Below are positions 1 through 64,000 of a stretch of DNA of 64,000 nucleotides, in pieces. The stretch is from Alphaproteobacteria bacterium. GTDB taxonomy: Bacteria > Pseudomonadota > Alphaproteobacteria > Bin95. A model generated the notes under the pieces. That model was not told the DNA's origin. It made no database searches and saw only the letters and a program-made list of their open reading frames with translations. Position numbers and translations under genes: made by a program. The stretch is taken from contig OZ219787.1 in assembly GCA_964291285.2 (NCBI GenBank), forward strand, positions 32,001-96,000. The letters run 5' to 3'. Position 1 is the first letter of the stretch. Every line of letters begins with the position of its first letter.

Positions 1-33
1 CGACTTGCCGATGCAAGGCCCCGGCGCCCCTTT

Positions 34-492
34 CCGTCACCCCGGACTTGATCCGGGGTCCATCCCTGACCGTCCGCGCCTGCCGCGGCCGGTGGAAGGC
101 CGGCCAACCGCCGAGGCTGCCGAGAGAGCCGGAGATGGACCCCGGATCGAGTCCGGGGCGACGGTTGCGGGTCGTGCGGTGCAATGCCGACGCTGCAGAT
201 GTGTGAAGCCGGCAGGGCTCGGGACCGGGGCGACGAGGAGGAGGCCGCGCCCTCTCCCCTCATCCTGAGTAGCGACCGCGTCAGCGGGCGCGTATCGAAG
301 GACCGCTCCGAAACGCCGGCCGCCGCCCTTCGACAGGCTCAGGACAGGCCCCTTCGATACGCCGCTGGCGCGGCTACTCAGGGTGAGGGGGAAGGGAGCG
401 CACCGAACCCGTCGCCCCGGACTTGATCCGGGTGACGGTTGCGGGTCGTGCGGCGCAATGCCGGCGCTGCGGATGTGTGAAGCCGGCAGGGC
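34..492. repeat. Mosaic of two REP/REPIN-like palindromic repeat families
   Basis: Inverted pair gtcaccccggacttgatccggggtccatc (36-64) / gatggaccccggatcgagtccggggcgac (134-162); second family cccctcatcctgagtagc...ctactcagggtgagggg (256-390); ~55-nt direct repeat at 163-218 and 437-492. Confidence 0.8.
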
Positions 493-533
493 GCCAACCG
501 GACAGCAGTGGCCAGGCGGGGGACAGCCTGCCG

Positions 534-968
534 CTACGCCTTCTTCGCCCGCCTCCGCCTGCGGGGGCGGCGGCGTTTGCGCTCCAGGCCGTGGCGTTTC
601 AGGAAGCTCTGCACCGTGCTCGCGCCGAACGAAGCCCCTTCGGCGGCCAGCGCATCGCGCAACCCCCTGACGGTAAGCGCCGGCCGGGCCGCCAGGATGC
701 GGAAAATGCGCTCCCGCTCCGGCTCGATCAGCGACGGCCGGCAGCCGCCCTGCTTGCCGGGCTGCACATGCCCCCGCTCGCGGAACCGCCGCACCCAGCG
801 GCGGACGCTGGACGCCCCCAGCCCGAACTGCCGGGCCGCGGCGGCGGCGCTCATGCCGCCATGCACCACCGCCGCCACCGCCCGGCCGCGCATCTCCAGG
901 CCCACGGCCCGGCCCGGCTTCGGCCCGGGCAATTCGTCTTCCGCCGGGTTCCTCAACTCGTCCGTCAT
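534..968 (-). CDS. IS630-type HTH/winged-helix protein without DDE domain
   Basis: SD AAAGGAGG before ATG 968; GMSAAAAARQFGLGASSVRRWVRR HTH and LTVRGLRDALAAEG...STVQSFLKRHG, typical of IS630 OrfA. Confidence 0.7.
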   Translation of the reverse strand: MTDELRNPAEDELPGPKPGRAVGLEMRGRAVAAVVHGGMSAAAAARQFGLGASSVRRWVRRFRERGHVQPGKQGGCRPSLIEPERERIFRILAARPALTVRGLRDALAAEGASFGASTVQSFLKRHGLERKRRRPRRRRRAKKA

Positions 969-1258
969 CGTTCCTCCTTTCCGCGCTCCGCGCCCGCCGC
1001 CGCCGCGACGGGCCGGGTTGAACCGGACATCCGGCCGTTCCGGGCGTTGCGGCGCGACCAGGTAGAACCGGATATGCGGCCGCCCCGGGCATCGCGGCGG
1101 CCGCACCTTGCCGGTTTGCCGCCCGGCCTTGCGGCCGCCGGCATTCCGGCTCCTCTTCGTCTGCGGAACGGAGGCCTCGCGCGCCCTTCGCGCGCTGCAT
1201 GCGGCCCCCGCCCCGCCATCCGTCAGGTCATGGCTGCGGCCCCGTTCTTCCCGTTTCG

Positions 1259-1273
1259 GAACTTATATAGAAC
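1259..1273. promoter_or_regulatory. Alphaproteobacterial LexA (SOS) box
   Basis: GAAC-TTATATA-GAAC (GAAC-N7-GAAC) in an AT-rich intergenic patch; third GAAC at 1280-1283. Confidence 0.65.
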
Positions 1274-1443
1274 AAACGGGAACAAAATCAAGCGAAAAAT
1301 GCGCCGGGCGGCGGCTGTCGGGACGAAAACACCGGATTGACCGCCAAATTGTCGCAACCTACACTGACCTCCGCATGCGCCGATGGAGCGCGCCGCCGTC
1401 CGGCGGCATTCGCGCCGCCGGAGCTTCAACGGGAGGTAGAACC

Positions 1444-2637
1444 ATGAAAAGACTGTTGACGATTGCCGCCGCCCTGGGCGTCGCGATGTCGGTCGGCACC
1501 ACCGCCGACGCCGCCGACCGGACGGTGAAGATCGCCGGTTTCGGCGCGATGTCGGGCGTCGTCCGCTCCTTCGGCATCAACACGGACGCCGTATTGCGCG
1601 CCGCCGCCAAGGCGATCAACGACGCCGGCGGGGTGAAGCTGGCCGACGGCTCCATGGCGCCGATCGAGGTCACCTTCGACGACGACCGCTGCAATGCCGA
1701 GGAAGGCATCTCGGTCGTGCGCCGGCTCGCCTCGGGCGACGCCGTGGTCGGCGTCGGGCCGACCTGCTCGAATGTGGCCGAGCCGCTGTTCGGCATCCTG
1801 CAGGCGAAAGCAGGCGACGAGGGCGACAGCGGGCTCCGGTTCCCGATCTTCACCGACACCGCGATCAAGGGCGGGCTGGCCAAGATTTCGGAATGGGCGT
1901 TCCGCAACGTCCCGAACGAGAGCCAGATGTACAAGAGCCTGTTCGAGTGGCTCGCCACGCAGCATCCGGACGCCAAGTCCGTCTATGGCGGCGTCGAGGA
2001 GGATTTCGCCCACTCGCGCTTCACCTGGTACAAGGTGATGAAGACGCGCTCGGCCGACGCCGGCTACGAGGTCAAGGGCGAGTCGAAGTGGCTGTTGAAC
2101 GACACCAACTTCACCACCCAGGTGCGCGAGATGAAGCGCGCCGGCGCCGACATCATCTCCATCTCGGCCCATCCCTTCACGACCTGCGGGGTGCTGAAGG
2201 AAATGGCCCGCCAGCGCGTGAAATACAAAGTGCTGGTCGGCCTGACCTCCTCCTCGTCGCTCGAGACCCTGAACGGCTGCGCCAAGCAGGCCGAGGGCAT
2301 CATCATCCCGACCTCCTTCGCGCCGGTTAACCCCGATGCGGTCGCCGCGGCCGACGCCGCCGCGGCGCTGGGCGGCTCCGCCGACCTGCACTCGGCCGCC
2401 GCCTGGGAGATCATGATGATCCTCAAGGACGTCATCGAGGCCGCCGGCATCCAGGCGACCGCCGACTCGGTGCAGGCCGACCGCCGGGCGATCCGCGACG
2501 GCCTGGCCTCGCTCAAGACGACCAAGGGCCTGCTCGGAGAGATCCAGCGGACCGCGGAGGGCGAAGCCGTCAAGCCCTATGTCTATGTCCATGCCGCTGA
2601 CGGCACCTGGGCCGTGCTGCACGACCCGAACGCCTGA
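1444..2637 (+). CDS. Branched-chain amino acid-type ABC substrate-binding protein
   Basis: Signal peptide MKRLLTIAAALG; DDRCNAEEG, GPTCS, TNFTTQV motifs of the LivJ/K family; SD GGAGG. Confidence 0.9.
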   Translation: MKRLLTIAAALGVAMSVGTTADAADRTVKIAGFGAMSGVVRSFGINTDAVLRAAAKAINDAGGVKLADGSMAPIEVTFDDDRCNAEEGISVVRRLASGDAVVGVGPTCSNVAEPLFGILQAKAGDEGDSGLRFPIFTDTAIKGGLAKISEWAFRNVPNESQMYKSLFEWLATQHPDAKSVYGGVEEDFAHSRFTWYKVMKTRSADAGYEVKGESKWLLNDTNFTTQVREMKRAGADIISISAHPFTTCGVLKEMARQRVKYKVLVGLTSSSSLETLNGCAKQAEGIIIPTSFAPVNPDAVAAADAAAALGGSADLHSAAAWEIMMILKDVIEAAGIQATADSVQADRRAIRDGLASLKTTKGLLGEIQRTAEGEAVKPYVYVHAADGTWAVLHDPNA

Positions 2638-2702
2638 GTGACGGGCTGCGGGCCGCCTCTCCCGGCGGCCCGCGGGCGCCCTGACGCCGAAAGGCGGCTG
2701 CC

Positions 2703-3599
2703 ATGTCTGATTTCTGGTGGGACGTGATCGACCCGGTCCAGTCGGTGCTGGACGGGATGATGTTCGGGTCGATCTACGCCCTGATCGGCATCGGCTTCAC
2801 CCTGATCTTCGGGGTGATGCACAGGATCAACCTGGCCTACGCCGCCGCTTCCATCGGCGGGGCGTATGCCAGCCTGGCCGCGTTCCAGCTCCTGTCCGCG
2901 CCGGCCATCGTCGTGTTCCTCTGCGCCGCGGCGGCGTCGGGCGTCATCGGCTACCTCGTCTATATCTGCTGCTTCCGCTTCATCCCGACCGCAATGCCGC
3001 TCGCCACGCTGATGGCGTCGGTGGGCATGCTGATCCTGATCGACGAAGTGGTCGTCCATGCGACGGCGGGCATGCCGGAGCCCTATCCGGCGATGTTCGA
3101 CGACGTGATGATCGACCTCGAGCCGTTCTGGGTGCGCGGCGACCTGCTGATGATCTTCGTGCTCAGCGTCATCGCCATGCTGATCCTGCTTTACGTCCTC
3201 TACCGGACACGGCTGGGGATCGCGACGCGCGCGGTGGCCCAGCAGCCCTCCGCGGCGCAGCTTTGCGGCATCGGCCAGGAGCGCACCAATGCGGCCACCT
3301 TCGTCATCACCGGCGCGCTGGGCGGGCTGGCGGGCGCCATGGTCGGCGCCTCGGTCGGCATCCTCTCGCCGCTGCTCGCCCTGCCGCTCACGGTGAAGGG
3401 CCTCATCGTCACCGTCATCGGCGGCCTCGGCTCGATCCCCGGCGCCATCGTCGCCGGCATACTGGTGGGCGGGTTCGAGAACGTCTTCCAGTATTTCCGC
3501 GGCGTCACGGAGCGCGACATCTATGTCATGCTCCTGCTGTTCGTCTTCCTCACCTTCCGGCCGCAGGGTTTGTTCGGCCGCATCTCCTCAAGGGACTGA
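2703..3599 (+). CDS. LivH-type ABC permease (copy 1)
   Basis: [39 protein letters not shown] motifs. Confidence 0.9.
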
Positions 3600-3605
3600 A
3601 GCCCC

Positions 3606-4505
3606 GTGGATTTCTATTACGGCATGGCGCAGCTGATCGGCGTGCACACGCTGCTCGGCCTCTCGGCCTATGTCGTGCTGCTGACCGGCCAGGTCTCGAT
3701 GGCCCAGGCGGGGTTCTTCGCCATCGGCGCCTATCTGGCCGGTATGCTGACCGTGCTGGCCGGCTGGCACATCGTCCCGGCCATGCTGCTCGCCGCCGTC
3801 GCCTCGGCCTTCGTGGCCACCGTCGTCGGCTTCCCGGCGCTGCGCGTGAAGGGGTTGATGCTGGTCGTCGCCACGCTCGCCTTCGGCGAAGCGGTGCGGA
3901 TTTTCTGGTTCAACTTCGACTACCAGATCGCCAAGGGCAACATCCAGGTCGGGCCGCTCGGCGGCGAGGGCTTCAAGCAGATCCGCTATTTCCCCGAGAA
4001 CGGCTGGTCCACGGCCGATGTGGCGCTCTTCATCTGGGCCTGGGTGATCGCCGCGATGGTCGCGCTCTGGTGGATGGACCGCAGCCGCGTCGGCTCGGTG
4101 CTGCGCGCGGTCGGCGAAGACGAGCTCGCCGCCCAGTCGGTCGGCATCAACCTGACGGCCGTCAAGGTTTCGGCCATGGGGATCGGCGGCTTCATCGCGG
4201 GGCTCGGCGGGGCGATCTACGCCCATTACACCACCCATATCGAACATCTCAATTTCGGCGTTGTGCTGGCGACCTTCGCCATCGCCTATCCGATCCTGGG
4301 CGGGCTTTCCTCCGTGATCGGGGTGCTCATCGCGGTAATCTTCATCCAGGGGTTCCTGGTGGAGGTGCTGCGCTTCATGGGCGACTGGCGCAACCTCCTG
4401 TTCGGGGCGCTCATCGTGCTGGCGATGAATGTCCGGCCCGACGGGCTGTTCGACGCCCGCGCGATGCGCACGCTGCGCCGGCTCCTCGGCACCCGCGATG
4501 CTTGA
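3606..4505 (+). CDS. LivM-type ABC permease (copy 1)
   Basis: [35 protein letters not shown] motifs. Confidence 0.9.
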
Positions 4506-5244
4506 ACTCCACAGCCTCTCCAGGCATTTCGGCGGCGTGCGGGCCGTCGACGACCTCAGCCTGACGGTGGAGCAGGGCGAGATCTTCGGCCTGATCGGCC
4601 CGAACGGCTCCGGCAAGAGCACCACCGTCAACCTGATCTGCGGCGTGTTCCCGACCACCTCCGGCGCCGTCGTCTTCGAGGGGCGGGACATCACCGACGC
4701 CCCGTCGCACCGGGTCGTGGCCGCCGGCATCGGCCGCACGTTCCAGAACATCCGCCTGTTCGGCGACCTGACGGTCTGGCAGAACCTGTGGGTGGCGCAG
4801 AACTCGGTCGAGGAACGGCAGACCGGCCGGCTTGCGCGCTGGCTCGGCGGGCAGCGGCGCGGCCGGGACTATGCCGGGGAGCTGCTGAAATTCGCCGGCC
4901 TCGCCGACCGTGCGGACGAACTGGCCCGCAATCTCGCCTTCGGCGAACAGAGGCGGCTGGAAATGGCCCGGGCGCTCGCGGCCAGGCCGAAACTGCTGCT
5001 GCTCGACGAACCGGCCGCCGGCATGAACGCCGAAGAGGTGGGCCAGCTCGCGACCCGCATCCGGGCGCTGCGCGAGCACGGCATGACGATCCTGCTCGTC
5101 GAGCATGTCATGGAACTCGTCATGGGCGTGACGGACCGGATCGCGGTCCTCAATTTCGGGCAGAAGATCGCCGAGGGCGCGCCGGCCGAAATCCGGGAGG
5201 ACCCGGCGGTGCGCACGGCCTATCTGGGAACGGCCGATGCTTGA
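4498..5244 (+). CDS. LivG-type ABC ATPase (copy 1)
   Basis: [26 protein letters not shown]. Confidence 0.9.
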
Positions 5245-5956
5245 GGTCCGGGGGCTGGTCACGAATTACGGGATGATCGAGGCGCTCAAGGGCGTGGACA
5301 TCTCCGCGGCCGAGGGCCGCATCACCTGCGTCCTCGGCCCGAACGGCGCCGGCAAGACGACCTTGCTGATGACGATCGCCGGCCTGCTCCGCCCGAGGCG
5401 CGGCAGCGTAACCTTCGAAGGCCGCACCATAACCGCCGCCTCCTCCGCGGCGGTCGTCCGCCAGGGCCTCGCGCTCGTGCCGGAAAACCGGCTCGTCTTC
5501 CCGGACATGACCGTGCGCGAAAACTTGGTCGCGGGCGCCTATACCCGCCTTGCCCGCGACCGCGGCGAAGCGATGGCCGATCTGGACCGGATGCTGGAGC
5601 GCTTTCCGGTGTTGAATGCGAGAGTGAACGCCAATGCCGGCACGCTCTCGGGAGGCGAGCAGCAGATGCTGGCCGTCGCGCGCGCGCTCATGACGAAGCC
5701 GCGCTGCCTGCTGATGGACGAACCGTCGCTCGGCCTGGCGCCCATGATCGTCGCGGAAGTCTTCGACATCATTCGGGAACTGAACGAGGACGGCGTCACG
5801 ATCCTGCTGGTTGAGCAGAACGCCCACATGGCGCTCACGGTCGCACACCATTTCTTCCTGCTCGACCAGGGCCGGGTGGCCTTCGACGGCGACCCCGGCG
5901 CTATGGCCGAGGACGAGGTCATACAGCGGGCCTATCTCGGGTCTGCCGGCGGCTGA
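5237..5956 (+). CDS. LivF-type ABC ATPase (copy 1)
   Basis: GPNGAGKT, LSGGEQQMLA, DEPSLGLAP, VEQN. Confidence 0.9.
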   Translation: MLEVRGLVTNYGMIEALKGVDISAAEGRITCVLGPNGAGKTTLLMTIAGLLRPRRGSVTFEGRTITAASSAAVVRQGLALVPENRLVFPDMTVRENLVAGAYTRLARDRGEAMADLDRMLERFPVLNARVNANAGTLSGGEQQMLAVARALMTKPRCLLMDEPSLGLAPMIVAEVFDIIRELNEDGVTILLVEQNAHMALTVAHHFFLLDQGRVAFDGDPGAMAEDEVIQRAYLGSAGG

Positions 5957-5962
5957 GGCGCC

Positions 5963-6862
5963 ATGGCCGATTTCCTCCAGAACTGTCTGGACGGAATTGC
6001 CACAGGATCCGCCTACGCCCTGCTCGCGCTCGGCTTCACGCTGATCTTCGGGGTCCTGCGGCGCCTGAATCTTTCCTACGGCCCGTCTATCATGGCGGGC
6101 GTGTTCGCAGGCACTGCACTCTATACGGCATTCAACGCAGGGCTTGCCGAAATCGCGATCGCAACCGTGATCGGCGCCGTGGTCGTCGGGGCCTATATCG
6201 AGCGGCTTTGCTTCTGGGCCATCCGCAAGGACATGGCGGTGGCGTCGATGGTCTCCAGCTTCGTCATCTGGATGCAGATCGAGGAAGGCGTGACGCTCCT
6301 CTTTCCCGACCGGACCTATGCCTTTCCCGGCATACTCGTGGACGCGGTGGTCGAGTTCGGGCCTTTCTTTCTCCGCGCCTCCAGCCTGGCGATGCTCGCC
6401 ATCGCGGCCCTCGCCGTGCTCGGCCTGCTCGGGCTCATCTACCGCACGCATTTCGGCCTCGCCGTGCGCGCCGTTTCCGAGAACCCGGAGGCGGCGCGGG
6501 TCGCGGGCGTCAATACCGGCCTGGTGACGCTGATCGCCTTCGCCTGCGCGTCAGCGCTTGGCGGGCTCGCCGGCTTTCTGATCGCCGCGGGCGACGAGCA
6601 GATCACGCCGCTCTTCGGGCTCTGGGCGACCTTCAAGGGCCTCATCGCAATGATGCTGGGCGGCATGGGCTCGATTCCGGGCGCGGTGCTGGGCGGGCTC
6701 CTCCTCGGCGTCGTCGAGGCCAATGCGCTCTGGTATCTCGGCGTCGAGACGCGCGACCTCATCGCGTACATGCTGCTTTTCGCCGTGCTCGCATTCCGCC
6801 CGGGCGGGCTCATGGGCCAGGCCGCGCTCATGGCGCGGCGCGCGGCGGAAAGCCGGGTCTAG
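5963..6862 (+). CDS. LivH-type ABC permease (copy 2)
   Basis: [28 protein letters not shown]. Confidence 0.9.
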   Translation: MADFLQNCLDGIATGSAYALLALGFTLIFGVLRRLNLSYGPSIMAGVFAGTALYTAFNAGLAEIAIATVIGAVVVGAYIERLCFWAIRKDMAVASMVSSFVIWMQIEEGVTLLFPDRTYAFPGILVDAVVEFGPFFLRASSLAMLAIAALAVLGLLGLIYRTHFGLAVRAVSENPEAARVAGVNTGLVTLIAFACASALGGLAGFLIAAGDEQITPLFGLWATFKGLIAMMLGGMGSIPGAVLGGLLLGVVEANALWYLGVETRDLIAYMLLFAVLAFRPGGLMGQAALMARRAAESRV

Positions 6863-6866
6863 GACC

Positions 6867-7775
6867 ATGCTCGACGACCACCTCATCGGCGTGCTCTCCA
6901 ACATGGGCATGATCTCCTTCATCGCCCTGTCGGCCTATCTGGTCCTTGTCGTCGGCGAGATTTCCTTCGGGCAGCAGGCCTTCTTCGCGGTCTCGGCCTA
7001 CGCCTCGGGCATCGCGTCGGCCATGTGGGGCTGGCCGTTTCTGGGAGCGGTGCTGTGGGGCGCGGCCGTTGCGGGCCTTGCGGGTCTTCTGCTCGCCATC
7101 CCGACCCTGCGCATAAGGGGGCTCTATTTCGCCATTGCGACGCTGGCGTTTGCGGAAATGGTGCGCCTTGCGCTCGAAATCTTCACCTACCAGGTTGAGC
7201 AGGACGGGGAGCTCGTCGGCCCCAACGGCTCCGAGGGATTCCGGGACATCCGCTACATCTACGAGGCCGACATTTCCGCTGGTGAGTTCCTGCTAGTCAT
7301 ACTGGCGCTGCTGGCGGCGACGCTCGCCATAATCCTCTGGATCGAGAGAACGCGCCTCGGCGCCATATTGCGCATGGTGGGCGAGGACCCGGTGCTTGCC
7401 CGCCTCCAGGGCGTCAATGTGAACCTCGCCAAGATCGCAACGGTTGCCGCCGCTGGACTCGTGGCCGGCATTGGCGGCGCACTCTACGCCCATCTCAACA
7501 CCTATGTCGAGCCGAAAATCTTCAATGTCATGCTCGGGGTGCACGGCCTCGCCTACGGCCTGATCGGCGGCCTCGGCACGGCATTCGGCCCGCTGCTGGG
7601 CGTCGCGCTCGATATCGGCGTCCTCGAATCGACGCGCGCCTTCTCCGGCTACCGCATGATCGTGTTCGGCGGGCTGGTCGCGGTCCTGCTGATCGTTCGC
7701 CCGCGCGGATTGCTGGACGAGGCCGCCGTTTACCGCATCCGCCGCTTCCTGCTGAGGAAACATGCTGGCGATTGA
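6867..7775 (+). CDS. LivM-type ABC permease (copy 2)
   Basis: GEISFGQQAFF, GLYFAIATLAFAE; ATG just after the upstream stop. Confidence 0.9.
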   Translation: MLDDHLIGVLSNMGMISFIALSAYLVLVVGEISFGQQAFFAVSAYASGIASAMWGWPFLGAVLWGAAVAGLAGLLLAIPTLRIRGLYFAIATLAFAEMVRLALEIFTYQVEQDGELVGPNGSEGFRDIRYIYEADISAGEFLLVILALLAATLAIILWIERTRLGAILRMVGEDPVLARLQGVNVNLAKIATVAAAGLVAGIGGALYAHLNTYVEPKIFNVMLGVHGLAYGLIGGLGTAFGPLLGVALDIGVLESTRAFSGYRMIVFGGLVAVLLIVRPRGLLDEAAVYRIRRFLLRKHAGD

Positions 7776-8514
7776 AGGGCTGACGGTCCGCTTCGGCGGC
7801 TTGACGGCGCTGGACGACATGTCGCTTCGCGCCGCCGACGGAGAGGTGCTGGGCCTGATCGGTCCGAACGGTTCCGGCAAGACCACGCTCATCAACGCGC
7901 TGACGGGCGTCTATCCGGCGACGGGCCGGGTCCGCTTCCGGGGCGAGGATCTGCTGGGTCTGCCGCCGGAGCGGATCGTGCGGCTCGGCCTTGTGCGCAC
8001 CTTCCAGAACTTGCGCGTCTTCAGACGCATGACGGTGATCGAGAACGTGCTCGCCGCACAGAACGGCATGACCGGCATCGCGCTCGCCGACCTCATCGGC
8101 GGCCGGCGCCGCGACGGAAGACGGCGCGAGCAGGCGCATGAGTTGGTCGAACGGGTCGGGCTCGGCAATGACGCCGACCGGCTGGCGGGCACGCTGCCGC
8201 TTGCAAGCCAGCGCCGCCTGGAGCTGGCGCGGGCGCTGGTTCGCGACCCCGCACTGCTGCTGCTCGACGAACCTTCGGGCGGCATGACCCCGGCCGAGAC
8301 GCGGGAGATGACCGGGCTCATTGCAGGGCTCGCTTGCCCCGGCCGAACCGTCATGGTGGTCGAGCACAAGATGGCGCTCATCACTGGCCTCTGCACGCGG
8401 CTCGCCGTGCTGAATTTCGGCAGGCTGATCGCCGAAGGCGTGCCCGCTGAGGTCCTGCGCCGGCCGGCGGTGGTCGAGGCCTATCTGGGCACCGAGGCCC
8501 CGGTCGATGCTTGA
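7762..8514 (+). CDS. LivG-type ABC ATPase (copy 2)
   Basis: GPNGSGKT, RTFQNLRVF, LLDEPSGG. Confidence 0.9.
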   Translation: MLAIEGLTVRFGGLTALDDMSLRAADGEVLGLIGPNGSGKTTLINALTGVYPATGRVRFRGEDLLGLPPERIVRLGLVRTFQNLRVFRRMTVIENVLAAQNGMTGIALADLIGGRRRDGRRREQAHELVERVGLGNDADRLAGTLPLASQRRLELARALVRDPALLLLDEPSGGMTPAETREMTGLIAGLACPGRTVMVVEHKMALITGLCTRLAVLNFGRLIAEGVPAEVLRRPAVVEAYLGTEAPVDA

Positions 8515-9202
8515 GGTCCGCGACCTGTCGGTAAGCTACGGGCCGGTGCAGGCGCTGGCCGGCATTTCGCTCGAAGTGCGCGAAGGCGAAATCGTAGCCC
8601 TGATCGGCGCCAACGGCGCAGGCAAGAGTTCGCTCATCCACGCCGTCGCCGGCCTCGCGCCCGCCGCTGGCGGAAGAGTCTCCTTCCGGGGAGAGGAGGT
8701 GCTCGGACTGCCGAGCCATCGCATATTCCGGCGTGGCATCGCGCTGTGCCCCGAGGGGCGCATGGTACTGGGCGGCCTGACGGTCGAGGAAAACCTGAAG
8801 CTCGCCGCTCCGGGACGCCGTTCGTTCGCGGACCTCTACGAGCTGTTTCCGAGGCTCGGGGTGCGCGCATCGAGCCGGGGCGCCTCGCTTTCGGGCGGCG
8901 AAGCGCAGATGCTGGCCATCGCCCGCGCGCTGGCTCAGGAACCCCTGCTGCTGCTGCTGGACGAACCCTCGCTCGGACTGGCGCCGAACGCCGTGCAGGC
9001 CATCTTTGCGCTGCTGCCGCAACTCCGGGACCGGGGATTGACGATCCTCCTGGTTGAGCAAAATCTCGTCCAGGCGCTGAGGGCCGCCGACCGCGCCTAT
9101 CTCCTGGAGAGCGGACGCATCGCGCGGCAGGGCCCGGCGGAGGCGCTGCTGGGGGACGAAGGCATCGTCGAGCGCTATCTCGGTCTGGAACAGGAGGCCT
9201 GA
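8507..9202 (+). CDS. LivF-type ABC ATPase (copy 2)
   Basis: GANGAGKS, LSGGEAQMLA, DEPSLGLAP. Confidence 0.9.
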   Translation: MLEVRDLSVSYGPVQALAGISLEVREGEIVALIGANGAGKSSLIHAVAGLAPAAGGRVSFRGEEVLGLPSHRIFRRGIALCPEGRMVLGGLTVEENLKLAAPGRRSFADLYELFPRLGVRASSRGASLSGGEAQMLAIARALAQEPLLLLLDEPSLGLAPNAVQAIFALLPQLRDRGLTILLVEQNLVQALRAADRAYLLESGRIARQGPAEALLGDEGIVERYLGLEQEA

Positions 9203-9203
9203 C

Positions 9204-9623
9204 ATGATCCGCACAATGGCGCTTGCAGCCTTGGGGTTCGCATCCCTTGCTTCCGCCGCTCTGGCCGGTGAGCGCGCCGCCGCCGATGTGGCCTGCGAGC
9301 CGACCGCCGAGGCGCTCGTCTATTCCTGCACCATCGTCGTGACCGGCCGCAAGTCGACCGAGCCCGTCCTTGCGGAGGCGCTTTCCGTCAAGGCCGACAT
9401 GCCCAGCATGCCGATGGCGCACAATCTTCCTCCGGCAAGCGCCATGCCCGTCGAAGGCAAGCCCGGCCACTACATGGCAACGCTGGAACTTGAAATGCAC
9501 GGCGAATGGGCGTTGGCCATCGAGGTGGACGGAAAGACCGCGGAAACGGTCGCGCGCGTTCGCGACAAGGTCATCGTCAAGCGGACATTCGGCCGGGGAC
9601 ACGACGCCGCGCCAAAGCAGTAG
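9204..9623 (+). CDS. Secreted FixH/YtkA-like protein
   Basis: Signal peptide; ADMPSMPMAH and PGHY...MHGEW motifs. Confidence 0.65.
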   Translation: MIRTMALAALGFASLASAALAGERAAADVACEPTAEALVYSCTIVVTGRKSTEPVLAEALSVKADMPSMPMAHNLPPASAMPVEGKPGHYMATLELEMHGEWALAIEVDGKTAETVARVRDKVIVKRTFGRGHDAAPKQ

Positions 9624-9721
9624 GCGGCCGGTATGCCGCTGTCGGGGCCGCCGTGCCCGATACCGTCCGATGTGCTATTTGTCGGCTGACATTCGCCGGC
9701 TGAGGGGAGAACAGGAAAGCC

Positions 9722-10102
9722 ATGCTGACAAGACGCAATCCGGACTCCGTCCACGCCCCGCGCGGCTACTCGCATTCGGTGGAAGCGCCTGCGGGTGCCA
9801 CCTGGGTCTATATTTCCGGGCAGGTGGGCGTCAGGCCTGACGGCTCCGTCGTGGAGGATGCGCGCGGCCAGATCGACCAGGTCTGGGTCAATCTGGGCGC
9901 ACAGTTGGAGGCAGCGGGCCTGTCGCGGGAAAATATCGTCAAGATCAACGTCTTCCTCACCCGCCGGGAGGATATCCATTACTACCGCGAAAGCCGGGGC
10001 GCTTTTCTCGGCGACAACCCGCCGGCTTCGACGCTGTTGTTCGTGGCGGGCCTGGCCGACCCGGCGATGGTGGTCGAGATCGAGGCCATGTGCGTCAAAT
10101 GA
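9722..10102 (+). CDS. RidA/YjgF family protein
   Basis: GYSHSV, YISGQVG, PPASTLLFVAGLA, VEIEA. Confidence 0.9.
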   Translation: MLTRRNPDSVHAPRGYSHSVEAPAGATWVYISGQVGVRPDGSVVEDARGQIDQVWVNLGAQLEAAGLSRENIVKINVFLTRREDIHYYRESRGAFLGDNPPASTLLFVAGLADPAMVVEIEAMCVK

Positions 10103-11457
10103 GCTTCGCCGCGCTCAGGGAGCGTTTCGGTACCCGGTTCAGCACCTCGGAGGCGGTGCGCGGCCACCATGGCAAGGACGCGACCTTCCATGCGCCGCAT
10201 CCGCCCGACGCCGTCGTCTTTCCGGAGACGGTGGAGGAGGTGCAGGCCATTGTCCGCGCCTGCCACGGGTCCGGCACGCCGGTCGTCCCCTTCGGCGCCG
10301 GCACCTCGCTGGAAGGCCATATCGGCGCGCTCGACGGCGGCGTCACCATCGACCTGACCGGTCTGGACCGCATCCGCGAGATCCATGACGAAGACATGAC
10401 CTGCTTCGTCGAGCCCGGCGTCACGCGCAAGCGGCTCAACGAGGAACTGCGCGCCACGGGGCTGTTCTTCCCGATCGACCCCGGCGCGGACGCCTCGCTC
10501 GGAGGCATGGTGGCGACCGGAGCCTCCGGCACCAATGCCGTACGCTACGGCACCATGCGCGAGAACGTGCTCAGCCTTGAGGTCGTATTGCCGGACGGGC
10601 GGCTGATCCGGACCGGCACGCGGGCGCGAAAGTCTTCCGCGGGCTACGACCTTACCCGCCTCTATATCGGTTCCGAGGGCACGCTCGGTATCGTCACGGG
10701 CATCCATCTCCGGCTCTACGGCATCCCGGAGAGCATTGCATCCGCCGTCTGCGCCTTCCCGTCCGTGGACGCCGCCGTGGACGCCGTCATCCTGACGATC
10801 CAGTCCGGGATTCCCGTCGCCCGGATCGAGTTGCTGGACGAGGTGCAGATGGACGCCTGCAATCGGTATTCCGGGCTGGACTACGCCGCCTCCCCGCACA
10901 TCTTCTTCGAATTCCACGGCACGCCGGCCGGCGTCGCCGAGCAGGCGGAGGCGACGGGCGCCATCGCGCAGGAATTCGGCGGGTCGGACTTCGCCTGGTC
11001 CACCACCACCGAGGAGCGCAACCGGCTCTGGCAGGCGCGCCACGACGCCTTCTTCGCCGCCATCGCGCTGCGTCCGGGTTCGGAGGGCTGGCCGACCGAC
11101 GTCTGCGTGCCGATCTCGCGGCTTGCCGAGTGCATCGCCGAGACGCGCGCCGACCTTGCCTCCGCGTCCTTCCCGACGCCCATCGTCGGGCATGTGGGCG
11201 ACGGCAATTTCCACGTCATCTTCGTCATAGACACGGAGGACGCCGATGAGGTCCGTATCGCGACCGAGCTGAACGACCGCCTGGTGCGCCGGGCGCTCGC
11301 CATGGGCGGCACCTGCACCGGCGAGCACGGCATCGGATACGGCAAGATGCATTTCCTGGAGGACGAGCACCCCTCGGCCCTGCCGGTGATGCGGGTCGTC
11401 AAGCGCGCGCTCGACCCGAAGAACATCATGAATCCGGGAAAGATCGTCCGTCTGTGA
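10099..11457 (+). CDS. FAD-linked oxidase, D-lactate dehydrogenase/GlcD family
   Basis: PFGAGTSLEGH, DPGADASLGGM, GHVGDGNFH, TGEHGIG, NPGK. Confidence 0.9.
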   Translation: MSFAALRERFGTRFSTSEAVRGHHGKDATFHAPHPPDAVVFPETVEEVQAIVRACHGSGTPVVPFGAGTSLEGHIGALDGGVTIDLTGLDRIREIHDEDMTCFVEPGVTRKRLNEELRATGLFFPIDPGADASLGGMVATGASGTNAVRYGTMRENVLSLEVVLPDGRLIRTGTRARKSSAGYDLTRLYIGSEGTLGIVTGIHLRLYGIPESIASAVCAFPSVDAAVDAVILTIQSGIPVARIELLDEVQMDACNRYSGLDYAASPHIFFEFHGTPAGVAEQAEATGAIAQEFGGSDFAWSTTTEERNRLWQARHDAFFAAIALRPGSEGWPTDVCVPISRLAECIAETRADLASASFPTPIVGHVGDGNFHVIFVIDTEDADEVRIATELNDRLVRRALAMGGTCTGEHGIGYGKMHFLEDEHPSALPVMRVVKRALDPKNIMNPGKIVRL

Positions 11458-12029
11458 CCCCGAGGCTGCTAGCATTCGCGGGTTCCGTGCGCCGGGACTC
11501 GTTCAATGCCCGGCTGGCCCGTTTCGCCGCGCGCGAGGCCGAAGCCGCCGGCGCGGAGGCGCTGCTTCTCGATCTCGCGGAATTCGACCTGCCGCTCTAC
11601 AACGGCGACCTCGAGGCGGGGGAGGGCCTGCCGGCCGGCGCGGTCCGGCTGAAGGAGTTGTTCCTTGCCCATGACGGCTTCCTGCTCGCCTCGCCGGAGT
11701 ATAACGGCTCGATCTCGCCGCTCCTCAAGAACGCCATCGACTGGGTGTCCCGCCCCGTGGCCGGGCAGCCGCCGCTGGTCTGGTATGCGGGCAAGGTCGC
11801 GGGCCTCATGGCGGCCTCGCCGGGGGCGCTGGGCGGCTTGCGCGGCCTCGTGCATGTCCGGCAGATCCTCTCCGGTATCGGCGTCATCGTCGCGCCTGCG
11901 CAGCATGCCGTCGCGCGGGCAGGCGACGCCTTCGACGACGAAGGCGGCCTTGCCGAAGAGCCCCACGGCGCGGCGGTCCGGCGCGTCGTGGGGGAGACCG
12001 TCCGGCTCGCCGCGAAGCTAGGCGCCTGA
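11454..12029 (+). CDS. NADPH-dependent FMN reductase
   Basis: GSVRRDSFN, SPEYNGS, LKNAIDWVSR. Confidence 0.9.
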   Translation: MTPRLLAFAGSVRRDSFNARLARFAAREAEAAGAEALLLDLAEFDLPLYNGDLEAGEGLPAGAVRLKELFLAHDGFLLASPEYNGSISPLLKNAIDWVSRPVAGQPPLVWYAGKVAGLMAASPGALGGLRGLVHVRQILSGIGVIVAPAQHAVARAGDAFDDEGGLAEEPHGAAVRRVVGETVRLAAKLGA

Positions 12030-12038
12030 CGGTCGCCG

Positions 12039-13841
12039 GTGGCCGGCCCGCCGATCTTCACCCTGCGCGAGGCCGAAATCGGTTTCGGCGGCGCAAGCCT
12101 GTTTTCCGACGCTGGCTTCGGCATTGCGCGCGGCGACCGCGCCTGCCTGATCGGCCGCAACGGATGCGGCAAGTCCACCCTGATGAAGGTCATCGCGGGC
12201 GAGCTGGAGCTCGATCTCGGCGAACGCTACGTCCAGCCCGGCATCCGCATCGCCTATCTGCACCAGGACCCGCCGGTCGATGCCGGGCTGAGTGTCGGCG
12301 ACTATGCGAGCCGTTCCCCGGATGACGGACCGCCCGCCCTCGACCATGCGGTCGCGGCGATGCTCGACCGGCTGGAACTCGACCCGAACCGGCACATGGC
12401 GACGCTCTCCGGCGGCGAGAGCCGGCGGGCGGAGCTGGCGCGCGTGCTGGCCGTGGCGCCCGACATCCTGCTGCTTGACGAACCGACGAACCATCTCGAC
12501 CTGCCCGCTATCGAGTGGCTGGAACGCCTCATTCGCGGCTATGAAGGCGCGGTCGTCACCGTCAGCCATGACCGGCGCTTCCTCGCGGACGTCACCGACC
12601 GCATCCTCTGGCTGGAGCGGGGCCGTCTGCGCCAGACCGCGCGCGGCTTCGCCGCTTTCGAGGAATGGTCGGAGGCGGTGATTGCGGAGGAACTCCGGCG
12701 GCAGGAGAAGCTCGACCGGCGTATCGCCGAGGAAACGCGCTGGCTGCATCGCGGCATCACCGCCCGCCGGCGGCGCAACCAGGGCCGCCTCGCCGCGCTG
12801 ACGGACATGCGCGAGCGCCGCGCCGCCATGCTCGGAGCCCCGCAGCGCGCCCGCATCGTGCTTGAGGAAAGCGAGATCAGGAGCCGCATGGCGATCGAGG
12901 CCAGCAATATCGCCAAGCAATATGGCGGCCGCACGATCGTCGAGGGTTTCAGCACCCGCATACTGCGCGGCGACCGGATCGGCATATTGGGGCCGAACGG
13001 GGCCGGAAAGACGACCTTGCTGCGCATGCTGATCGGGGAGCTCAGGCCCGATTCCGGCAAGGTCCGCCGGTCGGCCACGCTGCAATCCGCCTATTTCGAC
13101 CAGCGCCGCGCCTCGCTCGACCTCGATGCCACGCTCAAGCGCACGCTCTGCCCGGAGGGCGGCGACACCGTCTTCGTGCGCGGCCGGCCCCGCCATGTGG
13201 TTGGCTATCTGAAGGACTTCCTGTTCGATTTCGACCAGGTTGAAAGCCCGGTCGGGTCGCTGTCCGGCGGCGAACGCAACCGCCTGCTGCTCGCCCGCAC
13301 GCTCGCCCGGAAATGCGACCTGCTGGTGCTGGACGAGCCGACCAACGACCTCGACATGGACACGCTGGACCTCCTGGCGGACGTGCTGGGCGATTTCGAG
13401 GGCACGCTGATCCTGGTCAGCCACGACCGGGACTTCCTCGACAAGACCGTCGCGAGCGTCATCGCACTGGAGGGCGACGGCTCGGCGCACGAATTCGCCG
13501 GCGGCTACAGCGACTACCGCCGGAACAGACCGGCCGCTCAATCGCGGACGGACCCGAAACCGCGGCCGAAGGCGGTACCCGTCCGCCCGCGCGCACCGAC
13601 CTCCAAGCTCGGCTTCCGCCAGCAGCGGCGCTGGGACGAACTGCCCGGCGAAATCGAGCGCGCGCAAGGCCGGGCCGGGAAGCTGGAGCGCATGCTTGCC
13701 GACCCCGGCTTCTACGAGCGCGACCCCGAACGGTTCGCGCAGGCGGCGGAACTGCTGAGCGGTGCGCGGACCGAGATTGCAGCCCTTGAGGAGGAGTGGC
13801 TCGAACTCGCCCTCTTGCGCGAAGAGCTCGAAAAGGTCTGA
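12039..13841 (+). CDS. uup: ABC-F family ATPase, Uup-like
   Basis: Two ABC domains (GRNGCGKS, GPNGAGKT), TARRRRNQGR linker, C-terminal coiled coil ending LEEEWLEL. Confidence 0.8.
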   Translation: MAGPPIFTLREAEIGFGGASLFSDAGFGIARGDRACLIGRNGCGKSTLMKVIAGELELDLGERYVQPGIRIAYLHQDPPVDAGLSVGDYASRSPDDGPPALDHAVAAMLDRLELDPNRHMATLSGGESRRAELARVLAVAPDILLLDEPTNHLDLPAIEWLERLIRGYEGAVVTVSHDRRFLADVTDRILWLERGRLRQTARGFAAFEEWSEAVIAEELRRQEKLDRRIAEETRWLHRGITARRRRNQGRLAALTDMRERRAAMLGAPQRARIVLEESEIRSRMAIEASNIAKQYGGRTIVEGFSTRILRGDRIGILGPNGAGKTTLLRMLIGELRPDSGKVRRSATLQSAYFDQRRASLDLDATLKRTLCPEGGDTVFVRGRPRHVVGYLKDFLFDFDQVESPVGSLSGGERNRLLLARTLARKCDLLVLDEPTNDLDMDTLDLLADVLGDFEGTLILVSHDRDFLDKTVASVIALEGDGSAHEFAGGYSDYRRNRPAAQSRTDPKPRPKAVPVRPRAPTSKLGFRQQRRWDELPGEIERAQGRAGKLERMLADPGFYERDPERFAQAAELLSGARTEIAALEEEWLELALLREELEKV

Positions 13842-13853
13842 ATGGAGGCTCGG

Positions 13854-14249
13854 TCCAGAAGGCCGGACGGCCGCGCCGGGCACCCTGCCCGGTGAGGAAG
13901 GTCCGGGCTCCACGGAGGAACGGTGCCGGGTAACGCCCGGCGGGGGCGATCCCAGGGAAAGTGCCACAGAAAACAAACCGCCGGCCCTTCGGGTTCGCCC
14001 GCCGGCCGGCAAGGGTGAAACGGGGCGGTAAGAGCGCCCCGCGGCTCCGGCAACGGAGCCGGCAGGGCAAACCCCACCGGGAGCAAGACCGAATAGGAGC
14101 GGCAGGCCGGGGCAAACCGTCCCGGCCGGCGTCCTCCGCGTCGCCGCTCGGGTTGGTCGCACGAGGCGTCCGGCAACGGACGTCCCAGACGAATGGCCGT
14201 CGCCGCCCGGAAACGGGCGGTACAGAACCCGGCCTACAGGCCTTCTGGA
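13854..14249 (+). ncRNA. rnpB: RNase P RNA, class A
   Basis: GAGGAAGGTCCGGGCTC, AGTGCCACAGAAA, GGGTGAAACGG, GGTAAGAGC, AAACCCC..GAGCAAG, ACAGAACCCGGCCTAC; P1 tccagaaggcc/ggccttctgga. Confidence 0.97.
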
Positions 14250-14496
14250 TCGTCCTCCTGGGGACATTGACAAGGTTCCGCGCCGGGAACCGGCGGTCTG
14301 TCGGCGGGCTCCCGCAGGGGCGATCAGGCGCAGCTGCAGGGCCCACTCCAGGCCGGTCTCCGCCCCGGTCGTTCGCAAGGCATTGCAACCTCCTTGCCGA
14401 TCCGTGGTCCCGGACGCCTCCGTTGCCGGAGGAGCATCCGTCGCCCGCGCATGATGCGCGCCCGCCCGCGCGTGCGCGCCCGCATGCGCGGGCCGG

Positions 14497-14578
14497 TTCG
14501 GAGCGGTCCCCTTCGACAAGCTCAGGACAGGCTTTCGATACGCGCCCGCTGGCGCGGTCGCTACTCAGGATGAGGGGC
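14497..14578. repeat. REP-like repeat, same family as 256-390
   Basis: Near reverse complement of 256-312 with an inserted ccttcgacaagctcaggacagg unit. Confidence 0.75.
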
Positions 14579-14639
14579 GGGGATGGCGGCCCGGACAGAA
14601 CTCTCATCCCGGGTAGCGGCGCCAGCCGCGTATCGAGGG

Positions 14640-15059
14640 ATCCCCGCATGTCATGGAATGTCATGTTCCGTCATGCGATGTCATGATCTGCATGTGCGCG
14701 GCGCATATCCTGCGGCTCTTTCGGGCATGAAGCCGCCCTTTCCGGCAGGTTCCGGATACGCCGTCCGGGTTCTTCGACTTCGCGTCTTCTGCATGGGTCC
14801 GTCCTTTCGCTCCTGGTCCCTTCCATTTCCGTCGGCCCCGGCTGCAGCGGGACCCTAATTCGCGCCTAATGTGCGCAGGCGCCCGCGCCCGCCCGCGCGC
14901 CCTTCGCGGCGGCGCGAATCGCGCGCCTGATTGCGCCCGCGCGCGCGAGGCCCGAACGCAGGGCGCACGTCTCCCGTCAGCTTCCCGGGTGCTTTTTTCG
15001 CGCCGGCGCCGACGCGGAGGACAGGGCGGCCCCGCGAACGCCGCCTCCTTCCTCCTGCC
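14640..15059 (-). repeat. Dispersed ~420-nt element, copy 1
   Basis: Colinear blocks shared with 36320-36741 (cgcgcgcctgattgcgc, cgcagggcgcac, ttttttcgcgccggcgc, ccttcctcctgc). Confidence 0.8.
14681..14794 (-). CDS. Putative 37-aa micropeptide MQKTRSRRTRTAYPEPAGKGGFMPERAAGYAPRTCRS
   Basis: SD GAAAGGA; start, stop and frame conserved with 36390-36485. Confidence 0.5.
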   Translation of the reverse strand: MQKTRSRRTRTAYPEPAGKGGFMPERAAGYAPRTCRS

Positions 15060-15063
15060 CTAG

Positions 15064-17077
15064 CCCGACTTCCGCAACTCGGGGGTCATGAGGATGCTAA
15101 CTCATTGAATAGCCTTGATCGTCTCCCCGAGGGTCGGCACTACAAGGCGGCGAACGGAGAGGCGGCGCCGTGTGCCGTCAGGCGGAGATCCGGGGTGCGG
15201 GTTGCTGCGGCCAGGTCATGCCGAGCTGTTGCAGCAGTAGCTCGTGCTCCTTGTTCGGCCGGGTGTGGCGCGGCAGGACGAGGTGCCGGCCGTCGGTGGT
15301 TGGCAGATGGACGTCCACCATCTGGATGGTGGCGAAGGCCTCAAGGATGGCGCGTGGGGTGAGGCCCGGGGCGCGCGGCCGGGCGAGGTTCTTCAGGGTC
15401 ACCAGCAGGCAGTAGGCGATGAACGAGACGAAGATATGCGCCTCGATGCGCTCTTGGCGCTGATGGAAGATGGGGCGGATCGCGAGGTCGTGCTTGAGTT
15501 CCTTGAACGCCTGCTCGATCTCGACGAGCTGCATGTACAGATGCCACAGCGTGGCGGGGTCTTCGGCGACCATGTTGGATCGCAGCAGGTAACGGCCCTC
15601 GCGGCGGCGGACCTGGCGCAGCCGGTCGCGCTGCAGGCGGAATGAGAAGCCGTTGGCGGCGAGTTCGCTGTCGGTCCCGGGCACGGTGATGTCGACCAGG
15701 CTCCAGGCCCGGCCGGCCTCCTTCCTGGCGGCGCCGAGCTTGAGCAACAACTGATCCCGGCTGTTCGACTGCCCTTGCAACTCGGCCAATCGACGCCACA
15801 GCCTCTTCAGCCGGCGCCGGCGCATGCCGCGTTCCTTCACCTGCCGCCCCTCGCTGCGCACCAGGACGTAGAGCTCGCCATCCTCGACCAGAAGCTTGAC
15901 AGTCACGGACTGGCGCACCTCCTGCCAGGGCAGGCCCAGGAACACCTTCTCGAGCCGCGTCAGCCGGCCCTTGGGCGTGCCCACCAGGTAGCGCACCGGC
16001 GCCTCGCCCTCGCGCATCGCGGCCAGCGTCTCCTCGGTGGGGATGCCGCGGTCCATGATCCACACCCGCTCGGAGCGGCCATACTGATCCTCGATCTTCT
16101 TGAGGAACGCCGCCAGCGTGGTGTCGTCGGAGGTGTTGCCCGGCATCACCTCATAGGCCAGCGGAAAGCCCTGCGGCGTAACGATCAGGGCGATCACCAC
16201 CTGCACGCAGTCGGGCCGCTTGTCCCGGCTGTAGCCGAAGCGGCGCTTGTCATCGAACGGCGGATCGCTCTCGAAGTAGGTCGAGGTCAGGTCGTAGAGC
16301 AGCACGTCGAAGCGCGCCTCGAACAGCGTCGCCCAGCGGTCGCGCAGAAACGAGAAGAAGCCCTGCTTGTGCGCCAGCAGCTTGTCGAGACAGCGATAGA
16401 GTGTGTCGTCGGCGATCGCCCGCTCGCCACCCAGAAGATCGCGAAGCGCGCTGTGCTCATACCAGTGACGGTGAAGGCGCCACTCGCTGCCCGGGTCGAT
16501 CAGCCGGTAGCAGACCTGGATCTTCAGGATGTCCAGCCACCGCGTGCCTTGCCGGCTCGCCGGCAGCCGCTCTTCCCAGAAGCGGTCCAGGTCCAGGCGG
16601 TCCCACAAGGACAGCGCCAGCCAGCACGCCCCCCACTGGCGCGGGTCGTGAAGCGCCACCTGCGAGAGGTCGATCTTCACCACTTCGCAAGTCAGCGCCG
16701 GCGCCTCCCGGTCCTCGGGAAACAGCGCCATCTGCCGTGATCGCGACTTGCCCTCCACCACCTCGATCGAGCGGCACCACGCCGCTCGCTGGCTGTCGTT
16801 GATCTCCCCGAGATAGAGCACCTGACGCTGAACAACCCGACCGCCGTGGACCCGGACGTTCTCCACAACGCTCCAGTAGCGGTGCTCCTTGCCGTCCTTG
16901 AAGCGTCTCTTGCAGCGCACGAACATCAGCGCAGCGTCCGGATCTTCGCCAGCCCGATCAAGGGGGTAGGTCGGCACTACAAGCCGGTCCCGAGAGGTAC
17001 TGCACCGAAATCCGACACTTCTCGCGCCGGAAAACCGTCAAATCAGTCGATTCTCAAGCCGAGTTGCGGAAGTCGGG
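15064..17077 (-). mobile_element. IS1634-family element, copy 1 (2014 bp)
   Basis: TIR CCCGACTTCCGCAACTCGG; CTAG on both flanks. Confidence 0.9.
15178..16926 (-). CDS. IS1634-family DDE transposase
   Basis: YDLTSTYFE, GYSRDKRPD, MDRGI, IEQAFKELKHDL. Confidence 0.9.
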   Translation of the reverse strand: MFVRCKRRFKDGKEHRYWSVVENVRVHGGRVVQRQVLYLGEINDSQRAAWCRSIEVVEGKSRSRQMALFPEDREAPALTCEVVKIDLSQVALHDPRQWGACWLALSLWDRLDLDRFWEERLPASRQGTRWLDILKIQVCYRLIDPGSEWRLHRHWYEHSALRDLLGGERAIADDTLYRCLDKLLAHKQGFFSFLRDRWATLFEARFDVLLYDLTSTYFESDPPFDDKRRFGYSRDKRPDCVQVVIALIVTPQGFPLAYEVMPGNTSDDTTLAAFLKKIEDQYGRSERVWIMDRGIPTEETLAAMREGEAPVRYLVGTPKGRLTRLEKVFLGLPWQEVRQSVTVKLLVEDGELYVLVRSEGRQVKERGMRRRRLKRLWRRLAELQGQSNSRDQLLLKLGAARKEAGRAWSLVDITVPGTDSELAANGFSFRLQRDRLRQVRRREGRYLLRSNMVAEDPATLWHLYMQLVEIEQAFKELKHDLAIRPIFHQRQERIEAHIFVSFIAYCLLVTLKNLARPRAPGLTPRAILEAFATIQMVDVHLPTTDGRHLVLPRHTRPNKEHELLLQQLGMTWPQQPAPRISA

Positions 17078-18131
17078 CTAGCGCCCCGTAACTCTCGGGC
17101 GTACTGCCTGGCGCGGTCCCGGGTGACTCTGTCCCGGGGCCGCGCCTCTTTTGAGGCGTCGGGCATTTCTCTGCCGCGTCCTTTAACGGCCGGTTCGACA
17201 CCTCCGGCGCATGGGGCGAGTACAATGCGGCGGCGACAGGCGGGGAGTCCGCAACCCTCCAGGGCATCGCCATCCGGTTCGTTGTGCCGGCATCGGTGGG
17301 CTGCGGCAGCGCCGCCGGTCCACTGTCCGGCAGCGCATCGTGGGCCGGCGCGATGGCCGGTGTGCAGGTCGAGAATGCCGGCGGCGCCTTCGAGCGCGAT
17401 GGTATCGCGGGTGCATTCTCCCTGAAGCGCGATTGACCGGCCGCGGTAAAGCCGGCCGTCCCGTTCCGCGATATCGCCGCTGGCGGTGAGCCGGCGGTTC
17501 CCCGTTCCCCGGCGGCACCGGCCCTTTTCGTGATGATGCACATCGCCTCGGCACCGCCAGTGCCGGCTTGCATGACAGCGGGTTCTTCAAAGCGGCTGCA
17601 ACGAGGCCGACAACCAACGCGGCTGCACCGGACACGGGCAGCCGGTTCATCGGAAACGGCAGGAGGCCGGAAGGCCCGGCTTCGTAGTCGGAGCCCCTGT
17701 CGAACCGCACCGAACAGTGATGCGCCGGCAACGTGACCGGACGCAGCACATGAAGGTGTGCTTGCAGATACATTTATTATTTTGTATTTTTTCAAGTAAT
17801 GCAATTGGCTTTACCGATGAATTAGCAGAATGTCGTGCGCCGGATTCTGGGCCGGTGCGGCTTCCTGAGGACGGTGGCAGCCGGTGGCTGGCCGCCGGCG
17901 TCGTAAGCGGGGAAGATTTCTATGTTTGGACGCAGGCCGGGCATCGAGCCGCAGACAACGGGCACCGGCACGCCGTTCATCACCGCATGGCTCGCCATGG
18001 TGTGGCGCGAAGGAGAACACGATCCCCTGGAGGATCAGCAGACCGCCAGACGCCGATAGAACGCGCTCCCGGGCCTGTACGTCGTCCTTGAACTCCCGGT
18101 AAGGCGTTGCCAATAAAGGGCGTTCGGAGTC

Positions 18132-18395
18132 ATGCTGGCGGCTGAGCACACGCTCAGGCGGGTGCCCCAGCTTGAGGTCAACACCGTCGAATCGGGCTGT
18201 GGCGGCGCGACCGGTGCCTTCCGGTACGAGGCAGCGATGGCGATAGGTGGGCTAAATCTCCGGCCGGCAGTGCGCGCGGCGGACCGGAACGCGTCCGTCT
18301 TTCCGGACAGGACGAGCAACTGCCGCCGGATTGCCGACGGACCGGGCCGGCAGAAGTGGCACGCAGCAGACGTGCTGGAACAGGCGCTCCCATGA
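18132..18395 (+). pseudogene. Degraded C-terminal fragment of an FAD/Fe-S oxidoreductase
   Basis: VESGCGGATGAFRYE...LRPAVRAA...RIADGPGR..H resembles the eroded CCGMAGAFGYE...SCRxQIxDG terminus; Cys ligands lost. Confidence 0.5.
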
Positions 18396-18970
18396 ACAGG
18401 TCCCGCCTCTTCCTGGCCGCGGTGTTCCTGGTAGCGCTGTCGCTGACTCCTGCGGCTCACGGACAGTCCGGAGAGCCTTCGGCAATTCCCGACGAGGTGC
18501 GCGCCTACGCCCTTTGGCAACAAGGCTACATATTGCACCTCAACGGCCGATACCGGGCTGCGGTCGACAGCTTTCGCGAGTCCATCGAGATTCTGCCCAC
18601 GGCCGAGGGGCACACGTATCTCGGCTGGTCGCTCAGCATGCTCGGGCATATCGAGGAAGCTCTTGCCGAATGCAAGAAGGCCATCGCGCTCGATCCGGAC
18701 TATGGCAATCCTTACAACGATATCGGGGCCTATCTGATCGAACTCGGCCGCCCGCACGAGGCGATCCCTTGGCTCGAGAAGGCGATCTCCGCCAAGCGGT
18801 ACTGTTGCTATCAGTTCGCGCATTTCAATCTCGGTCGTGTGCATCTGGGGGAGGGGAATCTTGACGCGGCGAGGCGCTCCTTCGAGCAGGCCTTGCGGCA
18901 CGATCCCAAATATTTGCCCGCACGAAAGGCTCTCGATTATCTCGACGCCGAATTCGGAAAACCGCTGTAG
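18392..18970 (+). CDS. Secreted TPR protein
   Basis: Signal peptide; TPRs AEGHTYLGW, GNPYNDIGAYL, FAHFNLGRV. Confidence 0.85.
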   Translation: MNRSRLFLAAVFLVALSLTPAAHGQSGEPSAIPDEVRAYALWQQGYILHLNGRYRAAVDSFRESIEILPTAEGHTYLGWSLSMLGHIEEALAECKKAIALDPDYGNPYNDIGAYLIELGRPHEAIPWLEKAISAKRYCCYQFAHFNLGRVHLGEGNLDAARRSFEQALRHDPKYLPARKALDYLDAEFGKPL

Positions 18971-19054
18971 CCGAGCACCCCGTGGCGCCTGTCGACGGAC
19001 GCTCATTTGACGCGCCCGCCGGGAGGCGTCAGTCTCCCGTCCCTGAGGAATCCC

Positions 19055-19816
19055 ATGGCGGAACTCGACAAGAGAGTAGCTATCGTAACCGGCGGCGCCC
19101 GCGGCATCGGACGCGGCTGCGCGCATGCGCTGGCCGAGCGCGGCCTGGCCGTGGCGCTGGTGGATGTACTTACCGCCGAGATGGCAAGCACCGCAGCCGA
19201 AATCGGGGCTATCGGCGTCCCGTGCCTTACCTTCGAGGCCGATGTCGCCGACCATATCCGGGCGAAAGAGGTCGCCGGCGGGGTCCTCGACGAATGGGGC
19301 CGGATCGACGTTCTGGTCAACAATGCCGGGCGGCCGATGCCGACGGGCATACTGGACCTTTCCGAAGAGCAGTGGGACGCGACCATCGATGTCAACCTGA
19401 AGAGCTGCTTCAATTACATCCAGGCGGTGGCGCCCACCATGCTGGAGCGCGAATATGGGCGCATCGTCTCGATGTCCTCCCTCAACGCCCATTCCGGCGG
19501 CGTGACAGCCGCCGTTTCCAAGGTCGCGTATGCTGCCGCCAAGGCCGGCATCATCGGCATGACCCGGGCACTCGCCAAGGAACTGGGCCCCCATATCGCC
19601 ATCAATTGCGTCTGCCCCGGGCTGATAAAGACCGAACTGACACAGAAGAACCCGGTCATCGCCACCCGCGAGCCGGAGCTGATCCAGGGAATCGCGCTCC
19701 ACCGCACCGGCGGTCCGCGCGACGTGGCTGAACTCGTCGCCTTCCTGGCGACCGTGGAGCCCTGCTTCGTGACCGGCCAGGACATCACCATCGACGGCTT
19801 CCAATGGAACCGGTGA
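19055..19816 (+). CDS. SDR family oxidoreductase
   Basis: TGGARGIG, NNAG, YAAAK. Confidence 0.9.
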   Translation: MAELDKRVAIVTGGARGIGRGCAHALAERGLAVALVDVLTAEMASTAAEIGAIGVPCLTFEADVADHIRAKEVAGGVLDEWGRIDVLVNNAGRPMPTGILDLSEEQWDATIDVNLKSCFNYIQAVAPTMLEREYGRIVSMSSLNAHSGGVTAAVSKVAYAAAKAGIIGMTRALAKELGPHIAINCVCPGLIKTELTQKNPVIATREPELIQGIALHRTGGPRDVAELVAFLATVEPCFVTGQDITIDGFQWNR

Positions 19817-19895
19817 GGGCTGGGGGACGGCCCCGAAAAGGAAGGAGGCGGGCCTGCCCGCCGCAACGGAACCGCAACAGGGAGACACACGAACG

Positions 19896-21461
19896 ATGCT
19901 CATTCGCCAAGCATTCCGTCTTTGCCGCATCGCCGCCGCCGCGGCGGTCGCATTCGGCGCCGTAACGACAACCGCGGCGGCCGGCGGCAAGTTCGTATTC
20001 GCCAACTCATCCGCCTACGACACGCTCGACCCCCATGCCGTCTTCGATGTCGGGCGGGTCGCCTCGCGCATCAACCTCTATGACGGGCTGATGCGCTGGT
20101 TCGACAATCCCCCGCATCTGGAGCCGTGGCTGGCCGAGAAGGTCGATATTTCGGAAGACGGGCTGACCTACACCTTCACGCTCCGGGACGCGAAGTTCCA
20201 TGACGGCTCGCCGGTGGAAGCCTCCGACGTGGTCTATTCCATCGACCGCATCCTTGCGATGAAGAAGGGTGCCTATTCGCTGTTCGAAGGCACGGTCGCG
20301 CCGGGCTCTACCCAGGCGCCCGACGCGAAGACGGTCGTCTTCAACCTCTCCAAGCCGTCGGCCATCTTCCTCGCCACGGTTCCGGAAATCCACGTCCTCA
20401 ACGCCGAGCTCGTGAAGGCCAACGAGGCGGGAGGCGATCTCGGCACCGCCTGGCTGTCGAAGAACGACGCCGGGTCCGGCTCCTTCCAGCTCAAGCGCTA
20501 CGACCCGGCCATCGGCTGGCAGGCGACACGTTTCGACGACCATTTCTTCGGATGGGACATGGTGGACAACCCGCTCGACGAGATCGAGTTCCGCACGGTC
20601 GTCGAAATCAACTCGCGCGTGCTCGGCCTGATGAACGGCGACTTCCACGGCACAGACGGCTACCTGCCGCAGGACCAAGTGAAGCGTCTGCGCACCAGCG
20701 AGCATGTGGTGGTGCAGGAAGAAGAGTCCATGCGGATCTTCTATTCCATCATCCACAACGGCCGCCCGCCGATGAACGACATCAACTTCCGTAAGGCGCT
20801 GAGCTACGCCTTCGACTATGACGGGTTCATCGACAACATCCTGTCCGGTTCCGTCGCCCGCAACCCGGTGCCGCTGCCGAACAATATGTGGGGCTCGCCG
20901 TCGGGCCTGGCCGGCTACACGCTCGACCTCGAAAAGGCGAAGGAGCACCTCGCCATGGTCGAGGGCGACATCCGGGAGATCTCGCTCGGGGCCCTGTCCG
21001 GCTACGGCCAGACGGAACAGGCTGCGGCACTGCTGCAGAACGGCCTGAACAAGATCGGCGTCAAGACCAAGATCGTTACCGATACCTGGCCCGTGGCTTC
21101 CGGCAAGATGCGCGACGAGCAACAGATGTACGACCTGCTGTTCCTGTGGAAGTCCACCTACTATGCGGACCCGAACAACTGGCTCGGCGAGATGTATGCC
21201 TGCGAGCAGATCGGCGCCCGCAACAATTCCTGGTACTGCAACGAGGAGGTGGACAAGCTGCTCTCCGAGGCGCGCGTTTCCACCGACCAGGACCTGCGCC
21301 GGGCCAACTACGAGAAGGCCAACCGCATCCTGATGGAAGATGCCGCCGGCATCTTCGTTTACAACACCAAGTGGTTCGGCCCGTTCAACAAGAACGCCAA
21401 GGGTATCCGCTTTTCGCCCATCGGCAACGGCCAGGAGATGCGCTGGGTCTCGATGGAGTAA
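19896..21461 (+). CDS. ABC substrate-binding protein, family 5 (peptide/nickel type)
   Basis: LYDGL, DGLTYTFTLRDAKFHDG, GSGSF. Confidence 0.9.
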   Translation: MLIRQAFRLCRIAAAAAVAFGAVTTTAAAGGKFVFANSSAYDTLDPHAVFDVGRVASRINLYDGLMRWFDNPPHLEPWLAEKVDISEDGLTYTFTLRDAKFHDGSPVEASDVVYSIDRILAMKKGAYSLFEGTVAPGSTQAPDAKTVVFNLSKPSAIFLATVPEIHVLNAELVKANEAGGDLGTAWLSKNDAGSGSFQLKRYDPAIGWQATRFDDHFFGWDMVDNPLDEIEFRTVVEINSRVLGLMNGDFHGTDGYLPQDQVKRLRTSEHVVVQEEESMRIFYSIIHNGRPPMNDINFRKALSYAFDYDGFIDNILSGSVARNPVPLPNNMWGSPSGLAGYTLDLEKAKEHLAMVEGDIREISLGALSGYGQTEQAAALLQNGLNKIGVKTKIVTDTWPVASGKMRDEQQMYDLLFLWKSTYYADPNNWLGEMYACEQIGARNNSWYCNEEVDKLLSEARVSTDQDLRRANYEKANRILMEDAAGIFVYNTKWFGPFNKNAKGIRFSPIGNGQEMRWVSME

Positions 21462-21588
21462 CCGGGACCGGCAAGGCTCAGCCGGGGTTCCGGGCCGGTC
21501 CCGGAACCCTTGCGGCTCCGGTTCGGACAAGAGGGGACAAGGGCGGGGTCCGGCGGGAGCCGGCGCCTGACAGGATGGCCACATTCCG

Positions 21589-22593
21589 ATGCGCGAACTC
21601 GTCCTTACCCTCAACCGCCTGCTCTGGCTGGCACCCACGCTTCTCGGCCTTCTGGCCATCACCTTCACGATCAGCCATGTCATTCCGGCCGATCCCATCG
21701 CCTTCATCGCAGGCGACAATGCCAGCGCCGAGCAGATCGCCGCGCTCAAGGCCAAATTCGGGGTGGACAAGCCCATTCCGGTCCAGCTCTGGAACTATGT
21801 CATCGGCGTCGTCCAGGGCGATTTCGGCGTAAGCCTCTACACACAGCGGCCGATCGCTGACGATCTCGTTTCCCGCCTGCCGGCCACGCTGGAGCTCGCC
21901 TTCGTCAGCATCCTGCTCTCGGCCGTCATCGGCATCCCTCTCGGCGTCCTGGCCGCAGTGGATCGCAATTCCTGGCTCGACCATGTGCTCCGCGTCTTCA
22001 CCGTTTCCGGCCTCGCCATCGCCGCCTTCTGGCTCGCCATCCTGTTCCAGCTGTTGTTTGCGATGGAGTGGGGCGTGACGCCCCTTCAGGGCCGGATCGA
22101 CGGATGGGGCCCCGATCCCGTCACCGGATTCTTTCTGATCGATTCGGCCTGGGCCGGGGACTGGGAGGCCTTCCGCTCGGCAGCGCACCACATGGTGCTG
22201 CCCGCCGTCACCCTCGCCTTTCCCGCCATGGCGACGGTGATGCGCTTCACACGCGCCGGGGTGCTCGACGCCATCAACTCCAACTATGTCGATTACCAGA
22301 ACGCCATGGGCGTGCCCCGCCGGGTCGTCATATGGCGCTATGTGCTGAGGAACGCGCTCATCGGTACGGTGACGCAACTCGGCCTGATCTTCGGCAACCT
22401 GATCGCGAACGCCGTCGTTGTGGAAGCCGTGTTCGACTGGCCGGGCCTCGGGCTCTACGCCGTCAATTCGATCCTGCAATCGGACTACAACGCCATTATG
22501 GGCTTCACCCTCATCATGGGCGCGGTCTTCATCATCGCGAACCTGACGGTGGATATCGTCCACGGACTGATCGACCCGCGCGAAGCCGGCTGA
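21589..22593 (+). CDS. DppB/OppB-type permease
   Basis: GDFGVSL, PATLEL, LRNAL, EAVFDWPGLG, IDPR. Confidence 0.9.
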   Translation: MRELVLTLNRLLWLAPTLLGLLAITFTISHVIPADPIAFIAGDNASAEQIAALKAKFGVDKPIPVQLWNYVIGVVQGDFGVSLYTQRPIADDLVSRLPATLELAFVSILLSAVIGIPLGVLAAVDRNSWLDHVLRVFTVSGLAIAAFWLAILFQLLFAMEWGVTPLQGRIDGWGPDPVTGFFLIDSAWAGDWEAFRSAAHHMVLPAVTLAFPAMATVMRFTRAGVLDAINSNYVDYQNAMGVPRRVVIWRYVLRNALIGTVTQLGLIFGNLIANAVVVEAVFDWPGLGLYAVNSILQSDYNAIMGFTLIMGAVFIIANLTVDIVHGLIDPREAG

Positions 22594-23450
22594 TGGAAAC
22601 CGCCCGCTTCCTGCTGCGCAAGCTGGCCGCCGACAGGACGGCGGCCCTGGGCGCGCTCATCATCGTGCTGCTGGTCGTCGCCGCCATCGCCGCGCCGGTG
22701 CTCTCCACGCATCCGCAGGACATCTCCGAGTTCAACCCGCCGGGCCGCCTCCAGCCGCCCTCGGCCGAGCATTTCTTCGGCACCGACCGCATGGGCTCGG
22801 ACGTCTATTCGCGCATCCTGTTCGGCGCGCGGATCACCATAACCATCGCGGTTATCGCCATCGGCGTCAGCGTGCTGATCGGCGTACCGGTCGGTCTGGT
22901 CGCCGGCTATTACCGCAATTGGGTCTCGGATGCGCTGATGCGCATTTCCGACATTTTCTTGGCCGTGCCGCAGATCGTGCTTGCCATCGCCATCGCGCAG
23001 ACGCTCGGCCCTTCTATCGAAAATGTCATCCTTGCGCTTTCCGCCACCTACTGGCCCTTCTGGGCGAGGCTCGTCTATGCGGAAACCCGCTCGGCGCTCA
23101 ACGAAACCTATGTGGAAGCCTCCATCGCGCTCGGCGCCTCGCCCGGACGGATCATGCTCCTGCATGTGCTTCCCAATATCTCCTCGTCCCTCATCGTTCG
23201 CACGACCATCGGCATGGGCGGCACGATATTGACGGCCGCCACGCTGGGGTTTCTCGGCCTCGGCCCCCCGGCGCCCTCTCCCGAATGGGGGCGGACGATT
23301 GCCGAATCCCGGGAGTTCCTACCGGAAGCCTGGTGGTACGCCACGGCCCCGGGCCTTGCCATCTTCCTCGTCGTCATGGGCTTCAACCTGTTCGGAGACG
23401 GGCTGCGCGACATTCTCGACCCCCGCACCCGGCGGTCCTCCGATGGCTGA
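22593..23450 (+). CDS. DppC/OppC-type permease
   Basis: HFFGTDRMGSDVYSR, HVLPN, PEWG, NLFGDGLRD. Confidence 0.9.
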   Translation: METARFLLRKLAADRTAALGALIIVLLVVAAIAAPVLSTHPQDISEFNPPGRLQPPSAEHFFGTDRMGSDVYSRILFGARITITIAVIAIGVSVLIGVPVGLVAGYYRNWVSDALMRISDIFLAVPQIVLAIAIAQTLGPSIENVILALSATYWPFWARLVYAETRSALNETYVEASIALGASPGRIMLLHVLPNISSSLIVRTTIGMGGTILTAATLGFLGLGPPAPSPEWGRTIAESREFLPEAWWYATAPGLAIFLVVMGFNLFGDGLRDILDPRTRRSSDG

Positions 23451-24462
23451 CCTGCTGACCGTCGCCGAACTGGAAGTGGGCTTCCAGACTGACCGCGGCC
23501 TGGCCCGTGTGCTGGACCGTGTGAATTTCCATGTCGGGCGCGGCGAGATCGTAGGTCTGGTCGGCGAGTCCGGCTGCGGGAAGACAACGCTCGCGCGCGC
23601 GATCCTGGGCGTGCTGCCGGCGAACTCCGCGCGCATCTCGTCGGGCGTCATCGACTTCGACGGGCGCAACCTGCTGGCGGAGAACCCGCAGGACCTCGCG
23701 ACGGAGGTCCGGGGACGGCAGATCACCTTCGTGCCGCAGGATCCGTTCTCCTCCTTCAATCCGGTCTTCACCATCGGCGCCCAGATCGACGAGCTGATGA
23801 AGTGGAAGTCGCCGGACGCCGAACCCGGCGCTGCCCGCCGCTACCCGCGCACGCGGCGCCGTTCGGATCGCGCGCGGGTCCTCGAACTCCTGCGCACCGT
23901 CCAGCTGCCCGATCCCGAGGGCATATTGAAGAAATATCCGCACGAGGTTTCGGGCGGCCAGCGCCAGCGGCTGATGATCGCCATGGCGCTCCTGCCCGAG
24001 CCCCAGCTCATCATCGCCGACGAGCCGACGACGGCGCTCGACGTCACAATCCAGGCCCAGATCCTGAAGCTCCTGAAGCGCCTTGCCGCCGAGCGCCGGG
24101 TCTCCGTCCTGTTCACCACCCACGATCTCGGCACGGCCTATGAGATCTGCGACCGCGTTACCGTCATGTATGCGGGGCAGGAGGTCGAAAGCGCGCCCTC
24201 GGACGATTTCTTCGCCGCCCCGCGCCACCCCTACACGAAGCGCTTGCTGGAATCCCTGCCGTCGCGCGAGCATGGCATCAGCGGCATACCCGGCCAGATT
24301 CCGGCACTGATCGACCCGCCGAGCGGCTGCCGCTTCCACCCGCGCTGCACCAGTGCGAGCACACGCTGCGCCGCCGCCCGTCCGGACGTGTCGGAGGCGG
24401 GGCCGGACCACCTCGTCCGCTGCCACCATCCGGTAGAGGCCGTGCGGGAGGCCGCATCGTGA
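23443..24462 (+). CDS. DppD/OppD-type ATPase
   Basis: GESGCGKT, YPHEVSGGQRQR, DEPTTALD, GCRFHPRC. Confidence 0.9.
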   Translation: MADLLTVAELEVGFQTDRGLARVLDRVNFHVGRGEIVGLVGESGCGKTTLARAILGVLPANSARISSGVIDFDGRNLLAENPQDLATEVRGRQITFVPQDPFSSFNPVFTIGAQIDELMKWKSPDAEPGAARRYPRTRRRSDRARVLELLRTVQLPDPEGILKKYPHEVSGGQRQRLMIAMALLPEPQLIIADEPTTALDVTIQAQILKLLKRLAAERRVSVLFTTHDLGTAYEICDRVTVMYAGQEVESAPSDDFFAAPRHPYTKRLLESLPSREHGISGIPGQIPALIDPPSGCRFHPRCTSASTRCAAARPDVSEAGPDHLVRCHHPVEAVREAAS

Positions 24463-25451
24463 CTGCTTCCGGTCCGGACCTGCTGCGCCTCGAAGACCTG
24501 GAGAAATATTTCCCCATCCGCGATGTCTGGAAGCGCCGCATCGGTTGGCTGAGGGCCGTGGACGGCGTTTCGCTCAATGTCGAGAAGGGCGAAATCCTGG
24601 GCGTCGTCGGCGAGTCGGGCTGCGGCAAGTCCACCCTCGGCAAGACGGTGATGGGCATTCACCGCCCGACCGGCGGCCGGATCGTCTTCGAGGGCCACGA
24701 CATCACGCAACTCAAGCCGTACCAGTCGCGCGAGCTGCGCCGCGACCTGCAATATACCTATCAGGACCCCGGCGCCTCGCTCGACCCGCGCTGGAAGATC
24801 GGCAAGGCGCTGGACGAACCGCTGGTCATCCATACCGATCTCGACAGCGCCGCGCGCCGGGAGCGGGTGCAGGATATCCTCGAGGCCGTCGGCCTTCCGG
24901 AAAGCCATCTCGACCTCTACCCGCATGAAATCTCGGGCGGACAGCAGCGCCGGGTGGGCCTTGCCCGCATCCTCACCCTGCAACCGACCCTTATCGTGCT
25001 GGACGAGCCCACTTCCGGACTTGATGTGTCCGTGCAGGCGACCGTTCTGAACCTCTTCCTCGACCTGCAGAAGCAGTTCGACCTCACCTATGTCTTCATC
25101 TCGCACGACCTCAGCGTCGTCCGGATGATCTGCGACCGCGTCGCCGTCATGTATCTCGGCAAGGTGGTGGAGCTGGGGCCGACGGAGCGGCTCTTCAGCG
25201 CCCCCCGCCATCCCTATACCCGCTCGCTGCTGTCCGCGATTCCCGAGATCGGCAAGCAGCGGATCACCGACACCTTCTGGCTGGAGGGCGAGCCGCCCGA
25301 CCCCGGCAATCTTCCCTCGGGCTGCCGGTTCCGCACCCGCTGCCCGCTGGCCGCGCCCGAATGCGCGGCCGAGATCCCGCCGCTGGTCGAGCACTTGCCC
25401 GGCCACGCCGACGCCTGCCTGTTCTCCGACCGCGTCGTCCCCGGAGGTTGA
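24459..25451 (+). CDS. DppF/OppF-type ATPase
   Basis: GESGCGKS, YPHEISGGQ, HPYT, GCRFRTRC. Confidence 0.9.
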   Translation: MTASGPDLLRLEDLEKYFPIRDVWKRRIGWLRAVDGVSLNVEKGEILGVVGESGCGKSTLGKTVMGIHRPTGGRIVFEGHDITQLKPYQSRELRRDLQYTYQDPGASLDPRWKIGKALDEPLVIHTDLDSAARRERVQDILEAVGLPESHLDLYPHEISGGQQRRVGLARILTLQPTLIVLDEPTSGLDVSVQATVLNLFLDLQKQFDLTYVFISHDLSVVRMICDRVAVMYLGKVVELGPTERLFSAPRHPYTRSLLSAIPEIGKQRITDTFWLEGEPPDPGNLPSGCRFRTRCPLAAPECAAEIPPLVEHLPGHADACLFSDRVVPGG

Positions 25452-25470
25452 AGCGCCGCCCGGCGCGCCG

Positions 25471-26391
25471 TCAGAGTCCGGCCTGCTCCTTGCAGTAGCG
25501 GGCGACATCGGCGTGGGTCGCGAACCAGACGCCGGGTTTCGTGCGGATGTGCTGCACCAGCTCGTCCAGCACCTGGATGCGCGAGCGGTGGCCGATGAAG
25601 TGCGGGTGCATGGTCAGCAGGAACAGCCCCTCCTCCTCGTAAGCGCCGTCGAACTCCCGCCTGAACACCTCCAGCACGCCTCCCGGCGGCGTGTAGGGGC
25701 GCAAGCCCGAGAAGCGGTCCATCGACCAGTAGGGCGCGTCGTCGCGGATCCACTCCACCGGAAGCTCGACCACGCCGGTCGGCTCGTTGTCCTCCAGCAG
25801 CTCGTAGGGCTCGTCGTCGGCCATCAGCGAGGAGTCGTAGAGGAGGCCCATCTCCCGCGTGATCGCCAGCGTGTGCTCGGAGAAATCCCACGAGGGCGTG
25901 CGGATGCCGACCGGGCGGACGCCGCATATCTCCTCCAGCCTGTCGGCGGCGCGCATCTGCAGGTCGCGCTCGTCATCCGGCGGCAGCGCGGAGTTGAGCT
26001 CGTGAATCCAGGAATGGATGCCGATCTCGTGTCCCTCCGCGATCACCCGGCGCTGCTCGTCGGGATGCAGCATGGCGACCACCGCCGGCACGAAGAAGGT
26101 CGCCGGCACGCCGTAGCGTTCCAGCAGCTTCAGGATTCGGGGCACGCCGGCGCGTGCGCCGTACTGGCCCTGGCTGAGCTTGCCGGGCGAGCTCTCGGCC
26201 CAGCGCAGGGTCTGCGTCTCGTGGTCGGAGTCGAAGGACAGCGCAACCGCGCAGCGCGCCCCGCCGGGCCAGGACGCGGGCTTGAGCGAGCGACCGGCCC
26301 GCACCTTCTCCACGATCGGCCGCCAGTCGGCCTCCTTCCATTTCCAGGCTTCGGGCTGGTCCGGAACACCGGTCCCTTTATACTTGCTCAC
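25471..26391 (-). CDS. Polysaccharide deacetylase family protein (PuuE/PgdA-like)
   Basis: WPGGARCAVALSFD, GHEIGIHSWIHE, GIRTPS, YDSS, TMHP; SD GGAGG before GTG. Confidence 0.85.
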   Translation of the reverse strand: MSKYKGTGVPDQPEAWKWKEADWRPIVEKVRAGRSLKPASWPGGARCAVALSFDSDHETQTLRWAESSPGKLSQGQYGARAGVPRILKLLERYGVPATFFVPAVVAMLHPDEQRRVIAEGHEIGIHSWIHELNSALPPDDERDLQMRAADRLEEICGVRPVGIRTPSWDFSEHTLAITREMGLLYDSSLMADDEPYELLEDNEPTGVVELPVEWIRDDAPYWSMDRFSGLRPYTPPGGVLEVFRREFDGAYEEEGLFLLTMHPHFIGHRSRIQVLDELVQHIRTKPGVWFATHADVARYCKEQAGL

Positions 26392-26488
26392 GGCAGGTAT
26401 CCTCCGCTTTCCGGCTTCGCGCCGGGCCAGCATAGCATCGACGGCGCGGATGGCGGGTGCCCGGCCGCGGTGCCGCCGACCGGTCTCT

Positions 26489-28342
26489 TCATGCCGGCGC
26501 CGATGGCGCGACCGCAGCCGCGCTCTTGCACCGGGGCTCCTCGGGCGACGCTTCCTCCGCGCGATCCTCGTCGGCGTCATAGTAGCGCGCCCGGTGAAAC
26601 ATCTTGACGGGTCTCGGCATGGCTTCGCGGCGGGCAAGGGTGGCTTCGAGGTCCACCCGGTCGCCGGCGAGGACAACGCCATAGTCGCGGGCGGCGGCTT
26701 CCTCGGAGACGAAGCCGTCCAGAATGTCCGCCAGCACGTCTTCGGCCGGCCTGTCGGCAGGGTTGCCCCAGCCTCCGCCGCCCGGAGTGATAATGCGGAC
26801 CAGATCGCCTTTCCTCAGGCGAATGCCGTCGCCCATGGTCGGGATATCCCTTGCCTCGGGGCCGTCAGGGTTGACGACGACCCGACCCGGCGATCCCGCC
26901 AGCCCGCCATGGACCCCGAACGCCGGCTGGCGGCAATTGTCGAGCCGGATGCCGAAACGGGCCTCGTCCGACAGCACGCGGACATCCCGGACGATGCCGC
27001 AGCCGCCGCGCCAGCGTCCGGCCCCGCCGCTGTCCCGGTGGATGCCGAATGCTTCGATTTCGACGCCGAACTCTATCTCTGCGAATTCGATGGGGTAGTT
27101 CTCCTGGGCCACGTAATAGACCGCGTCGATGCCGTCGGCGAAGGTGCGCGCGCCGAAACCGACCGAGAGTCCCTCGATGCAGAGCGGCTCCGTGCCGTCG
27201 GCATTCCTACCCCGCAGATAATAGAGCACATAAACGCAGGGCGCCGCCGAGGCCTGCCCGCCCGTCGCCTGTGCAAGCGTGCCAAACAGCGCGCTGGTGA
27301 CGCGGATCATGGTGTGCGACCGCAGACCCAGAGGGGCCGGAAACCGGGGCGCGACCAGCGTGCCGGGTTTCTTGACGACGCTCTCGACCGCGCGCTCGAA
27401 ACCGCCGTTCATGCCGATGCCGGGCCGGTCCATGCACATCCAGAGGCCCAGCATGAATTTCGGCACCGAATCGTCCATGAGAAAGTTGATCGGCCCGTCG
27501 GCTTGGCGGTCGGACGCCGAGAAATCCATCTCGAGAGCGCCGTTCCTCTTCCGCAAGACCAGGTCGACAAAATAGGAGCGCTCGGTCACCGCGTCCGAGT
27601 CGATGCGGTCGCGAAAGGCATATTCGCCGTCGGGAATGCGGTCGGCGATCTCCCTGCGGAGCGCGCCTTCGTTCTCCGCCAGCATCGCCTCGAACGCGGC
27701 CTCGACCACCTCCACGCCGTAGCGCTCGACCGTCTCGGTCAGGCGGCGGGCGCCAAGGCGGCAGGCGGCCATGATGGCCTGGAGGTCGCCCCTGAGCATG
27801 TCCGGGAAACGCGAATTGCGCATGAAGATGCGCACGACTTCCCGGTTTTCTATGCCTTCGCGCACGACCCGCACCGGAGGAATCATGATGCCTTCCTGGA
27901 AAACGGACACCGCATGCGGGCTGATCGAGCCCGGGACCGATCCGCCGATGTCCCAGAGGTGGCCCCAGGCCTCCGCGAAGGCGAACAGCCGGCCCTCATG
28001 GAAGACGGGCATGACGAAAACCATGTCGGGCAGATGGCTGACGGCGCCGCCCGCCCCGTAGGCGTCGTTGTACCAGTAGAGGTCGCCGGGCCGCATAGTC
28101 CGGGCCGGATATTCTTCCAGGATCGCATCGACGAGATTGCCGGCCAGCGTGAGCGAGGTGGAGACCACAAGCTCGCCGCCGCTGTTCAGGAAGGCGGTGA
28201 AGTAATCCTTCTTCTCGCGGATGAAGGGCGACATGGCGGAGCGCGCGATCAGGGCCTCCATTTCCGAGCGAGCCCCGTTGAGCGCGCCCTTGATGAGCTC
28301 CAGCGTGAAGCGGTTGGGCGCCGGAAGGGTTTCGGACGTCAC
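26489..28342 (-). CDS. Hydantoinase B/oxoprolinase subunit
   Basis: RPGD..NDAY, HLPD, HLWDIGGSVPGS, TPGGGGWG. Confidence 0.9.
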   Translation of the reverse strand: MTSETLPAPNRFTLELIKGALNGARSEMEALIARSAMSPFIREKKDYFTAFLNSGGELVVSTSLTLAGNLVDAILEEYPARTMRPGDLYWYNDAYGAGGAVSHLPDMVFVMPVFHEGRLFAFAEAWGHLWDIGGSVPGSISPHAVSVFQEGIMIPPVRVVREGIENREVVRIFMRNSRFPDMLRGDLQAIMAACRLGARRLTETVERYGVEVVEAAFEAMLAENEGALRREIADRIPDGEYAFRDRIDSDAVTERSYFVDLVLRKRNGALEMDFSASDRQADGPINFLMDDSVPKFMLGLWMCMDRPGIGMNGGFERAVESVVKKPGTLVAPRFPAPLGLRSHTMIRVTSALFGTLAQATGGQASAAPCVYVLYYLRGRNADGTEPLCIEGLSVGFGARTFADGIDAVYYVAQENYPIEFAEIEFGVEIEAFGIHRDSGGAGRWRGGCGIVRDVRVLSDEARFGIRLDNCRQPAFGVHGGLAGSPGRVVVNPDGPEARDIPTMGDGIRLRKGDLVRIITPGGGGWGNPADRPAEDVLADILDGFVSEEAAARDYGVVLAGDRVDLEATLARREAMPRPVKMFHRARYYDADEDRAEEASPEEPRCKSAAAVAPSAPA

Positions 28343-30399
28343 AAGCTGCCCTCCGAGACGACGAGATTGCCGAAGCGGTCGGTGAGCGCAATTTGACCGG
28401 GGAGAAGGACGGTCGTCGAATCGAGCTGTTCGACGATAGCCGGGCCTTCGATACAGTGACCGGCAAGCAGGCTCTCGCGGCGATAGATGGGCGTGGGCCG
28501 CAACATGTCGTCGCCGGCGAGACAGGCGGGGCGCTCGCTGGACGGCTCGGGGCGTTCGACCGGGGCCGCAGGCAATTCCGGCAGATTGAACTTGTCCGTG
28601 ACCCCTGTGGCCTCGACCCGCTGGTTGACGATCTCGACCGGCGCCTCGGGCTCGCAGAAGGTGTAGAGCCGCTCGTGGAGCGCATGGAAGTCGGCGACAA
28701 GCGCAGCCAGGGTGCCTTCCGTGACCGGACCGCTGCACGGGACGGTCAACTCCACCCCCTGCTTTTCGTAGCGCATGTCAGCCGACCGGCGGAACAAGCG
28801 GCGGTCGGGTGGCATGCCGTTGGCTTCGAGGCAGCGGTCGGCCTCATGCGCCAATTCCGCGAAGACCGACTCGGTGGCAGCGGCATCGAAGGCGCCGGCG
28901 CGCTGCAGGCGTGTGACGGCGAAATCGTATCGAAGGTCCGTCGCCAGCAGGCCGATGGCGCAGAGAATACCGGGAAAGCGCGGCACAAGGACGCCCGCCG
29001 CGTTCAGTTCGCGCATGAGTTCCGCGCCGTGGACGGGGCCCGCGCCGCCGAAGGCAGCAAGCGTAAAATCGCGGGGATCGAGGCCTCGTTCGACCGACAT
29101 GATCTTCAACGCCCCGGTCATGTTGGCGTTGACCAGCTCCACTATGCCCCGGGCGGCGGCGATGAGATCCATGCCGAGCGGTTCGGCGACATGCCGGCGG
29201 ATCGCCGTTTCCGCCGCTTCCGGCGTCAACGCGACCTCGCCGTCGAGGAGCGCGGGCGGGATGCGCCCGAGCACGAGATTGGCGTCAGAAACGGTGGGTC
29301 GCTCGCCCCCCTTGCCGTAGCAGGCGGGTCCCGGATCAGCGCCAGCGCTCTCGGGGCCGACGCGAATCGCGCCCTGTTCGGTCACTGTGGCGACGGACCC
29401 GCCGCCAGCGCCGATGGTATGGATATCGATCATCGGGAAAGCGAGCGGGTGGTCGCCGACCCTGCCTGCGGTCGAAAGGGCGGGCTGGCCGTTCCGGATG
29501 AGCGCGACATCGGCGCTGGTCCCGCCCATGTCGATGGTCAGGAGATCGTCGATTCCCGCGGCCCGCCCAAGCCAGGCTGCCCCCAGAGCGCCGGCGGCGG
29601 GTCCGGAAAGCGCAAGATGCACGGCGCCGTGTGCGGCTTCCCCGGGCAGGCAGGCGCCTCCGTTCGATTTCATCAGTAACAACGGCGCTTCGACGGCGCG
29701 GCGGTCGAGCCCCTCGGAAAGCCGACCGATATAGTGCCTGACCACCGGTTGCACCGAGGCGTTCAATGCCGTCGCGACCGTGCGTTCATATTCACGGAAA
29801 ACCGGAAGAACATCGGCCGATAGCGAAACTTCGACGTCCGGGAGGCTTGACCGAAGAATCTCGCCCGCCCGGCGCTCATGGGCCTGGTTGGCGTAGGAGT
29901 GAAGCAGGACTACCGCAACCGCCTCGAGGCGGGCGGCACGAATGGCCTCCGCGGCTGCCTCGACTGCTGCCTCGTCCAGGGGCACCGCTACGGTGCCGTC
30001 GATGCGAACCCGGCCCGGCACCTCGAAGATGAAACGAGGCTGAACCGGCCGCTTGGGCTTTACCCAGGAAAAGAGATTGGCCGCGCGCGGGATTTCGGCC
30101 CGCCCGATTTCCAGCACATGGCGGAACCCCTTCGTGGTGACAAGGCTGGTGCGGACACCCTTTCCCTCCAGGATCGCGTTGGTGACGATGGTCGAGCCAT
30201 GCAGGACGGTCGCCACCTCCGCCGGGCTGACGCCGGACCGGTCGAGCATCCTGTCCACGCCCGCGAAGAAGCCGTTGGCAGGGGCGCTCGGCACTGAGGG
30301 CGACTTTGCGACATGAAGCGCGCCGCCGGCGCGGTCCGCCAGAATGACGTCCGTGAAAGTGCCTCCCACATCGAGGCTCAGCGCATAGCGTGCGGTCAT
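28339..30399 (-). CDS. Hydantoinase A/oxoprolinase subunit
   Basis: DVGGTFTD, SGPAAG, DMGGTSAD, GAGGGS, AFGGAGP. Confidence 0.9.
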   Translation of the reverse strand: MTARYALSLDVGGTFTDVILADRAGGALHVAKSPSVPSAPANGFFAGVDRMLDRSGVSPAEVATVLHGSTIVTNAILEGKGVRTSLVTTKGFRHVLEIGRAEIPRAANLFSWVKPKRPVQPRFIFEVPGRVRIDGTVAVPLDEAAVEAAAEAIRAARLEAVAVVLLHSYANQAHERRAGEILRSSLPDVEVSLSADVLPVFREYERTVATALNASVQPVVRHYIGRLSEGLDRRAVEAPLLLMKSNGGACLPGEAAHGAVHLALSGPAAGALGAAWLGRAAGIDDLLTIDMGGTSADVALIRNGQPALSTAGRVGDHPLAFPMIDIHTIGAGGGSVATVTEQGAIRVGPESAGADPGPACYGKGGERPTVSDANLVLGRIPPALLDGEVALTPEAAETAIRRHVAEPLGMDLIAAARGIVELVNANMTGALKIMSVERGLDPRDFTLAAFGGAGPVHGAELMRELNAAGVLVPRFPGILCAIGLLATDLRYDFAVTRLQRAGAFDAAATESVFAELAHEADRCLEANGMPPDRRLFRRSADMRYEKQGVELTVPCSGPVTEGTLAALVADFHALHERLYTFCEPEAPVEIVNQRVEATGVTDKFNLPELPAAPVERPEPSSERPACLAGDDMLRPTPIYRRESLLAGHCIEGPAIVEQLDSTTVLLPGQIALTDRFGNLVVSEGSL

Positions 30400-31145
30400 G
30401 GGCTGCCCATCACCGGCAGCGTTTGGCCGGTGATCCAGCCCGCCCGGTCGGACGCGAGGAACAGCACGGCATGGGCGATGTCCTCCGGCTTCCCGAGCCG
30501 GCGCATGGCGATTCCTTCGATGATTGCCGCCTGCTCTTCCGGGCTGCGCGCTTCCCACTGCCGGACATAGTCGGGCGAAGTCTGGGGCATCAGGCCGGGC
30601 GCCACCGTGTTGACGGTAATTCCGAACGGCCCAAGTTCGGAGGCAAGCTGGCGCGCCAGCCCGATCTGCGCCGTCTTCGCCGTACCATAGGAGTGGATGC
30701 CGGTGCGCGACACGCGCAGGCCCGCCCCGGACGAGATCAACACGATCCGGCCTTCGCCCTTCGCCTTCATGCCGGGTGCGACCGCACGCGCCACATGGAA
30801 GGCGCCGTCGACATTCACCGCCTGAATGGCGCGCCAGTCGGCGTCGGTGACCTCCTCCAGCGGGCCGGCGACCCGGCCACGCACGCCGCCGGCGGTGTGG
30901 ACCGCGATATCGACCGGGCCGATCCGGGCGATGAGCGCATCGACGGCTGCGGAATCGGTGACATCGAGGCCGTGGGCCTCGACCGGTAAACGGGCTGCCG
31001 CGGCGGTCTCCCGGACCAACTCGCTTTCGATATCCGCGACATGTACCTCCGCCCGCTCGTCGGCGAAAGCATGGGTGATGGCGCGGCCGATGCCGCGCGC
31101 CGCACCGGTCACGAGGACACGCTTGCCGGGAAACGAAATCTCCAT
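30396..31145 (-). CDS. SDR family oxidoreductase
   Basis: TGAARGIG, YGTAK. Confidence 0.9.
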   Translation of the reverse strand: MEISFPGKRVLVTGAARGIGRAITHAFADERAEVHVADIESELVRETAAAARLPVEAHGLDVTDSAAVDALIARIGPVDIAVHTAGGVRGRVAGPLEEVTDADWRAIQAVNVDGAFHVARAVAPGMKAKGEGRIVLISSGAGLRVSRTGIHSYGTAKTAQIGLARQLASELGPFGITVNTVAPGLMPQTSPDYVRQWEARSPEEQAAIIEGIAMRRLGKPEDIAHAVLFLASDRAGWITGQTLPVMGSP

Positions 31146-31215
31146 CCGATCAGCCCCGCCTTGCCCTGAGCTGCATTCCTACAGGCTACGCCCGAATTCG
31201 GGTCGTCTATGCTAA

Positions 31216-33229
31216 CCCGACTTCCGCAACTCGGCTTGAGAATCGACTGATTTGACGGTTTTCCGGCGCGAGAAGTGTCGGATTTCGGTGCAGTACCTCT
31301 CGGGACCGGCTTGTAGTGCCGACCTACCCCCTTGATCGGGCTGGCGAAGATCCGGACGCTGCGCTGATGTTCGTGCGCTGCAAGAGACGCTTCAAGGACG
31401 GCAAGGAGCACCGCTACTGGAGCGTTGTGGAGAACGTCCGGGTCCACGGCGGTCGGGTTGTTCAGCGTCAGGTGCTCTATCTCGGGGAGATCAACGACAG
31501 CCAGCGAGCGGCGTGGTGCCGCTCGATCGAGGTGGTGGAGGGCAAGTCGCGATCACGGCAGATGGCGCTGTTTCCCGAGGACCGGGAGGCGCCGGCGCTG
31601 ACTTGCGAAGTGGTGAAGATCGACCTCTCGCAGGTGGCGCTTCACGACCCGCGCCAGTGGGGGGCGTGCTGGCTGGCGCTGTCCTTGTGGGACCGCCTGG
31701 ACCTGGACCGCTTCTGGGAAGAGCGGCTGCCGGCGAGCCGGCAAGGCACGCGGTGGCTGGACATCCTGAAGATCCAGGTCTGCTACCGGCTGATCGACCC
31801 GGGCAGCGAGTGGCGCCTTCACCGTCACTGGTATGAGCACAGCGCGCTTCGCGATCTTCTGGGTGGCGAGCGGGCGATCGCCGACGACACACTCTATCGC
31901 TGTCTCGACAAGCTGCTGGCGCACAAGCAGGGCTTCTTCTCGTTTCTGCGCGACCGCTGGGCGACGCTGTTCGAGGCGCGCTTCGACGTGCTGCTCTACG
32001 ACCTGACCTCGACCTACTTCGAGAGCGATCCGCCGTTCGATGACAAGCGCCGCTTCGGCTACAGCCGGGACAAGCGGCCCGACTGCGTGCAGGTGGTGAT
32101 CGCCCTGATCGTTACGCCGCAGGGCTTTCCGCTGGCCTATGAGGTGATGCCGGGCAACACCTCCGACGACACCACGCTGGCGGCGTTCCTCAAGAAGATC
32201 GAGGATCAGTATGGCCGCTCCGAGCGGGTGTGGATCATGGACCGCGGCATCCCCACCGAGGAGACGCTGGCCGCGATGCGCGAGGGCGAGGCGCCGGTGC
32301 GCTACCTGGTGGGCACGCCCAAGGGCCGGCTGACGCGGCTCGAGAAGGTGTTCCTGGGCCTGCCCTGGCAGGAGGTGCGCCAGTCCGTGACTGTCAAGCT
32401 TCTGGTCGAGGATGGCGAGCTCTACGTCCTGGTGCGCAGCGAGGGGCGGCAGGTGAAGGAACGCGGCATGCGCCGGCGCCGGCTGAAGAGGCTGTGGCGT
32501 CGATTGGCCGAGTTGCAAGGGCAGTCGAACAGCCGGGATCAGTTGTTGCTCAAGCTCGGCGCCGCCAGGAAGGAGGCCGGCCGGGCCTGGAGCCTGGTCG
32601 ACATCACCGTGCCCGGGACCGACAGCGAACTCGCCGCCAACGGCTTCTCATTCCGCCTGCAGCGCGACCGGCTGCGCCAGGTCCGCCGCCGCGAGGGCCG
32701 TTACCTGCTGCGATCCAACATGGTCGCCGAAGACCCCGCCACGCTGTGGCATCTGTACATGCAGCTCGTCGAGATCGAGCAGGCGTTCAAGGAACTCAAG
32801 CACGACCTCGCGATCCGCCCCATCTTCCATCAGCGCCAAGAGCGCATCGAGGCGCATATCTTCGTCTCGTTCATCGCCTACTGCCTGCTGGTGACCCTGA
32901 AGAACCTCGCCCGGCCGCGCGCCCCGGGCCTCACCCCACGCGCCATCCTTGAGGCCTTCGCCACCATCCAGATGGTGGACGTCCATCTGCCAATCACCGA
33001 CGGCCGGCACCTCGTCCTGCCGCGCCACACCCGGCCGAACAAGGAGCACGAGCTACTGCTGCAACAGCTCGGCATGACCTGGCCGCAGCAACCCGCACCC
33101 CGGATCTCCGCCTGACGGCACACGGCGCCGCCTCTCCGTTCGCCGCCTTGTAGTGCCGACCCTCGGGGAGACGATCAAGGCTATTCAATGAGTTAGCATC
33201 CTCATGACCCCCGAGTTGCGGAAGTCGGG
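31216..33229 (+). mobile_element. IS1634-family element, copy 2 (2014 bp)
   Basis: Same TIRs as copy 1; CTAA on both flanks. Confidence 0.9.
31367..33115 (+). CDS. IS1634-family DDE transposase
   Basis: Matches copy 1 except LPTTDG/LPITDG. Confidence 0.9.
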   Translation: MFVRCKRRFKDGKEHRYWSVVENVRVHGGRVVQRQVLYLGEINDSQRAAWCRSIEVVEGKSRSRQMALFPEDREAPALTCEVVKIDLSQVALHDPRQWGACWLALSLWDRLDLDRFWEERLPASRQGTRWLDILKIQVCYRLIDPGSEWRLHRHWYEHSALRDLLGGERAIADDTLYRCLDKLLAHKQGFFSFLRDRWATLFEARFDVLLYDLTSTYFESDPPFDDKRRFGYSRDKRPDCVQVVIALIVTPQGFPLAYEVMPGNTSDDTTLAAFLKKIEDQYGRSERVWIMDRGIPTEETLAAMREGEAPVRYLVGTPKGRLTRLEKVFLGLPWQEVRQSVTVKLLVEDGELYVLVRSEGRQVKERGMRRRRLKRLWRRLAELQGQSNSRDQLLLKLGAARKEAGRAWSLVDITVPGTDSELAANGFSFRLQRDRLRQVRRREGRYLLRSNMVAEDPATLWHLYMQLVEIEQAFKELKHDLAIRPIFHQRQERIEAHIFVSFIAYCLLVTLKNLARPRAPGLTPRAILEAFATIQMVDVHLPITDGRHLVLPRHTRPNKEHELLLQQLGMTWPQQPAPRISA

Positions 33230-33329
33230 CTAACTATTTGAGTTAGCGTTTTTTTCCAGAAATTCACAACTGGGAAACCGGATTGTAACCGCTGGTTCCC
33301 CGGCTGCAACCGGAGCCGGGAGAACCCGC

Positions 33330-33510
33330 ATGCCCGGAACCACCATCACTGAGGACCGCGTCAGGGCGTTCAAACCCGCAAGACAGTCCGCGGGGTCGGG
33401 GACGGCAAGCCTTGGGGCTTCGGAGCACGCGTGTTGCCGTCAAGCTGCAAGCAGCTCTTCATTCGTGCCGGCATCGGGGCGAACGCAGCTGGAAGATTGT
33501 CGCGATCGCC
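33330..33510 (+). pseudogene. Frameshifted remnant of an integrase arm-DNA-binding N-terminus
   Basis: Across frames MPGTTITEDRVRAFKP / DGKPWGFGARVLPSSCKQLFI / HRGERSWKIV aligns with the integrase at 47117. Confidence 0.7.
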
Positions 33511-33619
33511 AACATCGCCAGGATCGTCCACGGCATGGACGTCTTGCCGCACAGCTTCCCCCTGGCGCGGGCTGTGGCCATGCCCTCGCGGGTGCGACCT
33601 CGTTCGGTCGGACGGTGCT

Positions 33620-34381
33620 CTACAGAAAGACCGTGCCACCATCCACCATCAGGGTCTGGCCGGTGACGAGCCTGCTGGCGTCGGAGGCGAGGTAGAGCAC
33701 GGTGCCCACCAGGTCGTCGGTGGTGAGGTTCCTCTGCAGGCTCTGGCCGGCGGCGACCGCCTGCAGCAGCTTGTCCTTCTTGGACCCGAAGAAGTCGTCG
33801 GTGCCCTCGGTCAGCACCGCGCTGGGCGCGATGGCGTTGACTCTGATCCAGTCGCGTCCGAGCTCGCGGGCAAGCGCGCGGGTCATGCCGATGACCGCAG
33901 CCTTCGACGTCGCGTAGTGAAGGCCGAAGGGCATGCCATAGACCGCGGCAAGGGAGGCGATGTTGATGATCGAGCCGCCGCCGGCCTCGCGCATGGCCGG
34001 CACGCACGCCTTGGTGCATTGCCAGACGCCGCGCACGTTGACGGCCATGGTGCGGTCCCACTCGTCCTGCTCGATCCTGTCGAAACGCCCGCCCTGGGTG
34101 TCGCCGTAGAGCGCGGCGTTGTTGACGAGCACGTCGATACGGCCGAACTCGGCGACGGCGTGCCTTGCCATGGCCTCGCAGCTCGCCATGTCGGCGGCGT
34201 CCAGCGCAATGCCGGTGACGCGCCCCTGGGCGGCGGTGACGGATTCCACGGTCTCGGCCGTGTCGCGGATGTCGGCGGCGACCACGGCAGCGCCTTCGCG
34301 CGCCAGCGCTTCGCAATAGGCGCGGCCCAGACCCCGCCCGCCGCCGGTGACGACGGCGACCTTCCCCTCAAGCTGTGACAT
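33620..34381 (-). CDS. SDR family oxidoreductase
   Basis: TGGGRGLG, NNAA, YATSK; own purine-rich SD. Confidence 0.9.
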   Translation of the reverse strand: MSQLEGKVAVVTGGGRGLGRAYCEALAREGAAVVAADIRDTAETVESVTAAQGRVTGIALDAADMASCEAMARHAVAEFGRIDVLVNNAALYGDTQGGRFDRIEQDEWDRTMAVNVRGVWQCTKACVPAMREAGGGSIINIASLAAVYGMPFGLHYATSKAAVIGMTRALARELGRDWIRVNAIAPSAVLTEGTDDFFGSKKDKLLQAVAAGQSLQRNLTTDDLVGTVLYLASDASRLVTGQTLMVDGGTVFL

Positions 34382-34690
34382 CGGCTCTCCCCCCTTCTCT
34401 CGCATGGTTGCGCCGGCCAGGCCCTCGCGCCGCCGGCGAAAGGCCTCCGAATAGGCCACAAGCGGCGTCACGACAAGCCGGCCGGCCTTTCCAATTGGCG
34501 TGCGCCGTCCAAGCTTCGCCAGGCGCCGCCTGAGTTCCCGTTCAAGCCGGCTTCGGCGGAACGGCGTGAGCTTCGGCCATTCTTCGATTTCAGCGTCGGT
34601 CCTGCCGCAGCCCAGGCACCACCCCGTCCCCGGGTCGGAACGGCAGACGTCGATGCATGGGGATCGGGCGCGTCTTGCCGCGCGTTTCAT
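34382..34690 (-). CDS. DUF1289-like Cys-rich domain reading in frame into the SDR
   Basis: SPCIDVC..GWCLGCGRT..EIEEW; no stop before the SDR ATG. Confidence 0.65.
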
Positions 34691-34724
34691 GGCGGAACCT
34701 CGATTGGGCTTCCTGCGTTCGCGC

Positions 34725-35804
34725 TCATGATGGAGCCCGCCAGTCGGAAAGGCTGATTCGACCGACAAAGCCGCTCTCGGTACCGAGTGCCAGATGCTGT
34801 CCATCCGCCGACCATGCGAGCGCGGTCACAGCGCCCTTGCCGGGTTGCCTGACCGGAACCGGATGAGCGCCGTCGATCTTCACGAGCATGGCGGCGCCGT
34901 CCTTGTATCCGGCGGCGACCACGTCATGCCGGGGGTGGGCAGCCACCACCGTCACCACACTCTCGGAGCCCTGCCCGAGGTCGAGCGGCGCCTTGCCCAT
35001 GGGCCCGCCCTTGCCGTGGAATGGCCAACAAACGACGGAGTCCGCGCCACCGGTCGCCAGATACCGTCCCTTCGGCAGCCAGCTCATCGACTTGACCTTC
35101 GTCGGGTAGCCGGACATCCGCATATCGGCGCTGTCGGAGAGGCGCCAGCCGTGGAGTTCATTCTCCTGCATGGCGGTGACGATGTATTTCCCGTCCGGGC
35201 TCCAGGTCAGACCGAGATGCGAGCCCGCCCAGCTGAGTCGTTTGGGTTTCTGTGTGCTGGGCCTCGCCCACCAGAGGCTGATTCCGCCATAATGCGCGGC
35301 GGCGATCCGTCGTCCTTTCGGGTCGAACGCCAGACCGCTGACCGTGTTTGCATGATCGAACTGTCCAACTGCTGTTCCATCTCGAGCGAAAAGGGAAACT
35401 GTCTTGCCGAAAGCCGCAGCGCATAGACCGGATGCCCTGCTGACGACAATCGGCTCGACCCATTGGCCCGCAATGCATGCAATTTCGGTGGTCTCGCCGC
35501 CGGTACCGGTGCTCACCAGCCGTCCGTCATCTCCGCCTGTCAGAACGCGCTGTTCCTCCAAGTCGACGGCCAGCGAAAGACAAGCCCCGTCATGCACGGA
35601 AACGAAGGACGGAGGATTCGTGCTCTCGCTGTCGATGAACGCGACCCGGCCGTCCCCGAGTGCAACCGCGAGCAGTCCCTCCTCAAGAAACGCAATGCCC
35701 ACCACATAAGCGTCGAGCGTCCGCCCGGCGCCGATGCGATCAAGCAGCGTCGTCTCGCCAGCGCCCGGATAGCCGGCGAGAACGGCAGCGGGGATCTGAT
35801 TCAC
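34725..35804 (-). CDS. WD40 beta-propeller with an N-terminal CobW P-loop stub
   Basis: TGGDDG, LAFDPKG, WSPDGKY, WSADG repeats; N-terminus IPAAVLAGYPGAGETTLLDRI. Confidence 0.85.
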   Translation of the reverse strand: MNQIPAAVLAGYPGAGETTLLDRIGAGRTLDAYVVGIAFLEEGLLAVALGDGRVAFIDSESTNPPSFVSVHDGACLSLAVDLEEQRVLTGGDDGRLVSTGTGGETTEIACIAGQWVEPIVVSRASGLCAAAFGKTVSLFARDGTAVGQFDHANTVSGLAFDPKGRRIAAAHYGGISLWWARPSTQKPKRLSWAGSHLGLTWSPDGKYIVTAMQENELHGWRLSDSADMRMSGYPTKVKSMSWLPKGRYLATGGADSVVCWPFHGKGGPMGKAPLDLGQGSESVVTVVAAHPRHDVVAAGYKDGAAMLVKIDGAHPVPVRQPGKGAVTALAWSADGQHLALGTESGFVGRISLSDWRAPS

Positions 35805-35931
35805 GGGTTCCCTGTCCCTCAATTTCTAAAGCCGTTCGGTAGCACTCAGCTGCCTCTACCCGGTTCGTGGATGCTGGCGGGAAGCCCGCACGGCGAGACC
35901 ACCCGCTGGACCGGCGCCGGTGAGAGTATAC

Positions 35932-35948
35932 ATGTTATAATATAACAT
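35932..35948. promoter_or_regulatory. Zur box
   Basis: Perfect palindrome ATGTTATAATATAACAT upstream of the WD40 gene. Confidence 0.85.
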
Positions 35949-36319
35949 AAACAGCTACTAATTGCGAGAGTCAAACGCCCCCTGGAAACCGGGCGCGGCG
36001 GCAGGAGAGGGGGTGACATGCATACAGTTTGCGACAGCCGGACCGACACTTTCGATTTGCCCGCGCTGCCGCGACAGGCGCGATGATCCGCGAATACCGG
36101 ATGTTCCTGTTCACCGAGCCGCGCCTCGTCCTGGCTCCGATCCTGGCCTGCGCGCTCGTTACCGTGCTGCTCCACGGGATACTCGACCGGGGCAGCAGCT
36201 AGCGCGCGATCCGTTCGGGCCGAAACGGTCTCGTTTGCAGAGCCTCGACCGTCACGCCGGCATCCGGCCGCTGCCCGCATTCCGGCCTCGCGCCCGCCGC
36301 CGGGGCAGGAACACCCATC

Positions 36320-36741
36320 GAACATGTCATGAGATGTCATGTTTTGTCATGCGGGCCCGGCAGGACCCCCTGCGATATGTCATGAGATGTCATGTTCTGC
36401 ATGCATGCGGCGCATACCCTGCATCCCGTTCGGGCATGGGCACCGGATATTCCATCCGGTTCCTCCGGCTTCGCGTCTTCGGCATGGGCCTGTCCTTTCG
36501 ACCCGTCTCCGTTCCATTCTTCCCGCCTTCCGGTTGCCGGAGCGGCGGGACCCTGTTTCGCGCGTATCCTGCGCGCGCCTGTGCCGGCGCGGGCGCGTGT
36601 CGGCGTCGGCGCGGTTCGCGCGCCTGATTGCGCGCGCGAGACGCAGGGCGCACCTCTCCTGTGCGTTCCTCAGGGGTTTTTTCGCGCCGGCGCGAACGGC
36701 GAAACGAAGCGGCCCCGCGGATGCCGCTTCCTTCCTCCTGC
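36320..36741 (-). repeat. Dispersed ~420-nt element, copy 2
   Basis: Diverged homolog of 14640-15059. Confidence 0.8.
36390..36485 (-). CDS. Putative 31-aa micropeptide MPKTRSRRNRMEYPVPMPERDAGYAPHACRT
   Basis: SD GAAAGGA; homolog of 14681-14794 with a net 18-nt in-frame length difference. Confidence 0.5.
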   Translation of the reverse strand: MPKTRSRRNRMEYPVPMPERDAGYAPHACRT

Positions 36742-37033
36742 TATCCATAATAACACAGAATCCCTGAGGTCAATCCCCCATCGCAGAATTATTTCCAAAA
36801 AAACAGGAATCGACAGGAATCGAGATGCGGCTTCATTGCGCGCTTCAGTCTGCATAGCTCGAATGGCAAGGCCGGGAACTGGACCCCGGACCGTCCCGGA
36901 CCGGGCCCCGGGGAAAGCTGCCGGCGCGCCGTCCCCGGAACCTCAATCACCGCTCCGTCCCCCGCCTGTCCGCGAGCGGGGGGCCGGGGCGTGCGGATTT
37001 CCGGTACGGAGAGAATGGGTGCCGCCAAGAGCA

Positions 37034-38230
37034 TCAAGCGGCGATTGCCGGGTCGGGACTCGTTTCGTTCCGTTGGCCGTGTGCGGCGCGGCGCAGGTCG
37101 GCGGCGAGCTTGGCGAGAAAGGCGGCGGCGGCCATGACGAGGCTGATATGGCGGTGCCAGCCATGCCAGGAGCGGGCCTCGCAATGATCGAGGCCGAGAT
37201 CCTCCTTCGCCCTCTGGAGGCATTCCTCGATGGTCCATCGCAGACCGGCGGCACCGGCGAGTTCGGCGAGCGTCGTGCCGGCTCGGCAGAAGACGAGATA
37301 GTAGGCCCGCTTGTCGGGGTCGCGGCGGGAGCGTCGGATCAGAAGCCAGCGCTCCCGGCCATCTTCGCGGCGCCGGGCCAGCGCGACCCGTGCCCAGTCG
37401 TAGAGCCTCGGGCCCTTGCTGCCCTCGCCGGAGGCATGCGCGGCCCAAGCCCCGTCTTCCAGTTCGTCGGCGATTGTCGCGGGATCGGTCTGGATCAACC
37501 CCTCGGCGGCGACGAAGCGCAAAGAGTGGTCGCCGCACACCGCCAGCACGTAGCTCTGTTCCCGCCCTTCCAGCATGCGCCGCAGGCCGGAGTCCGATCC
37601 ATAGACCGCATCGGCCAGAACGAAGGCGCAGGGAACGCCGGCGTCGAGAGCTTCGCCGATCATCGCGCTAGCCAGCACGGGCTTGGTGGCGAAGGCGACC
37701 TCTTCCGGCACCTGCGTCTTCGTGCGCCGCGCGCGGTCCTCCGCCCACTCGCGCGGCAGATACAGACGGCGGTCGATCAATGCCTGGCCGAAGCGGCCCG
37801 CATAGGCGAGGAACACGCCGACCTGGCTGTTCTCCACGCGGCCCGCGGTCCCCGCATATTGGCGCGCGACGCCGACCGAGTGACGGCCCTTCTTCACGAA
37901 GCCGGTCTCGTCGACCACCAGAACCCCGTCCGGACAGCCCAGCGCCTCGACCGCATAGGTGCGGACCTCGTCCCGCAGCGCATCGGCATCCCAGCGGCTC
38001 TTGCCCAGAAGCGCCTGCATCCGCCACGGGCCCGGCAGACCCGCCTGCTCCGCCATCATCCAGCCCGTCTTGCGCTCGATCCCCGACAGAAGGCCGTCGA
38101 GAAACGCCCCTCCCGTCTCACGAAGCTGACGACGCCTGAACACCGGACCCAGACGGGCCTTCCACGAGCAAAGCTCCCGCTCCCACTCCACAAGCGAACC
38201 GGACCATTCCGCAACGCTCATTCCGTCCAT
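37034..38230 (-). CDS. IS701-family transposase
   Basis: VVDETGFVKKGRHSVGVARQYAG, NSQVGV, ADAVYG, RWTIEE..GLDHCEAR; element ends not identified. Confidence 0.9.
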   Translation of the reverse strand: MDGMSVAEWSGSLVEWERELCSWKARLGPVFRRRQLRETGGAFLDGLLSGIERKTGWMMAEQAGLPGPWRMQALLGKSRWDADALRDEVRTYAVEALGCPDGVLVVDETGFVKKGRHSVGVARQYAGTAGRVENSQVGVFLAYAGRFGQALIDRRLYLPREWAEDRARRTKTQVPEEVAFATKPVLASAMIGEALDAGVPCAFVLADAVYGSDSGLRRMLEGREQSYVLAVCGDHSLRFVAAEGLIQTDPATIADELEDGAWAAHASGEGSKGPRLYDWARVALARRREDGRERWLLIRRSRRDPDKRAYYLVFCRAGTTLAELAGAAGLRWTIEECLQRAKEDLGLDHCEARSWHGWHRHISLVMAAAAFLAKLAADLRRAAHGQRNETSPDPAIAA

Positions 38231-38317
38231 CCTCCGAAAGCGAAAGGCGGAACTACCCTTCCCAAAAGGAAACGGGGCGCTCCGCTTCGCGTTCGTCGTT
38301 CGTGCTCTCGCGCCGGG

Positions 38318-39322
38318 TTACGGCGACAGCGCTTTCGTAAGCGTCTCGACATTGTGGCGCATCATGTCGAGATAGGTGGACGCCGGCTCGTCCGGCCCGG
38401 AAAGCGCATCGGAGTACAGCGTCCCGCCGATGGACGCGCCGGTTTCGTCGGCGATCTGCTCAAGCAGGCGGCTGTCCGTGATCGACTCGACGAAGACGGC
38501 CGTGATTCCTTCTTCACGGATCTGCCGGATCAGGGTGGCGACATCCCCGGCGGACGGTTCGCTTTCGGTGCTTATGCCACTGGGGGCAACAAACCGCAGG
38601 CCGTAGGTCTCGGCAAAATACCCGAAGGCGTCATGGGGGGTGACGATCGTGCGCCTGTCCTCGGGCAGCCCTCCGACAGCCTTGCGGATGTCGGCATCCA
38701 GCGCCTCTATTTCAGCCACATAGGCCGCACGGTTCCCGTAATAGGTCGATGCGTTGGCAGGGTCGGCCTTGGACAGCGCCGCAGCGATGTTGTCGACATA
38801 GATCACTGCATTGGCGGGGTTCTGCCAGGCATGCGGGTCGAAGGCGCCGTGGTCGTGCTCGTCCGCGTGCTCCTCCTTGTCGTGGTCGTCCTTGGCCGCG
38901 TGGTCGTGGTCATCCTTGTCGTGGTCGTCCTTTTCGGCGTGGTCGTCATGGTGGTCGTCGTCATCCTCAAGCCTGATTGCCTGGATCCCGTCGGTCGCCA
39001 CCACGCGGACGCCGCCAAAGCCCGACGCCTCGACCAGCCGGTCCAGCCAGCCTTCGAACGCAAGACCGTTGAACACGAGGATATCGGCCTGACTCACGGC
39101 GCGCGCATCGGCCGGGGTCGGGTTATAGACATGGGCATCGCCGTTGGCCCCGACCAGCGTGGTGACGGCAATCCTGTCGCCGCCGATGCGCTTGACCATG
39201 TCTCCCAGTATCGAAAAGGTGGCGACCACCGGGATGGGAGCGTCGGCGGACCATGCCGGCGCCGTCATCGACAGGCCGATGAGGGCGGTTGCGGATATCA
39301 GCAGGTTTCTGCGCCTGGTCAC
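38318..39322 (-). CDS. Zinc ABC substrate-binding protein (ZnuA/AztC-like) with His/Asp-rich loop
   Basis: DAHVYNPT, HHDDHAEKDDHDKDDHDH.., DPHAWQ, HDAFGYF, LYSDAL. Confidence 0.9.
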   Translation of the reverse strand: MTRRRNLLISATALIGLSMTAPAWSADAPIPVVATFSILGDMVKRIGGDRIAVTTLVGANGDAHVYNPTPADARAVSQADILVFNGLAFEGWLDRLVEASGFGGVRVVATDGIQAIRLEDDDDHHDDHAEKDDHDKDDHDHAAKDDHDKEEHADEHDHGAFDPHAWQNPANAVIYVDNIAAALSKADPANASTYYGNRAAYVAEIEALDADIRKAVGGLPEDRRTIVTPHDAFGYFAETYGLRFVAPSGISTESEPSAGDVATLIRQIREEGITAVFVESITDSRLLEQIADETGASIGGTLYSDALSGPDEPASTYLDMMRHNVETLTKALSP

Positions 39323-39334
39323 TGTAGCGTCCTT

Positions 39335-40201
39335 TCAGGCATTGACACGATGGCGAAAGAGTGGCGCGGCAAGGCTGCCCACCGGCCCGAGCATCAGCGA
39401 CACCCCGTAGACGATGCCTGCCACGAGGATGATCGCCGGCCCTGATGGAAGTCCGAAATGGTAGGAGACGAGGAGACCGCAGAAGCTCGAAGCGATGGCG
39501 ATTGCGACTGCGGCGAGGATCAGCCCGCCGATGCTCACCGCCCAGAAGCGCGCAGCTGCGGCCGGAAGGATCATGATGCCGACGGCCATCAACGTGCCGA
39601 GCGCATGAAAGCCGCCGACAAGGTTCATGACGACGAGCGCGAGGAAGGTGAAATGAGTGATTGTGCTCAGCCCGCTCACCGAGCGCAGGAACTGCGGGTC
39701 CGCGCATTCGAGAACCAGCGGGCGGAAGATGAACGCGAGCGCAAACAGTGTGATGCTCGCGATGCTGCACAGCAGGATCAGAGCCGCGTTGTCGAGCGCG
39801 AGCACGGTGCCGAACAGCACATGCATGAGATCGACATTGCTGCCGCGGGTGGACACGATCAGCACGCCGAGCGCCAGCGAGATCAGGTAGAAGGCGGCGA
39901 GGCTCGCATCCTCGCGCAGAACCGTGACACGGGCGACGAAGCCCGAAAGCAGCGCCACGGCCATGCCGGCGATCAGACCGCCTACCGTCATGGCCCCGAG
40001 CGAGAGCCCGGCGACGAGGAAGCCGACCGCGGCGCCGGGCAGGATCGCGTGCGCCATTGCATCGCCGGTCAGGCTCATCCGGCGCAACAGCAGAAAGACG
40101 CCCACAGGCGTCCCGCCCACCGAAATCGCGATACAGCCCATCATGGCCCGGCGCATGAAGCTGAATTCGGCGAATGGCTGAATCAGGGCCTCCCACATCA
40201 T
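39335..40201 (-). CDS. Zinc ABC permease (ZnuB/AztB-like)
   Basis: RRMSLTGDAMAHAILPG, DLMHVLFG, PSGPAII. Confidence 0.9.
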   Translation of the reverse strand: MMWEALIQPFAEFSFMRRAMMGCIAISVGGTPVGVFLLLRRMSLTGDAMAHAILPGAAVGFLVAGLSLGAMTVGGLIAGMAVALLSGFVARVTVLREDASLAAFYLISLALGVLIVSTRGSNVDLMHVLFGTVLALDNAALILLCSIASITLFALAFIFRPLVLECADPQFLRSVSGLSTITHFTFLALVVMNLVGGFHALGTLMAVGIMILPAAAARFWAVSIGGLILAAVAIAIASSFCGLLVSYHFGLPSGPAIILVAGIVYGVSLMLGPVGSLAAPLFRHRVNA

Positions 40202-40941
40202 GACCCGTATCTGCCGCAGTCATGGGGCGGGCCGACACAGGCCTCGCACATCTGGCGCGCACGGAACTGGTTGGCGGCCGTCAACACCTTCGCCGTGGGT
40301 CCGTGCGCCACGAGATCGCGCGCCAGCATCAGCGTCTCGGGAAAATGCGTCCGGACGACCTCCGCATCGTGCAGAACGGCGATCACCGTGCGTCCCTCTC
40401 CGTGCCACCGCCGCACCACATCCAGGAGATCGACCAGCGTCTTGGCATCGATGGCCGTGAAGGGTTCGTCGAGCAGCACGAGCTGCGCGTCCTGGAGCAG
40501 CAGCCGCGCGAAGAGCGCACGCTGAAACTGCCCGCCCGACAGCGAGCCGATGATTCGGGACTCGAATCCCGTGAGCCCGACGGCGGAAATGGCATCGTCG
40601 ATCCGGGCGCGATGCGCGGCGCGCAACCCGAACAGGCCACCGATCTCGCTCCAGAGCCCCATTGCCACCAGATCGACGACCGTGATCGGAAACGACCGGT
40701 CGATGTCCGATTGCTGCGGCAGATAGGCGATGTCGCTCCGTGTGCAGGTTCCGAAGCGCACCTGTCCCGCAAGCGGGCGCAGGACCCCCGTCACCCCTTT
40801 CAACAGCGTTGACTTGCCCGCGCCGTTGGGGCCCACGATGGCGGTCAGGCTGCCGTCGGCGACCTCGCCGTCGAGTTGATGCACCGCCGGATGGCGGTCA
40901 TAGCCAAGGGTCAGCTCCTCGAATGCCAGGGCGTAGGTCAC
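40198..40941 (-). CDS. Zinc ABC ATPase (ZnuC/AztA-like)
   Basis: GPNGAGKS, YLPQ, LSGGQFQR, LDEPF, VLHD. Confidence 0.9.
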   Translation of the reverse strand: MTYALAFEELTLGYDRHPAVHQLDGEVADGSLTAIVGPNGAGKSTLLKGVTGVLRPLAGQVRFGTCTRSDIAYLPQQSDIDRSFPITVVDLVAMGLWSEIGGLFGLRAAHRARIDDAISAVGLTGFESRIIGSLSGGQFQRALFARLLLQDAQLVLLDEPFTAIDAKTLVDLLDVVRRWHGEGRTVIAVLHDAEVVRTHFPETLMLARDLVAHGPTAKVLTAANQFRARQMCEACVGPPHDCGRYGS

Positions 40942-41072
40942 AGGCTTCCCGGCGTGGATGTCGCCCAGAAGAACAGGGCCCAGAGCAACATCACGATCAG
41001 CGCCGCCCCGGCGAGCCGCGGGCCGACTCCCATGAGAAGCATCCCGCGCGCCGTGTGTCGCCAGGGCGTCAT
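40938..41072 (-). CDS. 44-aa single-TM protein coupled between zur and the ATPase
   Basis: 4-nt start/stop overlaps on both sides; RLAGAALIVMLLWALFFWA helix. Confidence 0.6.
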   Translation of the reverse strand: MTPWRHTARGMLLMGVGPRLAGAALIVMLLWALFFWATSTPGSL

Positions 41073-41470
41073 GCCGGGGCCTCTTTCGATTCGCAGCGTG
41101 CGCACTGGCCGTGGACCTCGATGACGTGGCGCGCCGGTGCGAACCCCGACTGTCCCGCAATCCTCGACAGTTCGTTGGTAATGCGCCGCGAGACGGCTTC
41201 CTCGACCGTTCCGCACACCTTGCAGATCGAGAAAATCGGAACGTGCCCGTGCTGCTCGCACTTGCAGGCGACAAAGGCCTTGAGCGATTCGAGACGATGA
41301 GCCCGGCCGCCCTCGATCAACGCCGCCAGGGCGCGGTATATCGTCGGCGGCGCAAGCCGCGGATTGCCGTCGCGCAGCCGGTCGAGCACCTCATATGCCG
41401 ACATCGGCGTGTCGCATTTCCGCAAGACGGCGAGTACGTCCGCCTGCATGTTTCTGCTCCGCCGTCTCAC
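41069..41470 (-). CDS. zur: Fur-family zinc uptake regulator
   Basis: SAYEVL, APPTIYRAL, HRLESL, CKVC, EVHGQCARC; start could be 41449. Confidence 0.85.
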   Translation of the reverse strand: MRRRSRNMQADVLAVLRKCDTPMSAYEVLDRLRDGNPRLAPPTIYRALAALIEGGRAHRLESLKAFVACKCEQHGHVPIFSICKVCGTVEEAVSRRITNELSRIAGQSGFAPARHVIEVHGQCARCESKEAPA

Positions 41471-41500
41471 GCCCGTCCAGTTCCCGGTTCCGAGGATTTC

Positions 41501-41517
41501 ATGTTATATTATAACCT
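41501..41517. promoter_or_regulatory. Zur box in divergent promoter region
   Basis: ATGTTATATTATAACCT. Confidence 0.8.
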
Positions 41518-41661
41518 ATCTTGCGCCGCCGGCAACGATCCGGTTTCGGATAGCCTTGCCGGACAGCGTCGTCTGTCATATTGGGCGTGGCTGGCCCGTT
41601 GTCCGCGGAACCGGCGAGCAACCGCGTTGCGTCGGGACGAAAGCGGGTCCAGTATTCGACA

Positions 41662-42747
41662 ATGACCGAACGCGGCCCCGCTGCGGAACCGACAATGCTT
41701 GGATTTGCCCCTGAAGCCGCCCAGGCGAAGGTGCCCGCGCTCGTGTTTTGCGGGATCGACGCCCGCGCGCGGACCGAAACGATCGAGCGCCTGCTTGAAG
41801 GAGGCGGCGCGCGCTGGGCGGTGATAAGCAATGAAACCGATGGTCCGGCCTTCGCCGCGGCGGCGACCGAGCGCATTGCCGGGCAGATGGTGCCGCACGC
41901 CATCGGATGTTTGTGCTGCGTCACGCGCTCGGGGCTGGTCAGCAGCCTGCGTCGGCTCTTCGCCCGACGGGCGCAGGGTGAGGTCGAATTCGACCGGGTG
42001 GCGATCGAAATTCTGGCCGACGCCGATCCGGCTCCGGTCATGCAAACCCTGCTGAACAACGCCCTTGTCACTGAATATTTTCGCCTGGACAGCGTCGTTG
42101 CGGTCTTGGCCGGGGGCGACCGCCCGGGTGCGCTGGCGCGGTCGCGCCACGGCTGCAAGCAACTTGCCATCGCGGACAGCATCGTGTTCGATCCGGCGTC
42201 GGTCGCCGCGCCGGAAATGTGCGCCGGCGCGCGGGCGCTGAACCCCGTTGCCGATCTGGTGCCGTCCGACCGGCCTTCCCTGGCGGAAGCGCTGATCGGA
42301 GCGGGCCTGGAAACGCGCCTGCTGGACGGCGGCCTGAGCCGGTGGCTGGGAACGCCGCACTATGGCGGCAGCGATCTGCTCCGGAACGGCCTGCACGGGT
42401 TTGCGATCGAAATCCCGCACGAGCTCGAATGGGAGGCCCTGCATGGCTGGCTGAATGCCGGTACGCAAACCAACGGGGACGTCATGTACCGGACGAAGGC
42501 GGCGATCAGGGTCGCGGGCGTGGACGGGCCGGTTGTCATCAACGGCGTCCAGCACGTCTACCAGCCTCCGCAACGGCTGCCGGGAGTCGAGCTCGACCGT
42601 TCCCGGTTCCTGTTCATCACCGCCAATCTCGACCGCGCGGCCGTCGAGGACAGCCTGCGCTTCGACCTGCCCCAGTTCCAGCGTCTGAGCGAAGCCCGGG
42701 CGGCCCGGCACGCCCGGGCGGCCAGCGACCCGTCGATACCGCTGTAG
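41662..42747 (+). CDS. Degenerate COG0523/CobW-like protein
   Basis: GCLCCVTR, FDRVAIE..ADPAPV, QLAIAD and CobW_C domain present; Walker A and NKxD absent. Confidence 0.8.
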   Translation: MTERGPAAEPTMLGFAPEAAQAKVPALVFCGIDARARTETIERLLEGGGARWAVISNETDGPAFAAAATERIAGQMVPHAIGCLCCVTRSGLVSSLRRLFARRAQGEVEFDRVAIEILADADPAPVMQTLLNNALVTEYFRLDSVVAVLAGGDRPGALARSRHGCKQLAIADSIVFDPASVAAPEMCAGARALNPVADLVPSDRPSLAEALIGAGLETRLLDGGLSRWLGTPHYGGSDLLRNGLHGFAIEIPHELEWEALHGWLNAGTQTNGDVMYRTKAAIRVAGVDGPVVINGVQHVYQPPQRLPGVELDRSRFLFITANLDRAAVEDSLRFDLPQFQRLSEARAARHARAASDPSIPL

Positions 42748-42861
42748 CCGTGGAAGGCCTTCGCCCGCGCAGGGGGCGGGACGGCGCTCCCTGCGGGCGA
42801 GCGCGCAACCTTTGCGGCTATGCCGGTTCGGGTCCGCGCCTTTTTGCTGTCGCCCACCGGA

Positions 42862-42878
42862 CTGTTACTGTATAACGG
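42862..42878. promoter_or_regulatory. Probable Zur box upstream of the cyclase
   Basis: TGTTAC-TGT-ATAACG. Confidence 0.55.
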
Positions 42879-42911
42879 CAACTGTAGTAGGCCCCACCGG
42901 GAGGAACCGCC

Positions 42912-44084
42912 ATGGCCGACGAAATCCGCACAGACGACGCTGTCGAACGAGAAGTGGACATGGAGTCCCATCGGGAGCCGGATGGCGGAGGAGTGACGTC
43001 GCAGTCGCGCCGCTCCTTCATCAAGACCGCGACGCTTGCCACCGGCGGCGCGGCGGTCGCCACCGTGGGCGGCGGGGTGATGCACGAGCTGGACCTCGTC
43101 AAGCCGGCGCACGCCGCCGAAGGCGGTATCGAAGGCACGCCGATGGCCGGGAAATGGTGGCCGTCCCGCTGGGGCGAGGGCGACCAGACCGGCGCCACCA
43201 ACCACATGACGCCGGCGGTAGCGCTGGACGCGGCGAGCCTGATCAAGACCGGCAAGGTGTACAGTCTGGGCCGGGTCTATGAGTACGGCATGCCCTTGTT
43301 CGGCCAGCGCGTGTTCGCGCTTCGGATTCCGGGCGCGCCGACCGGAGGCGCATACGGCAAGAACCAGGTCATCTGGCACGATGAGATCCTGACCACTGAA
43401 ATCGGTCAGGTCGGCACCCAGTTCGACGGGCTTGCCCATATCGGCGCACGGGTCGGCGACGCCGGCGACCTGTCCCAGGAGGTGTTCTACAACGGGTTCA
43501 CCACGAGAGACCTGCACAACAACGACAGCGAGGCCGGATCCACTGCCGGCGCCTACGGGCTGCAGAAGCTCGGCATGGAACATGTCAAGCCGTTCTTCTG
43601 CCGCGGGGTCCTGTTCGATGTCATGGGCCTGAAGGGGCGGATGCTGGACAAGGGCGAGGAGATCACCGTCGACGACCTGAAGGCTTGCCTGGATCGCCAG
43701 GGCATGACAGAGGCCGACATCACCGAGGGTTGCGCGGCGCTGTGGCGCACGGGCTGGGGCGAAAACCTGTGGATGAAGGACAACGCCCGCTTCAATTCCG
43801 GCGAGCCCGGAATCGGCGTGGGCGCGGGCGAGTGGCTGGCGGCCAAGGGAATTTCGGTGGGCGCCGCCGACTGCTGGGCCATCGAGTGCGTGCCTAACCC
43901 GGATCCGAACCTGGCGTTTCCGGTGCACCAGATCTTCCTGACCAAGAACGGCATCCACATTCTCGAGAATGTGCGCCTCGATCATCTGGCCGCCGACGGC
44001 GTTTACAAGTTCGCCTTCATTTTCTCCACACTGCCGATCAAGGGGGCCACGGGCTCGCCAGGCAACCCGATCGCAGTCGTCTAG
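42912..44084 (+). CDS. Tat-exported cyclase-family (kynurenine formamidase-like) metallohydrolase
   Basis: SRRSFIK Tat motif, AHA cleavage site, GTQFDGLAH, RTGW, EPG, PVHQ, ILEN, GATGSP. Confidence 0.85.
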   Translation: MADEIRTDDAVEREVDMESHREPDGGGVTSQSRRSFIKTATLATGGAAVATVGGGVMHELDLVKPAHAAEGGIEGTPMAGKWWPSRWGEGDQTGATNHMTPAVALDAASLIKTGKVYSLGRVYEYGMPLFGQRVFALRIPGAPTGGAYGKNQVIWHDEILTTEIGQVGTQFDGLAHIGARVGDAGDLSQEVFYNGFTTRDLHNNDSEAGSTAGAYGLQKLGMEHVKPFFCRGVLFDVMGLKGRMLDKGEEITVDDLKACLDRQGMTEADITEGCAALWRTGWGENLWMKDNARFNSGEPGIGVGAGEWLAAKGISVGAADCWAIECVPNPDPNLAFPVHQIFLTKNGIHILENVRLDHLAADGVYKFAFIFSTLPIKGATGSPGNPIAVV

Positions 44085-44090
44085 AAGGCC

Positions 44091-45134
44091 TCAATCGGCA
44101 GAAGCCAGGCGGGCGAGCGTGTCGCTGTCGAAGCGATAAGCGAACACGCGCCCGTCCGAGTCGCCGCCCAGCAGGCAGTTCCCCTCCGGGGACCACGCGA
44201 GGCCTGCGACGGGACTCCCCTGCGGGGCGGCGAGGCTGCGTCTTTGCGGCCGCGCGGTCAGGCTCACCAGTTCGAGACCGCCGTCGTTATACCCGGCGGC
44301 CGCCAGGGCAAGGCGCGGGTTGGCGCACACCCTGGCGACCAGATGTTCGCTGTAGCGTCCCAGCATTCGCGGGGCCGGCGACGGCAGGCGGCCGTCCAAG
44401 AACGGCCAGCCGCTCACAGTGTCCGCCCCGGATGCGAGCAGCCAGGCGCCGTCGGCGCTCCAGCCGATGGATTTGACCTTGTTGATGCAGGGACCGAGGC
44501 TGGCGTCCTGCCCGGAAACGAGGTCCCATGCGTGCAGCGTCTTTTCCTGGGTGGCCGTCACCACAAACCGTTCGTCCCTGCTCCAGCTGAGATCGAGGTG
44601 CGAACCCCGGCGATGCAGGCGCTGCGGCTCGCCGCGCCTGCCGTTCAGCAGCCAAAGGCTCGCCCCGTTGTAGTGCGAAACGGCAAGGCGCCGGCCGCTG
44701 CTGTCGAAAGCCAGGCCCGCGACGCTGCTTGGATGTCCTCCGAGTTCTGCAACCTCCCGTCCCTCGGCGTCCAGCAGCCTGACTCGCACACCGTCCGAGA
44801 TCGCGCTCAGACCGCATGGGTGCGAGGCGAGCCGATCGGGCCAGTACCGGGCGAGCCGCGCCAGCTTCCGCGGTCCACCCGTGGCGTGAACCCGATACAC
44901 GGCGCCGTCATCGGCCCCGCACAGGAATCCGCGCTCCCGGCAATCGGGGGCCAGCGCCAGCACGGCGCCCCGGGTCAGCGATCGGACCGAAAGGGACGGT
45001 TCCCGTTCGCGGAGGTCTGCAATGCGAACGCACCCGTCCCCGCCGGCGAATGCCGCATAACGTCCGCCGCGCTCGACGCAAACGCCGGTCAGCGGCGCGT
45101 CAACGATCCAGTGATCCAGCCTGAAACCGTTCAA
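44091..45134 (-). CDS. WD40 beta-propeller (paralog of 34725-35804)
   Basis: HPSSVAGLAFD, SHYNGASLW, GSHLDLSWS, WSADG, AAGYNDG; start codon uncertain. Confidence 0.8.
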   Translation of the reverse strand: MNGFRLDHWIVDAPLTGVCVERGGRYAAFAGGDGCVRIADLREREPSLSVRSLTRGAVLALAPDCRERGFLCGADDGAVYRVHATGGPRKLARLARYWPDRLASHPCGLSAISDGVRVRLLDAEGREVAELGGHPSSVAGLAFDSSGRRLAVSHYNGASLWLLNGRRGEPQRLHRRGSHLDLSWSRDERFVVTATQEKTLHAWDLVSGQDASLGPCINKVKSIGWSADGAWLLASGADTVSGWPFLDGRLPSPAPRMLGRYSEHLVARVCANPRLALAAAGYNDGGLELVSLTARPQRRSLAAPQGSPVAGLAWSPEGNCLLGGDSDGRVFAYRFDSDTLARLASAD

Positions 45135-45198
45135 CGCCGGCCGCGCCGTACCGACCGGCCCGGCCCGGCGCGTATGGCCGCTGAGCCGGCGGCCGCTC

Positions 45199-46542
<1,344 letters not shown>

Positions 46543-46555
46543 GTCGCGATCCTGT

Positions 46556-46572
46556 CTGTTACAAGGTAACAC
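46556..46572. promoter_or_regulatory. Probable Zur box
   Basis: Palindrome TGTTAC-AAG-GTAACA ~14 nt upstream of the CobW ATG. Confidence 0.65.
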
Positions 46573-46588
46573 GGTAGCGTCATGCCAG

Positions 46589-47010
46589 ATGGAATTCGAC
46601 GATTTTCTGGCGCGCCGGACCGGCGCTGTCGTAACCAATGCGGCTTCCTCCGGAATGGAGATCGAGCGCAGGCGCCTGAAGTCCCTCGCACGCCGCACCG
46701 ACAGGCCGGGGTTGGCATACCTTGCCGCGTGGGCCGTCGCCATGGGGTTCACCGGCTCTCTTGTCCGGCTTGCGCTGGATACGGCCTGGGTCTGGCCGGC
46801 AATGTTCCTTTACGGCGTTGTCATGTCGGTGCCGTCCTATTCGCTCAGCCATGAGACGGCGCGCGGGACCGCATTCCGCACCCGCTGGCTCAACGAGAGC
46901 GTCTTTTGGTGCATGTCGCTCCTCTATGGCGAGGATCCCGCTGCACCGGCGCTATACGCACACCAACCCCACACTCACACCCGGCACACCTGTTGCCGCA
47001 CCTGGTCGGT
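46589..47010 (+). pseudogene. Truncated membrane fatty-acid-desaturase-family gene
   Basis: LSHETARGTAFRTRWLNE (eroded His box 1), frameshifted HRRYTHT; ends at the integrase element boundary. Confidence 0.7.
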
Positions 47011-47116
47011 TCTAAAGGGTTGATATAGCGATTGTTTTTCCTCGTGCAACAGCAAGCCGGGGGTGCAACTGCAACCGCAATCTCCCCCGCCTGCAAGTGG
47101 ATGCAGGAGGAAATCC

Positions 47117-48238
47117 ATGCCCAATGTCCGCCTCAGGGAGAGCCTGGTCGAGGCCCTTGAACCCCGGAAGTCGCCCTACGATGTCCGCGACGCCGATCTG
47201 AAGGGCTTCGGCGTCCGCGTCCTGCCCTCGGGTGCCAAGCGGTATTTCATTCACAGCCAGCACGAGGGCCGGCGCCTCTGGAAGACCGTGGGCGACGCCG
47301 GCAGCATCGGTCTCGACGAGGCCCGCCGGCAGGCAACGGAACTGCTTGCCGCCATCCGGCGCGACGAACCCGCCGCGCTTCCCGAAGACAGGCTTTTCGA
47401 GGCCGTGGCCGAGGAAGTGTTCGACCGCTACGGGCGTCACTGGAAGCCCGGAACCATGAAGGTCAACCGGAATTATCTCCGAAGCACGATCCTTCCCCGG
47501 TTCGGCGGGATGAACATAGCCGACATCACCCGGCAGGACGTGCAGAACTGGTTCGCGTCCCTTCATGCGACGCCGGTGATGGCGGACCGGTCCGTGCCGA
47601 TCCTCTCCGTCATCATGCGCCAGGCCGAGCTTTACAGCTACCGCCCGGAGGGCAGCAATCCCTGCACCGGCATCCGGCGCTACCGGCGCAAGGGCCGGGA
47701 GAGGTTCCTGTCGGGGCCGGAGCTTCGCCGTCTCGCACGAGTGCTCGAAGATCATGAAGAACGGCATTCGCGCAGCGTTGCGTTCATCCGCCTGTTGCTG
47801 CTCACCGGCTGCCGCAAGAGCGAGATCGGGACACTCCAATGGCCCGACTACCGCGAGGGGCGGCTGTTCCTGCGTGACTCCAAGACCGGCTCCCGGACGG
47901 TCTGGCTGTGCTCGCCCGCGCGCGACATCCTCGGCGGGCTCCCCCGGCAGGGCAAATGGGTCTTCCCCTCGCCGCGGAGGCGGGGGCCGCTCTGCCTGAC
48001 GTTGTTCGAGACCTTCTGGCGGCGGGTCCGGGAGGAAGCGGACATTGGTGATGTCCGGCTTCACGATCTTCGTCATACATATGCCAGCATCGCCATCATG
48101 GGGGGTGAGAGCGTCACGACCACGGCGCGGCTGCTGGGCCACAACGACGCGCAGACGACACTGAAATACGCCCATCTCAGCGACCGTTCGGTCCGGGAAG
48201 CCACCGACGCTCTCGGCCCCATTCTTGGGGAGGGCTGA
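47117..48238 (+). CDS. Tyrosine recombinase/integrase 1 with arm-binding domain
   Basis: GFGVRV..SG.K; LLTGCR, SKTG, HDLRH, LLGH, KYAH. Confidence 0.92.
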   Translation: MPNVRLRESLVEALEPRKSPYDVRDADLKGFGVRVLPSGAKRYFIHSQHEGRRLWKTVGDAGSIGLDEARRQATELLAAIRRDEPAALPEDRLFEAVAEEVFDRYGRHWKPGTMKVNRNYLRSTILPRFGGMNIADITRQDVQNWFASLHATPVMADRSVPILSVIMRQAELYSYRPEGSNPCTGIRRYRRKGRERFLSGPELRRLARVLEDHEERHSRSVAFIRLLLLTGCRKSEIGTLQWPDYREGRLFLRDSKTGSRTVWLCSPARDILGGLPRQGKWVFPSPRRRGPLCLTLFETFWRRVREEADIGDVRLHDLRHTYASIAIMGGESVTTTARLLGHNDAQTTLKYAHLSDRSVREATDALGPILGEG

Positions 48239-48241
48239 TCC

Positions 48242-49465
48242 ATGCCGAGGCGGAAAAGACTGACCGACGCAGGCATTGCAAGGCTCAGGCCGCAGGTGCG
48301 TGAATATACGCTCTGGGATACCGGAGTCGCCGGGCTCGGTGTGCGGGTCCGGTCTTCCGGCAGCCGGACCTTCATCTACCACCGCAAGACGGAAGGGGGC
48401 GTGCGGAAGATGTCCTTCGGCCCGGCGGCGCTGCGCAAGGTCGAGGACGTGCGCCGCGCCTGCATGGAGGCGGCAACCGCAACCACCGATGCGGACGATG
48501 CCTGCCACCAGAAGGCGCCGCTGTTCCGGGATTTCGTCGCCGGTCAATGGAAGGCGAATTGCTTCGAGCGCTGCAAGCTCTCCACGCAGAAGGGGTTCCG
48601 CAGCATGCTGAACCGCCGGCTGCTTCCTGCCTTCGGCGCCCTGCGTCTCGACTGCATCACCCGCAGCACGGCGCTCGGCTGGTTCGAGGCGGGCAGCCGG
48701 ACCGCGCCGGGGTCGGCCAATCACGCCCTCGGCCTGCTGCGCCAGATACTCAACCATGCCGTCGCCTGCGGCCATATCGCGACCAACCCGGTGCGCGGCA
48801 TCCGCCGCAATCCCGGCCGGAAGATGACGCGGTTTCTCTCCCGCGAGGAGATCGCCCGCCTTCACCGCGTCCTCGACCGGTATGCCGAAGGCTCCGCGTC
48901 CGAGGCGCAGCAGGCCGATATTATCTGCCTGTTGCTGCTCACCGGCTGCCGCAAGGGCGAGATCGTCTACCTCCGCCGCGAGGAGGTCAGGGACGACCGG
49001 CTGGAACTTGCCGACGCCAAGACCGGGCCGAGAACGGTCCTGTTGAACGCGCCGGCCAGGCAAATCGTCGCGCGCCGGATGCAGCAGGGAAACGGTCCCT
49101 GGCTGTTTCCGTCCGTCAGGGACCCGTTCCGTCCCTGGCCACGCAATCCCTGGCTCTGGTATCGGATACGGCGGGAAGCGGGCATCGAGGACGTGCGCCT
49201 CCACGACCTGCGCCACACGGTCGCCAGCCAGGCGGCGATGAACGGCGTTCCCCTCCCCGTCGTCGCCCGCATGCTCGGTCACAGCGACGTAAGTATGACC
49301 ATGCGCTATGCCCACGTTGGAGACCGCGAGGTCGAGGCGGCGGCAGAGCGGGTCGGGCAGGCCATCGCTGCGATAATCGGCATGGAAGAACCGGAAGCGG
49401 CGGCTCCTCCTTCTCAAAGGCAAGGGACCATGCCCGAGAAGCCGTCACCGATGCGTGGGGTGTGA
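48242..49465 (+). CDS. Tyrosine recombinase/integrase 2 with arm-binding domain
   Basis: GLGVRV; LLTGCR, AKTG, HDLRH, MLGH, RYAH. Confidence 0.92.
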   Translation: MPRRKRLTDAGIARLRPQVREYTLWDTGVAGLGVRVRSSGSRTFIYHRKTEGGVRKMSFGPAALRKVEDVRRACMEAATATTDADDACHQKAPLFRDFVAGQWKANCFERCKLSTQKGFRSMLNRRLLPAFGALRLDCITRSTALGWFEAGSRTAPGSANHALGLLRQILNHAVACGHIATNPVRGIRRNPGRKMTRFLSREEIARLHRVLDRYAEGSASEAQQADIICLLLLTGCRKGEIVYLRREEVRDDRLELADAKTGPRTVLLNAPARQIVARRMQQGNGPWLFPSVRDPFRPWPRNPWLWYRIRREAGIEDVRLHDLRHTVASQAAMNGVPLPVVARMLGHSDVSMTMRYAHVGDREVEAAAERVGQAIAAIIGMEEPEAAAPPSQRQGTMPEKPSPMRGV

Positions 49466-50244
49466 CGGTAAAACTCCGAACGGAGTCGAGATCGGGCGAG
49501 GTTGCCCTGCACACCACCGTCGCCTGAAACGCCGACGTCACAAGGGACGGGAGCCGTCGCGGCGATTGAGCGAGACGACCGGTCCGCGATCTTCGAGCGC
49601 GTTCCGCGTTGTCGTCCGGTCGCAGAGGTAACAGAACGCGGCGCGGCGTGCAAACGGCGGAGGGCAGTCTTCACACATGGCGCACCGGAGCCGGCGGCGT
49701 TACCTCGGCGGCACGGGCGCCGCCGCACATGTTCCGCGGAGCCGAAGGACGCCGCGCACATGTTACCGCGATACAGGCGTGCTGGACGAAAGCGGGGCTG
49801 TTCAGGGTGATTGCGTGCTGCTCACACATTGCCGCAGACGCAGCCGGGGATGGCGCACCCGTTACCGCGGCGTCAGCCGCGCGGGTGCGGTGACGGTTGC
49901 GATAGCCGTTGCGATCGGAGGCGCCGACGGCGGCGCCTGCAGGACTGCGGGCAGCGGTGCGAAGCACGGTGTCGTGCCGGTCCGGCAGCAGCGCCGGCAG
50001 TGGGCGGGTCAGCAGTGCCTGCGGCACTGCGCCGGGCTCGGCGCAGCCCGCGATGCACCCATGCGAAGCATGGTGCAGCGGCGCGTGATGCGGCAGCCCC
50101 GGATCGCAGTCCGGGGCAGGCTCCGCACGGGCGCGGCGCGAAGCGCGCGCGAGGTGTCGGCGGCGCAGCGCGACGGGTGTGCGCATACGGAGACGGACCC
50201 GCCGCCGCCGGAGCGGAGACGACGCGGCCCGTGGGTGCTGCGTG

Positions 50245-51162
50245 TCAGGCGGGGCAGCGCATGACCGGGATGCCGAGGCTGCGGGCCTTGTCGACGAGGT
50301 TTTCGGTGATGCCGGAGCCGGGGAAGGCGATGACGCCCCTGGGCAGGAGGTTGAGCAGTTCGTCGTTGCGGCGGAACGGTGCGGCGCGACCGTGGCGGTC
50401 CCAGTCGGGCTTGCAGACGACCTGGTGGACGCCGTTGCGCTCGGCCCAGCGCGCCGCGATCTTCTCGACGCCGGGACCGCCGCCATGCACGAGTACGAGG
50501 TCGGCATACTTGGCGCGGGCCTGGTCGAGCCTGGCGATCACCGCGGCCGGGTCGGCGATGTCCTTGCCGCCGGCGATGGCGACGAGGGTGCCCTGCGGCA
50601 GGTGCGCCATGGTCGCGCGGTCCTTGCGGGCACGGACGAAGTCGCGGGCGTCGATGGCGGCGCTGGTGAGCGTGCCGGTCTGGCTGGCGTGGCTGCCGTG
50701 CGGGGGCCGCCACATGTCGCCGGTCTCTTCGCGGTAGGCGTGCGCGGCGGTGTTGCGCATCTTCTCGAAGGCGTCGCGCCGGTCTCCGAGGTTCTGCGCG
50801 CGGTCGGTGACGAGCTCCAGGTCGCGGGACTTGATCTCGGTGCCGTCCTGCTCGCGCTGGAGGTCGCGCAGGTCCGGGCTGAGCCGGTCGACGCTGCGGT
50901 CGAGGCGGCGGCTCTGGGCGTGGAGCATGTTGACGAAGCCCCACAGCAGGCTCTCGCGTTCGTCGGCGAGCTGGGTGCCGTCGGGGCAGGCGCCTTCGAC
51001 GAGGATGCGGAAGGCCTCGCCGATTGCGGTCAGCGCATCGTCCTCGTCCCAGACCTCGCGCGTGTCGAACTCGTCGCGCTCGGGGGTTGCGCCGTAGAGG
51101 GCGGCGTTGTCGCAGACGATCGCGGTTGCGGACTGCGCTGCGGTTTCGATATCGAAGGTCAT
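50245..51162 (-). CDS. DUF2493 (YspA/SLOG-fold) domain protein
   Basis: LVLVHGG.PGVE.IAARWA, PDWDRHGRAAPFRRND, AFPGSGIT. Confidence 0.85.
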   Translation of the reverse strand: MTFDIETAAQSATAIVCDNAALYGATPERDEFDTREVWDEDDALTAIGEAFRILVEGACPDGTQLADERESLLWGFVNMLHAQSRRLDRSVDRLSPDLRDLQREQDGTEIKSRDLELVTDRAQNLGDRRDAFEKMRNTAAHAYREETGDMWRPPHGSHASQTGTLTSAAIDARDFVRARKDRATMAHLPQGTLVAIAGGKDIADPAAVIARLDQARAKYADLVLVHGGGPGVEKIAARWAERNGVHQVVCKPDWDRHGRAAPFRRNDELLNLLPRGVIAFPGSGITENLVDKARSLGIPVMRCPA

Positions 51163-51190
51163 GTCGTTTTCCTTTCGGTTTCACGTTCGG

Positions 51191-51488
51191 GGCCGATCCC
51201 CGCTGTGATGTCCTGTTGGGTCACGCGCGCGCAACGGAAGCACCTGGGCCTGGAAGCTCTTGGGGCGGAGTGGTGCGGAAAGTCGGCGAGTGGTGCGGAA
51301 GATCGCGTTCGCACCGCCGATGCCAGGCGTGCTCGGCCTCTGACACGCGATCTTCACGGTCGCCGGCTTTCACGGTCCGCCCCTGGAGCTTCTTGCCCAG
51401 GCCGCAGGGAGCGTAGCGACCGGAGGACCCCGAAGGGGTTGCTGGAGAGAGCACGTGTGGCACAATGGGACAGCACAGCGGGGTGGCT
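51191..51488 (+). promoter_or_regulatory. ~300-nt rod-like hairpin, candidate Frpo-like ssDNA promoter
   Basis: Nested inverted repeats; TTGCTG-N16-CACAAT on the 3' arm. Confidence 0.55.
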
Positions 51489-51571
51489 TATTCTCTCCCC
51501 CTGCACGGACCCCATCGTCGTTTCGGCCCGGTACGGCGCCGGGAAGGATTTTCGGCCCTGCCGCCTTTGCG

Positions 51572-51799
51572 TCAGTTCCACAGGGGATGGGAGTCGACCC
51601 GCTGCCGGGCGGTCTCGCGGATGCGGGTGCGGTCGTGGAGATAGACGGGGCCGCGCGGGTCTTCGTCGAGGTGTATGGCGAACACCTTGCGCCCCGGCCG
51701 GGTGCTGTCGTCGAAGGCGTGGACGTCTCCGACATGGTCGCCGTCCCGGTAGATGCGGGATTCGTCGGGGGCGATGCGGCGGAAGGAGATGGTGCTCAT
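51572..51799 (-). CDS. Hypothetical 75-aa protein
   Basis: SD GGAG; globular-looking composition; co-oriented with ssb. Confidence 0.7.
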   Translation of the reverse strand: MSTISFRRIAPDESRIYRDGDHVGDVHAFDDSTRPGRKVFAIHLDEDPRGPVYLHDRTRIRETARQRVDSHPLWN

Positions 51800-51980
51800 C
51801 GGGTTCTCCGGGTAGCGTGACGGGTGCGCGAGCGGACTCCCTCCCTCCTCGCACGGTTCACCCGCTTTCCAGCCTCGCTCCCACTCCCGTATGCGCCGCG
51901 GCGAGACTCGAACCTGCCCGCATGAGAAAAGGGCCGACGCGCGAGGCGCCGACCCTGTGGGGAGGGAAGAACGGGAAGCT

Positions 51981-52406
51981 CTAGAACGGGATCTGATCCT
52001 TATCCATCGGGTCGCCGCCGGCCGCGTCCGGGCCGGGCTGCGCGGCGTTGCCGTTCGCCTTGTCGAGGAACTGGACGCGCCCGCCGGGCACGAGCAGGAT
52101 CTCGGTCGAGAAGCGGTCGCCGTCCTCGCCCGGCTTCGACCAGCGCCGGGTCTGGAGCTTGCCGTCGATGTAGACCAGCCGGCCCTTCGTGGCGTGCTTC
52201 TCGAACATGTCGATCAGCCCGTCCTGGAAGGTCACGACCCGGTGCCACTCGGTCCTGTCGACCTTCTCGCCGGTCTGCTTGTTGATGAACGACTCGTCAG
52301 TCGCGATGCTCAGGTTGGCGACGCGCCCGCCCGATGCGAGGTGGTTGATGGTGACGTCGGCGCCGAGGCGGCCGATGATCTGCACCTTGTTCAATCCGAA
52401 ACTCAT
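51981..52406 (-). CDS. ssb: Single-stranded DNA-binding protein (element-borne)
   Basis: NKVQIIGRLG, TEWHRVV, GKLQTRRW, C-terminal DQIPF. Confidence 0.95.
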   Translation of the reverse strand: MSFGLNKVQIIGRLGADVTINHLASGGRVANLSIATDESFINKQTGEKVDRTEWHRVVTFQDGLIDMFEKHATKGRLVYIDGKLQTRRWSKPGEDGDRFSTEILLVPGGRVQFLDKANGNAAQPGPDAAGGDPMDKDQIPF

Positions 52407-52498
52407 TGCGATACTCCTTCAGGTTCGCGTTGATGACGATGGGTTGCGAACGACCGGGGCCGGGGTCACTCCCCCGAACCCCCGACCGTTCAATCTCT

Positions 52499-52762
52499 TC
52501 AGGCCCTCCTCCACCTCCGGTTCGCCGGAGGGAGCGACGCCGCCGGGTTCCGGGGCTCCGCCGGGTCCTGGAGGGACATCCCGAACGCCGGTTCCGGGAA
52601 GAGGCTCGCGAAGCCGTGTTCCGGACAGGCCGCGCCCCGGTCGGGACAGCGGATGGCGCGCTCGTCCTCGGCGATCTCGCGGACGGTGCGACGGTCGACG
52701 CCGAGTTCGGCGAGCAGGTCGCAGCCAAGCGGAAGGTCGAGGGATGTATCGGGATGAAACAT
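52499..52762 (-). CDS. Hypothetical 87-aa protein (MFHPDTSLDL...)
   Basis: SD GAGGAG; co-oriented in the cassette. Confidence 0.5.
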   Translation of the reverse strand: MFHPDTSLDLPLGCDLLAELGVDRRTVREIAEDERAIRCPDRGAACPEHGFASLFPEPAFGMSLQDPAEPRNPAASLPPANRRWRRA

Positions 52763-52956
52763 GGGCGGGGTCTCCTCTGCCGTTGCCCTGCCCGGCGACC
52801 TGTGCCGGACATCGATCCGGCATCGGCGGGGAGTCCTCTCCTCCGCCCTGCCGGACACTCGCCCGGCAGGCGCTTCACCCCTCTCCACGACACAGGGACG
52901 GCGCGGCGGATCGCGGCCAGGCGAGCGCCGCCATCGCCGCCCGGGACAGCATGTCA

Positions 52957-53088
52957 TACCAACGGTCGTTGATTGGAACCTATAGCAGAGCCTCCCTCCG
53001 CAGCTCGCCCCCTGAGCCGAGGCCTCCTACTGCAAGAGGTAATCTCCGCCGAGAGAGGCTAATCGGTTCTTATCTGTGGCCGGTGGTA
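52957..53088. mobile_element. 132-bp MITE with IS630-like TACCA termini
   Basis: Imperfect 24-bp TIR taccaacggtcgttgattggaacc / ggttcttatctgtggccggtggta; TCA on both flanks. Confidence 0.65.
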
Positions 53089-54075
53089 TCAGGTCCAGGC
53101 GGTGAAGGAGGCGGTGACGGGGGCGTCGGCGACGATCTCGACGCGGTTGCGGTCGAGCTTCCCGAAGGCGAGGCAGAGGGCGACATCGGCCGGATCGTCG
53201 AACGGACCGTGCTCGCGGCCGGTCTCCAGTTCGATCACGGTCCAGACCGGCTCGTGGACCGGGATGCCCTTGAAATGCGCCGAGCCTTGATACGACCTCT
53301 CGGCACAGGGCGCACAGCGCGCCGCCCCCTGTGACGGCGCCCCGCAGGCCGTGCACAGGCCGGCGGCCCGGCGCCGGGCGTACAACTGCCGCGAGCGCGC
53401 GTTCTTGCGCTCCGGGTCGTGGCTGGCTTCCTCGATGGCGGCGCAGGGGCCGCAGCGCGAGAGGCCGTCGAAGGCCGGCTGCCCGCAGCGTGTGCAGCGG
53501 CCCCCGGTCCTGCGTTCGTCATATTGCCGCCGTTCCGCCGCCTGCCTCCTGTCCCGGCAGGGCTGGCAGGTGGTTCCGCCCTCGACGGGGGGCTGCTTGC
53601 CGCAGCGGATACAGAGTCCCGCCTCGATCCGGGCTTTCTGGCGGCGCTTGCTCTTCGCCCGGGCGGCGCGCCTTTTGGCTTCGGCATCGGCCCCGCCATA
53701 CTTGAGGCCGGCGGCTTTCCCGGCGGCGTATTTCGCGCGGTCCGCTGCCCGGCGCTTCTCCAGGCACGGCTCGCACGACGCGCGGCCCTCCACGGCCGGC
53801 GCCTGGCCGCAGCGAATACAGAGGCCTTTGGCGGCCCTTTGTTCCCTCTTGCTGCGGGTGCGCTGGCGCTCGGACTGCCGGACGGTTTCGGGGTCTCTTC
53901 GCGGTGTGCCCGCGGCGCGCGGGCGGGCATCGCGGGCGCGGCTGCGTTTCGCGGCGCACCCGGCGCAGACGCTGCGCCCCGGCGCGGACGGGACCTTGCC
54001 GCAGCGCGGACACAGGCCTTGGGCGATACGCTCGCGGTCGCGGGCCTTGCGGACTTCCGGGTCCCGGCAAGCCAT
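53089..54075 (-). CDS. Arg-rich protein with five CxxC-x9-11-CxxC zinc-finger repeats
   Basis: CPRC..CAGC, CIRC..CEPC, CIRC..CQPC, CTRC..CGPC, CTAC..CAPC; SD GGGAG. Confidence 0.8.
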   Translation of the reverse strand: MACRDPEVRKARDRERIAQGLCPRCGKVPSAPGRSVCAGCAAKRSRARDARPRAAGTPRRDPETVRQSERQRTRSKREQRAAKGLCIRCGQAPAVEGRASCEPCLEKRRAADRAKYAAGKAAGLKYGGADAEAKRRAARAKSKRRQKARIEAGLCIRCGKQPPVEGGTTCQPCRDRRQAAERRQYDERRTGGRCTRCGQPAFDGLSRCGPCAAIEEASHDPERKNARSRQLYARRRAAGLCTACGAPSQGAARCAPCAERSYQGSAHFKGIPVHEPVWTVIELETGREHGPFDDPADVALCLAFGKLDRNRVEIVADAPVTASFTAWT

Positions 54076-54161
54076 GGCCATTCTCCCGGTGGATGATGCG
54101 GGGTCGGGCGGGAGACGCCCGGCCGGCGGCGGGCCGGCCGGACGTCCGGCGAGGCGGGCGG

Positions 54162-54488
54162 TCAGCCGCGCTGGCGGCGGTCGGCGAAGATCCCGAGGCT
54201 GCGCCAGCCCCACAGCTGCACACCGCAATGCCGCAGTCTGACCCCCGTCGCGATGATGATCTCGTCCCGGGCCGGACGCATCTCTTCAAGCGCCTTCGCG
54301 GTGACGATCGTGCCCCGGGCCTTGCGACGGCCCTTGCATGCCGTGCCGCCGGACCGGACGGGAACGATCTCGCCGTCGGCCTTCGAGACGTAGCGTTCGA
54401 CGACATAACGGTCGTCCTCAAGACCGTCGCCGACGAAGTGGATGAGATAGGTGCGCGCGTCGCCGCGCGGTGCGATTGCTGCCTGCAT
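54162..54488 (-). CDS. Hypothetical 108-aa protein (MQAAIAPRGD...)
   Basis: SD AAGGAG; co-oriented. Confidence 0.6.
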   Translation of the reverse strand: MQAAIAPRGDARTYLIHFVGDGLEDDRYVVERYVSKADGEIVPVRSGGTACKGRRKARGTIVTAKALEEMRPARDEIIIATGVRLRHCGVQLWGWRSLGIFADRRQRG

Positions 54489-54817
54489 CGTGCCGTGCTC
54501 CTTCGACAGGTGAATGGGAACGGCGGCAGCGCTGCTCTCCCTCCGGAGCGCCGACCGCCGCCCCACTCACGGCCAGACTTCGCCTCTCGGCGGCGCAAGG
54601 CCGGCAGGCAGGCGGCAGCAGCCAGTGTTGTCGGCCGGGTTCGCGGTCCTGAAGGTATTTCTTGAGCGCTTTGGCGAGAATCCGGCGCCATCAATCCCTG
54701 ACGCTCAACTGCTCCGCAGTTTGCCCGAGGGACCGGAAGAAGCCGGCGATCCGGCGCAGGGCCACCATCACCGTTTCGCGGCACCCGTGATGGGAGTTCA
54801 CCGTCAGCCGGTTCCGG

Positions 54818-56269
54818 GATCGTGTCCCGAGCCGTGGTGTAAGAGCCTGGCGCCCGTGGCGGTGTCCGGCGGGTAGGGCCGGTAGGCTCAGGCTGCCACG
54901 GCGGGCAGCTTGACGGTTGCATTGTCGCTCACGGGAGCGATGGATTCCAGCGTTACGTATCTGGCTCTCTGGACGGCCCATTCGTCGTTCTGCTCGAGCA
55001 GGATGGCACCGATCAGGCGGGTGATGGCGTTCTCGTTGGGGAAGATGCCGACGGTGTTGGTGCGCCGCTTGATCTCGCCATGGAGGCGTTCGAGCGGGTT
55101 TGTGGAGTGCAGCTTGGCGCGATGCGCGGCCGGGAAGGTCATGTAGGCGAGAACATCGTGCTCGGCCTCGTCCATGATGGCGGCGAGCTTCGGCGCCTTG
55201 GGCCTGAGCTGGTCGGCGACCTGGCGCCACTGGGCGGAGGCGCTGTCTGCATCCTCCTGGGCGAAGGCGGTGGTGACGAAGGCGGAGACGACGCGCCGGC
55301 CCTGCTTGCCGGCATGGGCGAGCAGGTTGCGCATGAAATGCACGCGGCATCTCTGCCATGTGGCGCCGAGGATGCGGGTCGCGGCGGCCTTCAGGCCCTT
55401 GTGGTCGTCGGAGATCACCAGCTTGACGCCGCGCAGGCCGCGCCGGGCGAGCGAGCGCAGGAAGTCGGTCCAGAAGGTCTCGGCCTCGGACGCGCCGATC
55501 GCCATGCCGAGCACCTCGCGCCGGCCCTGGTCGTTGACCGCCACCGCGATGGTGACCGCGACCGAGACGATGCGCCCGGCCTCGCGCATCTTCACATAGG
55601 TCGCGTCCAGCCACAGATACGGCCAGTCGCCCTCCAGCGGCCGGTCGAGGAAGTCGCGGATCTTGTCGTCGATCTCGCCGCACAGCCTGGACACCTGGCT
55701 CTTGGAGATGCCCGACATGCCCATCGCCTGCACCAGGTCGTCGACCGAGCGGGTGGATACGCCCTTGATGTAGGCCTCCTGGATCACCGCCGTCAGCGCC
55801 TTCTCCGCCATCCGCCGCGGCTCAAGGAAGCCCGGGAAGTAGCTCCCCTTGCGCAGCTTCGGGATCTTCAGCTCGACCGTGCCGGCGCGCGTCTCCCAGA
55901 CCCGGTCGCGGTAGCCGTTGCGGTGCGTGATCCGGTCCGGCGAACGCTCGCCGTGCCCGGCGCCCGCAAGGCCCTCAACCTCAAGCGCCATCAGACGCGC
56001 GGCCGTGAACCCGATCATCTCGCGAAGCAGATCGGCGTCGGAACTCTTCTCCAACAGCGCCCGCAGGGTCATCATGTCGGTGGTGGTCATCGTGGTACTC
56101 CTCCGGTCGGATGGACTGTGGAAGCCCAACCCTACCGGCACCGCGATGGCCATCCGCTATGGATAAGTGGCCCGCCGCCGCCAGACTCCAGACGGTCGCG
56201 GCGGCGGGCCACTTACCCACAGCTACCGATGGTGGCTCCAGCTCCTACACCACGCCTGGGGGCACGACC
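54818..56269 (-). mobile_element. IS256-family element
   Basis: 26-bp imperfect TIR; 8-bp target duplication GGTTCCGG at 54810-54817 and 56270-56277. Confidence 0.92.
54888..56090 (-). CDS. IS256-family transposase
   Basis: [38 protein letters not shown]. Confidence 0.95.
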
Positions 56270-56414
56270 GGTTCCGGCCCGCATGGTGGGCTTGGCGGGC
56301 GACGCGGTTCAGGAGCAGTGCCCTGCTGGTGATCGCCTCGCCGTGCGCTGGTACACTGGGCTGGTACTTGAGCGCCACTATTGAGATCGTGGACACAGTA
56401 TCTCTGCGATCTCA

Positions 56415-57581
56415 TACCAGCGGGCATAGTTCAGAACCCATTGGCCCATTTTCGGGTTCCGATGGAGGCGATGCGTTCTGGTTGTGAGACGAGATTGTTC
56501 CAGGCCTGGCAGCAGTGATCGAGTATGTCGTCGTAGTTCTGGAAGACGCGGTTCGAGAGCCAATTTTCGCGCATGAACTGCCAGACATTCTCGACGGGAT
56601 TGAGCTCGGGGGACCGGGGCGGGAGCGGCATCAGGGTTATGTTGTCGGGGACTTTGAGGGCCGGGGATGTGTGCCATCCGGCCCGGTCGAGCATGACGAG
56701 GGCATGGGCTCCGGGTTCAACGGTGAGGGCGACCTCGGCGAGGTGGGCGTTGAGTGCCTCCGTGTTGGCGTGGGGCATGACGAGGCCGGCGGCCTTGCCC
56801 TTCTGCGGGCATATGGCGCCGAAGATGTAGGCCGAGATGGTTCTCTGGTCCTTGGGCGCTGACGGTCGGGTGCCGCGTTTAGCCCATCGCCGGGTGATCT
56901 TGTTCTTCTGCCCGACGCGCGCCTCGTCCTGCCACCAGACTTCGACCTCGACGCCGTCGCCGAGTGCAGCGCGGATCTCCTTCAGGCGGTCGGGGAAGTT
57001 TTTTTGAACCCTGCCAGCGCGGCTTCGTCCTGGGCATAGTGGCGCGGGCGCGCAGAGAGCTTGGCGTAGCCCATCCGGCGCAACTCCCGCCCGACCGTCG
57101 TCTCCGCCAACGAGATGCCGAACTGCTCGCTGAGCCATGCCGCCAGGTCGCAGCGCCGCCACCGCACCACGCCGTGGATCGCCGGGTCCGGACCGCTCTC
57201 CACAACCGCCGCCAGCGCCGCGCGCTGCTCCCCGTTCAACTTGCGCGGCGGACCTGAGGCCTTGCGATCCTTCAATCCCTCCGGGCCTTCCGCGTTGAAG
57301 CGAAGAACCCAGTCCCGGATGATCTGCAAGCCCACCCCCGCAAAACGCGCCGCATCCGAACGACGGTAACCGTCGTAAATCACCGCAAGCGCAAGAAGGC
57401 GACGGTTCTGCGAACCATCCCGGCTCCGCTGCGCCAAGCCGCGCAACTGCGCCGCATCAAAATCCTCCCTCAAGGGGATTGCTGCCCTCATAACGACCCT
57501 CCAATCGCAGAATCGCTATTGAGTCAGAACTCGATAACCTTGGGAATCCCCTCAATGAGTCTCAACCCTCAACCGCTGGTA
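56415..57581 (-). mobile_element. IS630-family element with -1 frameshifted transposase (OrfA 56982-57491, OrfB ending 56431)
   Basis: TACCAGCGG termini; slippery A7 run at GFKK; WWQDEAR, LDRAGWH, SPELNPVE. Confidence 0.9.
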
Positions 57582-59835
57582 TCACCCACTAGCTCGCAAA
57601 GTACCGCCGTATCAGCCCCTCTCACAGTGCGGTCAATTGTCGATAGCCCGTATCGCGGTTGCATGGCCTCGGCGGCATGTCGCCGAAGCTCAGCGGCCCC
57701 TTGGATCCGCATGTCGGGCGCTAACGACCGTTCGGTTTCGGTTTGCAGGTCACGGGAGATTTTCTTTAGCAATGCTTCTTTGGCACCAGGCGGACCCGAG
57801 ACCGCCAGCGCGGAACAACCCCACAATCCGTCTCCGAATATATCGGCGCACGACATATGCCTTCCTGCCTTAAACGTCCAACCCAGAAGAAGATTGCTAA
57901 TTTCCTCTGCGTTGTCGGAACAGTCCAATTCACGCGCTGTCCGCGCAGATGCAAACAGGGTATCTGTTAACCCCATTTTCCTAGGAATGATACCGATACC
58001 TCTTCGTCCGGAATCCAACTCAGCGTGGCTATCAGCCAACTTGCATGATTACGTAATTCTCTGCGGGTTTGGTGGTCGCAAACGTGCGCATTCGACGTCA
58101 CCAGAAGAATCCCGGTCATACCTTGTATCCATTGAAGCATATGGCTCGTAAAGTGAGACTCCGCAACTACGGCTGCAAAAAGTAGCTCCTTCGCCGACCG
58201 ATACAAGTCTTTCGCCCACTGCTCGATGTTTCTTGCCACCGTTTGAGCGACTTTGTTTTCAACATCTGAGCCTGATATGAAACTGACTAAACGTGCCAAT
58301 TCAATCCTCAAGGCCTGATAATCACTAGAAGAAAAATAAGGAACGAGCATCATGCCATGATCCATACCATGAATATCCTGGGGGACGTTACTGCGAATCT
58401 TTACGAATTGCTTCGCTATAGAAAATACGTTATCTTGTATCTTGTCCAGTGCGGATTTGATATTGTGTCCTTTGGAACGAAGTAGAACGAGCGTCAGATC
58501 CCTGTACTGTTTCATACCCTCCATAATCACGGGGCGGTAGTTTTCCCTTACGCATCCAGTCAAGGCAACATGCGCGATACTCTGACAGAGCACTGCCACT
58601 GCGGGGTCGGTCTCGTGTCCAGCCGCCACAAAATGACGGGTTGCTTGTCCCGTAAGCCGTTGTCCCTCCATCAGCACGTCGGCCAGGTCATGTCCTGCGG
58701 CCGCTTGTACAGCATTTGCGAGATATCCCGCCGCAAGTTGTGCGTGATGCTTCTCCGCCCCAGGATTGGCGTAGTCGATATCAGCATATAGCTGCACAAG
58801 CATTGTCAGCGCCCGCATCAGTTGTTCTATCTGTCGTTCGTCGCGACGTCCGATTGCAGTGTCAGCATTCTGGCGTAGGCATTCCAGACTGTCGGTAATG
58901 AACGCATCGTGTGACCAAGGATGCTCAATCATGAGCGCGTTGGCGTAGAACGTTGTCCCCTTCGCCTTTATGTAGGCGGCATTGATCCCGACAATAACGT
59001 CGAGTGCATACCTGGATACTTCATAATCCCTTTGCTCTGCATACCGCCGCGCGAAAGACATGGCATGATGCATATTTCTGATAGCATCGGATGTCCAATG
59101 CGAATTTTTTTGAAAAAACTTCGTTCGCACAGCGTCGGGATTCGAGCGCTCGGGTAATTGCAGGTCGGTAACCTGTTCCTCCGTCTGCGGTGGCAATTTA
59201 TACCGATCCGCTTTTCGACCCCAACCGCACAACTCTTTTTGCGTGTCGTGAAGGATTATATGAAGTTGTTCCAAAGGGTTTATCAACTTTAACGCTCGTC
59301 GATATGCATACAGGAATAGGAACAAGATAGCCAACACAGACCAAGTAGAAAAGACCAACGGTAAGACCAGTCTTGTTTGCTCCACTACAGTCGATATAAC
59401 TGCCACGGCGACCGCCAGTGCGAATGCGCTCGCAAATGAACCAAGTAGCTTGCAATCTTCACTGATTCGTCGAAATAAACCGTGGGGCATTCGTTCAACA
59501 TTCACTTGCATCGCAAACAGTACAAGAGAGGCTACTATAGCGGCGGCGCCGATCAACGCGGTGCCGGTATTCAGCAAGAGGCCTTGTACCCGTAGGATTG
59601 TTTCCAAAGGTAACAGTTTGTCTTCAAGAAGGGACTGCAGGTCCGGCAACAGGGTCACGCTCGCCGCAGCGAAAAACGCGATGATAGAAACGACCACGGC
59701 TTTGTTGCCGTATCTGACGAAATATTGTCCTGCCATGTGACGAAAATTGACAATGTAGTGTTGCAGCGTTACCAATCGACGGTACCATTTTTTTCTTGAC
59801 ACCTGCCGCAATCTCCTACGGGCTTTTTTGTTCAT
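57582..59835 (-). pseudogene. Large low-GC membrane protein, frameshifted near 57980 and cut by IS630
   Basis: 622-aa ORF with ~4 N-terminal TM helices continues in another frame; tail EIAEILCPRSQ* lies beyond IS630 (56378-56414). Confidence 0.6.
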
Positions 59836-60143
59836 TTGCGGTCACATAACTGCCGTTGGAGTTCGGACCGAAGATGTACGCGTAAACACAGTTAATTCAA
59901 GAACCGCGGCGCTGAACCGCGTCATCGCGGAACCGGGCCTGGCCGCCCGAAGGGTCCTTGAGCAGGCAGGCAGGGGCCAACCTGCGACGGAGATGGGCGA
60001 AACTCTGGATGCAGAGCCGCCTTTAGGAAGGGAAGGTCTCATGCCCTGTCCACGGGGAGTAGTCCGGGTCGGAAGCCCGAGAGAGTTACAACGATCGCAA
60101 GTTGATCTGCGTAGCGAGAGCGTTGTCGGCGTCCCAAAGGGCC

Positions 60144-63350
<3,207 letters not shown>

Positions 63351-63462
63351 TACGCCGCGGCTCTGCGCGCTCCCGGGACAAATCTTGCGCGCTCGCGGCG
63401 GAGCATCTCGTACGGACTCATGTGGTGCAGGTTCCTGGCCCGGATGAACGCTTTGACGACCG

Positions 63463-64000
63463 TCACGGTCCAAACGGTCTGTATTCGATCAAGGCGGACC
63501 GGCCGAGGATGTCCACGATGGTGATCGACAATTCCGAGCCATGGGCGTCCGTCAGCCGTATCGGTTTGCCGGGCCGAAACGGCACGGGTTGCGGACGCCC
63601 CTCGTCGATGGCGATGTTGTCGGCATACAGATACGTCCGGTCAGAAGTATCGCGTATCGGGTTCAGCCGTCCGTGCAGGCCAGGAAGGTGTCCCGTGCTC
63701 TGAGAGAAAATCGCGGCACCACCGGATTCGAGCGGTTCGAGTTCGAGCTGCAGGCCGCCCCGATTGGGGGTCCAGGCTCGTTCCAATCCGGCGGCATACC
63801 CCGACCCGGCAGCATAGATCGTCATCGGCAAATTCGTCGTGTAAAGGTCCAGGGCCGCATCGCCGGCCTCGTCAGTCGTCGCCCGGACCCAGGTCTTGTT
63901 GGGAAAGAGCGCAAGAACCTCGATACCGGCGAGGGGCTCACCTCCGCAATGCACCGTGACTGTTGCGTCGGCAGGAACAAGCTCCAGCTTGGCCGCGGGA
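63463..64000 (-). CDS. Hypothetical protein, C-terminal part (beta-rich), upstream of hsdR
   Basis: Frame open to the window edge; [14 protein letters not shown]...TTDEAG resembles a beta-sandwich. Confidence 0.7.

Follow-up and report, generated by a model that had tools for sequence, protein, structure and literature searches.

Two short copies of a dispersed intergenic unit in an alphaproteobacterial genome, and the genus-restricted family to which they belong

Introduction

The Correia elements of Neisseria are, like the units described here, intergenic, present in high copy number, confined to one genus, equipped with a promoter-like sequence of their own and associated with a structured transcript, and in both families ISs insert beside or into copies. 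This comparison was made by general description. The present family differs from Correia elements in having neither terminal inverted repeats nor target duplications, in the length of its units (3–10 times longer), and in its modular build, with an SD, an ATG and intact gene-bearing members. Integron gene cassettes share with the units the arrangement of different bodies between the same 5′ platform and a short 3′ site; a secondary cassette, termed module X, is moreover flanked by the 3′ site on both sides at 5 loci. The 3′ site of the units is, however, a direct repeat and not an attC-type imperfect palindrome, each unit has its own putative promoter, the platforms are dispersed instead of arrayed, and, as judged from the flanks, no integrase or other gene recurs beside the units.

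Toxins of type I toxin–antitoxin systems are small, hydrophobic, membrane-active peptides. The long direct repeats Ldr/Rdl of E. coli, compared here from their general description, resemble the units in size (approximately 500 nt), in a long conserved leader and in an ORF of approximately 35 codons. In contrast, the peptide considered here is basic, not under selection and inconsistent in frame, the copies number about 100, and long members carry ordinary genes. Palindrome-associated elements derived from IS200/IS605 likewise have no inverted repeats or target duplication and carry a conserved hairpin near one end. They differ from the units in that no Y1 transposase was found in the genome studied, in that the hairpin lies inside the predicted transcript, after the promoter block, and in that the 3′ end is a direct repeat. 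Small terminases of phages recognise phased pac repeats, and pac sites lie in or beside terS and are made of phased repeats; the likeness of gene-bearing units to such modules is treated below.

The window analysed is a stretch of 64,000 nucleotides of an alphaproteobacterial genome (contig OZ219787.1, positions 32,001 to 96,000). A sequence-only reading had noted in it a structured element in two copies and proposed that each encodes a conserved micropeptide. The two loci were followed up through the window's genome (6.13 Mb, 5 contigs, 68% G+C) and its relatives.

Results

The two copies in the window: Two diverged copies (14640–15059 and 36320–36741), both on the minus strand, are present as described, with a mean column identity of 77% in the alignment, flanks counted. 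Their resemblance is far beyond chance, because the same element recurs throughout the genome: the BLASTn search for further copies that had been suggested gave matches at 47 places with copy 1 as query, and nhmmer gave 94 matches with a single sequence and 155 with a profile. Both copies are short units of subfamily C. Copy 1, which is without a promoter block, begins with the leader and closes with its final CATGACA repeat (14649–15058), as delimited by alignment with copy 2, by positions 1–500 of the nhmmer model and by its ortholog in the related genome G006; copy 2 (36325–36741) begins at the predicted start of transcription and closes with the terminal CATGAC triple.

The 5′ hairpin of copy 1 (15024–15047, minus strand; helix 1 of alignment A2) pairs GGCGGC with GCCGCC, and copy 2 has AGCGGC and GCCGCT at these places, so the compensatory difference pointed out earlier is real. 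The GC-rich leaders that follow contain long blocks identical in both copies. Within them lies the leader core, GCAATCAGGCGCGCGATTCGCGCC in copy 1 (14911–14934, two bases off the commonest 24-mer of the family) and GCAATCAGGCGCGCGAACCGCGCC in copy 2 (36608–36631). The SD GAAAGGA (14802–14808 in copy 1; 36493–36499 in copy 2) and the ATG (14792–14794; 36483–36485) open a micro-ORF of 37 aa in copy 1 (14681–14794 with stop; 14681–14808 with the SD) and of 31 aa in copy 2 (36390–36485 with stop; 36390–36499 with the SD), and a single 18-nt gap separates the two reading frames. Copy 1 ends in four contiguous CATGAC repeats in 10-nt phase (14649–14685), the first of which contains the TGA of the micro-ORF. 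The 3′ end of copy 2 (36325–36394) consists of two CATGACAT repeats, a 23-nt GC-rich spacer and the terminal triple CATGACAAAACATGACATCTCATGACA (36325–36351). The words CATGACAT thus stand at 10-nt spacing in both copies, and the stop codon falls within the run.

Copy 2, which appears intact, is preceded by an AT-rich promoter block (36747–36830, minus strand). The promoter-like sequence that had been noticed there was found again as TTGACC (36768–36773), a 15-nt spacer and the extended −10 sequence TGTTATTAT (36747–36755), with GAAATAATTC further upstream. A generic promoter scan at copy 2 returned nothing because it demands a spacer of 16–18 nt. At the exact place of the missing promoter block of copy 1 there is an unrelated IS (15061–16977, minus strand), with a 70-nt end (15061–15130) and an ORF of 599 aa assigned by Pfam to DDE_Tnp_1 (15178–16977). 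The 70-nt end recurs with at least 96% identity at no fewer than 42 other places among the best 120 of 305 BLAST rows. The insertion point in copy 1 lies between ...TAG and GG, exactly where the G006 ortholog has its AT-rich promoter block; copy 1 has lost its promoter to the insertion. The same IS abuts 6 units at the equivalent point, and several nhmmer matches break at approximately model position 207, which corresponds to the junction of ...TTAG and GG in the sequence of copy 1. Upstream of copy 2 stands a DDE_5 transposase gene (37034–38230; Pfam) of another unrelated IS. The earlier statement that no transposase is present accordingly holds for the element itself and fails for its surroundings, since each copy has the transposase gene of an unrelated IS immediately upstream.

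Downstream of copy 1 a secondary cassette resembling module X, without a CATGAC triple of its own (14351–14490, minus strand), is followed by TGGAGTGGGCCC (14339–14350); a REP-like repeat is also found there, and the stretch 14280–14645 has no counterpart at the G006 ortholog. This ortholog adjoins rnpB (RNase P RNA) and is 86% identical to copy 1, as compared with 96% for the rnpB flanks of the two genomes. The block that holds copy 2 (36205–36984, minus strand) is absent at the orthologous junction in the relative G005: at its locus L158 the counterpart of window positions 36077–36204 (95% identity) is joined directly to that of 36985–38486 (91%), no unit was detected in the locus by nhmmer, and the IS701-like gene that neighbours copy 2 is present in G005.

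Size, range and anatomy of the family: In the window's genome 97 units carry the 5′ module, and 101 matches reach the 3′ end. Of 16 further genomes of the genus, 14 contain members; none was found in 8 genomes that represent other genera of the family or in 16 that represent other families of the class. By these sequence searches the window copies are two of about 97 members of a seemingly genus-restricted family of about 100 units. At least 105 stretches of contigs from public genomes contain the exact 24-mer core in the form of copy 2; the contig titles name nearly always uncultured Alphaproteobacteria or Rhodospirillales, with one Bryobacterales label.

A unit is laid out as an AT-rich promoter block, a GC-rich leader of approximately 255 nt, an SD with ATG, a variable body and a 3′ CATGAC triple. 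The left edge is intact in 86 units: in 83 of these, A+T makes up at least 50% of the 62 nt that precede the edge (genome: 32%), 40 match TTGnnn-N15/16-TGnTAnnnT (15-nt spacer in 36, 16-nt in 4), and ten more have the extended −10 sequence alone; TTGTTC and AATAATTC motifs lie farther upstream in the blocks. This composition and these motifs suggest a promoter function for the AT-rich block. A LexA-like GTTC-N7-GTTC box and a CtrA box were considered for the block and rejected by eye as inconsistent across subfamilies. A start codon with SD stands at a fixed family position in 70 of 88 units from the window's genome and its relatives, and the start codon is absent in the remaining 18. The 3′ end is made of three CATGAC repeats in 10-nt phase, CATGACAAAACATGACATTCCATGACA or a close variant; genome-wide there are 111 such triples, as against 0 in a reversed control, and the similarity between units ends approximately 0–60 nt beyond them. 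The CATGACA repeats resemble the unit's own −35 region (cTTGACATCT). A repeat that supplies stops and starts in three frames at a 3′ end is unusual. For the 76 units with a triple within 1.9 kb the lengths were up to 520 nt in 43 cases, 521–1000 nt in 22 and 1001–1400 nt in 10, with one unit longer. A left-arm motif, CATGAT...TGAAACGG.TTC, found beside units in two other genomes, was discarded as a unit part; it is absent from the window's genome.

Leader conservation and RNA structure: The core 16-mer GCAATCAGGCGCGCGA is exact in 79 of the 97 units, and an alignment of 76 leaders taken from several genomes shows no variation in many columns of the core. Helix 1, the 5′ hairpin of alignment A2, can pair in 90% of cells, and five of its eight pairs show changes on both sides. 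Taken over four helices, the leader structure pairs in 91.6% of cells, compared with 37–51% when the partners are slid, and contains 26 two-sided changes as against 13.8 ± 3.1 in shuffles (0 of 500 as high); this test is a crude version of structure-aware alignment. The helix in the core never varies in the stem test. RNAalifold with the raw alignment of the 76 leaders gave 17 pairs, two of them compensatory, and most other candidate helices of our own stem scan were traced to repetitive GCGC runs and discarded. The comparative data thus support structure for the 5′ hairpin and, to a lesser degree, for a second hairpin, and are weak elsewhere. As a single RNA, copy 2 is predicted to fold at −193.5 kcal/mol (z=−3.1; 0 of 100 shuffles fold as well).

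Rfam, the matching of which had been named as a counter-argument, yielded only RNase P for the whole window at gathering thresholds. At E≤1, copy 2 gave no match, and units of the other two subfamilies gave one unrelated sub-threshold match, outside the unit. The proposal of an unnamed dispersed element with a leader is supported, with a 5′ hairpin kept by compensatory changes.

Status of the micro-ORF: Micro-ORFs were surveyed in 88 units of the window's genome and its relatives. An ORF of up to 60 codons begins at the family start in 59 of them, and two lengths stand out, 31 aa with 14 units and 41 aa with 17. These classes have N-terminal words in common, then differ by 20 nt and read a shared 3′ module in different frames, one class ending in ...GYAPRACRS* and the other in ...HADHDIS*. 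N/S was 2.27 in the 31-aa class and 2.86 in the 41-aa class, near the neutral values of 2.95 and 3.11 and no different from two control frames (1.99–3.28), and the third codon position is not the most variable one in either class. The positive controls gave 0.70 (TerS-like gene) and 1.23 (acidic protein). Frameshifts in other copies, by which the sequence-only reading had proposed to judge its micropeptide, do occur: the 31-aa and 41-aa classes are out of frame with each other, and in G006 the ortholog of copy 1 begins with GTG and contains a −1/+1 pair of frameshifts, with seven replacement changes and one silent change relative to copy 1 as read by eye from the alignment. Hydrophobic stretches are lacking in the predicted peptides, which contain much R, K, E and P (MPKTRSRRNRMEYPVPMPERDAGYAPHACRT, for example). 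A conserved micropeptide is hence not borne out, and neither is a type I toxin, for which the peptides are too basic and hydrophilic and the frame is without purifying selection.

Start, stop and frame do survive in both window copies, as had been observed, and this can be explained without coding. The start codon is the one at which the whole family initiates translation, and for this reason it is retained; TGA occurs in every frame because the repeat period of 10 nt equals 1 modulo 3; a short ORF is therefore always opened and closed, with no need of a peptide function. The in-frame gap of 18 nt between the copies is a one-in-three coincidence. Judged from these sequence patterns, the micro-ORF would be a by-product of the unit design and not a conserved protein, and the dozens of apparently conserved ORFs of 30–40 codons in genomes of the genus should not be annotated as genes.

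Bodies of the gene-bearing units: None of the full-length members encodes a transposase; their products are a TerS-like protein, an acidic orphan protein, a methylase–HNH fusion or an isochorismatase-domain protein. An intact ORF of 329–336 aa with a small-terminase (TerS) DNA-binding domain is present in about 10 units and ends within the 10-nt-phased CATGACA array. Residues 11–70 match Pfam Terminase_2 with 45.2 bits (cut-off 26.1), and PHROG families of terminase small subunits are matched as well. PDB sequence matches were weak. In the AlphaFold model, pLDDT is 88–96 over residues 11–60, which are followed by long helices, and the top Foldseek matches are the solved small terminases 4zc3, 3zqq and 2cmp (E 0.013–0.024), the best being the DNA-binding domain of the SF6 small terminase (target TM-score 0.85, 39% identity). 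Sequence and model together indicate an N-terminal helix-turn-helix DNA-binding domain of small-terminase type in these members. The 36 matching phage records cover only residues ~10–120, and of 12 that were listed every annotated one is a terminase small subunit. The C-terminal ~200 residues are acidic and mostly predicted to be disordered, with a lysine-rich patch at the end, and this tail is conserved across the genus.

The units with this gene resemble the terS–pac modules of pac-type phages and phage-inducible islands in that a TerS DNA-binding domain is followed by long helices and that the gene ends inside repeats spaced by one helical turn. They differ from them by the acidic tail of ~200 aa, which occurs in no phage record (none of the 36 covers at least 80% of the protein), by about 111 repeat arrays per genome, and by the absence both of phage context and of matches to four Pfam large-terminase families (PF03354, PF03237, PF04466 and PF05876, each with 0 matches in the complete genome of the window). 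A role in packaging would therefore need an incoming phage, and the packaging partner may still come from one. By analogy with terS, the CATGACA array that adjoins the gene is a candidate pac-like site. PADLOC assigned neither the TerS-like nor the acidic protein to a family.

The acidic orphan protein (192–234 aa, six units) matches no family in Pfam, and neither does any of its 155 relatives contain a Pfam domain; the three relatives with a source name are hypothetical proteins of uncultured Rhodospirillaceae or Alphaproteobacteria. A DNA methylase–HNH fusion and an isochorismatase-domain protein were found in one unit each, the latter in subfamily C, to which the window copies belong. Short units often keep the first ~24–30 codons of the TerS-like or the acidic gene, fused to the 3′ end. 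From this pattern, most units, both window copies included, are short internal-deletion derivatives of gene-bearing ones; the window copies have lost the body, and in them the family's start codon leads directly into the 3′ module. The option of a non-autonomous element, one of those originally offered, fits this picture. No parent gene for the window's "MPKT..." variant was detected in its genome or in a database search with a 41-aa member as query, the latter being weak evidence. G008 has 16 unit matches at the DNA level and no TerS-like gene at E≤1e−20, so the protein is not needed for the maintenance of units.

Spread, exchange and turnover: When the ten TerS-bearing units are compared pairwise, mean identity rises from 0.24 in the upstream flank to 0.53 for the promoter block, 0.75 for the leader's first 45 nt and 0.89–0.90 for the remainder of the unit, the triple included, and falls to 0.29 beyond it in the downstream flank. 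Variants of the hairpin and of the mid-leader combine freely among units. Such a mosaic fits homologous recombination in which existing units exchange their inner part, and does not fit a transposition of whole units. Nine TerS-like copies of the window's genome are 90–100% identical, as against at most 84% for any copy in other genomes of the genus, although the rnpB flanks of the window's genome and G006 agree at 96%; this indicates concerted evolution or recent spread within the genome. Occupied and empty sites are both encountered: the site of copy 2 lacks a unit in G005, the sites corresponding to two units of other genomes are empty in the window's genome, and one intergenic site holds different subfamilies in G007 and in the window's genome. 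The comparisons of filled with empty sites have ragged edges and include extra sequence, and deletion and insertion are therefore not distinguishable from them. Many units are orthologous between species, at one locus with 94.7% identity over unit and flanks. Module X lies between two triples 197–199 nt apart at 5 other loci, as if cassettes were added at the repeat array.

Terminal inverted repeats were absent, in agreement with the sequence-only reading: in 66 units the best 14-nt match averaged 10.67, compared with 10.53 for mismatched partners. The longest direct repeat in the flanks averaged 6.58 nt (control 6.76), which gives no sign of target duplication, with the proviso that the fuzzy unit edges could hide short ones. 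Y1_Tnp (PF01797) had 0 matches in the window's genome (100% complete) and did match in control genomes. No transposase was found within or beside units as their own, those nearby belonging to separate ISs, and no gene recurs beside units, the upstream flanks being unique save for one IS common to 6 units. A distant blastn search of a plasmid collection with copy 2 gave no match.

Several familiar classes were set aside on these grounds. A MITE or non-autonomous DDE transposon would have terminal inverted repeats, a target-site duplication and a transposase-bearing parent sharing its ends, and none of these was found. An integron gene cassette does not agree with a 3′ site of three direct 10-nt repeats and the lack of a recurring flank gene, an IS200/IS605-derived element does not agree with the genome's lack of a PF01797 match, and a type I toxin–antitoxin locus does not agree with peptides that have no hydrophobic stretch, near-neutral N/S and two frames across a single 3′ module. 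On the defining features tested, the element belongs to none of these classes and to no Rfam family. Going by sequence, it would best be called a dispersed, promoter-bearing intergenic repeat with decayed, non-autonomous copies, of a family that is itself undescribed; a full-text literature search, judged from its listings, brought up nothing relevant on such a family.

Interpretation

In the reading that we prefer, with a probability of roughly 60%, the two window loci are shortened and decayed representatives of a family that is confined to the genus and comprises about 100 self-contained units, and their micro-ORF needs no peptide function. What the data show directly is the family with its architecture, its gene-bearing and its decayed members, the absence of coding constraint in the micro-ORF, and the recombination mosaic. 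A fuller chain of events can be proposed tentatively, at somewhat worse than even odds. Each unit would be transcribed from its own extended −10 promoter into a structured RNA, which the 5′ hairpin would stabilise; the family would behave as a selfish cassette that persists and spreads chiefly where the conserved leader and the 3′ repeats of existing units undergo homologous recombination or gene conversion; and the TerS-like protein might recognise the phased CATGACA repeats in the way that small terminases recognise phased pac repeats.

The most serious competitor is that the units are genes or leaders of host regulatory RNAs, in which the core binds a common factor (protein, small RNA or ligand), some 100 transcripts are co-controlled or titrate that factor, and the short units are functional. 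The exact core 16-mer in 79 of 97 units, the invariant columns in 76 leaders, the hairpin kept by compensatory change (26 against 13.8 ± 3.1; 0 of 500 shuffles), the retained promoter blocks and the better-than-shuffled folding of copy 2 (z=−3.1) all speak for it, and the conservation of some units at orthologous sites together with the near-invariant core would also fit a host function under purifying selection. It is nevertheless unlikely, given that no Rfam match appears even at E≤1, that the bodies are unrelated genes and broken remnants typical of decay, that TerS-like copies are more alike within a genome than between species, that ISs disrupt several units, copy 1 among them, and that the invariant GC-rich helices carry no structural evidence. 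The units could instead be portable expression adapters that supply promoter, leader, SD and start to any downstream gene, with the phased CATGAC repeats stopping and restarting translation. The 10-nt period does set ATGA, an overlapping ATG and TGA, in each frame, and a coding-like ORF is open right from the unit end in 19 of 35 co-oriented cases, but by our own estimate such run-on of upstream ORFs is expected by chance at 68% G+C, and in full units the ORF already terminates within the unit's own repeats. Downstream, 35 units have a co-oriented gene as nearest neighbour, 33 an opposite one and 7 none, and 19 of the 33 opposite neighbours end 32–105 nt from the unit. This lack of a downstream preference argues against a general role of units as promoters of neighbouring genes and weakens the adapter reading, which is improbable; upstream neighbours show a weak orientation bias (53 versus 35).

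A functional basic micropeptide, acting as a leader peptide or in the manner of a type I toxin, has in its favour the start codon at the family position in 70 of 88 units, the clustering of lengths at 31 and 41 aa (14 and 17 units, respectively), and the 37-codon ORF that the G006 ortholog of copy 1 keeps through a compensated frameshift. With 18 of 88 units lacking the start codon, no codon-position or N/S signal, two classes in different frames over the shared 3′ module, basic and hydrophilic peptides, stops derived from repeats conserved for other reasons, and (as weak evidence) no longer homologue from the 41-aa query, there is very little to be said for it. A bolder extension of the selfish-cassette reading, which we regard as distinctly improbable, is a categorically new selfish or defence system built on an orphan small terminase. 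The ~111 CATGACA arrays would be pac-like sites, the gene body would home into body-less platforms by recombination via leader and array, and the TerS-like protein and its sites would capture the large terminase of an infecting phage and divert packaging to about 100 places of the host replicon. If this were true, diverted packaging would result in defence or in generalised gene transfer.

Should the family be as it appears, each genome of this uncultured genus would contain about a hundred ready-made expression units (roughly 50 kb) outside the described classes of mobile elements, and its intact members would encode a phage packaging protein in a genome without a packaging machine.

Units as sites of IS insertion and rearrangement

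ISs disrupt several units, copy 1 included, and where the flanks of units in relatives map to separate places in the window's genome, the break often falls at a unit. The units mark hot spots of IS insertion and breakpoints of rearrangement, and in this way shape genome structure in the genus.

Sequences flanking copy 1

The gene for bacterial RNase P RNA class A was located at 13855-14252 on the plus strand (275 bits). Because three related genomes (G007, G010 and G012) run, beyond this gene, into DNA that in the window's own genome sits on another contig (C2, ~545.5 kb), the comparison points to a rearrangement here.

A copy of module X, a sequence of ~200 nt with its own Shine-Dalgarno sequence, ATG and 15-codon ORF, was found at 14351-14490. 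This module is usually appended behind the triple (the three 10-nt-phased CATGAC repeats that close each of the promoter-bearing dispersed units at its 3' end) and carries a CATGAC triple of its own at its end; two triples spaced 197-199 nt apart were recorded at five loci of the window's own genome. The copy at 14351-14490 is without its own triple, and the ortholog in the related genome G006 contains nothing that corresponds to it. A REP-like repeat (...CCTCATCCTGAGTAGCGACCGCGCC...GAGCTTGTCGAAGGGG) lies at ~14520-14640; it is very abundant in relatives, and G005 and G006 each gave dozens of matches.

Copy 1 (14649-15058, minus strand), a short unit, is adjoined by an insertion sequence at 15061-16977 with a 599-aa DDE_Tnp_1 ORF. 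The element is highly active: its 70-nt end (15061-15130) recurs at about 33163-33232, and the BLAST matches listed (120 of 305) include at least 42 further sites that share 96-100% identity with this end. It abuts the left edge of six units, following ...TAG|GG. Position ~207 of the nhmmer profile of the unit family is a break point in several units, and the sequence of copy 1 there again reads ...TTAG|GG.

Sequences flanking copy 2

Near copy 2 (36325-36741, minus strand), the second short unit, an IS701-like transposase gene (DDE_5) was located at 37034-38230 on the minus strand. This gene is conserved at the same place in G005 with 91% identity and is therefore older than, or independent of, copy 2. 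Downstream of copy 2, genes for a WD40-repeat protein (34725-35822) and for a fusion of DUF1289 with a short-chain dehydrogenase (33620-34804) were found, both on the minus strand.

Elements associated with other units

In a single unit of the window's own genome (C3:1312450-1313649), the body codes for a fusion of a DNA methylase with an HNH endonuclease; an ORF judged by eye to be IS1595-like lies on the opposite strand of this locus. In the same genome, two IS3-family elements start (TGGAGTGGGCCCC...GGACAGTTT) ~6 nt past the last CATGACA of several units (C1:691020, C2:1315727, C3:880867 and others), and other units are followed by similar solo sequences. Either an IS hot spot or a unit terminus that resembles the IS end would account for this arrangement.

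What the first reader, a model, noticed from the sequence alone, without database searches (positions are those of the whole stretch)
53089..54075. Modular five-zinc-finger protein on a mobile element
Seen: five units of G(L/R)CxxCG-x8-10-CxxC, each followed by an Arg/Lys-rich helix, then a ~65-aa acidic domain (WTVIELETGREHGPFDD). No nuclease motif. Tandem C4 finger arrays are uncommon in bacteria. Inference: a repeat-based nucleic-acid reader that may regulate the cassette or bind its hairpins.
Basis: partly seen in the sequence, partly recalled or inferred. Interest (0 to 1): 0.7.

Follow-up and report, generated by a model that had tools for sequence, protein, structure and literature searches.

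The report
Tandem zinc-ribbon protein of mobile islands
This gene encodes a very basic protein made of five zinc-binding modules plus a small acidic tail domain; it belongs to a large unnamed family that travels with a single-strand-DNA-binding gene on integrating, transferable DNA islands and is present 17 times in this one genome, but what it binds is still unknown.

Summary
Window 53089-54081 (minus strand) is an intact 330-aa gene. It has five CxxCG-x8-10-CxxC units, each flanked by Arg/Lys-rich helices, and a 66-aa acidic C-terminal domain.

It matches no curated family and no solved fold: Pfam DZR_2 scores below its cut-off, NCBIfam, PHROGs and PADLOC give nothing, and the best PDB Z is 4.3. 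It is nevertheless a real family under purifying selection, with at least 810 homologues carrying 4-8 units.

It is the second gene of a ~4.7-kb module: structured leader, 108-aa protein, hairpin, ZnF, 87-aa protein, SSB, 75-aa protein, YAcAr (SLOG) protein. The module sits on integrase-bearing defence islands and on ICEs with TrwC relaxases. This genome has 17 copies.

Best reading, inferred and not shown: a nucleic-acid-binding establishment protein that acts with SSB on transferred DNA. The main rival is an operon regulator that binds the module's conserved hairpins. The unit conservation pattern argues against a freely modular reader.

This scan noted a related 6-8-unit family next to SSB on an ICE in another genome (e1-782268).

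The parts
53089..54081 (-). ZnF gene: 330 aa from the ATG at 54081 (328 aa from 54075), stop codon at 53089-53091
   Evidence: start supported by the MAMACRD N-termini of 6 paralogues; dN/dS 0.2-0.36 against 66-73%-identical homologues
53956..54012 (-). zinc-ribbon unit 1 (residues 22-40, CPRCG...CAGC)
   Evidence: variable loop across the family
53764..53820 (-). zinc-ribbon unit 2 (residues 86-104, CIRCG...CEPC)
   Evidence: DNA repeat D2
53557..53613 (-). zinc-ribbon unit 3 (residues 155-173, CIRCG...CQPC), the best conserved unit
53443..53496 (-). zinc-ribbon unit 4 (residues 194-211, CTRCG...CGPC)
53305..53355 (-). zinc-ribbon unit 5 (residues 241-257, CTACG...CAPC)
53092..53289 (-). acidic C-terminal domain (residues 263-328; strands 278-282 and 288-292, helix 295-304, strand 312-316)
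   Evidence: best PDB match Z 4.3
54165..54488 (-). p108: conserved 108-aa protein of no known family, the gene directly upstream of ZnF
   Evidence: directly upstream in 43 of 49 eligible foreign loci and 17 of 17 own-genome copies; 210 homologues, nearly all 108 aa; no Pfam match
54510..54570 (-). structured leader hairpin just upstream of the p108 ribosome-binding site
   Evidence: 131 nt, -77 kcal/mol, z -3.98, 0 of 200 shuffles as good; the same hairpin with a varying inner stem in related loci; its core word occurs once per module, 17 of 17
54114..54146 (-). GC-rich hairpin between the p108 stop and the ZnF start (GACGUCCGGCCGGC / GCCGGCCGGGCGUC)
   Evidence: a GGACGUCC-type hairpin at the same place in at least 16 of 26 related loci
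52957..53088 (.). MITE (~134 bp, terminal inverted repeats TACCACCGG/CCGTTGGTA) inserted at the ZnF stop codon, with TGA duplicated on both sides; the ORF stays intact
52499..52762 (-). p87: small conserved protein (MF..D..LLAELG.D..VRE..D..RCPDR) that precedes SSB
   Evidence: no family match
51981..52406 (-). SSB with a C-terminal ...DQIPF tail
51572..51799 (-). p75: small conserved protein
50245..51162 (-). 305-aa protein with a C-terminal YAcAr (DUF2493, SLOG) domain; last gene of the module
   Evidence: E 2.2e-23
47063..49465 (+). two tandem P4-type tyrosine integrases at the island end
54888..57491 (-). IS256-family transposase gene (54888-56153) and IS630-type DDE_3/HTH genes (56431-57491) inserted upstream of the module
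   Evidence: module homology with other copies stops at 54596-54599

Best explanation
ZnF is a member of a large unnamed family of very basic tandem zinc-ribbon proteins. Members have 4-8 Cys4 knuckles separated by Arg/Lys-rich helices, then a small acidic alpha/beta tail domain.

Shown: it is the second gene of a conserved ~4.7-kb module, in the order leader hairpin, p108, hairpin, ZnF, p87, SSB, p75, YAcAr/SLOG protein. Integrase-bearing islands and ICEs with MOB-F (TrwC) relaxases carry this module in a few lineages of uncultured Alphaproteobacteria and some Gammaproteobacteria.

Inferred mechanism: the module is an establishment (leading-region-like) gene set. ZnF binds nucleic acid through its knuckles and arginine-rich helices, most likely the transferred single strand or its folded hairpins, alongside SSB. 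The near-invariant units 3-5 and the tail domain would dock a partner protein. The variable units 1-2 would tune target preference.
For: Real and selected gene:
- 810 homologues at E<=1e-3 among the 8000 candidates scored; 387 clusters at E<=1e-10.
- dN/dS of 0.2-0.36 at dS of about 0.8-1.0.

Nucleic-acid-binding build:
- Net charge of about +37 over residues 1-262; the flanking helices hold 5-10 K/R each.
- The only sequence resemblance to a solved structure is the rRNA-binding zinc ribbon of eL37 (E 0.0047).
- The closest predicted structures are short phage multi-zinc-ribbon proteins: 8 BFVD hits at E<=1e-3.

Context:
- SSB lies within 3 kb downstream in 29 of 39 eligible foreign loci; YAcAr lies within 9.5 kb in 22 of 34.
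- In the own genome: SSB 15 of 17, YAcAr 14 of 17, an integrase within 12 kb 14 of 17.
- One copy lies just beyond TraF-TraH-TraG_N-TrwB-TrwC of an F-type ICE (L073).
- An 8-unit paralogue with the same tail domain sits directly after SSB, between Toprim/DUF7146 genes, ~3.5 kb from TrwC (L077).
- Another locus has NikA-like and TrwC genes downstream (L037).

Literature (passages read): SSB and establishment/anti-defence genes cluster in the first-entering region of conjugative elements (PMC11541004).
Against: - No binding of any kind is shown.
- oriT is unmapped, so 'leading region' is an inference.
- In the window itself no relaxase lies within the 64 kb, and 20 of 34 foreign loci have no integrase match of 200 aa or more within 10 kb.
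- tblastn found no homologue in 72,556 PLSDB plasmids or 50,697 phage records, so the family is absent from every studied conjugative system.
- No promoter-like hexamers were found in 52300-54900.
- Being the second gene behind a structured leader fits a regulator equally well.
- No fusion to an enzymatic domain was found (weak evidence).
Confidence: 0.4

Rival explanations
1. ZnF, perhaps with p108, is the regulator of its own module. It would bind the conserved leader hairpin or the p108/ZnF intercistronic hairpin, as RNA or DNA, and set expression of SSB and the downstream genes.
For: - p108 and ZnF are the first two genes behind a 60-nt hairpin. The hairpin is conserved with a varying inner stem and a purine-rich loop.
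- The hairpin's core word occurs once per module and nowhere else at up to 1 mismatch: 17 of 17, and all 55 other hits have 2-3 mismatches.
- A second hairpin sits between p108 and ZnF in at least 16 of 26 loci, in some followed by a U-rich run like an attenuator.
- Arginine-rich helices and an eL37-like ribbon are typical RNA binders.
- Variation is concentrated in units 1-2.
Against: - RNAalifold supports only 5 invariant pairs on the MAFFT alignment, and the window's intercistronic hairpin is not better than shuffles (z -1.01).
- Five to eight units and a net charge of +33 are far more than known operon repressors need.
- The 8-unit paralogue lies downstream of SSB, not at an operon start.
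- I made no test of covariation between protein and hairpin.
Confidence: 0.25
2. ZnF is an anti-defence or stealth factor. It would coat incoming or resident island DNA to shield it from restriction or CRISPR, or silence the island's cargo like a plasmid-borne nucleoid protein.
For: - The islands carry defence cargo: HsdR in the window; type I R-M, AbiE, CRISPR-Cas I-E and PLD in related loci.
- Anti-defence genes cluster with SSB in leading regions (PMC11541004, passages; bioRxiv 10.64898/2026.01.13.699239, passages).
- The protein has an extreme positive charge.
Against: No similarity to any known anti-restriction protein. PADLOC has no match, but it holds defence models, not anti-defence ones. 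High sequence conservation (about 70% identity across genomes) is unusual for arms-race proteins.
Confidence: 0.15
3. ZnF is an accessory DNA-bending or directionality factor for the islands' paired tyrosine integrases.
For: Tandem P4-type integrases lie beside the module in the window and within 12 kb of 14 of 17 own-genome copies.
Against: - Only 14 of 34 foreign loci have an integrase within 10 kb.
- Position and orientation of the integrases relative to the module vary.
- The 8-unit paralogue sits by a serine recombinase and a relaxase instead.
- Known directionality factors (recalled) are small.
Confidence: 0.07
4. ZnF is a decayed or cryptic nuclease derived from HNH or endonuclease VII type zinc-binding enzymes.
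For: Weak resemblances only: HNH endonuclease 4h9d at E 0.055, and BFVD rows named HNH or endonuclease at E 0.005-0.08.
Against: The 9-11-residue spacers between the Cys pairs leave no room for a beta-beta-alpha-metal site and hold no His/Asn motif. No HNH family was listed at E<=0.01.
Confidence: 0.03

Closest known systems
Double zinc ribbon proteins (Pfam DZR_2, PF18912) and short phage multi-zinc-ribbon proteins in BFVD
   Same: Consecutive Cys4 zinc ribbons. DZR_2 is the only Pfam family listed (E 1.4e-4). Eight BFVD models match at E<=1e-3, with TM 0.33-0.70 on the target and 21-32% identity. The Atlas lists DZR/DZR_2 clusters at 0.86-0.87, a lead only.
   Different: The score of 22 bits is under the 27-bit cut-off. 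Here there are 5 (4-8) units, each embedded in long basic helices, plus a conserved acidic tail domain of unmatched fold. The phage proteins are 93-162 aa and equally uncharacterised.
Ribosomal protein eL37 zinc ribbon
   Same: The stretch GLCxRCGxxxxxxxxxxCxxC followed by a basic tail aligns with units 1 and 4 (E 0.0047-0.15). eL37 binds rRNA (established knowledge).
   Different: It has a single ribbon. The match is marginal and short (about 37 positions). It is not a mobile-element protein.
Leading-region establishment proteins of conjugative plasmids (SSB, PsiB, ArdC and the like; PMC11541004)
   Same: Co-located with a plasmid-type SSB on transferable elements next to relaxase genes. ArdC is a precedent, recalled from memory, for an ssDNA-binding protective protein in this region.
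   Different: No sequence or fold relation. oriT, strand and timing of expression are unknown here. The family is absent from the PLSDB plasmids searched.
Cys4 zinc-binding domains of DnaG/T7-type primases (recalled, not tested)
   Same: A Cys4 zinc ribbon that reads single-stranded template DNA. Toprim/DUF7146 primase-like genes flank the 8-unit paralogue.
   Different: No primase family match, no catalytic domain, and many ribbons instead of one.
   Same: Same kind of protein in the same neighbourhood. This genome's paralogue P0273 (8 units, after SSB, near a large serine recombinase) fits that description.
   Different: Only 2 of 70 short words are shared with the window's gene. The window's 5-unit subfamily comes with p108 upstream and sits on dual-integrase islands.

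Membership tests
Pfam DZR_2 (PF18912, double zinc ribbon) | whole-protein score at or above the curated 27 bits | tested here: not met
   22 bits, E 1.4e-4, no stretch passing on its own; 2 of the 120 listed homologues carry a precomputed PF18912.7 hit
Zinc ribbon (generic Cys4 knuckle pair) | two CxxC knuckles 8-15 residues apart, conserved in homologues | tested here: met
   five units; the Cys columns of units 2-5 are invariant or at least 90% conserved in 37 sequences; zinc itself was not measured
HNH / endonuclease VII nucleases | beta-beta-alpha-metal site with catalytic His/Asn between the Cys pairs | tested here: not met
   9-11-residue spacers without His/Asn; no HNH family at E<=0.01; only marginal rows
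Classical C2H2 zinc-finger arrays | Cys2-His2 ligands with a recognition helix, joined by short conserved linkers | tested here: not met
   all ligands are Cys; units lie 39-69 residues apart and are joined by long helices
eL37 ribosomal zinc ribbon | significant profile match over the eL37 ribbon and its extensions | tested here: inconclusive
   E 0.0047, 19 bits, about 37 positions
Leading-region / establishment gene set of conjugative elements | co-location with a plasmid-type SSB on a transferable element | tested here: met
   29 of 39 foreign loci and 15 of 17 own-genome copies; relaxase and T4SS genes beside some copies
Leading-region / establishment gene set of conjugative elements | lies next to oriT on the first-entering side, coded on the transferred strand, expressed early from ssDNA | not testable with these tools
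   oriT unmapped; no RNA run listed; no sigma-70-like hexamers
Ogr/Delta-type zinc-finger activators of P2/P4 (family recalled from memory) | match to the family profile | tested here: not met
   not among the Pfam families listed at E<=0.01
Known solved folds for the C-terminal domain | structural match covering residues 270-320 | tested here: inconclusive
   best Z 4.3 (rmsd 2.5, 41 aligned, a topoisomerase II segment) and Foldseek E>=0.9; the domain was not folded and searched on its own

The most novel reading that the evidence does not exclude
The zinc-ribbon array is a structure-specific reader of the module's own conserved hairpins on the transferred single strand. It would mark or open an ssDNA start site (promoter, priming site or hitcher oriT) so that relaxase-less dual-integrase islands can establish after riding on a co-resident ICE. 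The variable units 1-2 would match each island lineage's hairpin. That would be a new class of ssDNA-hairpin recognition protein.
Probability: 0.12. Interest if true: 0.8.

Novelty: new variant of a known kind. Interest (0 to 1): 0.5.

Why it matters
If ZnF acts on incoming DNA together with SSB, it would add a new protein type, built from a known zinc-ribbon unit, to the establishment toolkit of conjugative and hitch-hiking islands. That toolkit is currently known almost only from enterobacterial plasmids.

The family is abundant in uncultured bacteria: at least 810 proteins, and 17 copies in one 6.1-Mb genome. It is absent from the sequenced plasmid and phage collections searched, so it marks a mobile-element lineage that standard annotation does not see.

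The fixed module with its two conserved hairpins gives a concrete, testable protein and nucleic-acid pair.

Tried and rejected
**Family and sequence searches without result for ZnF**
- NCBIfam, PHROGs, PADLOC.
- phmmer against PDB at E<=1.
- tblastn against PLSDB plasmids and INPHARED phages.
- Search for longer, fused forms (weak evidence).

**Structure searches**
- Foldseek against PDB gave no match at E<=1e-3.
- VIA-align wide gave nothing at Z>=5. The whole flexible model was used, so single parts are barely tested.

**p108**
- Pfam on 29 members gave nothing.
- The Atlas gave no usable hit.
- The AlphaFold2 model reached only pLDDT 57.6, so I did not use it for a fold search.

**Complex prediction**
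- ZnF residues 236-328 with p108: 'no answer', score 0.00 in two runs, controls not run. This is neither for nor against binding.
- The job was accepted only, after the queue had been full many times.

**RNA and regulatory scans**
- Rfam on 49000-55000 gave no match at E<=1.
- No RNA holder was listed among the sequencing runs, so I laid no reads.
- The promoter/terminator scan gave nothing above shuffles.

**ZnF-SSB fusion rejected**
- An apparent ZnF unit fused in frame to SSB in L077 (P0272) is a 5' fragment of the neighbouring ZnF paralogue lying upstream of the SSB start. I do not count it as a fusion.

**Literature**
- The phrases 'tandem zinc ribbon', 'zinc ribbon repeats', 'multiple zinc ribbons', 'zinc ribbon array' and 'repeated zinc ribbon' occur in 0 papers.
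- Searches on YAcAr/SLOG, DUF2493, and zinc ribbon plus ICE or leading region found no description of this family.
- Subscription journals are not covered.

Full report
**1. The observation**

The six closest paralogues in the same genome all begin MAMACRD, so translation most likely starts at the ATG at 54081.

The 328-aa translation P0001 holds five units of CxxCG, 8-10 residues, then CxxC, at residues 22-40, 86-104, 155-173, 194-211 and 241-257. Only 2 of 10,000 shuffles of the protein gave two or more such units.

Residues 1-262 have 65 K/R against 27 D/E (pI 10.5, charge about +37). The last 66 residues are acidic (pI 4.84). Units 1-3 are still recognisable as DNA repeats, with periods of 207 and 192 nt at 71-75% identity. 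The description is correct.

**2. The protein is real and selected**

- A word-indexed search found 810 homologues at E<=1e-3 among the 8000 candidates scored. The best 120 are 65-91% identical, and the only source names are 'hypothetical protein'.
- An exhaustive HMMER search of 50%-identity representatives found 2689 proteins at E<=1e-3, 387 at E<=1e-10 and 71 at E<=1e-30. Many of these are fragments or frameshifted calls.
- Pairwise dN/dS against 48 intact homologues from other genomes is 0.2-0.57. It is 0.2-0.36 for the pairs at 66-73% identity, where dS is about 0.8-1.0.
- Unit number varies. Among the best 120 homologues, 6 have four units, 86 have five and 28 have six. A distant paralogue in this genome (P0273, 403 aa) has eight units and the same tail domain.
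- The units are position-specific. Across 37 sequences the cysteines of units 2-5, the linker AGKAAGLxYGG, unit 3 and the tail domain are invariant or nearly so. Column entropy in 88 five-unit proteins is concentrated in unit 1, the helix after it and the loop of unit 2.

**3. No known family or fold**

- Pfam lists only DZR_2, at 22 bits against a cut-off of 27. NCBIfam, PHROGs and PADLOC list nothing.
- Sequence search of the PDB is empty for the single protein. With the family profile the best hit is the zinc ribbon of ribosomal protein eL37 (E 0.0047, 19 bits, about 37 positions). An HNH endonuclease follows at E 0.055.
- AlphaFold2 on a 37-sequence alignment gives mean pLDDT 84.2 and pTM 0.41. 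The model is a chain of helix, knuckle, helix elements followed by a strand-strand-helix-strand domain at 278-316.
- Foldseek against the PDB finds nothing at E<=1e-3. VIA-align against 48,161 representative chains finds nothing at Z>=5; the best is Z 4.3 (rmsd 2.5, 41 residues), on the tail domain.
- Against predicted viral structures, eight matches reach E<=1e-3. All are short (93-162 aa) uncharacterised phage proteins with several zinc ribbons, except one 1260-aa giant-virus protein.
- The 9-11-residue spacers between the Cys pairs contain no His/Asn motif, so an HNH-type active site is excluded on sequence.

**4. Context in the window**

On the minus strand the order is as follows.

| Coordinates | Feature |
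|---|---|
| 54510-54570 | structured leader |
| 54165-54488 | p108, 108 aa, no family; 210 homologues, nearly all 108 aa |
| 54114-54146 | GC-rich hairpin |
| 53089-54081 | ZnF |
| 52957-53088 | MITE |
| 52499-52762 | p87, a small conserved protein |
| 51981-52406 | SSB, ending ...DQIPF |
| 51572-51799 | p75 |
| 50245-51162 | 305-aa protein with a YAcAr (SLOG, DUF2493) domain |

Downstream of the module lie two tandem P4-type tyrosine integrases on the other strand (47063-49465), and then a chromosomal CobW gene.

Upstream, the module is cut off at 54596-54599 by IS256-family and IS630-type insertions. Beyond them lie a low-GC 622-aa gene of no family and a type I restriction R subunit.

The MITE gives 30 BLAST rows in the genome: the window's own copy, 27 other near-full-length copies and one copy split in two. 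It sits exactly at the ZnF stop codon. TGA is present on both sides of it, and the ORF is intact. Of the 16 other module copies, 15 lack the MITE.

**5. Copy number and distribution**

- The window's genome (6.1 Mb, 5 contigs, 100% complete by the tool's estimate) has 17 full-length copies. One of them carries an in-frame TAG. There are also about eight more distant, longer paralogues.
- The copies fall into two subtypes, six starting MAMACRD and eleven starting MCEQQD.
- The shared DNA unit runs from about 49450 or 49923 to 54596 in window coordinates, roughly 4.7-5.1 kb.
- In this genome p108 is directly upstream in 17 of 17 copies. SSB is within 3 kb downstream in 15, YAcAr within 6 kb in 14, and an integrase within 12 kb in 14.
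- A scan of one genome per species found 60 loci. All are in metagenome-assembled genomes labelled Alphaproteobacteria, Rhodospirillales, Rhodospirillaceae or Defluviicoccus, plus a few labelled Gammaproteobacteria. There are up to 8 loci from one assembly.
- Among the 54 loci with a near-full-length match, p108 is directly upstream in 43 of 49 eligible. SSB is within 3 kb in 29 of 39, YAcAr within 9.5 kb in 22 of 34, and an integrase match of 200 aa or more within 10 kb in 14 of 34.
- In an even sample of the class, 8 of 401 genomes (6 of 307 genera), including the window's own, have the family.
- No homologue was found in 72,556 plasmid records or 50,697 phage records.

**6. What kind of element carries it**

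- Flanks of related loci carry defence cargo: type I R-M, AbiE, CRISPR-Cas I-E, PLD and methylases. In one case NikA-like and TrwC relaxase genes lie downstream of the module.
- The own genome has 21 TrwC matches and 30 YAcAr matches. It has no PF03135 VirB4 match.
- Locus L073 nevertheless shows an F-type set, TraF, TraH, TraG_N, TrwB-type coupling protein and TrwC. This is followed by an integrase, the ZnF module and another integrase.
- The eight-unit paralogue lies directly after SSB, between two Toprim/DUF7146 genes, ~3.5 kb from a TrwC gene and near a large serine recombinase.
- Earlier notes of this scan, unchecked except as stated, describe dual-integrase defence islands in this genome (e1-3097958). 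They also describe a related 6-8-unit zinc-ribbon family next to SSB on an ICE in another genome (e1-782268).

So the module belongs to integrating, conjugatively transferred or mobilised islands.

**7. The hairpins**

- *Leader of p108.* A 131-nt stretch including the leader folds at -77 kcal/mol, with z -3.98, and 0 of 200 dinucleotide shuffles fold as well.
- *The leader hairpin in other loci.* In 27 loci the outer arms (GGGGCGGCGG / CCGCCG) are almost invariant. The inner stem differs in sequence yet still pairs, and the loop stays purine-rich. Folded singly, 15 of 27 reach z<=-2.0 against 50 mononucleotide shuffles each.
- *Caveat on the leader.* RNAalifold on the MAFFT alignment recovers only five pairs with almost no covariation, so the structure is not formally proven.
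- *Specificity of the leader.* Its 20-nt core occurs at up to 1 mismatch exactly once per module, 17 of 17. All 55 other hits have 2-3 mismatches.
- *The p108/ZnF hairpin.* In the window it is no better than shuffles (z -1.01). A GGACGUCC-type hairpin recurs at the same place in at least 16 of 26 loci by a strict pattern, and 12 of 26 have z<-2.
- Rfam has no match.

These are the only plausible cis targets near the gene. Nothing links them to ZnF yet.

**8. Mechanism**

Shown:
- a selected, very basic Cys4-ribbon array with a conserved tail domain;
- a fixed operon partner, p108;
- constant company of SSB and a SLOG-domain protein;
- carriage on integrase- and relaxase-bearing elements.

Inferred: SSB genes on conjugative elements mark the region expressed first in the recipient, which is rich in establishment and anti-defence genes (PMC11541004, passages read). 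Integrative islands seem to follow the same logic (bioRxiv 10.64898/2026.01.13.699239, passages read).

I therefore read ZnF as a nucleic-acid-binding establishment protein that works on the transferred strand with SSB. The conserved half (units 3-5 and the tail) would be the docking part and units 1-2 the variable contact. I put this at 0.4.

The rivals are:
- a regulator acting on the module's hairpins (0.25);
- an anti-defence or silencing coat (0.15);
- an integrase accessory factor (0.07);
- a decayed nuclease (0.03).

That YAcAr/SLOG domains resemble the DprA fold is recalled from the literature and was not tested here.

**9. Novelty**

The building block is known, as is the habit of mobile elements to carry SSB-linked establishment genes. 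The family, its tail domain, the p108 partner and the module are undescribed in the libraries and papers I could search. This scan has already met a related subfamily on other DNA.

I class it as a new variant of a known kind, of moderate interest. It would rise sharply if hairpin- or ssDNA-specific binding were shown.

Noticed in passing
window 54510-54570 (minus strand): A roughly 60-nt hairpin in the p108 leader has near-invariant outer arms, a varying but still pairing inner stem and a purine-rich loop. Its core word occurs exactly once per module (17 of 17) and has no Rfam match. It could be an RNA leader, an ssDNA site or a protein target.
   Followed up: partly
window 54114-54146: A GC-rich hairpin lies between the p108 stop and the ZnF start. 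It recurs in related loci and in some is followed by a U-rich run, so it looks like an internal attenuator or terminator.
   Followed up: partly
window 52957-53088: A 134-bp MITE with about 28 near-full-length copies in the genome is inserted exactly at the ZnF stop codon, with TGA on both sides. I did not check whether it is the same element.
   Followed up: partly
window 15178-17037 and 31256-33115: Two copies of an IS with a 619-aa DDE_Tnp_1 transposase. About 48 further copies align in the genome.
   Followed up: no
window 57967-59835: A 622-aa gene of no known family sits in a stretch of about 51% GC within a 67% GC window, next to a type I restriction R subunit (60144-63473). It is probably foreign defence cargo of the island.
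   Followed up: no
L073 (G000:C1:772000-791999): An F-type conjugation set (TraF, TraH, TraG_N, coupling protein, TrwC) is followed by an integrase, the ZnF module and another integrase. With 21 TrwC matches in 6.1 Mb, this genome recalls the amplified ICEs (RAGE) of Orientia, a paper I saw only as a search listing.
   Followed up: partly
L077:8016-8747: The open frame of an SSB gene starts with a 5' fragment of a ZnF paralogue (one zinc unit) in the same frame.
   Followed up: partly
window 51268-51305: A tandem 18-nt repeat (GAGTGGTGCGGAAAGTCG, two copies 20 nt apart) lies between p75 and the YAcAr gene. It is a possible binding site.
   Followed up: no
other genomes, (G191, G155, G006): Several matches to the family that cover only units 2-5 carry one in-frame TAG each. 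They may be four-unit genes with the match read through an upstream stop, or recurrent pseudogenes.
   Followed up: no
window 54013-54075 (N-terminal helix of ZnF): The window's copy lacks 8 residues (RRTASRIA) and 3 residues (NRA/G) that its closest relatives have. Three type-B copies lack 15 residues at the same helix. The helix before unit 1 therefore tolerates length change.
   Followed up: no
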